Below the pieces are notes generated by a model. It saw only the letters and a list, made by a program, of their open reading frames with translations, did not search any database and was not told the origin of the DNA. Positions 1 through 64,000 of a stretch of 64,000 nucleotides of DNA are shown here, piece after piece. Position 1 is the first letter of the stretch. Each line of letters begins with the position of its first letter. Origin of the DNA: Bugula neritina (taxonomy: Eukaryota > Animalia > Bryozoa); NCBI GenBank assembly GCA_964035545.1, contig OZ037768.1, positions 14,021,675-14,085,674 on the forward strand, read 5' to 3'. The position numbers and the translations under genes were made by a program.

Positions 1-680
1 TTGAAACTACAGTATAATTTACTCTGTATTGTAAAGCACAATATGTGCTGTTTAAAAGTCACTCTACAGCCTACACTGATACTAATTCAATTTACTTTTT
101 TAACTGTCACCCAGACAAGGCAGGCAATATACCAGTTATTAGTATAGCCAATTTCAGTAACCTCTACTTGTGTGCTTGTAAAGCAGGACACATTTCTGAA
201 CAGCTGCAGCTAAAATTTCGAGCAAGTGGCAAAATAGAGCTGTTTTGGGTGAATTTTATGGAGGATCAAGATACTGAACCAACACTGTGAACAGTTCTTC
301 CAATAGTGATCTAACTGTCTTAGGTCTATTTAGCAAGTCCACTTTTTCGTCTTACTAAGAATAGTGAATGAGAATTCAAAATAAATCATTTATTACATAG
401 AACAGTAAAATCGTTGGCCAATATAATTGCTTGCTCCAGTTTAGCTCCAGCTATCAAAGTATTGCCTATGGCAAGTCACTCATGTAGAAGATGTGAACGA
501 CTTAAACTTGAAACTTGGTTCAATATGACTCCAGCTTAAGCTACTGCTACTGTAGAAGTATAAAAACTACTTGCTGGTAAATGCATGCAGTTATGGCGTC
601 TGCATAAAAGCCACTGTGTGAGCATTTAAATAGATGCATTTGTGTAGCCAACTTGTTGTGTGTAAGAATTATTGTTACTA

Positions 681-6940
<6,260 letters not shown>

Positions 6941-9479
6941 AGCCGAGAGCTAGGCAGTGTATTTCTGATGCAGACTTCTAGTTTGTTTCTTTCTAAACAA
7001 AACACATTAGAGTGAAGACAATACTAGGCAATGCAGACAGTTGCATAGCAGTGAGTGTAGAGACCAGAGGTAACTAAAACTTGAGGCTAAAATCTGATAT
7101 AGCAATGCCAGCCTTTAAGCACATGACTAAACACATCACGGGCAAATTGACACTACACTGGCACATCTAAATCTCGTGAGCATAGCCAATAAAATGAGAG
7201 AACAATTATCTATGTTAGACAAGTGACACCAGTAACCGATGCTTGTGCAACAATAGATTAGCTGCATTCAGTATATTGACATGCATTCAGAGTTGACACT
7301 ATAATAAGATACTGGAAGATCAACAAATCATACAAAGAAGTATCTAGTGTAAACAATGAATGTAGTTTGATATAGTATTTTTGAAAATCGCAACAGCTTT
7401 TCTGGAGGGGCATCAACTTTTACACCAGCTGTAACTATTGTAATACAACGATAGCATGTTGAGTAGCTCTATAAAATGAAAATAACACTAAATCTAACCT
7501 ATATTTTGTTTAATATTATAAACTATTTTCCTAATATAGAGTTGAAGTAGTCAAAGAGGCAGGCAAACTAAAGTATATTACACAACAATTTTCCAGACAC
7601 TAAAAAGAAGAAAAAGTAGTTTTTATGAGTTATATTTCAAAATAAAACACAATACATGAAAACCAATAGATACTCTAACTTATGCAGATTCTCGCATTAC
7701 AATTTAGAAAAGATAACTTGCATTTAAGGAATATTTAACTGCAGTGAAAGCCGTCATGCATAAAGTAATATGAGCATTGATTTTGAACGGACTTTTGATT
7801 CTATGTATAAGAATTTTAGGGAAGCTCGATCAAATTTTATCATAGGATTTTACAACCTTGACAAATTTATAATAATGATAAAAATTCCAATTAAATAAAT
7901 GCTATAACTTTGTAAGTATAAAGGTATTTTGTAGTGCAAAGAAACAGGCAAATGCATCTAAAGTGATGAATCATCAATAAAACTTGGATAATCATTTTAT
8001 AGTAATAGCATGGCCACAAAACACATTTATTTATCAAAATATAGCACTGTGACTATTGGTATTAATAGTAATTAAACATTAAATAAGTGATGTTGGGTAC
8101 AACTATCAACTCTGCCTGATCAGTTGCACTCAAGTATTTCTAACACCAAGTGTAATATTCTAAGCTAATATACAAATCTTCAAAAACTGAAAGTTTCTCA
8201 ATAAGTATAATAGGCTAGTAAGCAACACCTAACCTAGAAATATTACTATTAAAACTACTTATTTACTATCAAATTACTTACAGCAATAATATAAAAACAA
8301 TTGTTGAAAAAAAGTAACTCGTGTTTTCAAAATTATAAGACTAAGTACGACAATCATTTTGAAAATGATTACTGATCAGAGGTTGAGTAAGAACAAGAAC
8401 CAAACATGACTATGGCTATCAGACTCACTATCACCATGATTATGAATAACAGTGTGAATTGTCAATGAAATGAACAAGTTTACATGAAAATAAAAATCTT
8501 CAGCCTGATCATTATGATTATAGTCATGCTTATAGTTGTACTTACATTAACTTTAAGTGTGAATGACCAAATTGAGTGTAAATTTAAAGCTTGATCTGAG
8601 AACAGAGACTAATGGAATGGATAGTGATACTATTCAGATCCCTAAGTCCTAAAACTGATAGTTTTACTTCAAAACCTAAAGTTAGTGCCACAGTAAAACT
8701 AAACAGCAAATGTAATGACTAATACAGTAATAGGCATGGAGTCAGACTGGATGGCGTCGAATTGAACTTGATCTGGATGGCTTAATCTTATTGGTTATTT
8801 TTGATAATTATAAAATTTAAAATTTTAAGCAGTTCACAAATCACAATCGGTAATACAAACATTTGTCCTATTGAATATAACACTGACACTGACGACTGCT
8901 AGGACTGAAGACTGTTACGCAATATTTTTAAAGGCATGTAACTATACGCCTGAGGATATTCAATATGAATGTCCATATTGATTTGAGAAAATTGACTAGA
9001 AGTGAATGACTTTGAGTGTATGGCATTGGGCAGCATAATCATAATGACAATCATAATCATTGACAGGTAATTATTTGGGCTTCTACAGAAAGTTTCCCTT
9101 TTATTTTTTTTGTTATTCATTTTGTTATTGCACACTATTTTAATACTTTATTATTATCATAATTATTATTTATATTATAGTTTTTGAAGGCTACTTTAAC
9201 CACCAGAAATACATAATTAATATTATTGTATTTTGATAAACTCATAGGCAGTGCCAGTAACAAACAAGACACAAGAACTAATATCAATTCGAGTATGACT
9301 ATGAGATTGCATTTTTTTCTTATAGAGTAAGAGTAGTTGACTACTGGAATGCTTTAGTTTATTCTTTCATTTACACAGCAATTAAGCATACACTTACATG
9401 GAACGTTACAGGGATTAAATAAGTCACTGGTTTTTCCTCTTAGCCCACTCATCAACATAACAACTGTTAACAAGAGAGG

Positions 9480-10310
9480 TAAATTCACCCACTTGGTATA
9501 ACTATTAGTATTAGCATTACTACTCTGACTTATATTGTTATTTATATTAGATTTGAAATTGGTCCATCCGTATCACCTATGAGCAGTATCAGTATGAGGG
9601 CTATAACTATGAGTATGACGGTATGAATATGACTATCACTTTATCATTACAATTATCACTATGGCTAACACTAACCGAATAACTCTTACTCAGTAACTTA
9701 GTCAACATTCAACAGACCATAAAATTAAATGATAAAAAAAATTAAGTAAATCTAAATATAATAATGTTAATGTTACTTAACTATTGAGTATAATCCTAAC
9801 AGTATTAGTAATAACTATAAGTAACAACTTACGAAATAAGTACAACAATTAACACTAGACCTAGTATTACAATTACTATTAGTATTACGCTGTCACCGTG
9901 ACACTGACTGAGAGTGTGACTATCTAGCATCACTTACTTATACTTAATCTTATAGCTACACTTATAGTTATACTTTATTACTTATACTTATACTTATAGT
10001 TATACTTAATGTTATAGTATTACTATTAGTACTATTGGTATTAGTTTAGTATTACTATTAGTATTAGTATTACTATTAGTATTACATTTACTATAACTAT
10101 TAGACTATTAGTATTAGTATTACTTTTACTTATACTTATAGTTATACTTATTTATTGTCACTATCACTATCAGTATTACTTATTTACTAATAGTAATAAT
10201 AATACTAATAGTAATAGTAATACTTATACTTATAGTTGTAATATTAGTATTAGTATTATAATTATTTATTATTACTATTACTTACTACTTAGCACTAGAA
10301 ATAGAATTAC
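9480..10310. repeat. Degenerate hexamer-periodic simple repeat (AGTATT/ACTATT/TATACT/ACTGAC units)
   Basis: Runs such as cttatacttatacttatagttatactt and agtattactattagtattagtattactattagt. Weaker tracts at about 8260-8900. Confidence 0.8.
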
Positions 10311-10357
10311 TGTTAAAGCTGGTAACGCTAGTAGATAAGAGTAAATTTTAAACTTAC

Positions 10358-10550
10358 CAAGGCCGTAAAGCTGTTTAATTTGTGCAAAATGTACCGAAAT
10401 TAGGCAATAAACTATAGAGTTTGGACCTAGCACCTGCAAACTACGTTTCAGCTGTCAATGTCAGTATCAGTGTTAACTTAGCGTAGCTGTCACCGACGAA
10501 AGATGGCCACTTGAACACAGTTACGGTGAAGAGTCCGCTTTTTAAGCCTA
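10358..10550 (-). promoter_or_regulatory. Probable non-coding first exon and promoter of beta-catenin
   Basis: Minus-strand donor G|GTAAGT at about 10357, in a locally CpG-richer patch between the NPHP3 3' UTR and an acceptor-like site near 6993. TSS not directly visible. Confidence 0.45.
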
Positions 10551-12112
10551 CGGTAAAATGTTATAAGTATTTTACAACTTAGTTTTACTAAAATTTAGTT
10601 TTTAAATTTTTTATAAGCATCAAAAAACTTTTTGACTTGAAAAATTCTAGTTCAAAAAAGAAAATGCAACTCTTAAAGATACTGTACAAAAAACTGTACA
10701 GTGTATATATACCATTTCAACGCTACAACCTACATAACATGATTTCGCAATAATTGTAATAAGTAAGTTATTACAACAAACTGCTTACAATTAAAATCAA
10801 TATGTTTGATTAGCCATTGCATGATTAAAGAGTTACATAGATCCATATATACTGTGTGTATGACAAGTGTATTTGCTAATAGCTCATACAGATCACATTA
10901 TTATAGCACTGGAATTGTCTTAATTCTATTGGGTCGAAGTGGTGAATAATACTTTGATTATGAAATAAAGAAACAACAATAGCTGCAGTTGATAATGCAT
11001 CTGAACTTTTCACTTAAATAAAATTTGAACAAAATTCAAACACTTTGAAGTATTGAATCAGTTACTGCTACGCTGTTGACAAGGCTGTTGCATAGGTGTT
11101 GAAGCCTACTTGTATAATTGACTGCTAACCTGCAACACATGAACTTCTCAGATAAATTTAGTAGGCTAAATGATCTTCACTGCTTTAAAAGTAGCAACGC
11201 ACTATTGACTGACAATATATGTGACACAAAATTTGCATGTCAAAAATGTTTCAAAACATAATTTTTCAACTACTGCACATGCATTCATTATTCTTGAATT
11301 TACAAGACCAGTGAAGAGACACATATGCAGTAATAAAAATAATTTTCATTATTTTAAACAATATGAGCACCAATAAAAATAATAAAGTCTATAAAAAGGC
11401 TAGTAGTGTACACGAGATTGCATCACTTTTTACTCTAAAGCAAAAGATATTGAAAATATATCTTATAATTGATCGTGCATGGGAGCTCCATAAGCACTGC
11501 ACAATTTGCAACATTAAATGGCAACAAGGGTTGTATAACATAAAATAATGTATGCTAGAAATGAACACGAACATGTGTAGGGCAGTGTATACAAATACAT
11601 TTCACTTTAGTAGAAAAACACTACTGCTTGAAATGGGATTCGAACATTGTGGTACAAATTACCGTTGAAATAGAAACATATCTGATACAGACATAACTTA
11701 CCATAAAGTACATGTACAAATAAACTAATAGCAATATTACAAATAATGATCTTCTGTTTTTAGAAAACTTGGCTTATTTCAAAATGTAAGTATTATTGAA
11801 GAATCGCTTCACCCTACATAGAAAATGCATGCCTTTCAAAACTTGAAATAATTTGCTTTCTGATGCACACATCTTTATGCTAAAGAAAATTTTGAGCTTT
11901 CTAAAGATTTAAAAAGTTGCTGGAAGCAGAAGACCTTTAATGTCATTGTTGTTTCAAACCCTAATGCTTGCAAATAAGTTTTTGTGTATAAAACTACGAA
12001 AAAAATGTAGCATAAAAATATTACATAGTTATTTACAAAGTGATGCGAGTAGTATGTACGAGTATATCAAAATAAATGTTAGGTATTGAAATTTTTGTTA
12101 AATATCAACAAG

Positions 12113-15100
12113 TCATGAATGACTTTCTAAAGCTTCAATAAAAACTTTTTGTGTTTTGACTTGTGCTGAAGCTACAATCGGAATAGAGTTGACAGAACTA
12201 GTACGCGATGCTGGGACTTTACTCTCTTTTAAATAGGATGGTGAACTTTTGATATCTGTAGCTCTTTTATATAGCTTGGCAGCAGCTTCATAGTCACACT
12301 AAAAGGGAAAACAAACTCTTACATAAATAATAGTTTTTATGGTGTGTGGATTTCAAGTATCAATATGCTTCCAGTAGAGTCAGCTCATCAGGCTGAGATA
12401 GTACTAGACATACTAGTTTGAGGCTGAACTTGCAATACATCAATAAGTTAGAAAAGTGTTCACAGCCTACATACAGGATGTCAAGATGTGCATAAATGAA
12501 ATGCATCCATGCACAAAGTAAAGAGTAAAAGAGTCAAGGCACCTGTTCATATTTGAGAACAGCAATGTTGTGTAGGGTCTCTGCAACTCTGGGGTGAAAC
12601 AAGCCTAGGGAGCTCTCGTATATCTTCAATGCCCTTTCATATAACGGCTCAGCATCAGACTGCTGGGACTAAACAAACGCGGAGATATTCTTTTTACTAT
12701 GCTGCCACTTAATTTCATCAAGTAGCCATTCGATATAAAAAAATGTTTATTAGTTTTGTAATAAACAAATATTGCGTGGGTCTATGGTGCACTATCATTT
12801 GACTTTAAGACCAAAAAATTCTGCTATACTCCATAAACTAATTTAGTAATAATGAATAGAATATTGAAAAAAATCAACAGTGTTTTAACTCATTTTAAAT
12901 ACTTTGATTATTCATTAGCATAATCGTAATTGCAGTGTTAGAAGGCATATAATATAAACTAACCATATGACAGTAGATGACAGCTAGATTCACCATGGCT
13001 GTTGCCAGAGATGGATCAGGTTGGTCTCCTGCACTCTTCTCTCTCAGCTCAACTAGTTGTTTATATAAATGTGCAGCTTTAGACCACTTCTGAAGCTTCT
13101 TGCAAACTGGAGCTAAATTTTTGACTATAGAGATGACTTGAGGACTGTCTGCATTGAAATGCTAAAACATTAAACAAATGCTAAAAATCTGGATATACTA
13201 ATGCAGAACGTATGGTTGTATATAAAACATTATTAAAATAAAATCCAATTTAACTGATAATTTTGCTTGAATACTAAAACCATTGAAAATTAACGATGAA
13301 CTTAAATGGCTAGAACGGCTATAAATTTATAAACTAACAAAATAATAAAAGTAGACATATTATAAATTATTTTTAAAATAATCTAAAATAATGCTTGCTG
13401 TTGGTCATATTAATTCTATATATTATATACTGCATACGTACTTTAAGTTTAATTTGAAGTGCTTTGTCATATAAAGGCTCAGCTTTTTCAAGGTTTTTCT
13501 GGTCGTAATACAGCGCAGCCAAGTTTTTGTATGACTGGCCGAGGTCAGGATGATCTGAAGGCAAAAGCTGCTCTCTGATCCTCATAGACTTTTTGAAGAA
13601 AGTTTCAGCTGTACTACACGTTGTGAAATAAACAATATAATAGTAATACTAATGGCCTTGAAAATTAGACCAGAATGCTATAAACATTTTAATAACTGCA
13701 TGTGCAGGTGAATTGTAAAGAATTGCAGGTAGGCTATAAATGTAGTATTTCTATTGTACTTCTTTCTTCCAGCAATATGAATAAATAGATTATAAGAGTG
13801 ACTGCATTGGAATAACTGAAATCTGTCAATATGTAAAGTTGTTTACCACAGAAAATATCAGAAACGAACTAAATATGGGGTTTCATTCAATGTTTCATCG
13901 CTTGCAACCTTTAATGTTTCCCTTTTCCTTAACACTTGCTATATGAACACATTTCAAGTCTTTCAACTAATTTTTAATCCCGTAAGAGATTACGATTCCC
14001 ACCTGTGATTACCCTGCACATAGTAGAGCACACCAAGTTCATTTAGCTTAGAGGCTAACTCAGCAGTATCTGGTCCCATTGTGAGATCTTCTATCTGCAT
14101 TTTGCTTCGCCTGTTCTTAAAACTCGAGCTCCGTATGTTATCATTTTCTTCAGTGCTGAAAGATACACATTTTGTTTAGACAACTACCAACACTCCACAT
14201 TTTGAATTAGCAGAGCACAACTAATACTTGACATTATTTAAACAGGTACAACAATGTTTCTTAGAATACTGCATACTAGCAAATATGAGAAGTTGTCTGT
14301 TCTTGGAAGAGATTGTTAATTTCCATGCTGGTCTCTAACAAGTCTGAGAGGAAATATCACAATTCCACGTGTTACCTTTTTAAAACTTCTAGAACAAATG
14401 ACATAGATGTCACTCACTTCATACAATAATATCCAACAGATCCGATGCTTAGCAATTGAGATGATGATTAATAAAACTATTCTACCCATAACAATTACAC
14501 CTATACAAAAACCTAGCTTCAAAAAGTAAAGCTATATGTACAGTTTGATAAACATGACTGTTGGCATTTGAGCAAGCGTAGATGGGTCGGCACTCGACAC
14601 ACAGGACCACGAATTTCTTTTGATTCATCAGACATATACAGACATGAATAATGTAGTATAAATGTATAATAATATCAGCTACATTCGACTAACACACAAT
14701 AGATTAACATATTACACACAATGGTATAGTAGTCGTGCGCTAACAAAGCTTGTACACTAAACTTACCTAATCTGTGGAACTCTGTTCTTTTTTCTAATAA
14801 AATTTGCCTGTTTCTTCAATGATTCTGCAGCATCATGTTTATTTTGCTTCTGATAAAGAACGATCAGTGCATCAAGTTCCTGTAAAATTCATGAGCAATC
14901 ATCAAGCTACAGCTGCCGAAAACACTACCCACATATTTATTATGATTGAAGGAGAAAAATTACACTAACAAAACATCAAAATGGTTGACAGCGAAAAATG
15001 CATTAGCGTGAAAAAACATTATTAAATTGTTACCTTGGCAACCATAATATGATCAGTCCCGTAGGCATTCTGGTATATATCAAGAGCCTGTTTGTAAAGA

Positions 15101-18100
15101 CTTTCTGCAGCAAGATATTTGCTCCATTGAGCATGCACTCTAAAACCAGACAGAGGCATACTGATTTCTAAACACATGAAAGTATTACTATTCTTTTTGT
15201 ATATGATAACTCTACACGTGTTTAAACCTAGTCAAGAATGTTAGCAATACAATGACACTAAGTGAGTTTCAACAAAATGCATGAAAATCAACAGATCTGA
15301 GTAGATATATGTAAATTTATAATTTTAGACAGTTGAGTCAGTAAATTACATGACTAATGATTTACAGAAGAAGACATAGGTCTATAAATACCCAGCTAAT
15401 AAGTGTAGAACTTGAGCCACTTGAGGGTGATCTGGGTCCAAAGTTGTCATCCTTAACTCCAAGGATCTCTGCAATGGGTTACACGCCTCTTTAAGCATGC
15501 CCAGATCCCTTAAGAACTTTCCTTGTGCTTCATAGAGATCAGCTATTTTATGAAGTGTGATGAATTCCAATTTGCCAACCACTGAAAAATGGTAGTATGT
15601 TATTATTCTTAAGCACCATGCCTTGTGCATTGATTAAACTTAATGAAGCTCACATTACAGGTTGAGTTTATAGCCTTACTTCCTTCCAGTTTTTGAGTTG
15701 CTGACAAATACAATTCTGCCATCTGATTTTTGTCAATGCCAATAAAATGCCAGTAGCTTATGAGCTCATTGCATCTTCCTCTGAAAATTTTGATAGATTA
15801 TGCAACAAAATTGTTTTATTGATGCTAATTTGTATCTGTATACATATACATATGTGCATATAAACCTATCTGGTAGAGAATCAAATGCATTAGTATTTAC
15901 ATTATAAAGTGACAGATATCTGTGCAAGTGATACATGTGTGTTTAACTCAGTAAAAGAAAGCCAATTGTAATAAAATGCTTTCGAGACAACAAACACTAT
16001 CTTTGAAAATCAAATATAAAAATAACCATATTATATTGCTTGCTAATAATATAAAATAAAGATCAGCAGGCGTACAACTAGTACAAGTCAATAGACAAGC
16101 TGTGGCAGAAAGTTTGACTACGTAGTATGCAGTTACAGAGATAAAATTTCAATGACCAAAACTCATACTAGCTCACCGTATGTATAGTCTTAGAAATAAA
16201 CCCAAGAAAAGCAGTGAATTCTTCACGCTCTCCTTGTCACCAAGCTGTTGGTGTAACCATGGTAACTCATCAGATACATGACACGTCACTCTGTCCAGAC
16301 TAGTATACTTGGAGAAGTAATCAACGAGAGCTCTCCGGCACAGTCCCAACTGCTTACCATTGTCACTTTTAGGAAAATACTTCAACTCAATGGCTTCTCT
16401 CACCTATCAGCACGAGGGAAATACTATAGGTGGGTATAATTTTCCATTGTGAAACAGGATGTAAAAGCCTAGCAGAGCTGAGAGTCATATAAGAGGCACT
16501 GAGAATTCTACATGCTAACAATAACTTTCAGCATAATACCGCCATTAATCAATAATCCGCGAGTAATTATATGTACTTTTATATCGTAGTTGCATACAGA
16601 GCAATGCAAATATCTTGTTATATACAATTTATGTCATTGTGAAATTTTACCACCAAGTCATTTAATTAATCTTTTGTATTGGAAACATTATTACAGTAAG
16701 TGCATGCCAATCTGTAATCCCATAGCAGAGCAGTGCAGGATAATGCTGTACAGTGAAGCTTACTCTTTGCTGTAAGTGAAAAGATGTCATTCTTCTAATA
16801 CTAGCAAGTAGCAGCAAATTTTGGTTAAATGTTTACTTCTCTTTGGGTTGGTTTACACTTTTGGCCTGCACAGAAACTACATTAGTCATGACTGAAAAGT
16901 ACATCTGAACGAACCTACTGACATTTGAAATAAATAAGACTCATACTGTAACAAGGATATTGAATATTGTGGTGCATACTTGGTCATGAGCAAGGCATAT
17001 GAGACCAGCTCTGTAAGCTATGACATTCAGGTTGAGAAGAGTGTGTGTGAGTATAGCCCAGAAGTTCCATGTAATGTTAGGAAGAAGGGCTAGACATTCC
17101 CAGTCTCCCAGGCCATTTCTTGACGAGTGTATCAACTTTAGGGCCTGTTGGTATTCAATAATAAATAAAATAACATTTCCAAACAAAGCTATTGCTAGAT
17201 ACTAAAGGTCAAAAACAAAACCAAGGTAACACAAGAGCATGTTCTAAGGGTAATCTTGCATTGCGTCAAATTTGTCCACTCACTGCCAGTCTAAAGGACA
17301 CAATTGAATACAATAAGCACTTGTCAAGCACACGCAACTGAAATAATTAACACTGTCACTTCATTAACCAGTAGAAAACATGCGACAGCCAACAGTTTGC
17401 ACCAGATTGTAAATATTTTAGACTAGAATGTAACGCAATGATCTAAAATCGGTTAGTATATTATGGTCAATTGAAGAAGCTTTCACGGGAGAGAACAATT
17501 CCCAAAAGCATGCTACTATATGGCCTAAATTGTTGTAGTAGTAAATAGCATCTTGTAGCAATTTTTATTATTTAGTTTAAAACGTCTAAAAGGCCTGTAG
17601 AAAGGTGAAAAACAACCTTTTTCATGGATCCTTTGGTTTGTTCTGTTGTTTCTAATTCTTCCCTTACATAATCCAAGACGACTAGGTAGAGCTCAATGGC
17701 ATCGTTGGCCGCGAGACATTGATCTAGCTGATGCTGCAGTCTTTTCTCATCACTAATACTAAATGAGAGTAGAAACAAATAGAAGAAAGTACCAGGTAAA
17801 CAGATAGAACCAATTAATGGAATTCAGACTTGCTGAGAGGTTATATAATATTTTGATACTGTTCAAAGGTCAATAAAGTTATACTGACGTGAAGTTTGGC
17901 TTACCTAGCCAGGCAAGAGGCTAATATAGTTATAAACAAGGGACTGCATGTCTCAGGAGTCCGGCAATGTGTGAGAATTTTAGCCTCAGAATCTGAATCT
18001 AAATAGCATCCTTTCTGTTGCAGCTCATTGCGCAGTAATTCTTTGACGCTTTTACTAGCCAATGGTTCTAAAATGTATATTATAATAAAACAATATAATT

Positions 18101-21100
18101 GAAAATATACAAATCAAAGGGCTTTTAATGAACTAAAAAGTACAGTTTGACTAAAGAGGTTTTGAAGGCACACATGGATGTTACAAGTTATAACAAACGG
18201 GATCCAACAAGCTTACATACTATTGCAGCAAGTTAAAGCTACCATTTTAAAATAAATAATTTTAAATAGTTTACAACAGAATGCAAAGTTTTTAGAAGAA
18301 GCAGTATTTACCAATTCTCAGGAGAAGCCATTGTTTCCAAGCTGGGGCACAAGTCTCTTCATTGGCTGAAACAATTACTCTCGAGTCTACAGGAAGTGGA
18401 TCCAGCAGCCATCTTAAGTGAATGTCTCCTTGCTACACCCATAAAACATAAGTGGAAAATACTAGATGCAGTTAGCATCTAACTATGTTAGAATGTAATT
18501 ATAATATCTATGTATATTATGATGAACAACTTCTCTGATATTGCAAAATGATCTCTTACTTGTTACACAATCAGATAAACTTGACATGATAAAACCTCTC
18601 TGGCTGACACATTGCGTATATGTTAGTAGTTACAAAGCATGACTTTACAGCCAGGCATATTACATAGCATTAAACAGCTTAGCTGCTTTTCCCATGTTTA
18701 ACATTGTACGAGGGAACCAACCTGAAACTTATCTAGTCCATCTATAACGACAGTAACTCCACCTGATATCTTAGTTGATACCTTTTCTAACCACCGAGGA
18801 AACTCTTCCATTAGTCTTGATGGTTCACATGTTAAAGCAGGTGGGTTTACAGCATGTTGCATCAGCTATTTAAATACCACATACGCTTAGATATCTGGTA
18901 AAATATGTTATAACTGAATGTGCATTGTCAAGTGTTGATTAGGAACATGATGGGCACAGTGAAAAATTAATAACATTTTTACAAAAATCTGCTTTAAAAT
19001 ATGTTTCTTAGATGTAGTTTTGGCTAACAAAATGATATAGCAGTTTAAAAGTGAGCTCTGTTTAGTCAGCAAATATTTTACATCCCACTCTGATTAGGTA
19101 ATGCCTGACCAAAAGCAAAATTTCCAAGTCAATACTTTCTAAACTGAAGTTTATTGATAGTTACCTTATATAGATGCTGCATGTATTGTTAATTTAAAGA
19201 AATGATCGAAAGATTTACCGAAAAACAAAAAGTGCAATTAACATAAAAATAGCAAATTTACAACGTTGAAGCATTTAGTTAGAAACTAGATCCCAAACTG
19301 CATACCTGAGAGGTGAGACGTCTGATCATATGTATCGGGTCAGCAGAGACCGAGTTCTTACAACCAACAAAATGATAGAGAATGATACCAGGGCTGCCCC
19401 GTACCTGGTGTTGTTGTATCCTACAACCGATGCCGTATGATTGGTTAACACTTCAGATACACAGTTTTATGAGAACAAAATATCAACTAAAGTGAATATT
19501 TTAAACTGTAATTGTACAGAAGAAATCTCACCACCGTGCCAGAAGAAGCGACTTCCCACAGCCAGGAGATCCTGTAACAAGGAGAGGAGGTGATGGGCCG
19601 GGTGCAGTGATGTGATTATTCAATCTTTCAAACAGCTACAATGAACATTTACAAATATAATTGTGTATTATACCATGTATTAAAGCTGTAACACGAACAC
19701 TACATATATGTACAGTGTACAAATTACGTAGAGCTGTTATTAACCCTCATCTAGTTGCCAAATATCTGCTATTCTGCAAATGCAACATTTACAACTCAAC
19801 ATGGTTACACTAAACTATGAATATAATCAAGCATTGCACTTGTAGGGTATTTGTAGTTTTGTAGGGTATCTATAGCTTAGATGATTTTGCAACTGCTCCT
19901 TTAAATACCAAGCAAGTGAATAAAAAAGCAAATGATGAGACACATCAAGTGAAAGACATCTTTGTATAATTATTTGAAACTCTAATTAATTAAATACTGT
20001 AGCTATGTAAGATTGCAAGTTATAATAATAAACATTGCATAGTTTAAACTCCTAACAGCAAACTGTAAGTTAGGCAAATTGACCAATAAATGTAAATGCA
20101 TGGAACAAAATTGTTTTTAGTAAGGATCATAAATTAAAATACATAAAAAACAGCTTAGAATTATGTTGTAATTTTATGAAATAGTTAAAATTACTTTGTC
20201 TAGCGAACACTCATGAGAACATTTGGCGGCATAGTAAAACGCCTCCAGGTGTTCAGAATGGCTGTGTTCATCCCATAAATTACAACCACAAGAGTCATTG
20301 TTAGTATCGGAAAATCCCAAGTCTGCTGATGTTTCTTGGGCCACTTCCTGTTTGTCGGGATCTACTCCAATTTCCTACATTTACAGGTCATCCATGTTTA
20401 CATGAGAAAACATTTACAAAAAGAACTGGTATAAATTATTGTGCGCTTATTTACAATAATTCTGTATGAGTTATGGTATAGATGTTTCAATCAATCATAT
20501 ATAGTTGTGAGAACTCCATGAGCAAGAAAAACATAGCTTGTGTTATTTATGGCTTTACCAATTAAAACTTAAAATATATATACAATTTTAAAGTTTTAAA
20601 ATATCAAATAATAATAAAGCTTTAAAAATTGTATATCAATCTAAAATAAAATGTGAAGTGCAATTCACAAATGAATTCATACTAAAAAAAATCACAGCAA
20701 AGTTTATAGCATACCTGATTCCAAAGATGCTTTATAACAGATTGCAACAGTGCAACAGTTATAACCACATTATTGTAGAGACAAAATGTGCTACTGATAA
20801 ATAAGCAAACTGTAGCCATGCCAACATACCACACCAAAGCACATCAAAATCATAGTTACATTTTATAAGATGATTTCACAAAACTGAGTGTAATTGCTTA
20901 TTAAATCCAATAACAAAAAAAGAAAGGCAACATCACTAAAGCTATCTTACTATTGGAGCAGGATGATAATTAAAGACCAAGATAACAACAAAACTCAAGT
21001 TTGCAGCACAATATCCATCTAAAAGAATGACAGCAGACTTGGTATTGAGTCATGACAATATGTTAGTATAATGTGTGTAATGCAAACGGCTGCACACGTC

Positions 21101-24100
21101 ACATTGACTGCCAGGTTAGGTGCTAGAGCAAATATTAGCAACACTTACCATCAACTTTCTAAGTCGGGTTGTAACCTGATATAATAAATGAGGAATAACA
21201 ATGCTGCTTCAATGTGAAAACATTCCATGCACCAATATATATAGCACACATAAGTAGCTTATTTCTATGAGAATTCAGGTTTGATATTTTTCATTTATAA
21301 TTTGTACAAAAGTTGCTCAGAAAACAAAGGACTTCTTTATTGTCACCATTATATATTGCCATCTAAAATTAACCACTTTTGTTTAATTTTACATGACATA
21401 TTTGAGTATTTTATTTTTAATAGAAAATTTCAAAATTTGATGCTTTTTTATAATTTAGATGCTTACAGCCATGAAGTTAGATTTAAGTTCAGCGCTAAGA
21501 AGTGCCATGAGCTCATCTGCTGAATTGTACTGTTCGTATAGCTTAGCTTCACCCGTCCTCTGTAACTCTGTCTTAATGTTAGATAACTCAGTGTCTCTAA
21601 AGTTATACCCATTTGACATTAACTTTGTATTCTTGAACAAATAAACAGTGAAATATTAAAAAAAAATATTGAAAAACCAAAAACTAAAAAATACGAAAAT
21701 TATCACCTGTTGGCAGCAGAATTGAAGCAGAACAGAGCGGGTTTACTGCCAGGGGTTTTCAGGTGACCAAAATGAACATCATTGGCTAGAAAACTGTTAG
21801 ATGAGCCACCAATGAATCCTACCATAACATTGCACTGTTCTGAATACTGCCGTCTCAACGCCTTTATTCTATCATCACTCACATTCTAAATACAAGCATA
21901 TTGACAATATTAACCATATGGGGACAAAGCTAATACTGAATGATTTAATGTCTTACTAGTTGCTAATCAGCAATCAACATCCAATAACTATACAATTGCT
22001 AAGAATAAGTTAGACAGTAAAATGAATAGCTAGATGCCCCTTACATTGAAATCTAACTCAAATACCTCTAGCTCATTGGTGGCTGGAAAATTCACAACAT
22101 TCAAATAGTGGCCATCACTTTCCACTAGTGCTTTAAGTTGAGGAACAACTTGGTCTAGAAAAAGGTTCACCTCAAGTACCATGTCATCGGTGTGGGCTAC
22201 GTAAAGTCGCAGAGCTGCGTTGTTGGCACATTCACTCGAAAACAGCCATATATCTGTGTATGAAAGGACATAAACATACTTTTATGCATTTCATATGAAG
22301 TCTTAAACATTTTATTACACGCAACATAAATATAAAACAACTTGTATTGCAAAGTATAGAGAATAACCAAGAATTGAAAAGAAATAATTTCACATGCAGT
22401 ATAAATAGACATTGTTCAACAGCTATGACTTCAAGGTTACAAATTCGTCATTATATGTTTTATTATAGGGGTAATGGGGGGGGGGGGGCACAACGGTCAT
22501 AGGGGTACAAAAAGCCAAATTGGGAGAGAACTTATTGACTTAGAGTTGTGAATTTTTTTCATAAAAAGATATTGACATAATTATTCAGCCTTTGTAGTTT
22601 CAACACTTGCGGAACATACATGTTGAAAAGGCGAGTAAAAAACTGTTTTTATCTACTTTTTGTAGATTTTTTAGGATGTCGTTAAAGCTTTATAACTTTT
22701 TACACTCAAAGGCAAGGAGCCTATATTTTACTGATATTGTTGCCATTGCTTGTCTCTACATTGCTTAACTAGTAATACAGCAAACTCTGAAATAAATTTT
22801 CCTTGAGGCACATTTATTTTCAATTTGGCCACACGGGGCACAATGGGCCACGCTGACCGGGGCACAATGGGCCACCTGATTATTGCACCCTGATCACTGT
22901 TATTAGTTTGTTTGCCCAAAAAGTTGGTTGAAATGTTACTAAAATCTATAGATATAGCCATTTCTGACCTTTTTGTAAAATATCAAAGACATCATGGTAA
23001 GACTACCAAACTACAAGATGAAGCTCCCCTGATATATACATCTGGTGAGGTTAAAGCTTTGCCATTTTATACATAATACAAAACACTCTGCTGTTGCTAC
23101 TTGCTACTAGTAGATAGTCATGATATTCATTATATATTACACCATTGAGGGAATATACATGTATTTGACTAAAATAAATTGTGATTTGCTCATTTGCTCC
23201 CCCCTCTCCCTTCCGTACTCCAGTCACAAACTGAAGCCATGCACCTTAGTTACAGTTCATAGAAAAAAGGCCACTCGCAATTTTGTAGTACATGTAACGA
23301 AAGTTTTTTTTGATAAATGTTCCTCTGAGGTGAAAATAAGAGAACATTTTTAGTTCTAAACAGTAATTATAATGGCACTGCAAAACCGAGTGACGTGCGT
23401 TTGATTTTGCCTTCCTCTGCTATCCGTAGTGGCACAAACTGTACAGCTAAAACATGAATTTTGCTGTAGATCTGAAAAAGTGTCTTTATATATTTGTAAT
23501 ATTAAATAAATAAAGATCAGATGTAACAAAATCCGCAAAATTTCAATATATTTGTTGTGTCCCACCCAGTGGCCCATTATACCCCGGTACCGGGGCACAA
23601 TGGGCCAATTTTTTCGTCATGAAAATTTCATTATTCTGAAAGTTGTGAGAGAGATAGAAACAACAAACTGGTACCTGTAATAGACAACAGCATGAAGACT
23701 AGAGATTATTGAACTAGTAACTTGAAAAACAGACGAATGAGAGCAACAAATGCAAAATTCGGCCCATTGTGCCCCCGTTACCCCTATGCCTCTTACACAC
23801 ATAAATATCAAAATCGTTATAATAAATTTACAGAATAACATAACTATAAACTTGCGTTTATTTTCTTAAATATAAAAAACGTTTCCTATAACTACGAAAT
23901 ACTTCACCTCTATTTAACCCTTGAGCCATCTCGAGTTGCAGCAAGGAGCTAGTAAACTCGTGACGTCTTATTAAAGGTTGATGCAGTTGAGTGTTACTGC
24001 TGGTGGACGGGTCACTTTCCAGCTGAGTCCACCAGTCACCAGAGCTGCCGCTGTCTGCCCCAGTTCTGCAGGTACAATAGAGACACACAGTTACATCCCT

Positions 24101-25913
24101 TTCAATGAGCAGTCGTTAGAAGTTAGAATCTTGATTAAATCACAGGGTGCTACCTGATGGCAAACTTGCTAAGCTACTTACAACACATGCAATACAACAC
24201 ACACTTTGTGCCAACCTGTTTAAACTTTCGCCAGGAAGCATTTCTGGTGCCACTTTGGACAATTTACTCTCTAGATCTCGCTTAGCCCTCAGTAGATTCT
24301 GAATTTCTTTTTCCTTTGTTTCTCTAAATATCTGAAAATAATGATACAATTCTGATAACAAGCATTGTTTTAGTAAAACATGATCTATTGCTTTTCCCCA
24401 CAGGCTGTTGAATATGATTTGTCTGCAGCAAGGTGCTAATCATCAGCACCACTGCTGCCTGTAAATATAGATACCATTACGGACAGGCTACTCATATAGC
24501 TTTGTAAAATACAAACTGCTTTTAGCAGGACCTTCCTTAGAAGAATGGAAGAATTATACATCTAGTAAAGTGAAACCATCTCTGAACAAAACTAAATACC
24601 ATACCATACAACTAATGAAAGTTTTTATTGATGTAGGTTTTCAGGAAGCTTCAAGATTTAGTTGAATACCCCTATGTGTGCTGCGTACACAGCTGGTGGC
24701 TTAGTGTATGTAAGAGCAGAAAGCATTGTAAAGTAACTCTGTACATTGTAACTCACAAATAATAACAATGACCCTACAACTCAGTGGCGACAAGAAATTA
24801 TGCAAGTGGAATATTTTATAAGCTATTGTTGAACCAACTGTTGATTCTTCCCATTATTGCATATTAGATGCAATGTTCTGCAGGCACACAGACATATCCA
24901 TCCCAACACAGAAAGACATCCTATTCTACCATATAATTTATCTAAATAAAAAGGTGTGATATTCAGATACTCATACATATTAACACAGGCATTATTCTTA
25001 CAGCAATAGTGTCACCTTAAATTGTCGCTGAACTTTGTCTCTATCAATCTCAAATGTAGTGGCTCTGGCCATCGCTTCATGCTCGGCTTGCACGGCTTCT
25101 TCTCTTTCTCCACGAAGACGATTACATGTTCTCTTGAAAAAGAAGCTTTGAAATTTATTATTTGCATATTTTCAGTTTTGATATGTTCCCCATCTGTGTG
25201 TGACAAAGCTGAGAGAAAAAGTGGGAATTAAACTACTTCACTTGAATAGGATGGTAAGAGCAAATCACGTTGCACACTTGATGGAACTTGTCATACTAGC
25301 AACAGAAAATGATTTGCTGTAACAGCCTGACAATGTTTTGCATTATTTACAGGCAATTAATAATACAATTGTGTTAAATATATGCTAATTACTGGCAACC
25401 AAAGAACTATGTTATAGTTGACAATAACGAGCTTATAGTTTTAGCTTACTTGTAGTGCCTGTAACTCAGCACGAAGTCGTTTATTTTCGGTGATATTTCT
25501 TTTTTCACTTTTCTGAATATTAGCCATCTCATTTTCTTTATTCTTACGGTACATTTCAAACTCTCTACGTATCCGCTCAGCCTCTGGGTTTTCCATATCC
25601 ATAGACAATGCAGACTGCATACTCCCACTCTTTAGTGTTTTCTTGTTATGAGAATTGCCGGACCTCAACCCTATTCGGCCTGCAATAACCAACCAGTTGA
25701 TATAAACATACTTCAATGAACAGCCAGTTGAAACCAGCATGCTGTAATAAAAGCAGTGACTACATTGAAATTAATGAATAACTTACCTCTGGGCTTAACT
25801 TCATCAGGAACCATAAGAACTGAATTTTGAAATGCATCCACATCATTTAAATCATCTTCATCCAAACCACCTTGACTGCCAGCCTGCGACAGACTAGACC
25901 CTCCGTTGCCCAT
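12113..25913 (-). CDS. NPHP3: Nephrocystin-3 (N-terminal coiled coil, P-loop region, C-terminal TPRs); multi-exon, apparently complete
   Basis: Starts [10 protein letters not shown] (myristoylation-type MG). Coiled coil [16 protein letters not shown] and [25 protein letters not shown]. Walker [15 protein letters not shown] near 19550. TPR exons ([32 protein letters not shown]). Last exon [20 protein letters not shown] at 12113-12115. Confidence 0.95.
22468..23784. mobile_element. Non-autonomous TIR DNA transposon (MITE-like, TA target duplication) in an NPHP3 intron
   Basis: TA|GGGGTAA(T/C)GGGG..GCACAA at left, GGCCCATTGTGCCCCCGTTACCCC|TA at right. Internal CGGGGCACAATGGGCCA copies at 22834, 22858, 23591 and inverted near 23570. 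Second copy of the element at 44600-45785. Confidence 0.9.
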
Positions 25914-27724
25914 CACTTTAGCTAATGCTTTACTAAACGACTGAAAATTCATGCAAAAAGCAAATGTTAAAGTAACTCTGACCGGAAAAAGAGCAATCCG
26001 GAAACAATTTAGGTCTGTATGTATTTCAAATTACACTTACCATGCTGATAGACCATCATAATGCAATCACACCTGAAGCTGTTTTCTTACTAGTGACCAA
26101 CGCAAGAAAATATTCAGTAAAGCTTTCAATATAGGTAAGATGGCTTCTACATTTGATACAACATAAGTGCCTAGTGTTTACATCATACTACTGTACTGCA
26201 GTAATACGCCCAACTGAAACTGCACACTATTATGCAAATATTAGTATTTCATTATATCCATAACAAACAATCAAGCTGATTGGTTGGCTAAAAACTATTT
26301 ACATTAAATAAAACAGCTTTAAACAGGGAAAAATTAACATTTTAATTATCAGAAAATGGAAGAATATATTTAATAAATTTTTTACATTTTCCCTTCACAG
26401 TAAAGAATAGTTGAATATTTTTATTCGATGGATTTCAATTATAGGAATACTGTACAGTCAAGTAACACACAGGCTTGCGCAATAAAAGGTGTGTATTTGC
26501 CACTATTGACACTGGTAGCAGCGTTAAAGACTTTTTAATACCATAAGGTAACAGAAAACAGACTTGACATAGAGTGATCATATTTACTATTAAACAGGCA
26601 GTTTTTCTAAAACGAAAGATTTGCATACTAATAATTTGAAGTTAGGCACTTTTCATGGATCACAATTTTGCAAGCTAAAATAATGACAGTTCTATTTATT
26701 ATACAGCAGTATAATATTTCCTCAAGATAACAATGCATAATTATCTATCAAATCCATATTTACTTTAGTATAATCTGGATGAATAACTGTAGCTGGAAAG
26801 TATTATATAATAAACTACTTACTGTAATGCAAAGTATTTCTTGTATCTTGCCCCATTTATTCCCGTATTAGAATTATATCGTGAAAAGTGCTTTTGCCTG
26901 CATTTGTACAGATTATGTGATTTTAAGACATGACATTGTTTTACAAGGGTGTGTATGTGCATGCGTGTGTATATCGGTCATGCACACAGAAAATAAAAAT
27001 AAATAAATACATTTAAAGCTTTCCAATACATAATAACTTTAGGTGACAGAAAAACTTCATAAAATTAAATTGACTGACACCATATAATGCATACAATGCA
27101 ACTCACCATTTTATAAAGTACACATTAAATTATTTTTTAATAATCTAGAATAATGATGCTTTGAGAAAATTCAATTAGTCATTTAAATAGTAGTATTATG
27201 ATTGTTTTTGCCACCAGAAGCTATTATATAATAACGAAAATTTTTGATTTCAAATTTTGACAATTTTAAGAATCTAATTAGCAAAGGAGTTGTCCACAGT
27301 CAAAAAATATATTGATGTTTATATGCAGTTTTTATATGAAATCAAAAATATTAAATAAAATAGCTGGTTGGGTTGCTTGAGTTAGTTATAGTTTTCGCAC
27401 TGTCACAACCTAAAATCATAACTCAAGAGCAAATAGTTACAAAAGTAACACCAATGGTAAAATTAAATTGACTCACAACACTAAAACGAAAAACAGTATA
27501 AATATTAGTACAACTAGAATAAAAGTAGCATAATTTTTTAAAAAGCTAAAAGTGAAATGAAATCTCAGTGGGGGAAAAATTATTTTACAAGCTATTTCGG
27601 CCTTGAGTTAAGTAGCACTCCAAGGGAATTCCAAGGCCAAGTGAGCATGAACACTGAAGGGGTAGTAGATAGGCCAGTGAAGTTCCTAAAAACAGGGTGG
27701 AATGTAGCGTTGAGTTTACCCAGT

Positions 27725-27797
27725 GGTCCCTGTAGTGTAATGGCTAGAGCGTCTGCTTGCAAGCTGGAAGTCCTGGGTTCAAATCCCAGTGGGACAA
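27725..27797 (+). pseudogene. tRNA-like sequence (tRNA pseudogene or tRNA-derived SINE head)
   Basis: A box TAGTGTAATGG, B box GGTTCAAATCC, perfect T-arm CTGGG-TTCAAAT-CCCAG and GTCCC/GGGAC acceptor pairing. D and anticodon stems pair poorly and the acceptor stem is 1 nt out of register. Confidence 0.65.
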
Positions 27798-29478
27798 AAC
27801 TATTTTATAAATAGTAATGCAAATAAGTTACTTTAAAGCCCTATGAAATTGGGACTTTTATCTTGATTGATACTAATAGATAACAGGTATAGTAATATTA
27901 TTAGTGTGATATAGTAAGTAAGAGCTACAGTAATAATAATGAGTAATAGTGTGCAATAATAGTAATATTATTCTATGATATTTAACAAATTCACAAATTC
28001 AAATTATAGTAGTAAAGTAGTGAACGTAAATTTATTTGCATAGGTTGAGTTTAAAACTAAAAAACATTGAAAACTGTTGGTAGCAGAACTGGATAATTTG
28101 TAACTCAAACTTTACTAGCACTAATACCTGAAATTGCCTAACTCAGGCAACTTATTAAACTTATTGATCAAACTTATACATTTAATTGCCTTGAAGATTT
28201 TGTTTGACTTACAAGTTACTTGAGGGATATTACTAATAATTTTAGTATCACTATTAGTATAACTGTCACTATGAGTATCAGTATGAGACAATTGCAATGA
28301 CAATTTACATGTCACATGGGTGTTCCAATAATTTGATTTTACATTAAATTTAATATAGTAATAATAATAGTAATACTCATACTGATAAATGATAAATATG
28401 GAAATAAATGTAGTAACACTATCACTATCAGCGACTGTGAGTATGACATTCATATTGACTGTATGTGTATCATGGAATAATCACGGATTTGGTGTATTGT
28501 AGTAATTTTATGCTGCTACTAGATGCAGGGTTATAAAATTACTGGAGGTTCATAGGAAATTGATGCTGCACACAGAACGTAAGAGCTCTTTGCCAAAAGA
28601 GTATGAGAGAGAAAACTACACTTGCCAGTCTGATAAAATGTATTGAAGACCTGCTTATTATAGAGCCCATGTCCGACTCTTTACAATAGTGTAGCCACCA
28701 ATGTTAATTACAATCACTGTAATTATCAGGAGAGTACAGTCACTAAGTGCAGCTCCGGTCCAATTCACTCACTAAGGCATTCCACCTCACCTATATTTGA
28801 GTGGAAAGCCTTGTTCTGAGATAAGCGACCGATTCAGGCATCTAAAAATCCGATCAGAGTCCAAATTGGAGAAATCGGCCATCCGGATTGACATTTGATT
28901 TGGCCCAATTTGAATTTCTGTAGGGGAAACTTATCACGCCATATGGGTTGCATCATTTTCAGTACAAAACCAATTACAAGCTAAACAATCAAAATTAACC
29001 CCATATGCGTGAACAAGGAAAGTTCTAGACTTGCTCAGGCTAGCTTATACACAACTGCCCACCACTCACAAGCATGATAAACATATGTATGACTAAGATT
29101 TACTACCGCGAGTGGAATAACAATATATACGCCAAAATCTACTACAGAATGACATCAGTTCCATTGTATCAGCATCACTATGACTATCAGTGTCATAATG
29201 ATGATTACTATGGCTATGACAGTTTTGCGTAGTTCATGTTATTTGTTTTAGCTATCGTTGAAGAGAGTGAACGTGCTCAAGCTAGTTGATTAGTGGAAGA
29301 GGCCGAAGCCGTGCTTTATTTCCACAATATATATAATACAACTAATACTAAAATTATCCTAATATAAGTGAAACAATTGATTGTTAGTACTATGTACAAA
29401 AATAGTAAATTAATAAAATAACAACTACAAATAAATGTTTGCATAAATACCATACATCTCCCACAGAATAGAAAAGTG

Positions 29479-32400
29479 CTAGGTAGGTATGAATGTTTTA
29501 AGAGAGCACATAGTCTGCCGTCTAACTAGGGGGGGGGGCTTCCGATCCCTGGTTGAACGCCGTAGGTTGTCGCTATGATTGGCACTCTCAGTGGTTTCAA
29601 TCTCAGTGCCGCCAACATCTTGCTCAAGATTTTTAGGTACCTCAGGACACGCTGTCTCACTGTCAAGCAACTTTATGTCCTGTCGGTTTCTTCGTAGGAG
29701 GTCATTGTTGAGCTGCACGGCATAGGCTCTGCTAGTTAACTGTTTATTTATTTATGCCACCTGCCATTTCTTCCAGTGTTGACTCCAGTCCCGGACCAAA
29801 ACTGGTTAACCTTCCTTCAGCTCTGCCAAATTTCTTGCTTTGTCATTAAACCTCTGCTGCAGTCTGTTGCTGCAGCTTCACTTTTCCCACCAGCATGGGT
29901 TATCTGTTTTGGACGTGACCTGTGGCAGCACTGATCTGGTTGGCTTTCCAATAAGTTGTTGAATTGGACTAGCTGTCAGGTCTTCCTTGGTGGTGTTTAG
30001 ATGTTCCAGCAGAGCCAGTTCGGGCTTTGCACATCTGCGGAGTATGCGTTTAATTATTTTTGCAGCAGAATCTGCTTTCCAATTAGATTGCAGATGATAA
30101 GGAGAGCTGGTGGTGTGTTTAAAATTCCGCAATTGGTTAAAAGCAGAAAACTGGTGTGAAGAAAACTGTGGTTCATTGTCAGTGTGACCCTGTTTGGGTA
30201 TTCCCAGGCGTCCAAAACAGTGCTTTATAGAGTTGATTACAGTCTTTGTTGTTTGGTTGTTCAGTCGGTCATATTCAAGATAGTCAGTCGTATAGTCAAC
30301 AATAGTAAGGTAATGAGTGTGGTTGTATTCAACTAAGTCGATTCCTACTTTTGTCTAGGGTTGTTCAGGAACTACGTGGAGTAAAAGTGTTTTCTTCTGT
30401 TGTCGGGAAGCATCCATTTGATATTGGCGATAGCTAGCAATATTGTTTTTGATGTCATTGGTGATGCCAAACCAAAACACTGTGTGACGGGCACATCTTA
30501 GTGTAGAGTTAATGCCATTATGGCCAGTGTGAAGTAGTTGAAGAAACTTTTTCTAGAGTGCCTTTGGGATAATGGCTCTTAGCCCTTTGTAAACAATGCC
30601 ATTGCCAATAGATAGTTCATCCTGAAAGTGTTTGTACTGGTCGTAAGTTGTGCAGTTGTGAGTGTTCCAGTCACGTTTAATAAAGTTCATCAGTGTCATA
30701 AGCTCATTGTCTTGTGCAGTAGCAGTCCTAATGCCATTAATCAAGTCGTCACAAACAGGAGAGTCATTATTTTGAGAGTCAATGAGGAAGATATGTTCTG
30801 GTAGTTGTTAATAATTGGGTGCGTCAAAGTATGAGTCTCTTGAAAATAAGTTGGCCATGACCTGTTCAGCACCCTTTTGCCAAGGTACATTAATGTTAGG
30901 GTATCTTTGTAAGTGAAAAAGCGTATCCTGCAACCTCCGTGATGCCTTATAAATGGATTTCCTAAAAATAGAGACAAGGGGTTTGTGGTCAGTCTGGATG
31001 GTGACTAAAGATATACTGGTCAAAGCATTCAGTGCCAAACACTATGGCAAGGCACTCAAGCTCTAACGGCACATAGCTCTGTTCTGATTTTGTCAAACTG
31101 CGAGATGCATATGCTACAGGCTTGCCGCATTGCATGAGTGTTGCACCCACATCAGCATTTGACGTGCCAGTTTGTATAGTAACTGGCTTGTTACAGTCAA
31201 AGTATTGTATAGTCTCCGAGTCAGTTAGTAAGGTCTGCAGTCGATTGAAGGCGTTCATTTTGTCATCAGTCCAGTGAAAGTCTCGAGCATTGTCTTGTGT
31301 CAGTAAACGTCATAATGGTTTAGATTTCGATGCTATATTGTTAATACATTTTGACATGTATGTAATATGATCGAGGAACCGTTTTACTCCTTGTGGAGAT
31401 GAGGGAGGTTTCATCTTAAGAACAGCATTCACTTTGTTAGGATCTGGTTTAAGTCCATTATTTATGAGTATGTGTCCAATGTAAGAAAGAGGGATTTTTT
31501 CCTTGTTCAGTCTCAATCTTGTCTGTGGGGCACGTTTGAAAAGCGCTTGAAGATTGCTGTCATGCTCTTTCCTCGTCCTAAAAATTAAGATGTTACCTGC
31601 AACAATGTTTATGCCATCTGGACCAGCAAGATTTTCTGTGAGCCTTCTTTGAAATTCCTCCGGCGCTGATGCAACTCCGAAGGGTAGCCTTAGGTACTTG
31701 TATTTTCTTATGAAAGTCCAGAAAGTTGTCAAGTTCGTAGATTCTTCAGCTAGAGGAGTTTGATACAGACCTTCTTTGGCGTCACACAAGAAGAAAAACT
31801 TGGCGCTGTTCAATTGTGGTAAAACATTTTCCAATGTTGGCATGACAGCGTGGTTTCGTTTAATGGCTTAATTAAGATTTTGCGGATCTATGTAAATGTG
31901 TATTTTCCCATTAGGCTTCCGTACTGGCTGCAGATGGCTTATCCAGCCTGTAGGTGCTTCTACTTTGGTGATAATCTGGTGCCGTTCCAGTTCAAGAATA
32001 GCATTGATGAGATCTGATTTCATTGACAAAGGCACCTTCTGTGGTCGTACTTACACTGGTATGGCTTCAGCTTTCAGCTTTATCTTATATTCCTGCTCAA
32101 ATTTTCCAAGTCTGGTAAATATGTCATCAAAGTCGGTCAGTAAAGTCTGAAGGTCTAGGTCAATAGTGGCAAAGTTTACATTTTCACTTTCGGTGCTGAG
32201 CAGTTGTAATAGATCCAGATGCAAACATGATTTCCATGACCGCAAGCTGTGTTGAGTGGTTTCTACAACTAGGAATTTCAAGGTAGTGTAATGTCCTTGC
32301 TTGTTTTGTATTTGTATGTGCGTCCACCCTAGTGGTACACACTTGCCCTGGTCATACAAAGTCAGTACAGTATCAGTTGGTGTAAGTTTCGGTCTACCAA

Positions 32401-33425
32401 GCTTGGCATAGTCAATAGTATTAAAAGTATTGCATGACGCACCAGTGTCAAGTTGAAACTCAATGTCATAAATAGTATCTGCCTGCTTAACAGTGAGCAT
32501 CGCTAATAGTTTACAGTCCCATACTGAAGTAGAGATCGTACTTACATTTTGAGAGTCACTGTCTGAAGAGTTGTTAAATGTGACACGATTAGCTGTTTCG
32601 ATTGCGGGGCGATAATGATGCATATGTGACCTGCAGTATGCTGCAAAGTGGTTAAACTTCTTGCAATTATTGGACTGTTTACCATATGCTGAGCAGGCAC
32701 GGGGTGGGTGGTTGTCTCCAAAGTTTCCACACTAATAAGCACCAATTGAACTTCTGTCGTTGGTCTGAGAGTAAGTGTGGAAAACCTGTCCTTTTGTGTT
32801 TATCACGAGTGTAGTCGGAGTAGTATTGATGAGTCGGAGGTATATTTTTCACCAAGTTCACTTGTTCCGAGTCTGTAAATATTATCATTAGTCATGGTCT
32901 TGTAGTCAATTGCTGATGCTTCTTCATGTCTACAGAATTTAATTGCTTTGTCAACATCAGAGTCAGTCAAGTCAAACAGTTTCTTTCTAATCCTGTCACT
33001 TTTAATCGCTAGTATAAGTGCTTGTAGTATCAGTTGGTTGTACATGTCTTTCAAGTCACATAGTCCTGCAATAGTATGTATTTCAGTCAAAAACTCGTCA
33101 ATGGGTCTATTCCCTTGCTTACAAGTAAGTAATGAGTGAGTGTTAGCCACCAAGTTTATTCCTGGCTTACAGTAGTCATCAAATTGCTTCACCACTTTGA
33201 CGTAGTCAGTCTTATTATTGTCGTCAGTCCAGTTGAAAGATTCGTATATTTGGTTGCCTTAGCAGCCGATAGTTCTCAGTAAGTATGCAGTTTTCATTTT
33301 GCTTTCGGCGGTATCTTTCGCGGTGACAGTTAAAAAAAAGTTCAAAATCTCGTTTAAAAATCTTCCACTCTTCAGGTAGATTCGGTTTATTTGCTAATGG
33401 TTTTGGTGCTAGTAACTGCTCTATG
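29479..33425 (-). pseudogene. Fragmented gag-pol of element A
   Basis: Gag (EEWKIFKRDFE, CCHC remnant CKKFNHFAAYC), protease FQLDTGASCN, RT (YLRLPFGVASAPEEFQRR; catalytic motif decayed to VAGN), RNase H (PVAYASRSLTKSEQSY, TDHKPL), integrase (HTTSSPYHLQSN). Many stops and frameshifts. Confidence 0.92.
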
Positions 33426-33580
33426 TTGTCTAAAGGTCTTTTTTTAATAATGATTAGAGCCGGAGCACCATGTTTTGTGTAGTTTATGTTATTTGTTTTA
33501 GCTATTGTTAAAGAGAGTGAGCGTGCTCAAGTTAGTTGATTAACGGAAGAGGCCGAAGCCGTGTTTTATTTCCACAATAT

Positions 33581-34343
33581 TCACTCTGTACTCACTCTGT
33601 GTCGATAGAACATTTAGATATCACAAAAATGTGTAAGTTAAATGCCTCGTTTATAACAGTGTGTTACAGTGGGTAGGCAGTGAATCAGCGTATCACTGAT
33701 TTTTTTTAATTATTCATGAATATTTATTCTCAAATCCCGTATTGTTCGGGGAAGGAAGCTGTTGTGGTAGACACTAGTCTTTGCAGATATTGATGTTAAC
33801 TGTCCTCTGCTCGCAGCTCTAGTGGTCATAGTTGTATTTAATCGATTGTTGACGATCTCATCATAATTAGAAGATAAAGTATTATTGCTGGTTTCATTTT
33901 CTAGAATTTTGTGTAGTAATGTCATTTGATGGTTTCGTCTTCTAGATTCTAGTGGTACCAGTTCAAGAAGATTTCTGGCTTCAGTGATACTTTCCCGTTC
34001 TTTAACAATACTTATGAAGCGGACAGCTTTCCGTTGGACACTTTCTATGAATTAAATGGTCTGTTTACTGGTGGGATCCCATAGAGTGTCCCCATACTCC
34101 AGTATCAGTCGACACAGGCTAGTGTATGCCAATAATCGGCTTTTGGTAGGTGCAGAACGTAGTGTGTATTTAATAGCCCCAAGAATTTTGGTTGCTTTGC
34201 TGGTTTTTTGAGCGATGTGTTGGTCAAACTTTAGATCTTGCTGGAGCGTGATACCAAGATAGCGAGTCTTGCCTGTCCAAGGTATGTCAGCATCACCTAG
34301 TTTATACGCGGGTGATTGGCTTCTTTTGATGAATGCTATGGCA
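33581..34343 (-). mobile_element. 5'-truncated LINE (CR1/L2-like RT C-terminus) inserted in the 5' LTR of element A
   Basis: Minus-strand peptide RYLGITLQQDLKFDQHI...LAYTSLCRLILEYGDTLWDP...VQRKAVRF...NSFLPRTIRDL. Short ACAGAGTGA tandem 3' tail. Flanked by AATAT on both sides (33576-33580, 34344-34348). Confidence 0.85.
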
Positions 34344-34792
34344 AATATAATACAACTGCTACTAAAATTATCCTAATATAAGTGAAACATTTTATTATTA
34401 CTATAAGTACTGGTGTAATGGGATTACGTAGTATAATAATGGGGTCGTCCCCTCTTGTATGGAATACTTATAACTATGTTCTACTATCCAATCAGAGGGA
34501 CCGGAAGACAAGGTTCCGGTCAAGTAACTGTGCGCGATTAGCTAGCAGAAACCATGTGTTGTTGAGAGCAGGGACTCGTAGTAGTAACATGTGTTTATAA
34601 TTGATTGATGTATTGTGGTATTCTGATGTGATGTTATAATTATGTTTAGCGAGTTAAATAAAGGTTATCGTACGCAAACTCTATTAGTAGTTGCTAGTTA
34701 AATTGACATTAAATACGCAGGCAATCCACGCTTAATAATTGTGCTAAAACTCACAACAGTGGTGGCAGCGGTGGGATTTCGCTTATATCAAG

Positions 34793-35680
34793 ATGACAGA
34801 AAGAGGCACAGAGCTACCCATTCGGAGGAATGAAGGTGAGGAAGATAACGTTGCTATACCTATAGAACCAGAAGTGAGAGTGCATAGGGAATGTTATGAA
34901 GAGAAGTACCGGCTAAGGGTGCCCACCTTCTCAGGTGAGGAGCCGGTGGAGCAATTCGTTCAGGAATTCCAAGATGTAATGGAGGTTGCACAGTGGCCAC
35001 CCCGAATAGCATTGCTCAAGCTCCGGATGGCGCTGTCAGACAAAGCCAAGCCATACGGAGTGGGACCAGACATCGACGGGATCTTTGCTTCCCTGCGGGC
35101 CCGTTTTGGTATCTCCGCTGTAGATGCGCGGGCCCGTCTCCACAGATTGCGGCGTGATCCTCACACGCCGCTACAAGAGCACGCTACCACGGTAATGAGG
35201 CTGGCGCAGATCGCGTTCCGCGATCTGCCGCAAGTAAACCGTGAGAGGTACACTTATGATGCCTTCGTGCAATCCATCAACGACTTGGGACTCCATCACC
35301 AACTCCTGGCGAGGGGAGTCACCACGGTCGAAGGTGCGCTTGCAGAAGGGGAAGCTTACCTTCTGGCCAGTCAGCTGCACCGGAACCGTGTGACTTCTCG
35401 TCAGGTGGACATGGAGCCCTCCGCTGCTCCTACCGCTTCTAACGCGGAAACCCCAGCGGTGGCCAAGGTGACGCAGATGACGGTGGCATCGAAGGTCGCA
35501 CAAATGACCGACATGCTAGCCGAACTGGTCTCCGCCTTGGCCCCTCTCAGCCAGCTAGACACCACCCGTGAGCTTGACGGGCCACCGGTGCAGTCGCCTG
35601 GTAGAGGACACCCCTCCTGCTGGGAGTGCGGAAGACCAGGACACTTCCAGAAACACTGTCCCGACTTCAACCAGGGTTAA
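34793..35680 (+). CDS. gag: Gag of element B with CCHC zinc knuckle
   Basis: 295 aa with CWECGRPGHFQKHC. Clearly homologous to the 52303-53169 ORF (LRARFGISA, ERYTYDAFVQS, NDLGLHHQL, GEAYLLA). Confidence 0.93.
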   Translation: MTERGTELPIRRNEGEEDNVAIPIEPEVRVHRECYEEKYRLRVPTFSGEEPVEQFVQEFQDVMEVAQWPPRIALLKLRMALSDKAKPYGVGPDIDGIFASLRARFGISAVDARARLHRLRRDPHTPLQEHATTVMRLAQIAFRDLPQVNRERYTYDAFVQSINDLGLHHQLLARGVTTVEGALAEGEAYLLASQLHRNRVTSRQVDMEPSAAPTASNAETPAVAKVTQMTVASKVAQMTDMLAELVSALAPLSQLDTTRELDGPPVQSPGRGHPSCWECGRPGHFQKHCPDFNQG

Positions 35681-37712
35681 ACTACGACGGCCCGCGGATG
35701 CTCCCACATCCGGCGGGCCGCCGTTAAAACCCCAAGGGACACAGTGGCGTCCGCCACGCCGGACACCCGTCCGGGACCTCGCGGAACGGCCACCAGGATG
35801 GCAAGCAGGCTGTACAAGCCGCTCGCCGCCGGTGTTCTCAATGCTACCCCGCAACAGGTTCGACAAACGACGGACCGCAGAGTCTGCGAGGGGAAGGGCC
35901 CAAACGTTGCAAGGCGTGGCGCCACCCCCTCGACAGCTGGTCCCCAGTCGTCGTCAGGAACCTAACCCCTCCGCCAGGGCGAGGGAGAAGAGGTCACCCA
36001 AGATACCACTACATCCCCACGAGAGCAGCCTGTTTCTACCAGGACAGATAGCCGGCAAGCCTGCCAAATTCCTGTTAGACACGGGCTGCACCACCAACCT
36101 CCTGGGTCGTCGATTCTTCGACACACTCAGCGCTCAGATCAGAAGCAGGTTGGGACCGTACGAAGGCGATCATGGCACCCTGGCAGACGGGTCGTGCATC
36201 CCCTTCTACGGTATCATTGAACTCCCTGGGAGCGTCTGTGACCAGACCATCCAGGAAAGGTTCATAGTCGGACAGCTCCAAGAGGACGCCATTCTTGAGA
36301 TGCCATTTTTACAACGACACGGGTGTCACATCGATTTTGGCAAATCTGCGATGTTTATGGGCGGCCGGGAGCTCGCCTGTGTCGATAAGTTTGGCCATCC
36401 CCTAACGGGAGAAGAGCCGATAGTACGTACCTGTACTATGCCCGGCCACTCCCGGGACACCGTCCACCGCCAGGTAGACGGTGGCCGTACCTCCAGGCCG
36501 GGAGCTGTAGAGAGCGCGCACCCAAACGTCCCACCTGTCCGCAGCTCTAACCAGCTGACACGGAGAGGAAAGACCTCGGTGCCATGCCTCCACTCCCCCT
36601 CGGAGACAGTGAATCTACCACCCACCTCTCCACCAAGCTGTACTCCTTCTGTTCAAGAAGATAACAGCAGGCCATCGCGGGAAACCGCGATGGGAAGTCC
36701 TCTAGAAAGCCCGTCTCCAGGGCGAAGGACTGCCTCACCCCACGCCCCACACAGCCAGGGGACTCGTGGGAGAGAATCAGACGGTTGTGTAGATAACGAG
36801 AAGCGCCAAGAGACGGCCACGTTACTACACAAAACCGAGGCTACACCTCACCTTGGGGACCCTGACATGCCCCTAGAGGTGGCACAGGACCCCCACGCCG
36901 AACCCGTCTCAGCCGATGGCGTCAAGGAGCTACGACACCTCCAGGAACATATTCCGGGGGTGGTAGCCGACGTCTATCGAATAAAACGGGAAGGGCGACG
37001 ACCCAGTGACAAACAACGGAAGCAGGGCTGCGCCGAGTGGCAGCTGTACTGCCGACGTTGGAACGCACTGCGGATCGGGCCGGATGGTCTATTGACCATA
37101 TCTTTGGCCGCTAACCACAACCAGCCAGACCAGGAGAGGACCCTCTGTCCTGCCGCCATCCGCCGAGAGTTGATAGAAGAGGTACACCAACAGGCTCACG
37201 GGGGAGCCCAACAAGTGCTCACCGAACTACAACTCTGGTGGTATTGGCCTAACATGGAGCGTGAAGTACGACGCAGAGTTAAGCAGTGCAGAGTCTGCCG
37301 GGCCAGTAAGCACGGCCGCCCTCCTGACAAGGTGGGGCGGCAAAGGCAAAGTGCAGAAAGACCCGGGCAGACGGAGACTGCTGACCTGGTCGACAAACCG
37401 CCCAGGATGCAACCCAAAGCAGTGGCGAGGCAGGAAAAGCCACACCCGTTCAGGGAAGTGCGCTCACCGCCTTCAGCGTGCAAGCTGCCGCCACCACTTC
37501 CTAGGTCAGGAACCGACCTGGAAGTGCAAAACCCCCCCACGGGAGGGGCTCCGTACGGAGATGCTGGGGAAGCTCCATTTGTCACAAATTGGCTGGAAGC
37601 ACCACCCGTGAGACGTGACCGTCCATGGGCGAGTAAACCGCCCTGGCTGAGGACAACACTTCCCCAGGCTCCGTATGGAGATGCTAGGAAAGCTCCATTT
37701 GTCACAAACTAG
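35675..37712 (+). CDS. pol: Deleted Pol of element B: protease + spacer + integrase Zn-binding domain; no RT, RNase H or DDE core
   Basis: FLLDTGCTTNLL protease motif and HQQAH...CRVC HHCC motif. Collinear with element C pol except for two gaps at about 36870 and 37394. Homology continues past the TAG to 38045. Confidence 0.88.
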
Positions 37713-37780
37713 CTGGAGGCACCACCCGTGAGACGTGACCGTCCACGGGCGAGTAAACCGCCTTGGTTGGTGACGACACC
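37547..37780 (+). repeat. 120-bp tandem duplication within element B pol
   Basis: GGCTCCGTA(C/T)GGAGATGCT(G/A)GG...GAGTAAACCGCC starts at 37547 and again at 37667. Confidence 0.92.
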
Positions 37781-38360
37781 TCGAAAACGGTGTTCTAGAC
37801 CAACCCCCGCGTATCTCGAGGACTTACCAGGTGCCGTTCAGGGCGCGGTCAAACGTCCCACGAGGTGCCGTACGGGGAAGAGAGCAAGACGTGGAAGTTG
37901 TGAACACCACGAGAATATCAACTTTTGCTTCGGCGGAATCTCAAACGAGATTCATACGCCGGAAGTAATAAGTCCTAGCCACGTTTCACAACCACGCTGC
38001 TCGCTCTTTCATCACATTGATACAGCTTTGAGTAGACGTACGTAGAAATCATAAACATACCACTCTCATTCACAATGGCTTGCCAAGAATCGAGAGGTGA
38101 GTTAGTTATGTTTTTGGTACGAGGACTAAACTGCATTAATCAGCTTAACTGTAACAGAATAAGCTGGAGACTCGGTAATGATTTTTAGTGGTGAGAATTC
38201 ACATTGACTCTAAGACTGAACAGTCTGTTACAGCAGTGTGTGTTTTCGATCAACTATTCATTAGCTGAGTCTCACGAGTGTCTAATTGAGTTAAGTACTC
38301 ACCAGGCTGTATACGCCGGCTGTACTCAGTGTACCCTCTTACACTGTTATACTCTTGCAG

Positions 38361-39103
38361 ATCACATTCGATCGACCAACTCCGGGTCACAAGATCTACA
38401 CCCCCTCTCCTCCTTGGACAACGGACCGGAAACGGACAACGGACTGCCCGTGGCACTACGTCGAAGACATAAATGGGTGTCACGACGGATGGAGTGACAA
38501 ATTGAAGAAGCCTGGGGACCAAGTGGCTCACATTGAACCTGCCACGTGTGTTATGAGGAGCTTCCCTCACACCAAGGACTACGGCTGCATGTGAATGCAC
38601 ACTTCCTACTACGCTTCTGTCCGTGCGGATTTCACGACGTATACCCCTACCCCGTCGTGGCATATATGATGGACTGTTTCGCAGGCGAAGGCTATGTAGT
38701 GGACGCGGACAATTACGACCAGTATCTAGAAGCCGTCAGACCAGTGGTTAAGAAGGCTTTGACCTGGGCCGCATTATCCTCCGGGTTTTATACACTGCTA
38801 ACAGCCCCCCGTCAGAAATCCCCTATGGTAAAAACGGTCGCTGCAGTCATACCCCGGCCAGACAACACCCCCATGGAAGCATCAAATTCTCCAGAAGAAG
38901 CGACGCCAACTCCAACCAGGCCTAACCGACTAGCAACTGTTGAGGAAAGACTCCTACGACTGCAGGATGAATTCACCCAATTGGCCCCCGACTTACTCAG
39001 CACTACAATGAGCCTTAGTGAACTAAAGGGCTCAGTGGGACGCCTTAAGCGTAGATTACGTGCACGGCAAGCACGACACCGGATCCAGACCCTGCAAAAC
39101 TAG
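38361..39103 (+). pseudogene. ORF3 of element B (zinc finger + coiled coil), interrupted by two in-frame TGA codons
   Basis: ORFs 38204-38497 and 38546-39103 are in the same frame. CHVC-x12-HVNAH, FCPCG and a C-terminal heptad helix align with element C ORF3. TGA at 38495 and 38534 align with Arg. Confidence 0.82.
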
Positions 39104-40644
39104 GAGCTGGAAGTTGACAATTCCACCCCGCATATCCTCGGGGTACTACATTGTGATCATGTAAATACTTGATCTGCTAACGACCGATCTGTGTAACGAT
39201 CCAGATCTCTCTCTCTGTAGCTGGCCAGCTGTGTGTTGGCCGTCTCCTTATCTTACTTATATATATGTCGTACGTTTGATATTTCTTTTCTTTTTCTTTG
39301 TGGATTTTCCTTACTTATGTCATTTTTGCATTATTATACTATTTTGTTTTATAAGAAAGTGGGCTTTCTGCTGGTGGGGGCGGTGTAATGGGATTACGTA
39401 GTATAATAATGGGGTCGTCCCCTCTTGTATGGAATACTTATAACTATGTTCTACTATCCAATCAGAGGGACCAGAAGACAAGGTTCCGGTCAAGTAACTG
39501 TGCGCGATTAGCTAGCAGAAACCATGTGTTGTTGAGAGCAGGGACTCGTAGTAGTAACATGTGTTTATAATTGATTGATGTATTGTGGTATTCTGATGTG
39601 ATGTTATAATTATGTTTAGCGAGTTAAATAAAGGTTATCGTACGCAAACTCTATTAGTAGTTGCTAGTTAAATTGACATTAAATACGCAGGCAATCCACG
39701 CTTAATAATTGTGCTAAAACTCACAACACTATGTACAAAAATAGTAAATTAATAAAATAACAACTACAAATAAATCACTTTAAACGTTCGCATGAATACT
39801 AAACAATGACTATCAACATCGTCTATCAGTATCACTAATACTCACACTGACAGTATAACTATAAAGTTCTACAAGTAAAAGTATTACTCATACTCATAGT
39901 GATAGATCATTGAGTCATGCTGATACTTATACTATCACTCAGTGATACTGATAGTATGAGTATACGTATCGGTATCACTATCAGTATCTGCTATGGCCTA
40001 TGCCCTATGATGCCCTAGGCCTATGGCCATAGTATGGGCTATGGGCTAGGAGCATGAGTATTACTATTATTATTAAGAATAAGTTTAACCAACAATCAAG
40101 TAGTAGTTTTACAGCTGTCAGAGAGCAAGGTTGAGAGTTAGCACTTGTAGGATTCACATTACTTATTGCTGATAACTCATTACTGATAACTTATTACTAT
40201 TAGTTATTACGTATTGTAAAAAAACTATTGTTCGTTTGTAAACAATTATTATTCGGTCGAGTTTCCAATTTTTAGTTTACAATATTGACAATTCTAATTA
40301 GTATTACTACTTTAATTTAGCATCGTCAAATTGTTCTTTGACATCATTGCTAGATTCGTCATTGACCGTATATTAGCACGTTTTCAAACAATCCTTGAGG
40401 TCTAGTAATAAACTGCATTAAACATAATGTGTATAAAGGTTTATAGAACAAGAGATCCTCCAAGTCAAAGGCTAATATCTACAGCAACATAATAATATAA
40501 ACAAAACGGCCACCTAATCTATGACTGTCGATATGTTTATTATAGTTTATTAACTCCAAAAATTCATTTGTAATCGATTAAACAGCATTTACGGCAAAAG
40601 ACTGATTGAATAAAGCTATAATTTTAGATTTTTATTCAAAAATA

Positions 40645-43600
40645 ATGGCATTGCTATCAAACATTTATTTATACGTAATTGAAGGACTTATGTTCGTTTA
40701 CTTGAGTGTGTACTGCACTCACCTTGAAGTAAGTTGTTGCTAGTACGTATGCCCTACATGTAATTCATGTTCAGATAAATATTTAAAATTTTTTGCTATT
40801 GATTAGTATTTACTAAAATAACAATATTAAGCACAACATAATTACTATGCTTAATTTTACTGTTACTGTTAGTGTGATAGTATTGCCATTGGTATTGCAG
40901 TATAAGTACCAGTATGAGCATTAGTATTTATTGTACTTATAGGAATTACAAAATTTAGAAACATTAGCCTTAACCTCAAATTTATTAAAATGTTATTGCT
41001 TGTTTTTATAGTCACAAGCTAGTGTACTTTTAATGTGAATTAAAATTATCTACAAAACAAATGCACGAATCTACTGTAACTTCCTTTTCGTATAACTACC
41101 TGAGGCTATTGCATTGTCAGAGTGTAGCTGTTGCTCATAGTTATAGATTGATCTATTGAACAAGCATGTAACTCTTGATATTTATAAGTTTAGAAACTTG
41201 GTTGATCGTAGGTTAAATTTTTTAATGCAAATGTGTTGAAGGCTAACTCCCGCAGAGGTAAACAATTTTAGCTTATAAGTACACTATAACTATAAAATGT
41301 TGTAGAATTGTACAATTGTTTGTGCTAAAAAATTCTTACACTTGTTGACACATTTAGTAAGTTATATAAAAATGCCACTTTTAAGTACTTTTACTTACTT
41401 ATTACTTACTTATTGAAGAAGTCCGTAACGAGGTTACATTTCGTATCAGCTCATAACTTCTACTGTCTTTGCCACTATTGACCTCCACATTTTTCTCTCT
41501 TGTGCCAGATCTATACATTAATAAAATGTAACGTTAGCATATGTTTTGAGGTCTTTTTTGACAATATCAACCCTTGATATTTTCCCAGCCCACTGGGATA
41601 TTTTGCCGGGTAGTTAAGATATATCTCTAGTGCTTGCTTGGCTGGTGCACCTTCTGGTAGTCTGAGAAGGTGCCCAAGTCATCTTACTCTTTTTGTTCTT
41701 ATGGTGTGGGACTAAGGTTTCTGCCATGTCTTCTTGTACAGCTCATCATTAGGCTACTGATATTTTGAGGCCATCTCACCTTTTATATTTTACGAAACAG
41801 GTTTCTTTGGCATATGTCGATGTTGTGACCTCTCTCTTGTGTGATTGAGTATAGTTCACCGTTATAAAGATACTTCTTATTAGTGAATCGAAGAGTCTCG
41901 TCTTGGTATTCAGGCCAATTCGTTTGTGTGTCAGTATTTTGCTAATGTTGCTGTATGCCACTGTTACTAGTTGGTTTCGGCTGTCTATGTCGTTTTGTGT
42001 CAGGAGGGTTGAGCCTAGGTATTTACACTTCTCCCACTGCTTTTGCTTAAGTATTTTTAATGTTTAATAATTAGCCAACAGTTTATTGTTGAATTATTTT
42101 TATTTTATAAACTAGTAAACTGTTTTTTCTTGTATATTTGTGTTGGTATAATCAAAGTATATGTTCATATAGAACATGGTTTAGTTAGTTACTAACTTTA
42201 TGACAAATTTCATTTGTAACTTGAAATAACTGTGCAAAAACTTGTTTCTCTTAAAACTAATAAACTATTATCATGCTTTACAATAGCCAAATATATTTTT
42301 CAATAATTCATTACATAAACTTGAAACTAAATTTAAATATTATGTGTTAGTAAAAGAGTGTTTGGTTTTCAATTTCTTTCTAATATGTGTATCTTGATAT
42401 TAATGTGTTTCTAAACAGAGAATTTTTTTACAACTGAACAACTAGCATATGGTATAATTATTTCAATAACTATATAAACCTTATATTGAAGCCATGCTTT
42501 TATAAACTATTTCAGATGATGATTTTTATGTTGCAGCTTGATGATTACTGGTTTACAAGCAGTCAAGTACTGTATAAAGAAAAGTTAAATGATGGTGTTG
42601 ACTGTATGGACTCTAATAACAATACATACTCACATTTACAAACGTGGGCGGAGCAAGGTGTTTGTTCTACTGTTACATGCTTTCAGGTCTGTGCAAATTC
42701 AGTTATAATTATACAGAATTAGAGAAGTTTTGATTTAAAATGTTTATTTAGGCTTGAATATTTGTTTATTTTCAACGTGATACAAAATATAAATATGTTT
42801 TGCAAGGTTGTTTTAATTCATTAATCTTACAAACACTTATTCCAGAAATGAATAGTTTACAGTGGCACGTTTTACACAGGTTTTTACTATAATTTTAGTA
42901 CAATTTGTTTATATTGTTATAACTTGCCACTATATTTACACAATTTAAAAAAAAAAAGTTTAAAAGAGTGTAAAATAGGAACGTAATATGTACACATTAT
43001 GATAGTATGCCAATAACACTAATTATCAAGTAGTTTCCCTAATTAAGCTAAGCATATTGTATTAAAATAAACCACACCAAACAGCACTATTGTGATATTT
43101 TTTATAAAATAAATTACTCTATGGAATATTAGTAAATATGCACCTACATACATGCATATATATTGTTGGGAATTTGCTGACATTTTACTTCAAATAGTGG
43201 ATGTTCTCAATAAGGTGATGTTTTAATATAATTTGTCTATAAAGTGCAGGAATATTTACGATTATACTTTTACTTGAATGTGCCTAATGTACAGTATGTA
43301 ATCAGTGCAATATATCACAATGTAAGCTACAGTCTAACTTTGAATATTTGTAGGCTGTGAGTGGAAATTTTGTGGTGAAATCGTCCTGTCGACAGCCTCT
43401 TGAAGCTGAAAATCCTGATCCTGTTAACTGTTACTTTACAGGTATGCTATTTTTAGTATCTGTAATAAATAAATCATAGCATATCAACAGAATACTACAT
43501 ACATTTTATGTTTTAATTTTCAATGCTTTGAGATTGATTTTGGTTTGCTAGATTTAATTATTTGATTGTATTTTGCTATATCTTTTATTTATATGTTGCA

Positions 43601-43959
43601 ACTCTATACTAGTTAGGGCTTTCTAAAATGTATGATAATAAATGCTTTTTAAATTACTAGCTTATGTTTGAGGCAAACTGCTTAAATTACTTTTAGATAA
43701 CTAACTCAACTAATTGTTTATCAAAATTACTAAAATTTGTTATGTAGGCAATGAATCTGCTACCTATCCTCATTGCTGCCCTGTCTTACATTGTCCAGAA
43801 GATCAAGTCTACAACATAACTACAGTAACCGGTTGTGCTGATCGAGCATCAAACTTCTCTTGTTCCATTTGGAAGAAATCTGATGGGTGTAACACAACCA
43901 ACAGACTGTATAACTTCACTTCTGTGTATTGTCAAAAATCCTGTGAATTTTGTACTTAA
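40645..43959 (+). CDS. Secreted cysteine-rich protein: single-domain VWC (SVWC-like) + C-terminal ShKT domain, about 177 aa
   Basis: Exons 40645-40728 (hydrophobic leader, GTAAGT donor; least certain), 42537-42686, 43354-43441, 43748-43959, phases consistent. Eight-Cys module ending YPHCCPVLHC. Six-Cys module CADRASNFSCSIWKKSDGC...YCQKSCEFC. Confidence 0.78.
41391..42045 (-). mobile_element. Degenerate RTE-like LINE 3' fragment in the first intron of the SVWC-ShKT gene
   Basis: Peptides KYLGSTL, IGLNTKTRLFDSLIRSIF and LGHLLRLPEGAPAKQAL, plus a (TAAG)n-type 3' tail at 41391-41412. Confidence 0.75.
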
Positions 43960-44599
43960 AATTTATTTCAATTTTAATAATGTATTGAAATATATTTTTT
44001 TAGCATAAAACTTTTATTTTATATGGGTTTTTGTGTGTAAAGTATAGTTTCACAACTAGACTATGGAAATGCAAGTATTATGCTTTGTTCTACTGCCATG
44101 TTTAATAACATTAAATTCCTTTCAGTGTTTACCTTTGCAATGGTACTTGGTCTATACATTTAATATGAATGTCATGTTCTATAAGTACAGGTTATGTCTT
44201 GATAAAAGTATTATAAATACAGATTATGCATGCATAAATACATTAAATTGTTTAATATATTAGTATTCTATTATTTCAAGTTTATGTACAACATTTAAGC
44301 AATATGTCAACTTTTACGAAATTATAAAAAGAATATGATGCTGCCAACCAAAGTTAATGTTGGTGTTGCTATAATCATTGGTTTTAAAGTATATTAAAAG
44401 TACCCTATTGAAGAAAATAGTTTTTTTGTAACAAGCTTCGTATGAAAAGTTTTAATGAATATTTTGTCAAATTATTAATAAATGCTGATGAAGAACCTGA
44501 TTTGATTCTGATGATTTACAATATTCATTTAATTGGCTTACATAGATGTAATAAAATCAGTCTAAATTATAAGGGTACTGTTACAAGTTGCTCAGTCAC

Positions 44600-45782
44600 A
44601 ACGGGGGTCACAATGGGCCGATCTTTTAATTTTTTGCTCTCATTTGTCTGTTTTTCAAGTTACTAGTTCAATAATCTCTAGTCTAAATGCTACACCAGTT
44701 GTCTATTATAGGTATCAGTTGGTTTTTTTCTATCTCTTTCACAACTTTCAGGATAATGACATTTTCATGACGAAGAAATGGCCCATTGTGCCCCGGGACA
44801 CAACAAATATATTGAAACTTTGCTGATTTGGTTGCGTCTGATCTTTATTAATTTAATATACACAAGTAAATAAAAATACTCTTTCAGATCTACAGCAAAA
44901 ATCATGTTTTAGCTGTACAGTTTGTACCACCGCAGATAGCAGGGGAGGCAAAATCAAACGCACATCACTCATTTCTACGGTGCCATTATCATTACTGTTT
45001 AGAACTAAAAATGTTTTTTCTATTTTCACTTCAGAGCAACGTTTATTAAAAAAAAACTTTAGTAACATGTACTACAAAATTCCGAGTGGACTTTTTTCTA
45101 TGAACTGTAGCTAAGGTGCATGGCGGAGGTTTGTGACTGAAATGGGGAAGGGAAGGGGGGAGGAAATGAGCAAATCACAATTTATTTTAGTCAAATACAT
45201 GTATATTCCCTCAATGATATAATGTATAATGAATATCATGACTATCTACTAGTAGCAACAGCAGAGTGTTTTGTATGATGTGTAAAATGGCAAAGCTATA
45301 TAACCACACCAGATGTATATAATGTAGATCTATTAGGGGAGCAATTCACCTTGTAGTTTGGTAGTCTTACCATGATGTATTTGATATTTACAAAAAGGTC
45401 AGAAATGGCTATATCTATAGATTTTATGAACATTTCATCTAACTTTTTGGGCAAACAAACTAATAACAGTGATCAGGGTGCAATGATCAGGTGGTCCATT
45501 GTGCCCGTGTGGCTCAAGGAAAATTTATTTTAGAGTTTCCTATTATACTAATTAGGCAATGTAGAAACAAGCAATGGCAACAATATCAGTAAAATCTAAG
45601 CTTGTTATCTTTAGGTGTAAAAAGTTATACAACTTCAACGACATCTTAAAAAATGTACAAAAAGTAGGTAAAACAGTTTTTGACTGGCCTCTTCAACATG
45701 TAGGCTTCGCAAGTTTTGAAACTACAATGGCTGAAAAATTATGTCAATACCTTTTTATTAAAAAAATCACAACTCTAAGTCA

Positions 45783-45785
<3 letters not shown>
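44600..45785. mobile_element. Second, inverted and end-truncated copy of the MITE at 22468-23784
   Basis: Reverse-complement similarity over about 1.2 kb (e.g. GAGCAAATCACAATTTATTTTAGTCAAATACATGTATATTCCCTCAATG). Begins AACGGGGGTCACAATGGGCC and stops at the microsatellite. Confidence 0.9.
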
Positions 45786-46057
<272 letters not shown>

Positions 46058-46625
46058 ATGATTTCCAGATTTAGGGTCGATGTGCAACCAAGAGAGTCTA
46101 TTTATTACTAAAGAAACTTCACCGTGATAAGTCGAGTAGATATCGTTATATTTTAATACAAGAATACATAATAAAACTAGTATACAACAGTAAATAATAC
46201 GCACGTCTATTTAATTTACAGCACTATCCTCAACTGAGCTAGTAGCGCGAAGCTGCTACTATTACTCATAAACAGCCTAGCTAATTGGCTAATACATTGT
46301 TCCGGGTCAATACGCAACCTTGCGTATTGTGTTGCTGGTAGCTCCACGAGCCACCACACTGCCCCCTCCAGCAGAAAGCCCTCTTTCTGATAAAAATACA
46401 ATTCACATAAAAAAACGTATACTTCGTTGTGGAGAGAGAGAACAGTATAAAAGTATATACAAACAAAACAACTGATAAAATATACAGGTATACATATAAA
46501 ACGTGCACAATGCGTAATATGTAAGCGAAAATCCTATTTACATGTAGAGTACGTGCCACCATAATGGTAGGGAATGGCACAGAGAGGTAGGGGAAGAGTA
46601 GTATGGAGTTGGAGATAGACTCATG

Positions 46626-47699
46626 TTAACTGCGGGCCGCCCGCTTCATGCGTTTAATAGACTCCTGTAAATATTTGAGTTCACTGGATGCAGCCTGTAC
46701 CCGTGGGGCCAGCCTATACACTTCTTGCTCCAAGTCGTGTGCCCTAGCTTCTACTTCACGTAGGTTGCGGGCCCAGGGGGACGAGCGAGAGGAAGTCGGC
46801 TGTCTGTGTCTTTTCCGCTCTGAGGATGGAAGGGGAGGAGGGAGTGTATATGCATTTGTGTCTACCCTCTGTAGTACGACACGAGGAAAGGTATGCGGTA
46901 TGCGTAGAGGACTGTGAGGTGGAGAGTTAGTAGACTGTGTAGGTTTATCTGCGGCTCCAGAGATGATGGGTCGCGGGGAAGGGAAGCCTTGCTCCAGGCG
47001 AGATAGCCGAGCTGAGTCAGTGATGAGTGGTTTGATGGCGTTGAGAAAGGCAGGATAGGATGATTCGTCTACTTCATAGACATGCCCTTGATAACACTGC
47101 ATAGTACGTTGGTGCCGCAGTAGGTAATCACGATTGTAGCTATATTCTCCGCAAGGGCAGAAAGTGGTGATGTAGTGTTGCGGCAAGTGTACTTTCAGCC
47201 TGCGGTGGGTTGTGAATCGCTGCTGGCAGAGGTTGCATTCACGATTACTCTCACCTCCTTGATGGGTCCTAATCTCTCTCTCTGTGGCAGGGGTAATCCA
47301 GTTGGAGGTTGCTTCTAACTGGGGTGGCAGTCGCCTGGTTGTAGAAGTTGTTGGGGCTGGCTCTGGGTCCCACGCCATCTCTAGAGAAGGCATGCCCGGA
47401 GAGACGGGCGCGAGTGTGTCTACAAAAGTAGAATTATTGTTAGATCGCGGTGGATCTTTACAACATAATTCTAGTGACTGTCGACCGTTGCTAGCCTGAG
47501 AGTCACAGCTTTTGGAATGCACTCGAGGAACCGATGAATCATGTGTGGACTGACCAAGAACAGTGTCTAGCTCCAGGTCTAACAGACCGTCGGCCATTAC
47601 AGTGTCTTCATCGTCATTCACATGAAACGTGGTTCCCAGTAATTCTGATTCAATCTGCTGAATTAGTTTAGAATTTACTGGCATCGAGCCCGTTTCCAT
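46626..47699 (-). CDS. ORF3 of element C: C2H2-type zinc-finger, basic patch and coiled-coil protein (probably entered by splicing at 47419)
   Basis: CNLC-x12-HLPQH, second finger-like FCPCG...HQRTMQC, ERKRHRQP, heptad helix LREVEARAHDLEQEVYRLAPRVQAASSELKYLQESIKRMK. No signal peptide or TM segment. Homolog in element B. Confidence 0.85.
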   Translation of the reverse strand: METGSMPVNSKLIQQIESELLGTTFHVNDDEDTVMADGLLDLELDTVLGQSTHDSSVPRVHSKSCDSQASNGRQSLELCCKDPPRSNNNSTFVDTLAPVSPGMPSLEMAWDPEPAPTTSTTRRLPPQLEATSNWITPATEREIRTHQGGESNRECNLCQQRFTTHRRLKVHLPQHYITTFCPCGEYSYNRDYLLRHQRTMQCYQGHVYEVDESSYPAFLNAIKPLITDSARLSRLEQGFPSPRPIISGAADKPTQSTNSPPHSPLRIPHTFPRVVLQRVDTNAYTLPPPLPSSERKRHRQPTSSRSSPWARNLREVEARAHDLEQEVYRLAPRVQAASSELKYLQESIKRMKRAARS

Positions 47700-47716
47700 G
47701 AATAGGAATACAAGAC

Positions 47717-50700
47717 TTATACTGGCTTACCTGGGAACTCGGTATTAATGTCCATACTCAACGTTCTTGGTAAGATTGGAGCTGGTTGTGAGATACGTCT
47801 GCCTTTGGCGATGTCAGCATAAGAAAAGGCTGAGCATCGTTTCTGAGGCACGAGGTCGGAACTATTTGCTTTACGCGCATTAATTCCTCCCACTATTCCG
47901 CCCTCGCAAAAGTTGATATTTGCGTGGGGTTCACAACTCCAACATTTTATCGTACGGTTTTCCCCTAGACTTTCATGTGCGCCGCTTCTAATGCAGTCAC
48001 ATACGAAGTCTTTTAAATATGGTGGGGGTTTCCTCGTACGCTGTCCCCTTTCTAGGGGGGGTGACACGCTTGCCGGTTCGTTAGTAGGGGCCTCTAATGG
48101 CGTCTCTACTTCACCGTTAGCGGTCACCTCTTCTTGTTCTCCGGATGGAGCCCCTCCCTCCGTGGGGGTTTGCACTTCCGGAACCGGCTCGGTTTCTGGA
48201 AATGATGGAATTAGACTTGGCGGTGGCGGACACGCTTCTGTTGACAAAAGCTGCCGCTCCTCTCTCACCAAGTTTTCTTCCCGCGGTATGACCACTTCGT
48301 ATTCAGGTCCATGCCACTGTCGCCCGCGCATCGTTGTCTGCCTCCTGGGCTCTAACAACGGGGGGGCTTCTCCCACTCCGTCGGGGCTAGCCCAATACGG
48401 TTTCAAGCGAGACTCATTCTGGATAGACACCTGTCCTGAGCGCTCGATCTTGTACGTATGATTGGGCATAGCCTCGACGACCACGTAGGGGCCTACGAAC
48501 TTAGGCTTCAGTTTATCAGCCTGTCCGCGACGCCTACGGTAATTGACCATCTACACCTTATCTCCCGTTTGATAGAGAGGTGGTTCATCGGAATCTTCGT
48601 GCCGCACCTTCCACTGCTGTTGGCGCAGTATCTCGTGTGCGGCCTTCATCCGTTCCACTAGTTCACTGGCATACTCGTGAACCGAGTTATCTTGCTCTGG
48701 AACGTGATAGGTGAGATGGTCAGGGACACGAGTCTCTCTCCCGAGCATCAAGAGGTTTGGGGTCTTACCAGTACTGGTGTGTGGGGTGCTACGGTATGCA
48801 CGCATGACCTGCGGCAACACCGTATCCCATTCCTCTTGACCTCGTTCAAGGAGGAGACTCCGGAGTGCATCACCTAGCATCCGGTTGTTGCGCTCCACCA
48901 CCCCGTTACCTTGAGGGTGGTAGGGGGTGGTCCTGCTCTGATTTACTCCCCAGAGGTGGCAAAGGTCGCTCATCAGTTGAAACTGGAATTGAGCGCCTTG
49001 ATCAGAGTGTATCTGTTCGGGAAGTCCAAAATAACAGAATACATGTTGGTCTAGTGCCCTGGCCACTGTTGGGGCTGATGCATCTGGGATAGCCAGAGCA
49101 TCCGCTCACCTAGTAAAGTGGTCGGTTAGTACTAGGATCCAATTATTGCCTCTGGGGGTCAGGGACATGGGTCCGACCAGGTCTACAGCGACTACTTGCC
49201 AGGGCCTACCAGCATATAGCCTCCGCCGTCCTGCTTCACCAGGGGGGCGGCTATGCTTACTGGCCTGGCAGATCTCACACTGTTTGACTCTGAGCCGGAC
49301 GTCACGCTCCATTTGTGGCCAATACCACCGGAGTCGTAATTTGGATATCACTCTCTTGACCCCTGCGTGGGCCTGTTTGTGAGTATCCCAAATCAACTCA
49401 CGGCGGATGGCCGTGGGGCAGACTACCCTCTTCCTTTCCGGGTGTCTGCCGCTGGCAGCTAGGGAGATGGTGAGTAACCCATCCTGCCCGATCCGCAGCG
49501 AGTCCCAACGCTGACAGTATAGCCGGAACCCGGCGCATCCCTGTCGTATGCGTTCTTCGCTGGGTCGTCGCCCTTCCCTTTTGGCCCGGTATATGTCTGC
49601 CACGACTCCAGGCAGCTCTTCTTGGAGCTTCTTCAGCTCTCGAACATTACCGGCCAGTACAGGGTTGGCGCGGAGGTTTTGTACATCTTCCGGGGACTCA
49701 TCAACTCCTTGCCTGAGTTGACCCTGGTCCCAGTCAAACGGTGCTCCGTGCTGAGCCAGCGTCTCCAACTCACACCGCGGGGGACCTCCATCCCTCCTCT
49801 CGATGTTGAGACACTGTTTGCAACCTCCGTCAGGTCGGCGACTCAACCCATCCGCATTGCTGTGTCTCTTGCCCGGTCGATGTTCGATCCGGTATGAGAA
49901 TTCAGCTAGGATTTCGAGCCACCGGGCGACCTGACTAGAGGGCTCTGCTCTCTTGCACAACCAGATCAGCGAGGCATGATCCGTACGCAGCCGGAACTTC
50001 CTGCCGTATAGGTATGGTCTGAAGTGCTTCACTGACTTGATTACTGCCAGCAGCTCCTTGCGGGTAGTGCAGTAATTTCGTTCAGCGGGTGAGAGAGACT
50101 TGCTGTAGTAGGCTACTACTACCTCTCGGCCTTCCTGCACTTGTGACAGCACAGCGCCAACATTTTGGTCACTGGCGTCAGTGTCGAGGATGTACTCCAG
50201 AGTGGAGTCTGGGTAGGCCAAGATGGGCGCCGTTAGTAGGCAGCCCTTGAGGCGGTCGAACGCTCCTTGTTCGACTGGGGTACACTGCCACGTCACTCCC
50301 TTTGCGGTGAGCCGGTTTAACGGCTGGGCTATGCCCGCAAAGTCTGGTATGTATTGCCTGTAATACCCTACCAGCCCCAAGAAAGCCCGGAGTCCGGTCA
50401 AGTCTTGGGGGGTGACCCAGTCTTCTACTGCCCGTACCTTTTCGGGATCCGTTGCCACGCCGTTTCGACCGACAACGTGCCCCAGGTACTTGACCTCCGG
50501 CTGCAATAGAGCGCACTTGGAAGGTTTGAGCTTAAGACCGGCACCTCGGAGTCTCTCGAAAACCTCCCGCAGACGACTGACATGTGTCTCGAAGTCCGGA
50601 GAGATTACGATGACATCATCGAGGTAGACCAGCAGTGTCTTCCAATGGAGTCCGCTAAGGACTTGTTCCATCAGCCTCTGGAAGGTGGCTGGGGCAGAGG

Positions 50701-52354
50701 TTAACCCGAAGGGCAGCACCTTCCACTTCCACAAACCGTCCCGTGTGATAAACGCCGCTTTCTCCTGGGCGTCGGGACTCAGAGGAACTTGCCAATAGCC
50801 GCTTAGCAAGTCTAACGTACTGAAGTACTTGCTGCCGGCTAGGGCGTCCAATGACTCGTCAATACGAGGTAGAGGGTAGGCGTCCTGTATGGTCACGCTA
50901 TTGAGTTTGCGGTAATCCACACAGAACCGCCAACTGCCGTCTTTCTTCCGGACCAGTACGACTGGCGAGCTCCACGCACTATGGGCGGGCTCTATCAGTC
51001 CCCGGTCCAGAAGATCCCGTACTTGTCGGCTAACCTCCTTCTCTTTCTCCGGCCCCAGCCTGCGTGTGGGCTGCCGGACAGGGACTGTCCCTGCAGTCAG
51101 CGGTATTTCGTGTCTGACAATTCCAGTCAGTCCCACGTCATGCTCTCCGCTGCTGAACACATCACCGTAGTCGCGTAGTAACTTGGCCATAACTTGGCGT
51201 TCTCTGTTACTCGCGCAGCCGCCACAGGCTGTTTCATATAACTCCCGGAGATGTGTTGGGACTGCCCCTCGTCCCTGAATAGGGTGTCGAGGGGGTGCCT
51301 CCGTCGCGTCACCCAGCGACGGGCCCACGTCCTCTTCCTGGACGGAGTGGAACCGGCCCAGCATTGACCCAGCTGGGAGCTCAATGGGCTCGGTAAAGAG
51401 GTTGACACACTGCACTAAGACCTCCCCTCGCTCAGTTAGTCGGTTTAAACTACTGGCGAGTTGGATCCTTTCGTGCGCGCCTTCAACGACCCCGAGCCTG
51501 GCTATCCGGTTGCTGTTCACTCGGCAGTGGATAGTAGCTCTGGAGCGTCCGGGTACGGTGCAGTTTCGAACTACCTGAACACCGCCCACCAGAGGACGCC
51601 CAAACTTATCTACACAGGCGAGTTCTCGCCCGCCCATCAGCACCACCGACTTACTAAAGTCTATTCGGCACTGGTGTTGCTTCAAGAAGGGCATTCCGAG
51701 GATAGCATCTTCCTCCAGTTGGCCTATGACAAAGGTCTCCTGTACAGCCTGGTCTCGGACACGCCCAGGGAGCTCGATAATACCATAAAAGGGAATACAT
51801 GACCCGTCTGCCAGGGTGCCATGTTCCCCAGTATACGGTCGTACTCTATCCCTGTCCCGGCGGGGCAGTGCCTCAAAGACTCTACGGCTGAGAAGGTTGG
51901 TAGTACAACCGGAGTCGAGCAGGAAAGTGACGGCGTTGCCGGCCACCTTTCCGGGTAGGAAATAGCTCTCTCCATGTGGTTGTACTTTCACCCCCCCCCC
52001 CCCCCCCCCCGCATGTGCTGTCCTGGGTTGACAGGACGGCGGGGGTTTCACCCGTGGTTTACGGGGCTTCCGGCGGCGAGGTTGGTGCCGGCGGGGTTTG
52101 GGGCTCTCCACTGGGCCTTCTGGCTCCATTTCAGTGGCGGGCTCCTCTTCCCGAGGTAACCGGTGGAACCGGTTAGCGAGTGGCAGGGAGAAGGTACTCG
52201 GCCGTTGTGCGGGCCTACTAGTCCTGCGTGGTACCTGCCACTCGGGTGGAGTGTTCCGTCGTGTCCGTACGGACAGACGACGGCGTGTCCCACCATACTC
52301 CTTCAGTTGCGGCCCGCGGGGAGGGAGAGTGTCCGCGGGCCGTGACAGTTTAAC
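47717..52354 (-). CDS. pol: Pol of element C (PR-RT-RNase H-IN) with two in-frame stops in integrase
   Basis: FLLDSGCT, FCVDYRKLN, YLDD, LDTDAS, TDHASL, HHCC, VAVDLVG, HSDQG, ERNNR, VGPY. ORFs 49106-52129, 48551-49066 and 47717-48550 share one frame, separated by TGA (49106) and TAG (48551). Frame is open upstream to GTTAAAC at 52348-52354. Confidence 0.95.
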
Positions 52355-53169
52355 GCCCCCTGGTATTGGGGTCGCCCTTTCTGTCCCTGGTCCTGATCAG
52401 CGCTACTCCAGCCCTGCCCCACAGGCGTTGGGGGCGCCCGCAGGGCCTGACCGGGGCCAGCACCGGCCAGAATGGTTACCAGTTGTCCCAGCATCTCTAC
52501 CATACGGTCCACTTCGGCTTCCAGCGGGAGGGCTTCGGGACCTGTCGTAGCCCTGGCAGCGCTGACTCCAACTACTGGTGGGTTCCGTCGTGCTTGATGC
52601 ATTTGGGTAGCCAACAGGTAAGCTTCTCCAGCCTTCAGGGCATCCTCTATTCTGGTTATCCCTTTAGCTCGTAGTTGATGGTGTAGGCCCAGGTCGTTTA
52701 GTGACTGGACAAAGGCGTCATAGGTGTAACGCTCTTGGTGCTGTGCTGGCAGATCGCTATATGCAATCTGCGCCAGCTTCTTCACCGTCGCGGCATGTTC
52801 TTGCAGCGAGGTCCGCGGGGCGCGGCACAATCTCTCTAGCTTGGTCCTAGCGTCTATTGCGGAGATACCAAAACGGGCCCGCAGCGCAGCCAGTATCCCG
52901 TTTACGTCTGTTCCCACTCCGTACGGCTTGGCTTGTTCCGTCACCGCTCTCCGCAATTGGATAAGGGCCACTCTATGCGGCCATTGAGCAACCTCCTTAA
53001 CCTCTCTAAATTCTTGTATAAATTGTTCGACATCTTCCGACCCAGTAAAGGTGGGAGCTTTCAAGCAATGTCTATAAGCTTCTTCTCCCTCACGATTCAC
53101 AGGATTAACAGCATTTCTACGCTCACCTTCTACTGGGGGTGGTTGCATTCTAGCATTTTCAGTCTCCAT
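52303..53169 (-). CDS. gag: Gag of element C (zinc knuckle degenerate)
   Basis: 288 aa immediately after the PBS, homologous to element B Gag, overlapping pol in the -1 frame. Confidence 0.92.
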   Translation of the reverse strand: METENARMQPPPVEGERRNAVNPVNREGEEAYRHCLKAPTFTGSEDVEQFIQEFREVKEVAQWPHRVALIQLRRAVTEQAKPYGVGTDVNGILAALRARFGISAIDARTKLERLCRAPRTSLQEHAATVKKLAQIAYSDLPAQHQERYTYDAFVQSLNDLGLHHQLRAKGITRIEDALKAGEAYLLATQMHQARRNPPVVGVSAARATTGPEALPLEAEVDRMVEMLGQLVTILAGAGPGQALRAPPTPVGQGWSSADQDQGQKGRPQYQGALNCHGPRTLSLPAGRN

Positions 53170-54138
53170 CTTTGATGTGCACTATCCCACTGCTGCCACC
53201 ACTGTTATGATTTCCAGATTTAGGGTCGATGTGCAACCAAGAGAGTCTATTTATTACTAAAGAAACTTCACCGTGATAAGTCGAGTAGATATCGTTATAT
53301 TTTAATACAAGAATACATAATAAAACTAGTATACAACAGTAAATAATACGCACGTCTATTTAATTTACAGCACTATCCTCAACTGAGCTAGTAGCGCGAA
53401 GCTGCTACTATTACTCATAAACAGCCTAGCTAATTGGCTAATACATTGTTCCGGGTCAATACGCAACCTTGCGTATTGTGTTGCTGGTAGCTCCACGAGC
53501 CACCACAATATATATATCTTAGATTAAAAGTGAGTTGCCAAAGCTCTCTGCTTAAACTGATTTCAGGCTCACTTTTTTGAGATCAAAACCAGTTTTTTGC
53601 ATTTATTTGCTGGAAGTAGCATGACACCAAGTGTAATTGTAATAAGAAATAGACTAATGGATTTGGGGTAGAAATGTGGAGCTACTGCATATAATTGTCA
53701 AGAATAGTATTTGTTGGAAATCGAACAGTTAATAATATGTCTTTCTAATGATAAACTTCTACATTTACAGGTATTTTGAAACATATTTTAAGGCTTGAAG
53801 CTGTGAAAGGTGAAAAGATTTACCTACTCATTTTAGCAGTATTTGCAATTATATCAACCCTTTTAGCTTATTTTTTACTGCTATATCAAATTCATTTTTT
53901 CAGTTGAAGACATTGGTATTTATCCTTATATAATGTTAAAGGAAAAAGTTACTTGAACAAACAAAAAGACCATAGCTATTGTTTGCTCAGATTAGGTTCA
54001 ATTGAATTTATTGACCCAACAATTGGTCCTATTGTAGCTGCACAATACTGTTAAGTAGGCTTATACAAATGCAAACTGTACACTGCAGTAATCTGTCAAG
54101 TTAGATTACTCTCAGTTGCTATGCAACTATAATACAAA

Positions 54139-57100
54139 ATGGCTGAACCAGTGAAACCTAAATCAGCTCACAGACTATCTGAATCTCAAATCAAGGTAAC
54201 AGCATTAAGTATTACACATTTCTCAAAATAAAAAAGGGATTTTAAATTTTGGCTCAAACTACTTGTATATAAATAATAAAGAATATTTGATTTCATAATT
54301 AAAACTGAATATAGGAATGTTTTTACAACAATATTACAGCAATGCCAGGTGTTAACTGAAAAGCTTGAAGTTCGAAATAGAAACACTGCAATGCATAAGT
54401 TTTCATACATGTATAAAACTATATAAAGCTATAATATAATACCATAAATTCACTTTTCTAATTTTTAGAATGATCTTAGAGTAATCTTTAGAATAATCTT
54501 ATATTATGAAAATATGTTGTATGTTAAGAGTTGAAAAGCACCAATGAACCTGTAGAAGCTGTGTACTTTATTGGATTTATTTCTAACTTTCTCAGAATGA
54601 ATTGCATCTGAATGTTAATGCCAAATTAACGTATATTTGCCATACAAAATGCTCCCCAACTTATAGTGTGATATAAATTGAAATTTTATTTAAATTGAAG
54701 CAACTGAAGGCAACGCTAAAGGAATCAGCTAACAAATATGATGAGCTACTTGAGCACATCTCGAACTTCCAAAGAGAAGAAGATAAAAAGAAAAAGAATG
54801 AAATAGAAGAGATCATCAACAATGAGCTTAAATCAACACATGATCATTGTCTAAAGGTATAAAAAATACATAATATATATATAGTGAATAGTTCAGGCAC
54901 TACGCAGATGCTGAAATGTATTATATGTAGCCACACAAAGTGATTCAATACGGAATGATTGAAAAGTAATAATGTTTATTTTTAAACTTGTTCAACAACC
55001 TTTGTTTTCAACAGTCATGGTATGTGGTAGTAAATTATTTAAAAGCTCACTACATGCTAAAACAATATAAGTTTACTTAATTTTTATTGATTTAGCTGCA
55101 ACGGGAAATAGAGACTATTGAGCATAAAGCAAGAGCTGCCGCAAAATCAGCTGATCCAACCAAGAAAAATGTTGGTGCCTTTGCGTATGTACACATACAT
55201 ATTATGTTTACCACATAGGTTTCAAGTTACATAAAATATATTAAATGGAAGCATATTCCTTTAACAGCCACTTTCTACATATTATATATGTAGGCTATAT
55301 CAGGCATGTTGTTAATCAGTGCACATAAGAGAAAATGCATGTAATGGTGAATCTTCTAGAAGGTGATTATAGAATTTCTTTTTATTTAGAGTATTTTGCA
55401 TGCACTATGCTCATCATGAGCTTGCAAGATTTTCACATCAGAAAAGCTGCAGCCATTAATGGGTAGACAACTACGCATTAAAGTTTTCAGAATGTAGCAC
55501 CCACCCTTTATTCCTTATATACATCTTTTACTGCATGCAAATAAGATGAAAAATATTCAAGCTTTTCAAAAACTAGGAGAATGAGAGTATTTTTGCTGTT
55601 TTATCCTATAGAGCTGACTTTCGTTTAACCCCAGAGGAGCAAGATATTGCATACGAGTTTAAAGCTCATGTCATGAGAAAAATACATTCACAAAACCAGA
55701 ACATAAAGAAAGAACTGGAACTGCATGAAAAGAAAGCTGACCTAAAGAAATGTCAGCAAACCTATAAGAAGCAAGTAGAAGATCAGCAGAAGTCTCAAAC
55801 AACCCTTGTGAGTTTGGCCAATGTTTACGAGAAACGGGCAGTACAAGGTAATACCTGTTTGTGTGTAAAGTACTGTAGTTATTGATAACACTTAGCATTG
55901 TTTTAATGACTTATAAACAACCAGGCACACAAGAAAATGCTAATTTTTATTAGGATTGAAAGCATCATTTTAGTTCAAATGTCATTTTTGATATAAAACT
56001 GTATTTCCTCTTAGGTAATATTTTCTAGATTTACGTTCTTAAATTTATATATACAATCAATATTTATGTTGTTTTAGGAATTCAAATTGTACATGAAACT
56101 ATTCATTGGAATGGTGATGATATGCTTTATTTATGCTTGTTATGATGACGTCCTGATACATACATTTACTAACAGATGTGAAATGCTATTAGTATGGTGA
56201 TGTGTATATATATAACAGGAATGGTCTCAGTGAAGATTAGTTATAACTGATGAACATATACAGAAAATTTTATAGACAATATAATACATAATCATCACAA
56301 GTTGTCACACTATTGAAGTTATTTTTAGTAAATATTTAGCTCTTCTACAAAATACATTTACAAAAAAAAACTCTAACAGAGATTACAGCTTAGACTGCAT
56401 TTTTACTGCAAAACATATCCGGTATAAGATGAATATACTTTGAGCAAGATCCTACAGTTCTTAAATATATCAATCTGACTTTTATCTATGGTTCTTTAGC
56501 TGAGAAGCAGGCAAAAGAGTTGGAATCAAGGCTAAAAGAAGCAGATAGCCTGATTAACATGTATGATGAAATGTATCACATGAATGGTGGTGATCCTGGA
56601 AAAGTCCGAAAAAGAGTTTTTAGTTCTGCAAAAATGGGAAAGCCCAATGACATCATCCGAGAAAATGAAGTATGCATTCAAGTATTTCTCTAAATGTATT
56701 AAACAATTTGATAAAAGCTTATTTGATGTACATTTATGTTCCACCGGCTGTTTTTCATATAGGTACATTATTTTGTCAGATAATGAGAGATGATAATGAG
56801 AAACTTAAAAAGTTGGTATCTAAACTGAAGGGAGATAACAATGAGCTAGTTAAAATAGCTCAGCAAGCTGAAAGTGAAAGAGATGAAATCAAGGTTAGAA
56901 AATTCTACTCATACTGATCATAACTGTAGATAATTTATTTCCATGTAATGGTATCAGAAAAAATAGTAGCAAGCACTAGAGAAAAGCAAGAAGGTTCTTT
57001 AGTTACAACTTCCGTTTTTAGCATAGGTTTGAGATAAATGAGAGAGCCAAAGATGAGTTGCAGCTGAGATATGAGAAAGAAAAAAAACAACACAAAGCAT

Positions 57101-57417
57101 TAAAATCTAGCATAACCCAACAAACATCTAACTGGATACAAGAGAAGAAAGGAATGAGGATGGTAGAAGACCGGGAACGCCAAGATCAGGTAGAACTTTA
57201 CAATGACTTCACCATGTTATTCAGTAATCTGGTTAATCAATGTATGTGACATTAAATGTATGTTGATGGCAAGCAGATCTTTACTCAACTCAGCATTACA
57301 AGAAAATCTTTCCTTCAGGTTGTACCAGCTTCGCCCCTAGCAGCCAAAGAGAGACTTCATCAAACACCAGTGAAAAAGAACACAGATAAACCAAGACAAA
57401 TGCTAGAAGTGAAATAA
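54139..57417 (+). CDS. Uncharacterised coiled-coil protein, 8 exons, about 362 aa
   Basis: GT-AG exons with consistent phases: 54139-54195, 54701-54856, 55096-55184, 55612-55847, 56500-56669, 56780-56893, 57022-57189, 57319-57417. E/K/Q-rich heptads. No family recognised. Confidence 0.82.
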
Positions 57418-58131
57418 ATTAGATGTTTGGAACAGTTAGAACTTATGATCTCATTAATATGTATTCATTTCATGATAAGCGAGTGACATATAACAAGCCA
57501 ACTTTTTTTCTGTATTATAATTCTTTATTTCTGTTTAAAGTAGAATTGTTATTATTATTCTGAGAAAAACCTCTCACTTTGGTTAGATAAAAGAGAAAGT
57601 ATGAACGTCACAGGGAAGATATAAAACATATTAATAAGCAATATGCTGTCTTCTACTAAAGCTGCACAAATATTGTACATATCCTAGAAACAGATTAACA
57701 GAGATTATAATAAGTAGTCTTGGATTATGAGATTGCAATTTCCCCCTTCCATCAATGTGAAAAATACCTCAAAGATAACACTATAATTAAAACAAGAATG
57801 AAGCTACTGCTGAAAATATAATGTAAAGCTATAACTGGAAACATGAGTGGCCAATATATAATAAATTGCCGAAACAGATGAACAACTATGTTCAAAGAGA
57901 ACACTACCACCACACACATTACTAAAATACATAATGACAGCATAGATAATACATTTAATACCAGTAGTTAAAATGAGCAATAATTCCCAGTATAAATTTA
58001 TGTATTCAATACAAAACACAGTCTCAGCGGTCCAACTGTTTACCACAGAGCACCACATCAACTGCTTTGGTATATGAATGAGTTTCAGTATATGAACCCG
58101 CACAGTTCAGTACATGGCCTGATATAAATGC

Positions 58132-61100
58132 TTAATGAAGATGAGTAACATGCACTCTGGACTTAATTCTCTTGCATTGTAATCTCTTTATCATTGGTCT
58201 GTATATATCACTAGTGAGCGGTAACACCATGCCATGCCTTTGAATCTCACCTAAAGTTTAAAAACGACCTTAGTTTCAAACAGGTATTTTAACGATATAA
58301 AAAATAAACTTTGTTCAGAAGCTACACTTTCTCTTCAAATAAATACTAAGCAGCATTTATAAGCATTTAAAATACAAAATCAACTGACCTTCCAGAACCA
58401 TCTTCGCGGCTATAGCAGTAGGATAGCCAACAGTCTTGGCCATTGCCGAAAAGCCACCTTCATGATCCTGATCTCCATACACTACCAGGTCAATATGGTG
58501 CATATCTCTTTTACCATCTGGCCATCTAATGCCCACATCATGTCTCATTATAATCATGTCATACTCTTTGTCACCTGAAAGATAATTGCGAGAAAGCATA
58601 GATAGATGTAAATAAACATGAGAAGTAAAAACCAATATTAAGCTATGTGAGTATGAGAATATGAAATGGCCCAACACATTAGAATCAAAATCTAATTTCC
58701 AAAATAAAATAGACTGTATTGCATCACCCTGATGAATGCTTTCATCCTCCAAGTTAAACAGATATTAGAATTCATAAGAAGTTGTAGAAGCACATGATGT
58801 GCTGTGACCAAATGCACTTTATACACATCACCACTCATTATTAGAGGATGTGAGCTGACAGCTTAAGTGAACAGTTGCATGCGTGCTCATTTAGGTTACA
58901 ACTGCTCTTTCAATTAAATACTTTAGAAGATCATTGGACACTGACATCTTTGTATAACTAGAAAACCTGGGTATTACATAACGTTATAAGCACTGAAAAA
59001 TATATTATAATATGGTTGAGAGAAAAAGTTTTAAATGCACAATACCTTAATGATACTTTGCTGACAATGTTTGCTTTCCTATACCAAATGATCCATTTAC
59101 AATATATGTGCCAAGCCACCGTATATATTAAGTTGAGTAAATAAATATCAAGCTTCCAAATGATAAAGAAAAGTTGAATGTTCAACAACTTTTAAATACA
59201 TTAATTCCATTTCAAGTTTTGCTATATTTTTAAAACTTAATAATAGATTATCATAATATAGAAACTCTGTAAAGTGTAAACTGATGGTTATGGCAAATAT
59301 TTCCATGTTAATATAGTGATCTAATCTATCTAGCTGTTACAGCTCATCTACTCAATTGGTGAGAAGATATTATTTGGTTGAACATAAACTGAAAGGAGTA
59401 GGAGTTACCATAAGCCAGTTTCTTGTTTAAGTAGTTAGACACTGTATCAATTGCAGTTCCCTTCTTATCTATTTCCTCATCAGATAGTAAACCCAACCTA
59501 CACATCACAAAACAACATTATGAATCCAGAAATCAGGCTGGGTAGGTAATTATACAAGGTATGAGCCCATACAAGATAATAAAAACAGCAGAGAATTAAC
59601 AAACATACTGTAGTATAGCGCGAAGTTGAACTTCATCATGTCCCAGAGTTTCTGCTAGCTTGTCTTTAGCCGTTTCAAACATTACGTCTCGAGCCAGTCC
59701 TAGCTTATCGCAAATAAACTCTTTCTACGAAATGCAAAAACACACACTTAAAATAGAACTATGGCAAGGGATGTGTATTTTACTGAAATACAATTCCAAT
59801 CTGCACTTTTTGCTAACTGTACATTGAGATCAGGTAAACATAATAAAAAATTTCAAGATTAAAACAATTGTTCTATTTTATATTCCTCATAAACTAAACT
59901 GGTGAGCTAAATTATTTATTACGAGTATTATATACAAAGATTTATATGAAAGTTACTTTATTGATCACCAAAAATTACTACCCCTATCCATGTAAATGAC
60001 AGAGCATAAATATCACTATGATTTATATCTCAATATAACTCGAACCCATGTAATTGAAGGTCCTTTGGGATGGAGACTGGGTATTTCCCCATCTTCTGTC
60101 AGCTGAAGTGCCACAAGAGCTTTGGCAGCATCAGAAAATCCTTTAAACCTAAAATATTGGAATGATGAATATAATTTATGCTAACAAAATTCAAATACGC
60201 TAACTTTTAGAAACATAACAGCATGCACTTATAAGGCTATATAAATCTTCTTTTTAATTTATTATTAGTATTATTATATAATTCAAAACTGTCCAGTGAC
60301 TACATAATAAGGACCAAATATTTTAGATTTCAGACTAATATACTAAAGTCCAGAATACCTGATCAATCTTAAAAACTACAGTGTTCCTTTCAGACAATAT
60401 GTAGGGGAAGCCAGGTAATTTGAGCCAGGGCATATTTGAGAAAAACTGTTCAATAAACAGAGTTGGCTTTTTATGTACACAGGGACACTCACAAGTGTGG
60501 CATATTTTTTCCTGTTCTTTTCTAAGCTGAATGGTAAGTAAATTATTTCACATCTACCTGTTTGTTGAACAAAAAGTAAATTTCATGGCCTGTATGCCAA
60601 GTTATATGGCTTTAGTCCAATTTGAGAAAACCTGGTCAAAGTTTCTGCATTTCTTTAGGATCATGCTAGCTACAGTTGCATGTTAAAAAGGAAAGCCTGC
60701 GTTGAATTTTTACTCCCGCTTTAACATTTTCCTTCAGAATGACACCTTGGGGTAATTTGAGCCATTCAGTTTGAGGCAAATTGAGCCACGACTCAAATTA
60801 CCTCATGAATAAGTTATTACAGCATTATTAGTTTTTGTAGTTAAAACTAGTTCTGTAGCCCTTGAACTTACTTACAGAAGATAAAGTAAAGAAAGCTGCC
60901 TGTATAATAGTTGAGGAAAAGTGCAGTATAAGACAGGCTGCAGAAACCTATGGAGTGGACAGAATGGTTCTAAAGCGTTATTTTGATAAGGAAAGCTAGG
61001 GTATGAAATCACCAATGCTGCAAAGAGAGTGTTCGCTACTGAGGAAGAGAAACTAATGGCTGACCATCTCAGAGCTTTGAATGCAAAGAAGCGACAAAGT

Positions 61101-63984
61101 TGTAAAACTTCAAAAAAGGCTCCTGTTAGAAAGAATCTTAGTAGTTTTACTAAAGAGTAGACTTTGGGCTGGCCTCGTTGGCTGTTGTGAATATTTGTCA
61201 CATATTGACGCTAATTTACTGTTGCATCTACAGCAGTTGATGTATTTTAACCTTTGAAATAAATGTAATATTACTATAATCAGTAAAAATACTTGATTAA
61301 AACATAACTGTGTGTGTTAATTTGGCGACCCACACAGCTCAAATTATCCTCAATATGAGGCAATTTGAGCCGCACAATAGGGCGTTGCTATTATTATAGG
61401 CTTAAAGTTTTTTTGGTGCTGTAAACCAAAAATTTGTTAAGTATTTACAATAGCAAACAGGTGCATTTGTATGTGTAACCAATGTTAGTGCTCAATCCAC
61501 AGTATTTTGTTTGATACATAGAAAAAGGTGAAAAACGGCCCAAATTACCTCTGCTTTCCATAGGTGTCTGCTTTTTACAATTTAGCAAATTTGTAGTTAG
61601 CTTTCCATTGAAGTAATCCTCTTAATTTAAAAAATGAAAGCTGCTAGTTGATCAGTCTAGCAAGATGAGACAAAGCTATTAAATTTCACTAGTAATTGCT
61701 ATTTAGTAACATATATGCAATAGTTACATAAACTATGTTACTCAACCTTTATAAATACTTTATGATTATCGGCTGATTGATGAACATTTTGTGATACAGT
61801 TAGCAATACTTGAAGTAAAGAGAAGTTTAATAACTTTGTTTCTATTTTGATGAGTTCTTTATAATCTACCTCAAAGTGCCTCGAAGGATGGTGTGTGCAT
61901 CCTCAATACCATAGATACTACGGTATGCAGTTGAGTCACGATTAGGAAAACCTTCTAGGTTGAAGCCAGGTAGAAAGTCTAGATTCTTAGCATTATACAG
62001 CAAATCACCACCTGCGGCAATTTCTTGTACCTGTAATTAATATACATCAATTGATTAACCAACAGTTTATTTTCCTACAACTATTTTACACTGTTAACTA
62101 AATTGATTATCTCAACAGCGCAACACAATGAAAACAACGAAAAATAAAAATCTTAGTAAAAAGTTGTACTAGAGATGTTTTAGTTACTACCAACATTTCA
62201 GTAAAATTGTGTTTTGCAGAACTTATAGGAAGAAGAAAATTTGCTTCAGCAATAATTTGCTATAATTCTACCACATAGCAAAATCTTATAATGATAATAT
62301 GTATATATAGGGAGAAAGTATATGAGAAAACTGATACTTAAATTATTATAACACTATGGAGATTTATATGCATGTAGTTTGCTAACCTCGTTATTATCCA
62401 ACCATTTAGCACCCGCTTTCAAGTTGTTTAACACTCCTTTGGGACTCCAGCTAAACCTATATCTACAACAGCAAAGCATATCAGCTGAAAAAATCCTCAA
62501 ATATACTAAATTTTGTCAGTTGATCAATTTAACTATAAGTTTACTTTGTCAGTTTAGAACTCCCAACTTTAGTCATATAAATCACTTACATAAAGCCCTG
62601 CCTTTTTCTAGCTGTTAATAACAGGACGGTTCACAAAATGAGCTTCAATACTATGCCAGATTGCCAGCTATAAAACAACTAATACTTCTTGAGGAATTTA
62701 AAGTTAGCCAAATTTTCTGAACAACAAATGCAAATTACAAACCTTAGAGGGTTTGCGGAAAAGTCTGCTGCAGGCAATCCCCCACACCAGGAGACAAATG
62801 ACTCTATCTTACCACCTCTCTGGTCAGCTTCTCTGAAGCAGTCCATAGCCAGCAGGTGATCAATTCCTGGATCAACACCAACCTCATTCACAATAGTGAC
62901 ACCAGCATCCATTGCTCTACAAGTTCAAATATCAAAGCTAACCAAGTTAACATATCATTTAGATAAAATATATTCTCTCCATTTAGAGAGGAAATTTAAC
63001 TTACAACAAGGCATGGCATACTCATATTTCGAACCGCAAACACTCAGAATTTACAATTAAACTTTTAGCACCACATATAAATTTGTGATCCAACAAGTTG
63101 CAATGAATTAACCTCGTTTGGGACCTCCTGATTTTAACATAGATTATATTCAATAGACACTATGTAGATGGGCAAACTAAATTGTATCACGTAAAATTGT
63201 TACTGATATGAATTAAAAGATACTGACGCCCTGTGGAGTTCAGACATCTGTGGGCTGAGATAGCTGGCTGTTACCATGTCTCGCTTATGTTTGATGCACA
63301 TCTCAGCAATTTGGGGGTGAAAGGCGTAGGGAAGCAGACTTATGGTGAGATCATGATCTGCTATCATCTTCTCAATTGGCTCCATGTCTTTCTTCATATC
63401 CATGAGCACAGGAGTTGTGTTTTGGAACCTGCTGGCTAGAGCATCTACTTCGTGCTGGAGGGCTGAGGCTACATCAACACAGACATTATTTATAAATGGC
63501 TGCATTGTTCCCTGAGGGAAACTGCTAGAATGTAAAGCGTTTTTACCTGAAATACGATTGCAAACTATATGGCAATCGGTAAGTGGAGAATGGTCTTTTC
63601 TGTAAAAAATCTTTGACAATAGGTTTGAATTAATTATTCCATTTGTATTTTGAATTTAAAAAAACATGCAGATAATTTTAATGCCTGAAGGACTTTTGAT
63701 GCTATAAATCATTCACATCGGTTGTTTTACTAAGTGCTTGATGGAAATTTACTCATCACAAAGCTGTACATTTAGCAGTATAGATAAACTATCAAGAATT
63801 ATGTATGATGAGTTAAAATGATTTACTGATGACATATTAAATGCAATTATTCAGTTTACACACACCTACTGTGACAGCCACTCCCTCATCTGTGAGGTAC
63901 TGTACGCAGGGTGCAGACACATAACCTGCTCCTAGAACCAGTACTTTCTTCATTGAGCTCTCCAATCTCTTGCTATGTTTAGCT
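58132..63984 (-). CDS. AASS: Alpha-aminoadipic semialdehyde synthase, saccharopine dehydrogenase half (5' exons beyond the right edge)
   Basis: [80 protein letters not shown]. Stop TAA at 58132-58134. The exon ending at 63984 starts in phase 2, implying upstream exons. Confidence 0.95.
60404..61560 (+). mobile_element. Internally deleted pogo/Tigger-like DNA transposon in an AASS intron
   Basis: TA|GGGGAAGCCAGGTAATTTGAGCC ... GGCCCAAATTACCTCTGCTTTCCA|TA. Internal AATTTGAGCC repeats. Remnant HTH/CENP-B-like peptides [11 protein letters not shown] and [15 protein letters not shown] at about 60920-61080. Confidence 0.8.
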
Positions 63985-64000
63985 CTACATTATAGAAAGT

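Follow-up and report, generated by a model that had tools for sequence, protein, structure and literature searches.

A zinc-finger third gene with conserved splice signals in two Ty3/Gypsy retrotransposons of the bryozoan Bugula neritina

Results

Within a 64,000-nucleotide stretch of the Bugula neritina genome (contig OZ037768.1; hereafter the window, to which all positions refer), two related retrotransposons, B and C, each carry a third open reading frame, ORF3. The presence of a zinc-finger gene together with splice signals that are conserved across the family suggests a nuclear regulator that is likely to be made by splicing, in the style of complex retroviruses. The spliced ORF3 described in the initial annotation is probably real. 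For the fuller reading, i.e., that ORF3 yields a zinc-finger and long-helix protein from a spliced subgenomic RNA and that this protein may act in the nucleus as a DNA-binding self-regulator of element expression, we see an even chance.

Two Ty3/Gypsy elements carry a third open reading frame

B and C are Ty3/Gypsy LTR retrotransposons. Both possess paired LTRs (TG...CA), a primer-binding-site-like tract and a purine-rich tract, and in C gag is followed by protease (PR), reverse transcriptase (RT), RNase H and integrase in that order; B is internally deleted. On the forward strand, the 345-bp 5' LTR of B (34414..34758), which has one mismatch to the 3' LTR (39384..39728), is followed by a primer-binding-site-like 18-mer (34760..34777), a gag gene with a weak CCHC knuckle (34793..35680) and a pol remnant (35559..37712), in which the protease and the integrase H2C2 motif are present and RT-RNase H and the integrase core are deleted. 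The 18-mer might pair with a tRNA-Leu primer; ARAGORN did not confirm the Leu assignment, and the 18-mer coincides in part with the end of a cyanobacterial tRNA that was called as Met. On the reverse strand, C has identical LTRs of 305 bp (5', 53203..53507; 3', 46054..46358, the latter adjoining a (TA)n tract), a similar 18-mer (53184..53201), gag (52303..53169) and a pol gene of the order PR-RT-RNase H-integrase-SH3-tail (47717..52396) with stops at 49106-49108 and 48551-48553.

Two other assignments were ruled out. In the Gmr1-type Gypsy clade, integrase lies before RT. In C, RT precedes integrase, and in a tree the integrase-first rows lie in a clade of 19 rows that does not include C. Nor is either element an errantivirus or other env-carrying element, given that ORF3 encodes a finger domain and a helix and matches no env family.

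Splice signals at the start of gag and before ORF3 are conserved

The initial annotation had predicted that ORF3 is expressed from a subgenomic mRNA whose first exon consists of the first 14 gag codons plus one G. These donors were found as described: in B, the ATG at 34793 begins a predicted exon (34793..34835, +) that ends in GAAG/GTGAGG at 34835/34836, with the donor GT at 34836, and in C the ATG at 53169 begins one (53127..53169, -) that ends in GAAG/GTGAGC at 53127/53126, with the donor GT at 53126. The acceptors proposed at 38360/38361 in B (38347..38360, +) and at 47420/47419 in C (47420..47443, -, with a branch-point-like CTAAC) were likewise found, and all donors and acceptors are in phase 1. 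The ORF3 exon of C (46626..47419, -) is intact and encodes a W-helix and two zinc fingers, an S/P/R-rich linker with a basic cluster, and a 49-residue helix; that of B (38361..39103, +) encodes a finger pair and a C-terminal helix. The predicted product lengths of 261 (B) and 278 (C) codons are arithmetically correct, but the 261 codons of B contain two in-frame stops, at 38495 and 38534, and an intact product was therefore rejected for this copy.

All GT and AG sites of each element were ranked with a generic splice matrix. With this matrix, the gag donor ranked third of 310 GT sites in B and second of 428 in C, and the ORF3 acceptor first of 365 AG sites in B and third of 572 in C. These ranks exceed chance expectation.

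The codons at the donor also stand out from the surrounding gag sequence. Synonymous sites in the gag genes of B and C are near saturation, being identical in 24/48 two-fold and 21/54 four-fold codons; despite this, GAA GGT GAG is the same in both elements, GGT accounting for 32 of 187 Gly codons. Among 55 gag N-termini of family proteins, the residues E-G-E of the donor are kept in 51, 49 and 55 sequences, as against at most 21 and 27 for the flanking columns, in N-termini that are otherwise variable and that place the motif at 10, 14, 15 or 17 codons from the start. Where Gly is replaced (six cases), the new residue is Ser or Asp in five, the outcome expected of a GGY codon, and the four replacements by Ser can keep the GT, as judged from proteins rather than DNA. 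Conservation of E-G-E could be a protein-level constraint. At the acceptor, the flanking residues fit YAG/G in all 25 C-lineage proteins, with L, V, S or I at -1 and D, E, A or G at +1. Conserved, phase-compatible signals for a subgenomic ORF3 mRNA are thus found at both donor and acceptor across the family, as judged in the relatives through their proteins. As had been noted, an in-frame ATG is missing from B in the stretch that runs from the nearest upstream stop to the acceptor. Moreover, no conserved ORF3 start was found in the B lineage (0/12 relatives match the upstream profile of C), and B-lineage ORF3 therefore needs an upstream exon.

A second donor offers other possible routes to ORF3

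In each element the top-ranked donor is a site other than that in gag, i.e., 38096/38097 in B and 47731/47730 in C. It closes a candidate mini-exon consisting of an ATG, six codons and a G in B (38075..38096, +; donor GAG/GTGAGT) and of an ATG, seven codons and a G in C (47731..47755, -; donor CAG/GTAAGC). As this phase-1 donor, which lies 264 nt (B) or 311 nt (C) before the ORF3 acceptor, has its own ATG, a direct gag-ORF3 join is only one of several possible mRNAs; the predicted second donor offers a short-intron route to ORF3 without the gag exon. A candidate phase-1 acceptor in the integrase tail of C (48196..48215, -; rank 2/572) would begin a middle exon of 465 nt that is in frame and ends at 47731, and a candidate at the homologous position in B (37497..37509, +) is a weak lead. 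The ORF3 frame of C is also open for 93 codons upstream of the acceptor (47420..47699, -), within the 311-nt second intron; its ATG at 47699 is conserved, as is the extension in the C lineage. A rod hairpin is predicted within each second intron, at 38163..38279 (+) in B and at about 47522-47640 (-), within the extension, in C.

No spliced RNA was found for the predicted junctions 34835-38361 and 53127-47419, a result of little weight given the sparse contigs of RNA run X1, which barely covers the elements (20 contigs on C and five on B, none joined). The gag-ORF3 junction was not among the joints listed (15 of 42 for C and 15 of 24 for B), and the start of the gag exon was absent from all 201 ORF3-side proteins. 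Run X2 behaves as genomic DNA and contains the empty site of B. The claim of a subgenomic gag-ORF3 mRNA is supported in part, by the family-wide signature at both signals, but the direct join of 14 gag codons to ORF3 remains a prediction: an equally strong donor lies nearer in both elements, the C lineage has a longer unspliced frame, and the join appears in none of the RNA contigs or database proteins.

The ORF3 protein is predicted to combine C2H2-type fingers with a long helix

In ORF3, tandem C2H2-type fingers form a compact domain, which is accompanied by a basic cluster and a long helix (residues 214-262). The Cys and His residues of the fingers are invariant across 49 sequences, and the basic cluster is present in 15/17. 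Finger 1 shows a C-x2-C-x12-H-x3-H motif, with the best Pfam matches below cut-off. The domain was modelled with a pLDDT of 93.7 and a pTM of 0.84, and its finger pair overlays DNA-bound C2H2 pairs with an rmsd of 2.4-2.8 over ~50 residues (Z 3.3-3.6), which is a weak and generic match. Two fingers of the tandem C2H2 DNA-binding proteins Kaiso, ZBTB38, SALL4 ZFC4 and CTCF overlay the pair; unlike these, ORF3 has a 5-residue linker, a C-x-C second finger and extra packed helices, with Z < 4. Foldseek yielded no match at E<=0.001 in the PDB and viral libraries, a wide structure search with full-length ORF3 returned coiled coils only, and ESM Atlas matches were to unnamed or generic C2H2 clusters. 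Prediction of an ORF3 dimer scored 0.18 against a mark of 0.32. The predicted anatomy of fingers, basic cluster and helix agrees with the earlier proposal that the cargo is a nuclear regulator.

A finger pair follows integrase in related elements

In 5/5 assessable clade relatives, integrase is followed on its 3' side by a finger pair, which is fused in frame to Pol in the two nearest, L048 and L064. Homology of these fingers to ORF3 is uncertain (hhalign probabilities of 88.7 and 6.1, and missed by the core HMM). Neither L048 nor L064 has a donor above 5.3, compared with 6.6-7.3 in B and C, and strong donors are lacking in two relatives that are more distant and have the fingers in a separate ORF. 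Scans of loci with ORF3, gag or RT as query yielded no confirmed relatives, and the ORF3 core HMM detected none among the 155 loci from PBS-pattern scans (metagenome: 7/64 parts read). The finger module probably began as an extension at the C-terminus of Pol and has since become a gene with its own expression.

Discussion

In the reading that we prefer, splicing of LTR transcripts would join the donor in gag to the acceptor of ORF3, with about equal probability directly or through a middle exon ending at the second donor, and a longer C-lineage form with an acidic N-terminus would arise where the short second intron is retained. The basic cluster would import the protein into the nucleus, the long helix would dimerise it, and the finger pair would read a site in the element and thereby tune transcription or silencing.

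The same splicing might instead serve a protein that, like Rev or CERV, binds structured RNA in the second intron and so allows unspliced genomic RNA to be exported, a role we consider possible but unlikely. The second introns of both elements are more stably folded than shuffled sequences (z -3.08 and -3.48), and a rod of ~110 nt with 44-46 pairs occupies the same place in both despite their diverged sequence. However, structure is found along the whole of both elements (mean z -1.65 and -1.8), the second intron ranks 6/73 folding windows in C and ties for 4-7 of 52 in B, and RNAalifold, applied to the two introns aligned with MAFFT, did not recover the rod. At the protein level the C-lineage intron shows 74% identity, and the substitutions in it are no more conservative than chance would give (0.29 vs 0.35 expected, and 0.42 in the core), which suggests constraint at the nucleotide level. 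A precedent exists in CERV, described as gag-frame exons joined to ORF3, with a leucine zipper, an NLS and a cysteine finger, and as needed for export (PMC10309623); against this, the finger geometry of ORF3 resembles that of DNA-bound pairs, and the role would be partly circular if ORF3 were the sole spliced gene.

We regard as rather unlikely that an internal promoter in the integrase tail drives ORF3 from the mini-exon ATG and second donor, or from the upstream ATG of C, with the gag donor idle or serving another product. Such a promoter would leave the strongest signature, the invariant G-E codons of gag, unexplained. It would account for second donors that rank first in both elements, are positionally homologous and in phase 1, and are preceded by an ATG at a distance of 7-8 codons; P0051 has a similar motif (P-G-K-S), as does P0060 in degenerate form, 12/37 C-lineage proteins reach the upstream ATG as against 17/37 that reach the C-terminus, and the env genes of Tor3b/4b provide a precedent (PMC4402516). 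Quite unlikely, in our judgement, is an integrase-associated targeting domain, with splicing from the second donor restoring a fusion of the fingers to Pol or to the integrase tail. The fingers are in frame with Pol in L048 and L064, although their homology to ORF3 is uncertain; P0148, P0157, P0064 and P0165 share an ORF of fingers with integrase-tail or protease sequence; and C sits in (TA)n. The second donor of C is in phase 1 in the pol frame, but the mini-exon of B is out of the pol-tail frame, with intervening stops. Finally, the splice-like sites could be chance or protein-level motifs and ORF3 translated solely from unspliced RNA, in keeping with the lack of spliced RNA in the sparse run X1 and with the open frame and own ATG of C. 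This appears improbable in view of the codon-level signatures at both donor and acceptor, the lack of a conserved ORF3 start in the B lineage and the top matrix ranks in both elements.

The tax/rex genes of HTLV and tat/rev of HIV are spliced from a 5' donor and again from a second one close to where pol ends, which belongs to a short exon bearing an ATG; their regulatory exon lies 3'. The multi-exon pattern predicted for B and C is like that of these doubly spliced regulators; unlike them, B and C have no env and no sequence relation to those viruses. Splicing to a gag peptide is already known from idefix env and Cer1 CERV. In Drosophila errantiviruses of the idefix subclade, env is described as spliced to a Gag peptide that starts the product (10.1101/2023.08.03.551782), and in Oikopleura Tor3a a donor at the start of gag is reported to join an acceptor before ORF3, with env as cargo (PMC4402516). 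Both resemble B and C in the gag-start donor and the acceptor before ORF3, whereas their cargo is a membrane glycoprotein and that of B and C a predicted soluble finger/helix protein, with a second donor before the acceptor. The env of Tor3b/4b, described as made from an internal promoter as an unspliced mRNA (PMC4402516), is a precedent for ORF3 expression that begins inside or beyond pol; a mini-exon is absent from that description in the part available.

CERV, of the C. elegans element Cer1, is described as a protein of 517 aa from five exons, with H, M (C4-type loop) and G-protein-like domains and without obvious homology outside nematodes (PMC10309623). By that account it is an env-position ORF of a Gypsy/Ty3 element completed by spliced gag-frame exons, as is predicted for ORF3 of B and C, and as a nuclear protein with a zipper, an NLS candidate and a zinc-binding motif it resembles the predicted anatomy of ORF3; ORF3 differs from CERV as described in its C2H2-type pair and its much shorter predicted gag part. 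Among animal Gypsy elements, the literature searched yielded no spliced nuclear regulator other than CERV. The zinc-finger cargo of B and C was not found described in that literature (Repbase and subscription journals lay outside its scope): the word 'zinc' is absent from PMC11117352 and PMC13524379, and PMC2836005, in its available text, concerns other domains.

More tentatively, and with the whole scenario unlikely to hold, a marine-invertebrate Gypsy clade may have independently evolved complex-retrovirus expression, with a finger module at the end of Pol becoming a multiply spliced regulator that acts on the element by way of a structured part of the intron, and with the same module domesticated by bryozoan hosts. 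The multiply spliced scheme would then comprise the gag exon, an ATG-bearing middle exon and a retained-intron long form.

If the finding is true, regulatory accessory genes would have arisen more than once among LTR retrotransposons, the finger protein being unrelated to CERV. It would also assign a function to a class of env-position ORFs that have lacked an explanation, and would outline a route from an extension of Pol to a separate gene and on to a host gene.

Structure of elements B and C

Element B (34414-39728, + strand) and element C (53507-46054, - strand), two related Ty3/Gypsy retrotransposons, are bounded by LTR pairs with one mismatch in 345 bases and none in 305 bases, respectively. 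C carries gag followed by PR-RT-RNase H-integrase; two stops interrupt its pol. In B, RT-RNase H and the integrase core are missing, and a tandem 120-nt duplication (37547-37782) occupies its integrase tail where that core was deleted. B was inserted into an AT-rich repeat (34345-34413 / 39728-39775), an uninterrupted copy of which lies nearby at 29331-29436; sequencing run X2, which behaves as genomic DNA, contains the empty site, and no clean target duplication was seen flanking B. C adjoins a (TA)n tract (45766-46053), with TA repeats on either flank.

The window also holds a decayed third LTR element (29222-33580, - strand) with protease, RT and integrase fragments and 109-nt direct repeats, and an inverted repeat pair of about 1.2 kb, 85-95% alike (22552-23776 and 44604-45767). 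Host saccharopine dehydrogenase exons lie at 58357-58764 and 63200-63655 (- strand), and the elements may be located within or next to that gene.

The gag donor is conserved at the protein level

The splice coordinates of the initial annotation proved accurate on re-examination of both elements. In each, GAAG|GTGAG follows 14 gag codons plus one G (B, 34835/34836; C, 53127/53126). Donor conservation in relatives was read from proteins, and is thus indirect. Among 120 listed of 131 gag homologues, 56 had a long N-terminus and 55 aligned at the donor, where the three donor codons encode E in 51, G in 49 and E in all 55; flanking columns reached at most 21 and 27 of the same 55. The distance from the gag start to the motif is 10, 14, 15 or 17 codons, and G-E was retained by 22 of 24 representatives sharing <70% identity (one misaligned row dropped). 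The six non-Gly residues were Ser (four), Asp and Arg; single transitions from Gly to Ser or Asp are possible only from GGY. Synonymous sites in gag are near saturation between B and C (24/48 and 21/54 identical). GGT accounts for 32 of 187 Gly codons and GGTGAG for only three of 17 G-E pairs, two of these being the B and C donor sites.

The ORF3 acceptor and a predicted second intron

A phase-1 acceptor precedes ORF3, the gene 3' of pol, in both elements (B, 38360/38361; C, 47420/47419). The C lineage gave 26 matches, of which one spurious row was dropped. In the 25 proteins kept, the residue just before the junction was L (9), V (8), S (7) or I (1), never F or M, all codable as NYA; the residue after it was D (22), E, A or G (one each), whose codons all begin with G, and that two before was L (20) or F (5). 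By eye, two B-lineage proteins read F-S-D (P0070) and L-S-G (P0125) at this position. The C upstream profile was matched by none of 12 B-lineage proteins and B has, as first noted, no in-frame ATG 5' of the acceptor; the B lineage therefore needs an upstream exon.

When splice sites were ranked with a generic matrix, the best-scoring donor in each element was a second one (B, 38097; C, 47730), 264 nt (B) and 311 nt (C) upstream of the acceptor. These second donors align with each other, are both in phase 1 and have an ATG 7-8 codons 5'; in the database protein P0051 the corresponding M-D-I...P-G-K-S residues are in the ORF3 frame, and P0060 has a degenerate counterpart. In the C integrase tail, a rank-2 phase-1 acceptor would open an in-frame middle exon of 465 nt; B has a CAG at the homologous place, with the frame broken downstream. 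For the C lineage, the predicted second intron, between second donor and acceptor, doubles as an open 93-codon ORF3 extension with a conserved ATG at its start, reached by 12 of 37 proteins (17 of 37 reach the C-terminus). Identity is 0.74 in the extension versus 0.76 in the core, and its changes are not conservative (0.29 versus 0.42 in the core; 0.35 expected).

The ORF3 protein and its relatives

Word search returned 33 ORF3 homologues, and cluster representatives yielded 202 at E<=0.001, including a few generic C2H2 proteins. Conserved in a 49-sequence alignment are a C2H2 finger and a C-x-C...H finger separated by a 5-residue linker. Beyond the fingers, an S/P/R-rich linker that contains a basic cluster (15/17) runs to a 49-residue helix. 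No Pfam family passed the cut-off. The predicted fold of the 121-residue domain is confident, and the superposition of its modelled finger pair on DNA-bound C2H2 pairs is weak (Z 3.3-3.6). We favour a product that would act as a DNA-binding nuclear regulator; the rival readings are a Rev/CERV-like export factor and an integration-targeting factor. Bearing on the former, a rod of 44-46 pairs is predicted at the same place in both second introns; B and C are structured along their whole length, not just there, and a two-sequence consensus fold of the introns did not recover the rod. The rod counts as no more than a pointer to a Rev-type element.

The nearest named proteins with the ORF3 domain are bryozoan, which makes a bryozoan the likely host. 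The domain occurs in Watersipora subatra XP_067940963/4 (two copies) and XP_067944745 and in Bugula neritina KAF6037488 (the P0035/P0298, P0107, P0303, P0300 group). The N-termini of P0300 and P0303 are similar but lead into distinct finger exons, a pattern that looks like host splicing onto the finger module.

PBS-pattern scans gave 155 loci, and a tree was built of C and 34 elements with long RT. C groups with L048 and L064 (100/99) within an eight-row clade (95/99). All five clade relatives extending that far have a finger pair past integrase: L048 and L064 carry it in the Pol frame, and the more distant L054 (6503-7981), L147 and L150 (230-1546, - strand) in an ORF of its own; the pattern had no match in the remaining 29 tree elements. 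Four proteins (P0148, P0157, P0064, P0165) join the ORF3 domain to pol sequence within one ORF. Common descent of the clade fingers and ORF3 is uncertain. No strong donor occurs in L048 or L064, which would be expected had the donor arrived with finger detachment; the same lack in L147 and L150 fits this less well. The L048 (1125-7631) and L064 (1067-7384) Pol ORFs span 2100-2170 aa; in them a dUTPase separates RNase H from integrase, and the finger pair sits far C-terminal. L147 and L150 show an acceptor-like AG ahead of the ATG and an R/S-rich tract after. Gypsy elements of eukaryotic type also turned up in several bacterial MAG records (L124-L153), where host DNA in the bins is the probable source.

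Expression of ORF3

Retroviral tax/rex and tat/rev offer a comparison for ORF3 expression. No splice joint was found in RNA run X1 (20 contigs on C, five on B) and no gag-exon start among 201 ORF3-side proteins, so that ORF3 splicing stands as a prediction. The proposed 261-codon B product is not intact in this copy, its frame containing stops at 38495 and 38534; all 10 X2 contigs spanning 38495 differ from B there, so this stop is not common to those copies.

No account of this finger ORF was found in the literature searched, which lay outside Repbase and closed journals. Splicing of a gag peptide to ORF3 is known from idefix-subclade env (10.1101/2023.08.03.551782), Tor3a (PMC4402516) and CERV (PMC10309623), and Tor3b/4b exemplify the internal-promoter alternative (PMC4402516). 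For B and C, expression of ORF3 by splicing is predicted with good confidence, and the gag donor is rather likely to serve in it. The sites and phases of the proposed subgenomic mRNA, 14 gag codons joined directly to ORF3, stand; given the second donor, the candidate middle exon and the open C-lineage extension, several mRNAs are possible, and the direct join, one of them, is predicted only tentatively, at slightly under even chances.

The architecture of B and C is richer than the initial annotation described. The check it proposed, conservation of both sites across the family, gives a protein-level signature at donor and acceptor, with relatives judged via their proteins, and the two sites are real features, apparently under selection.
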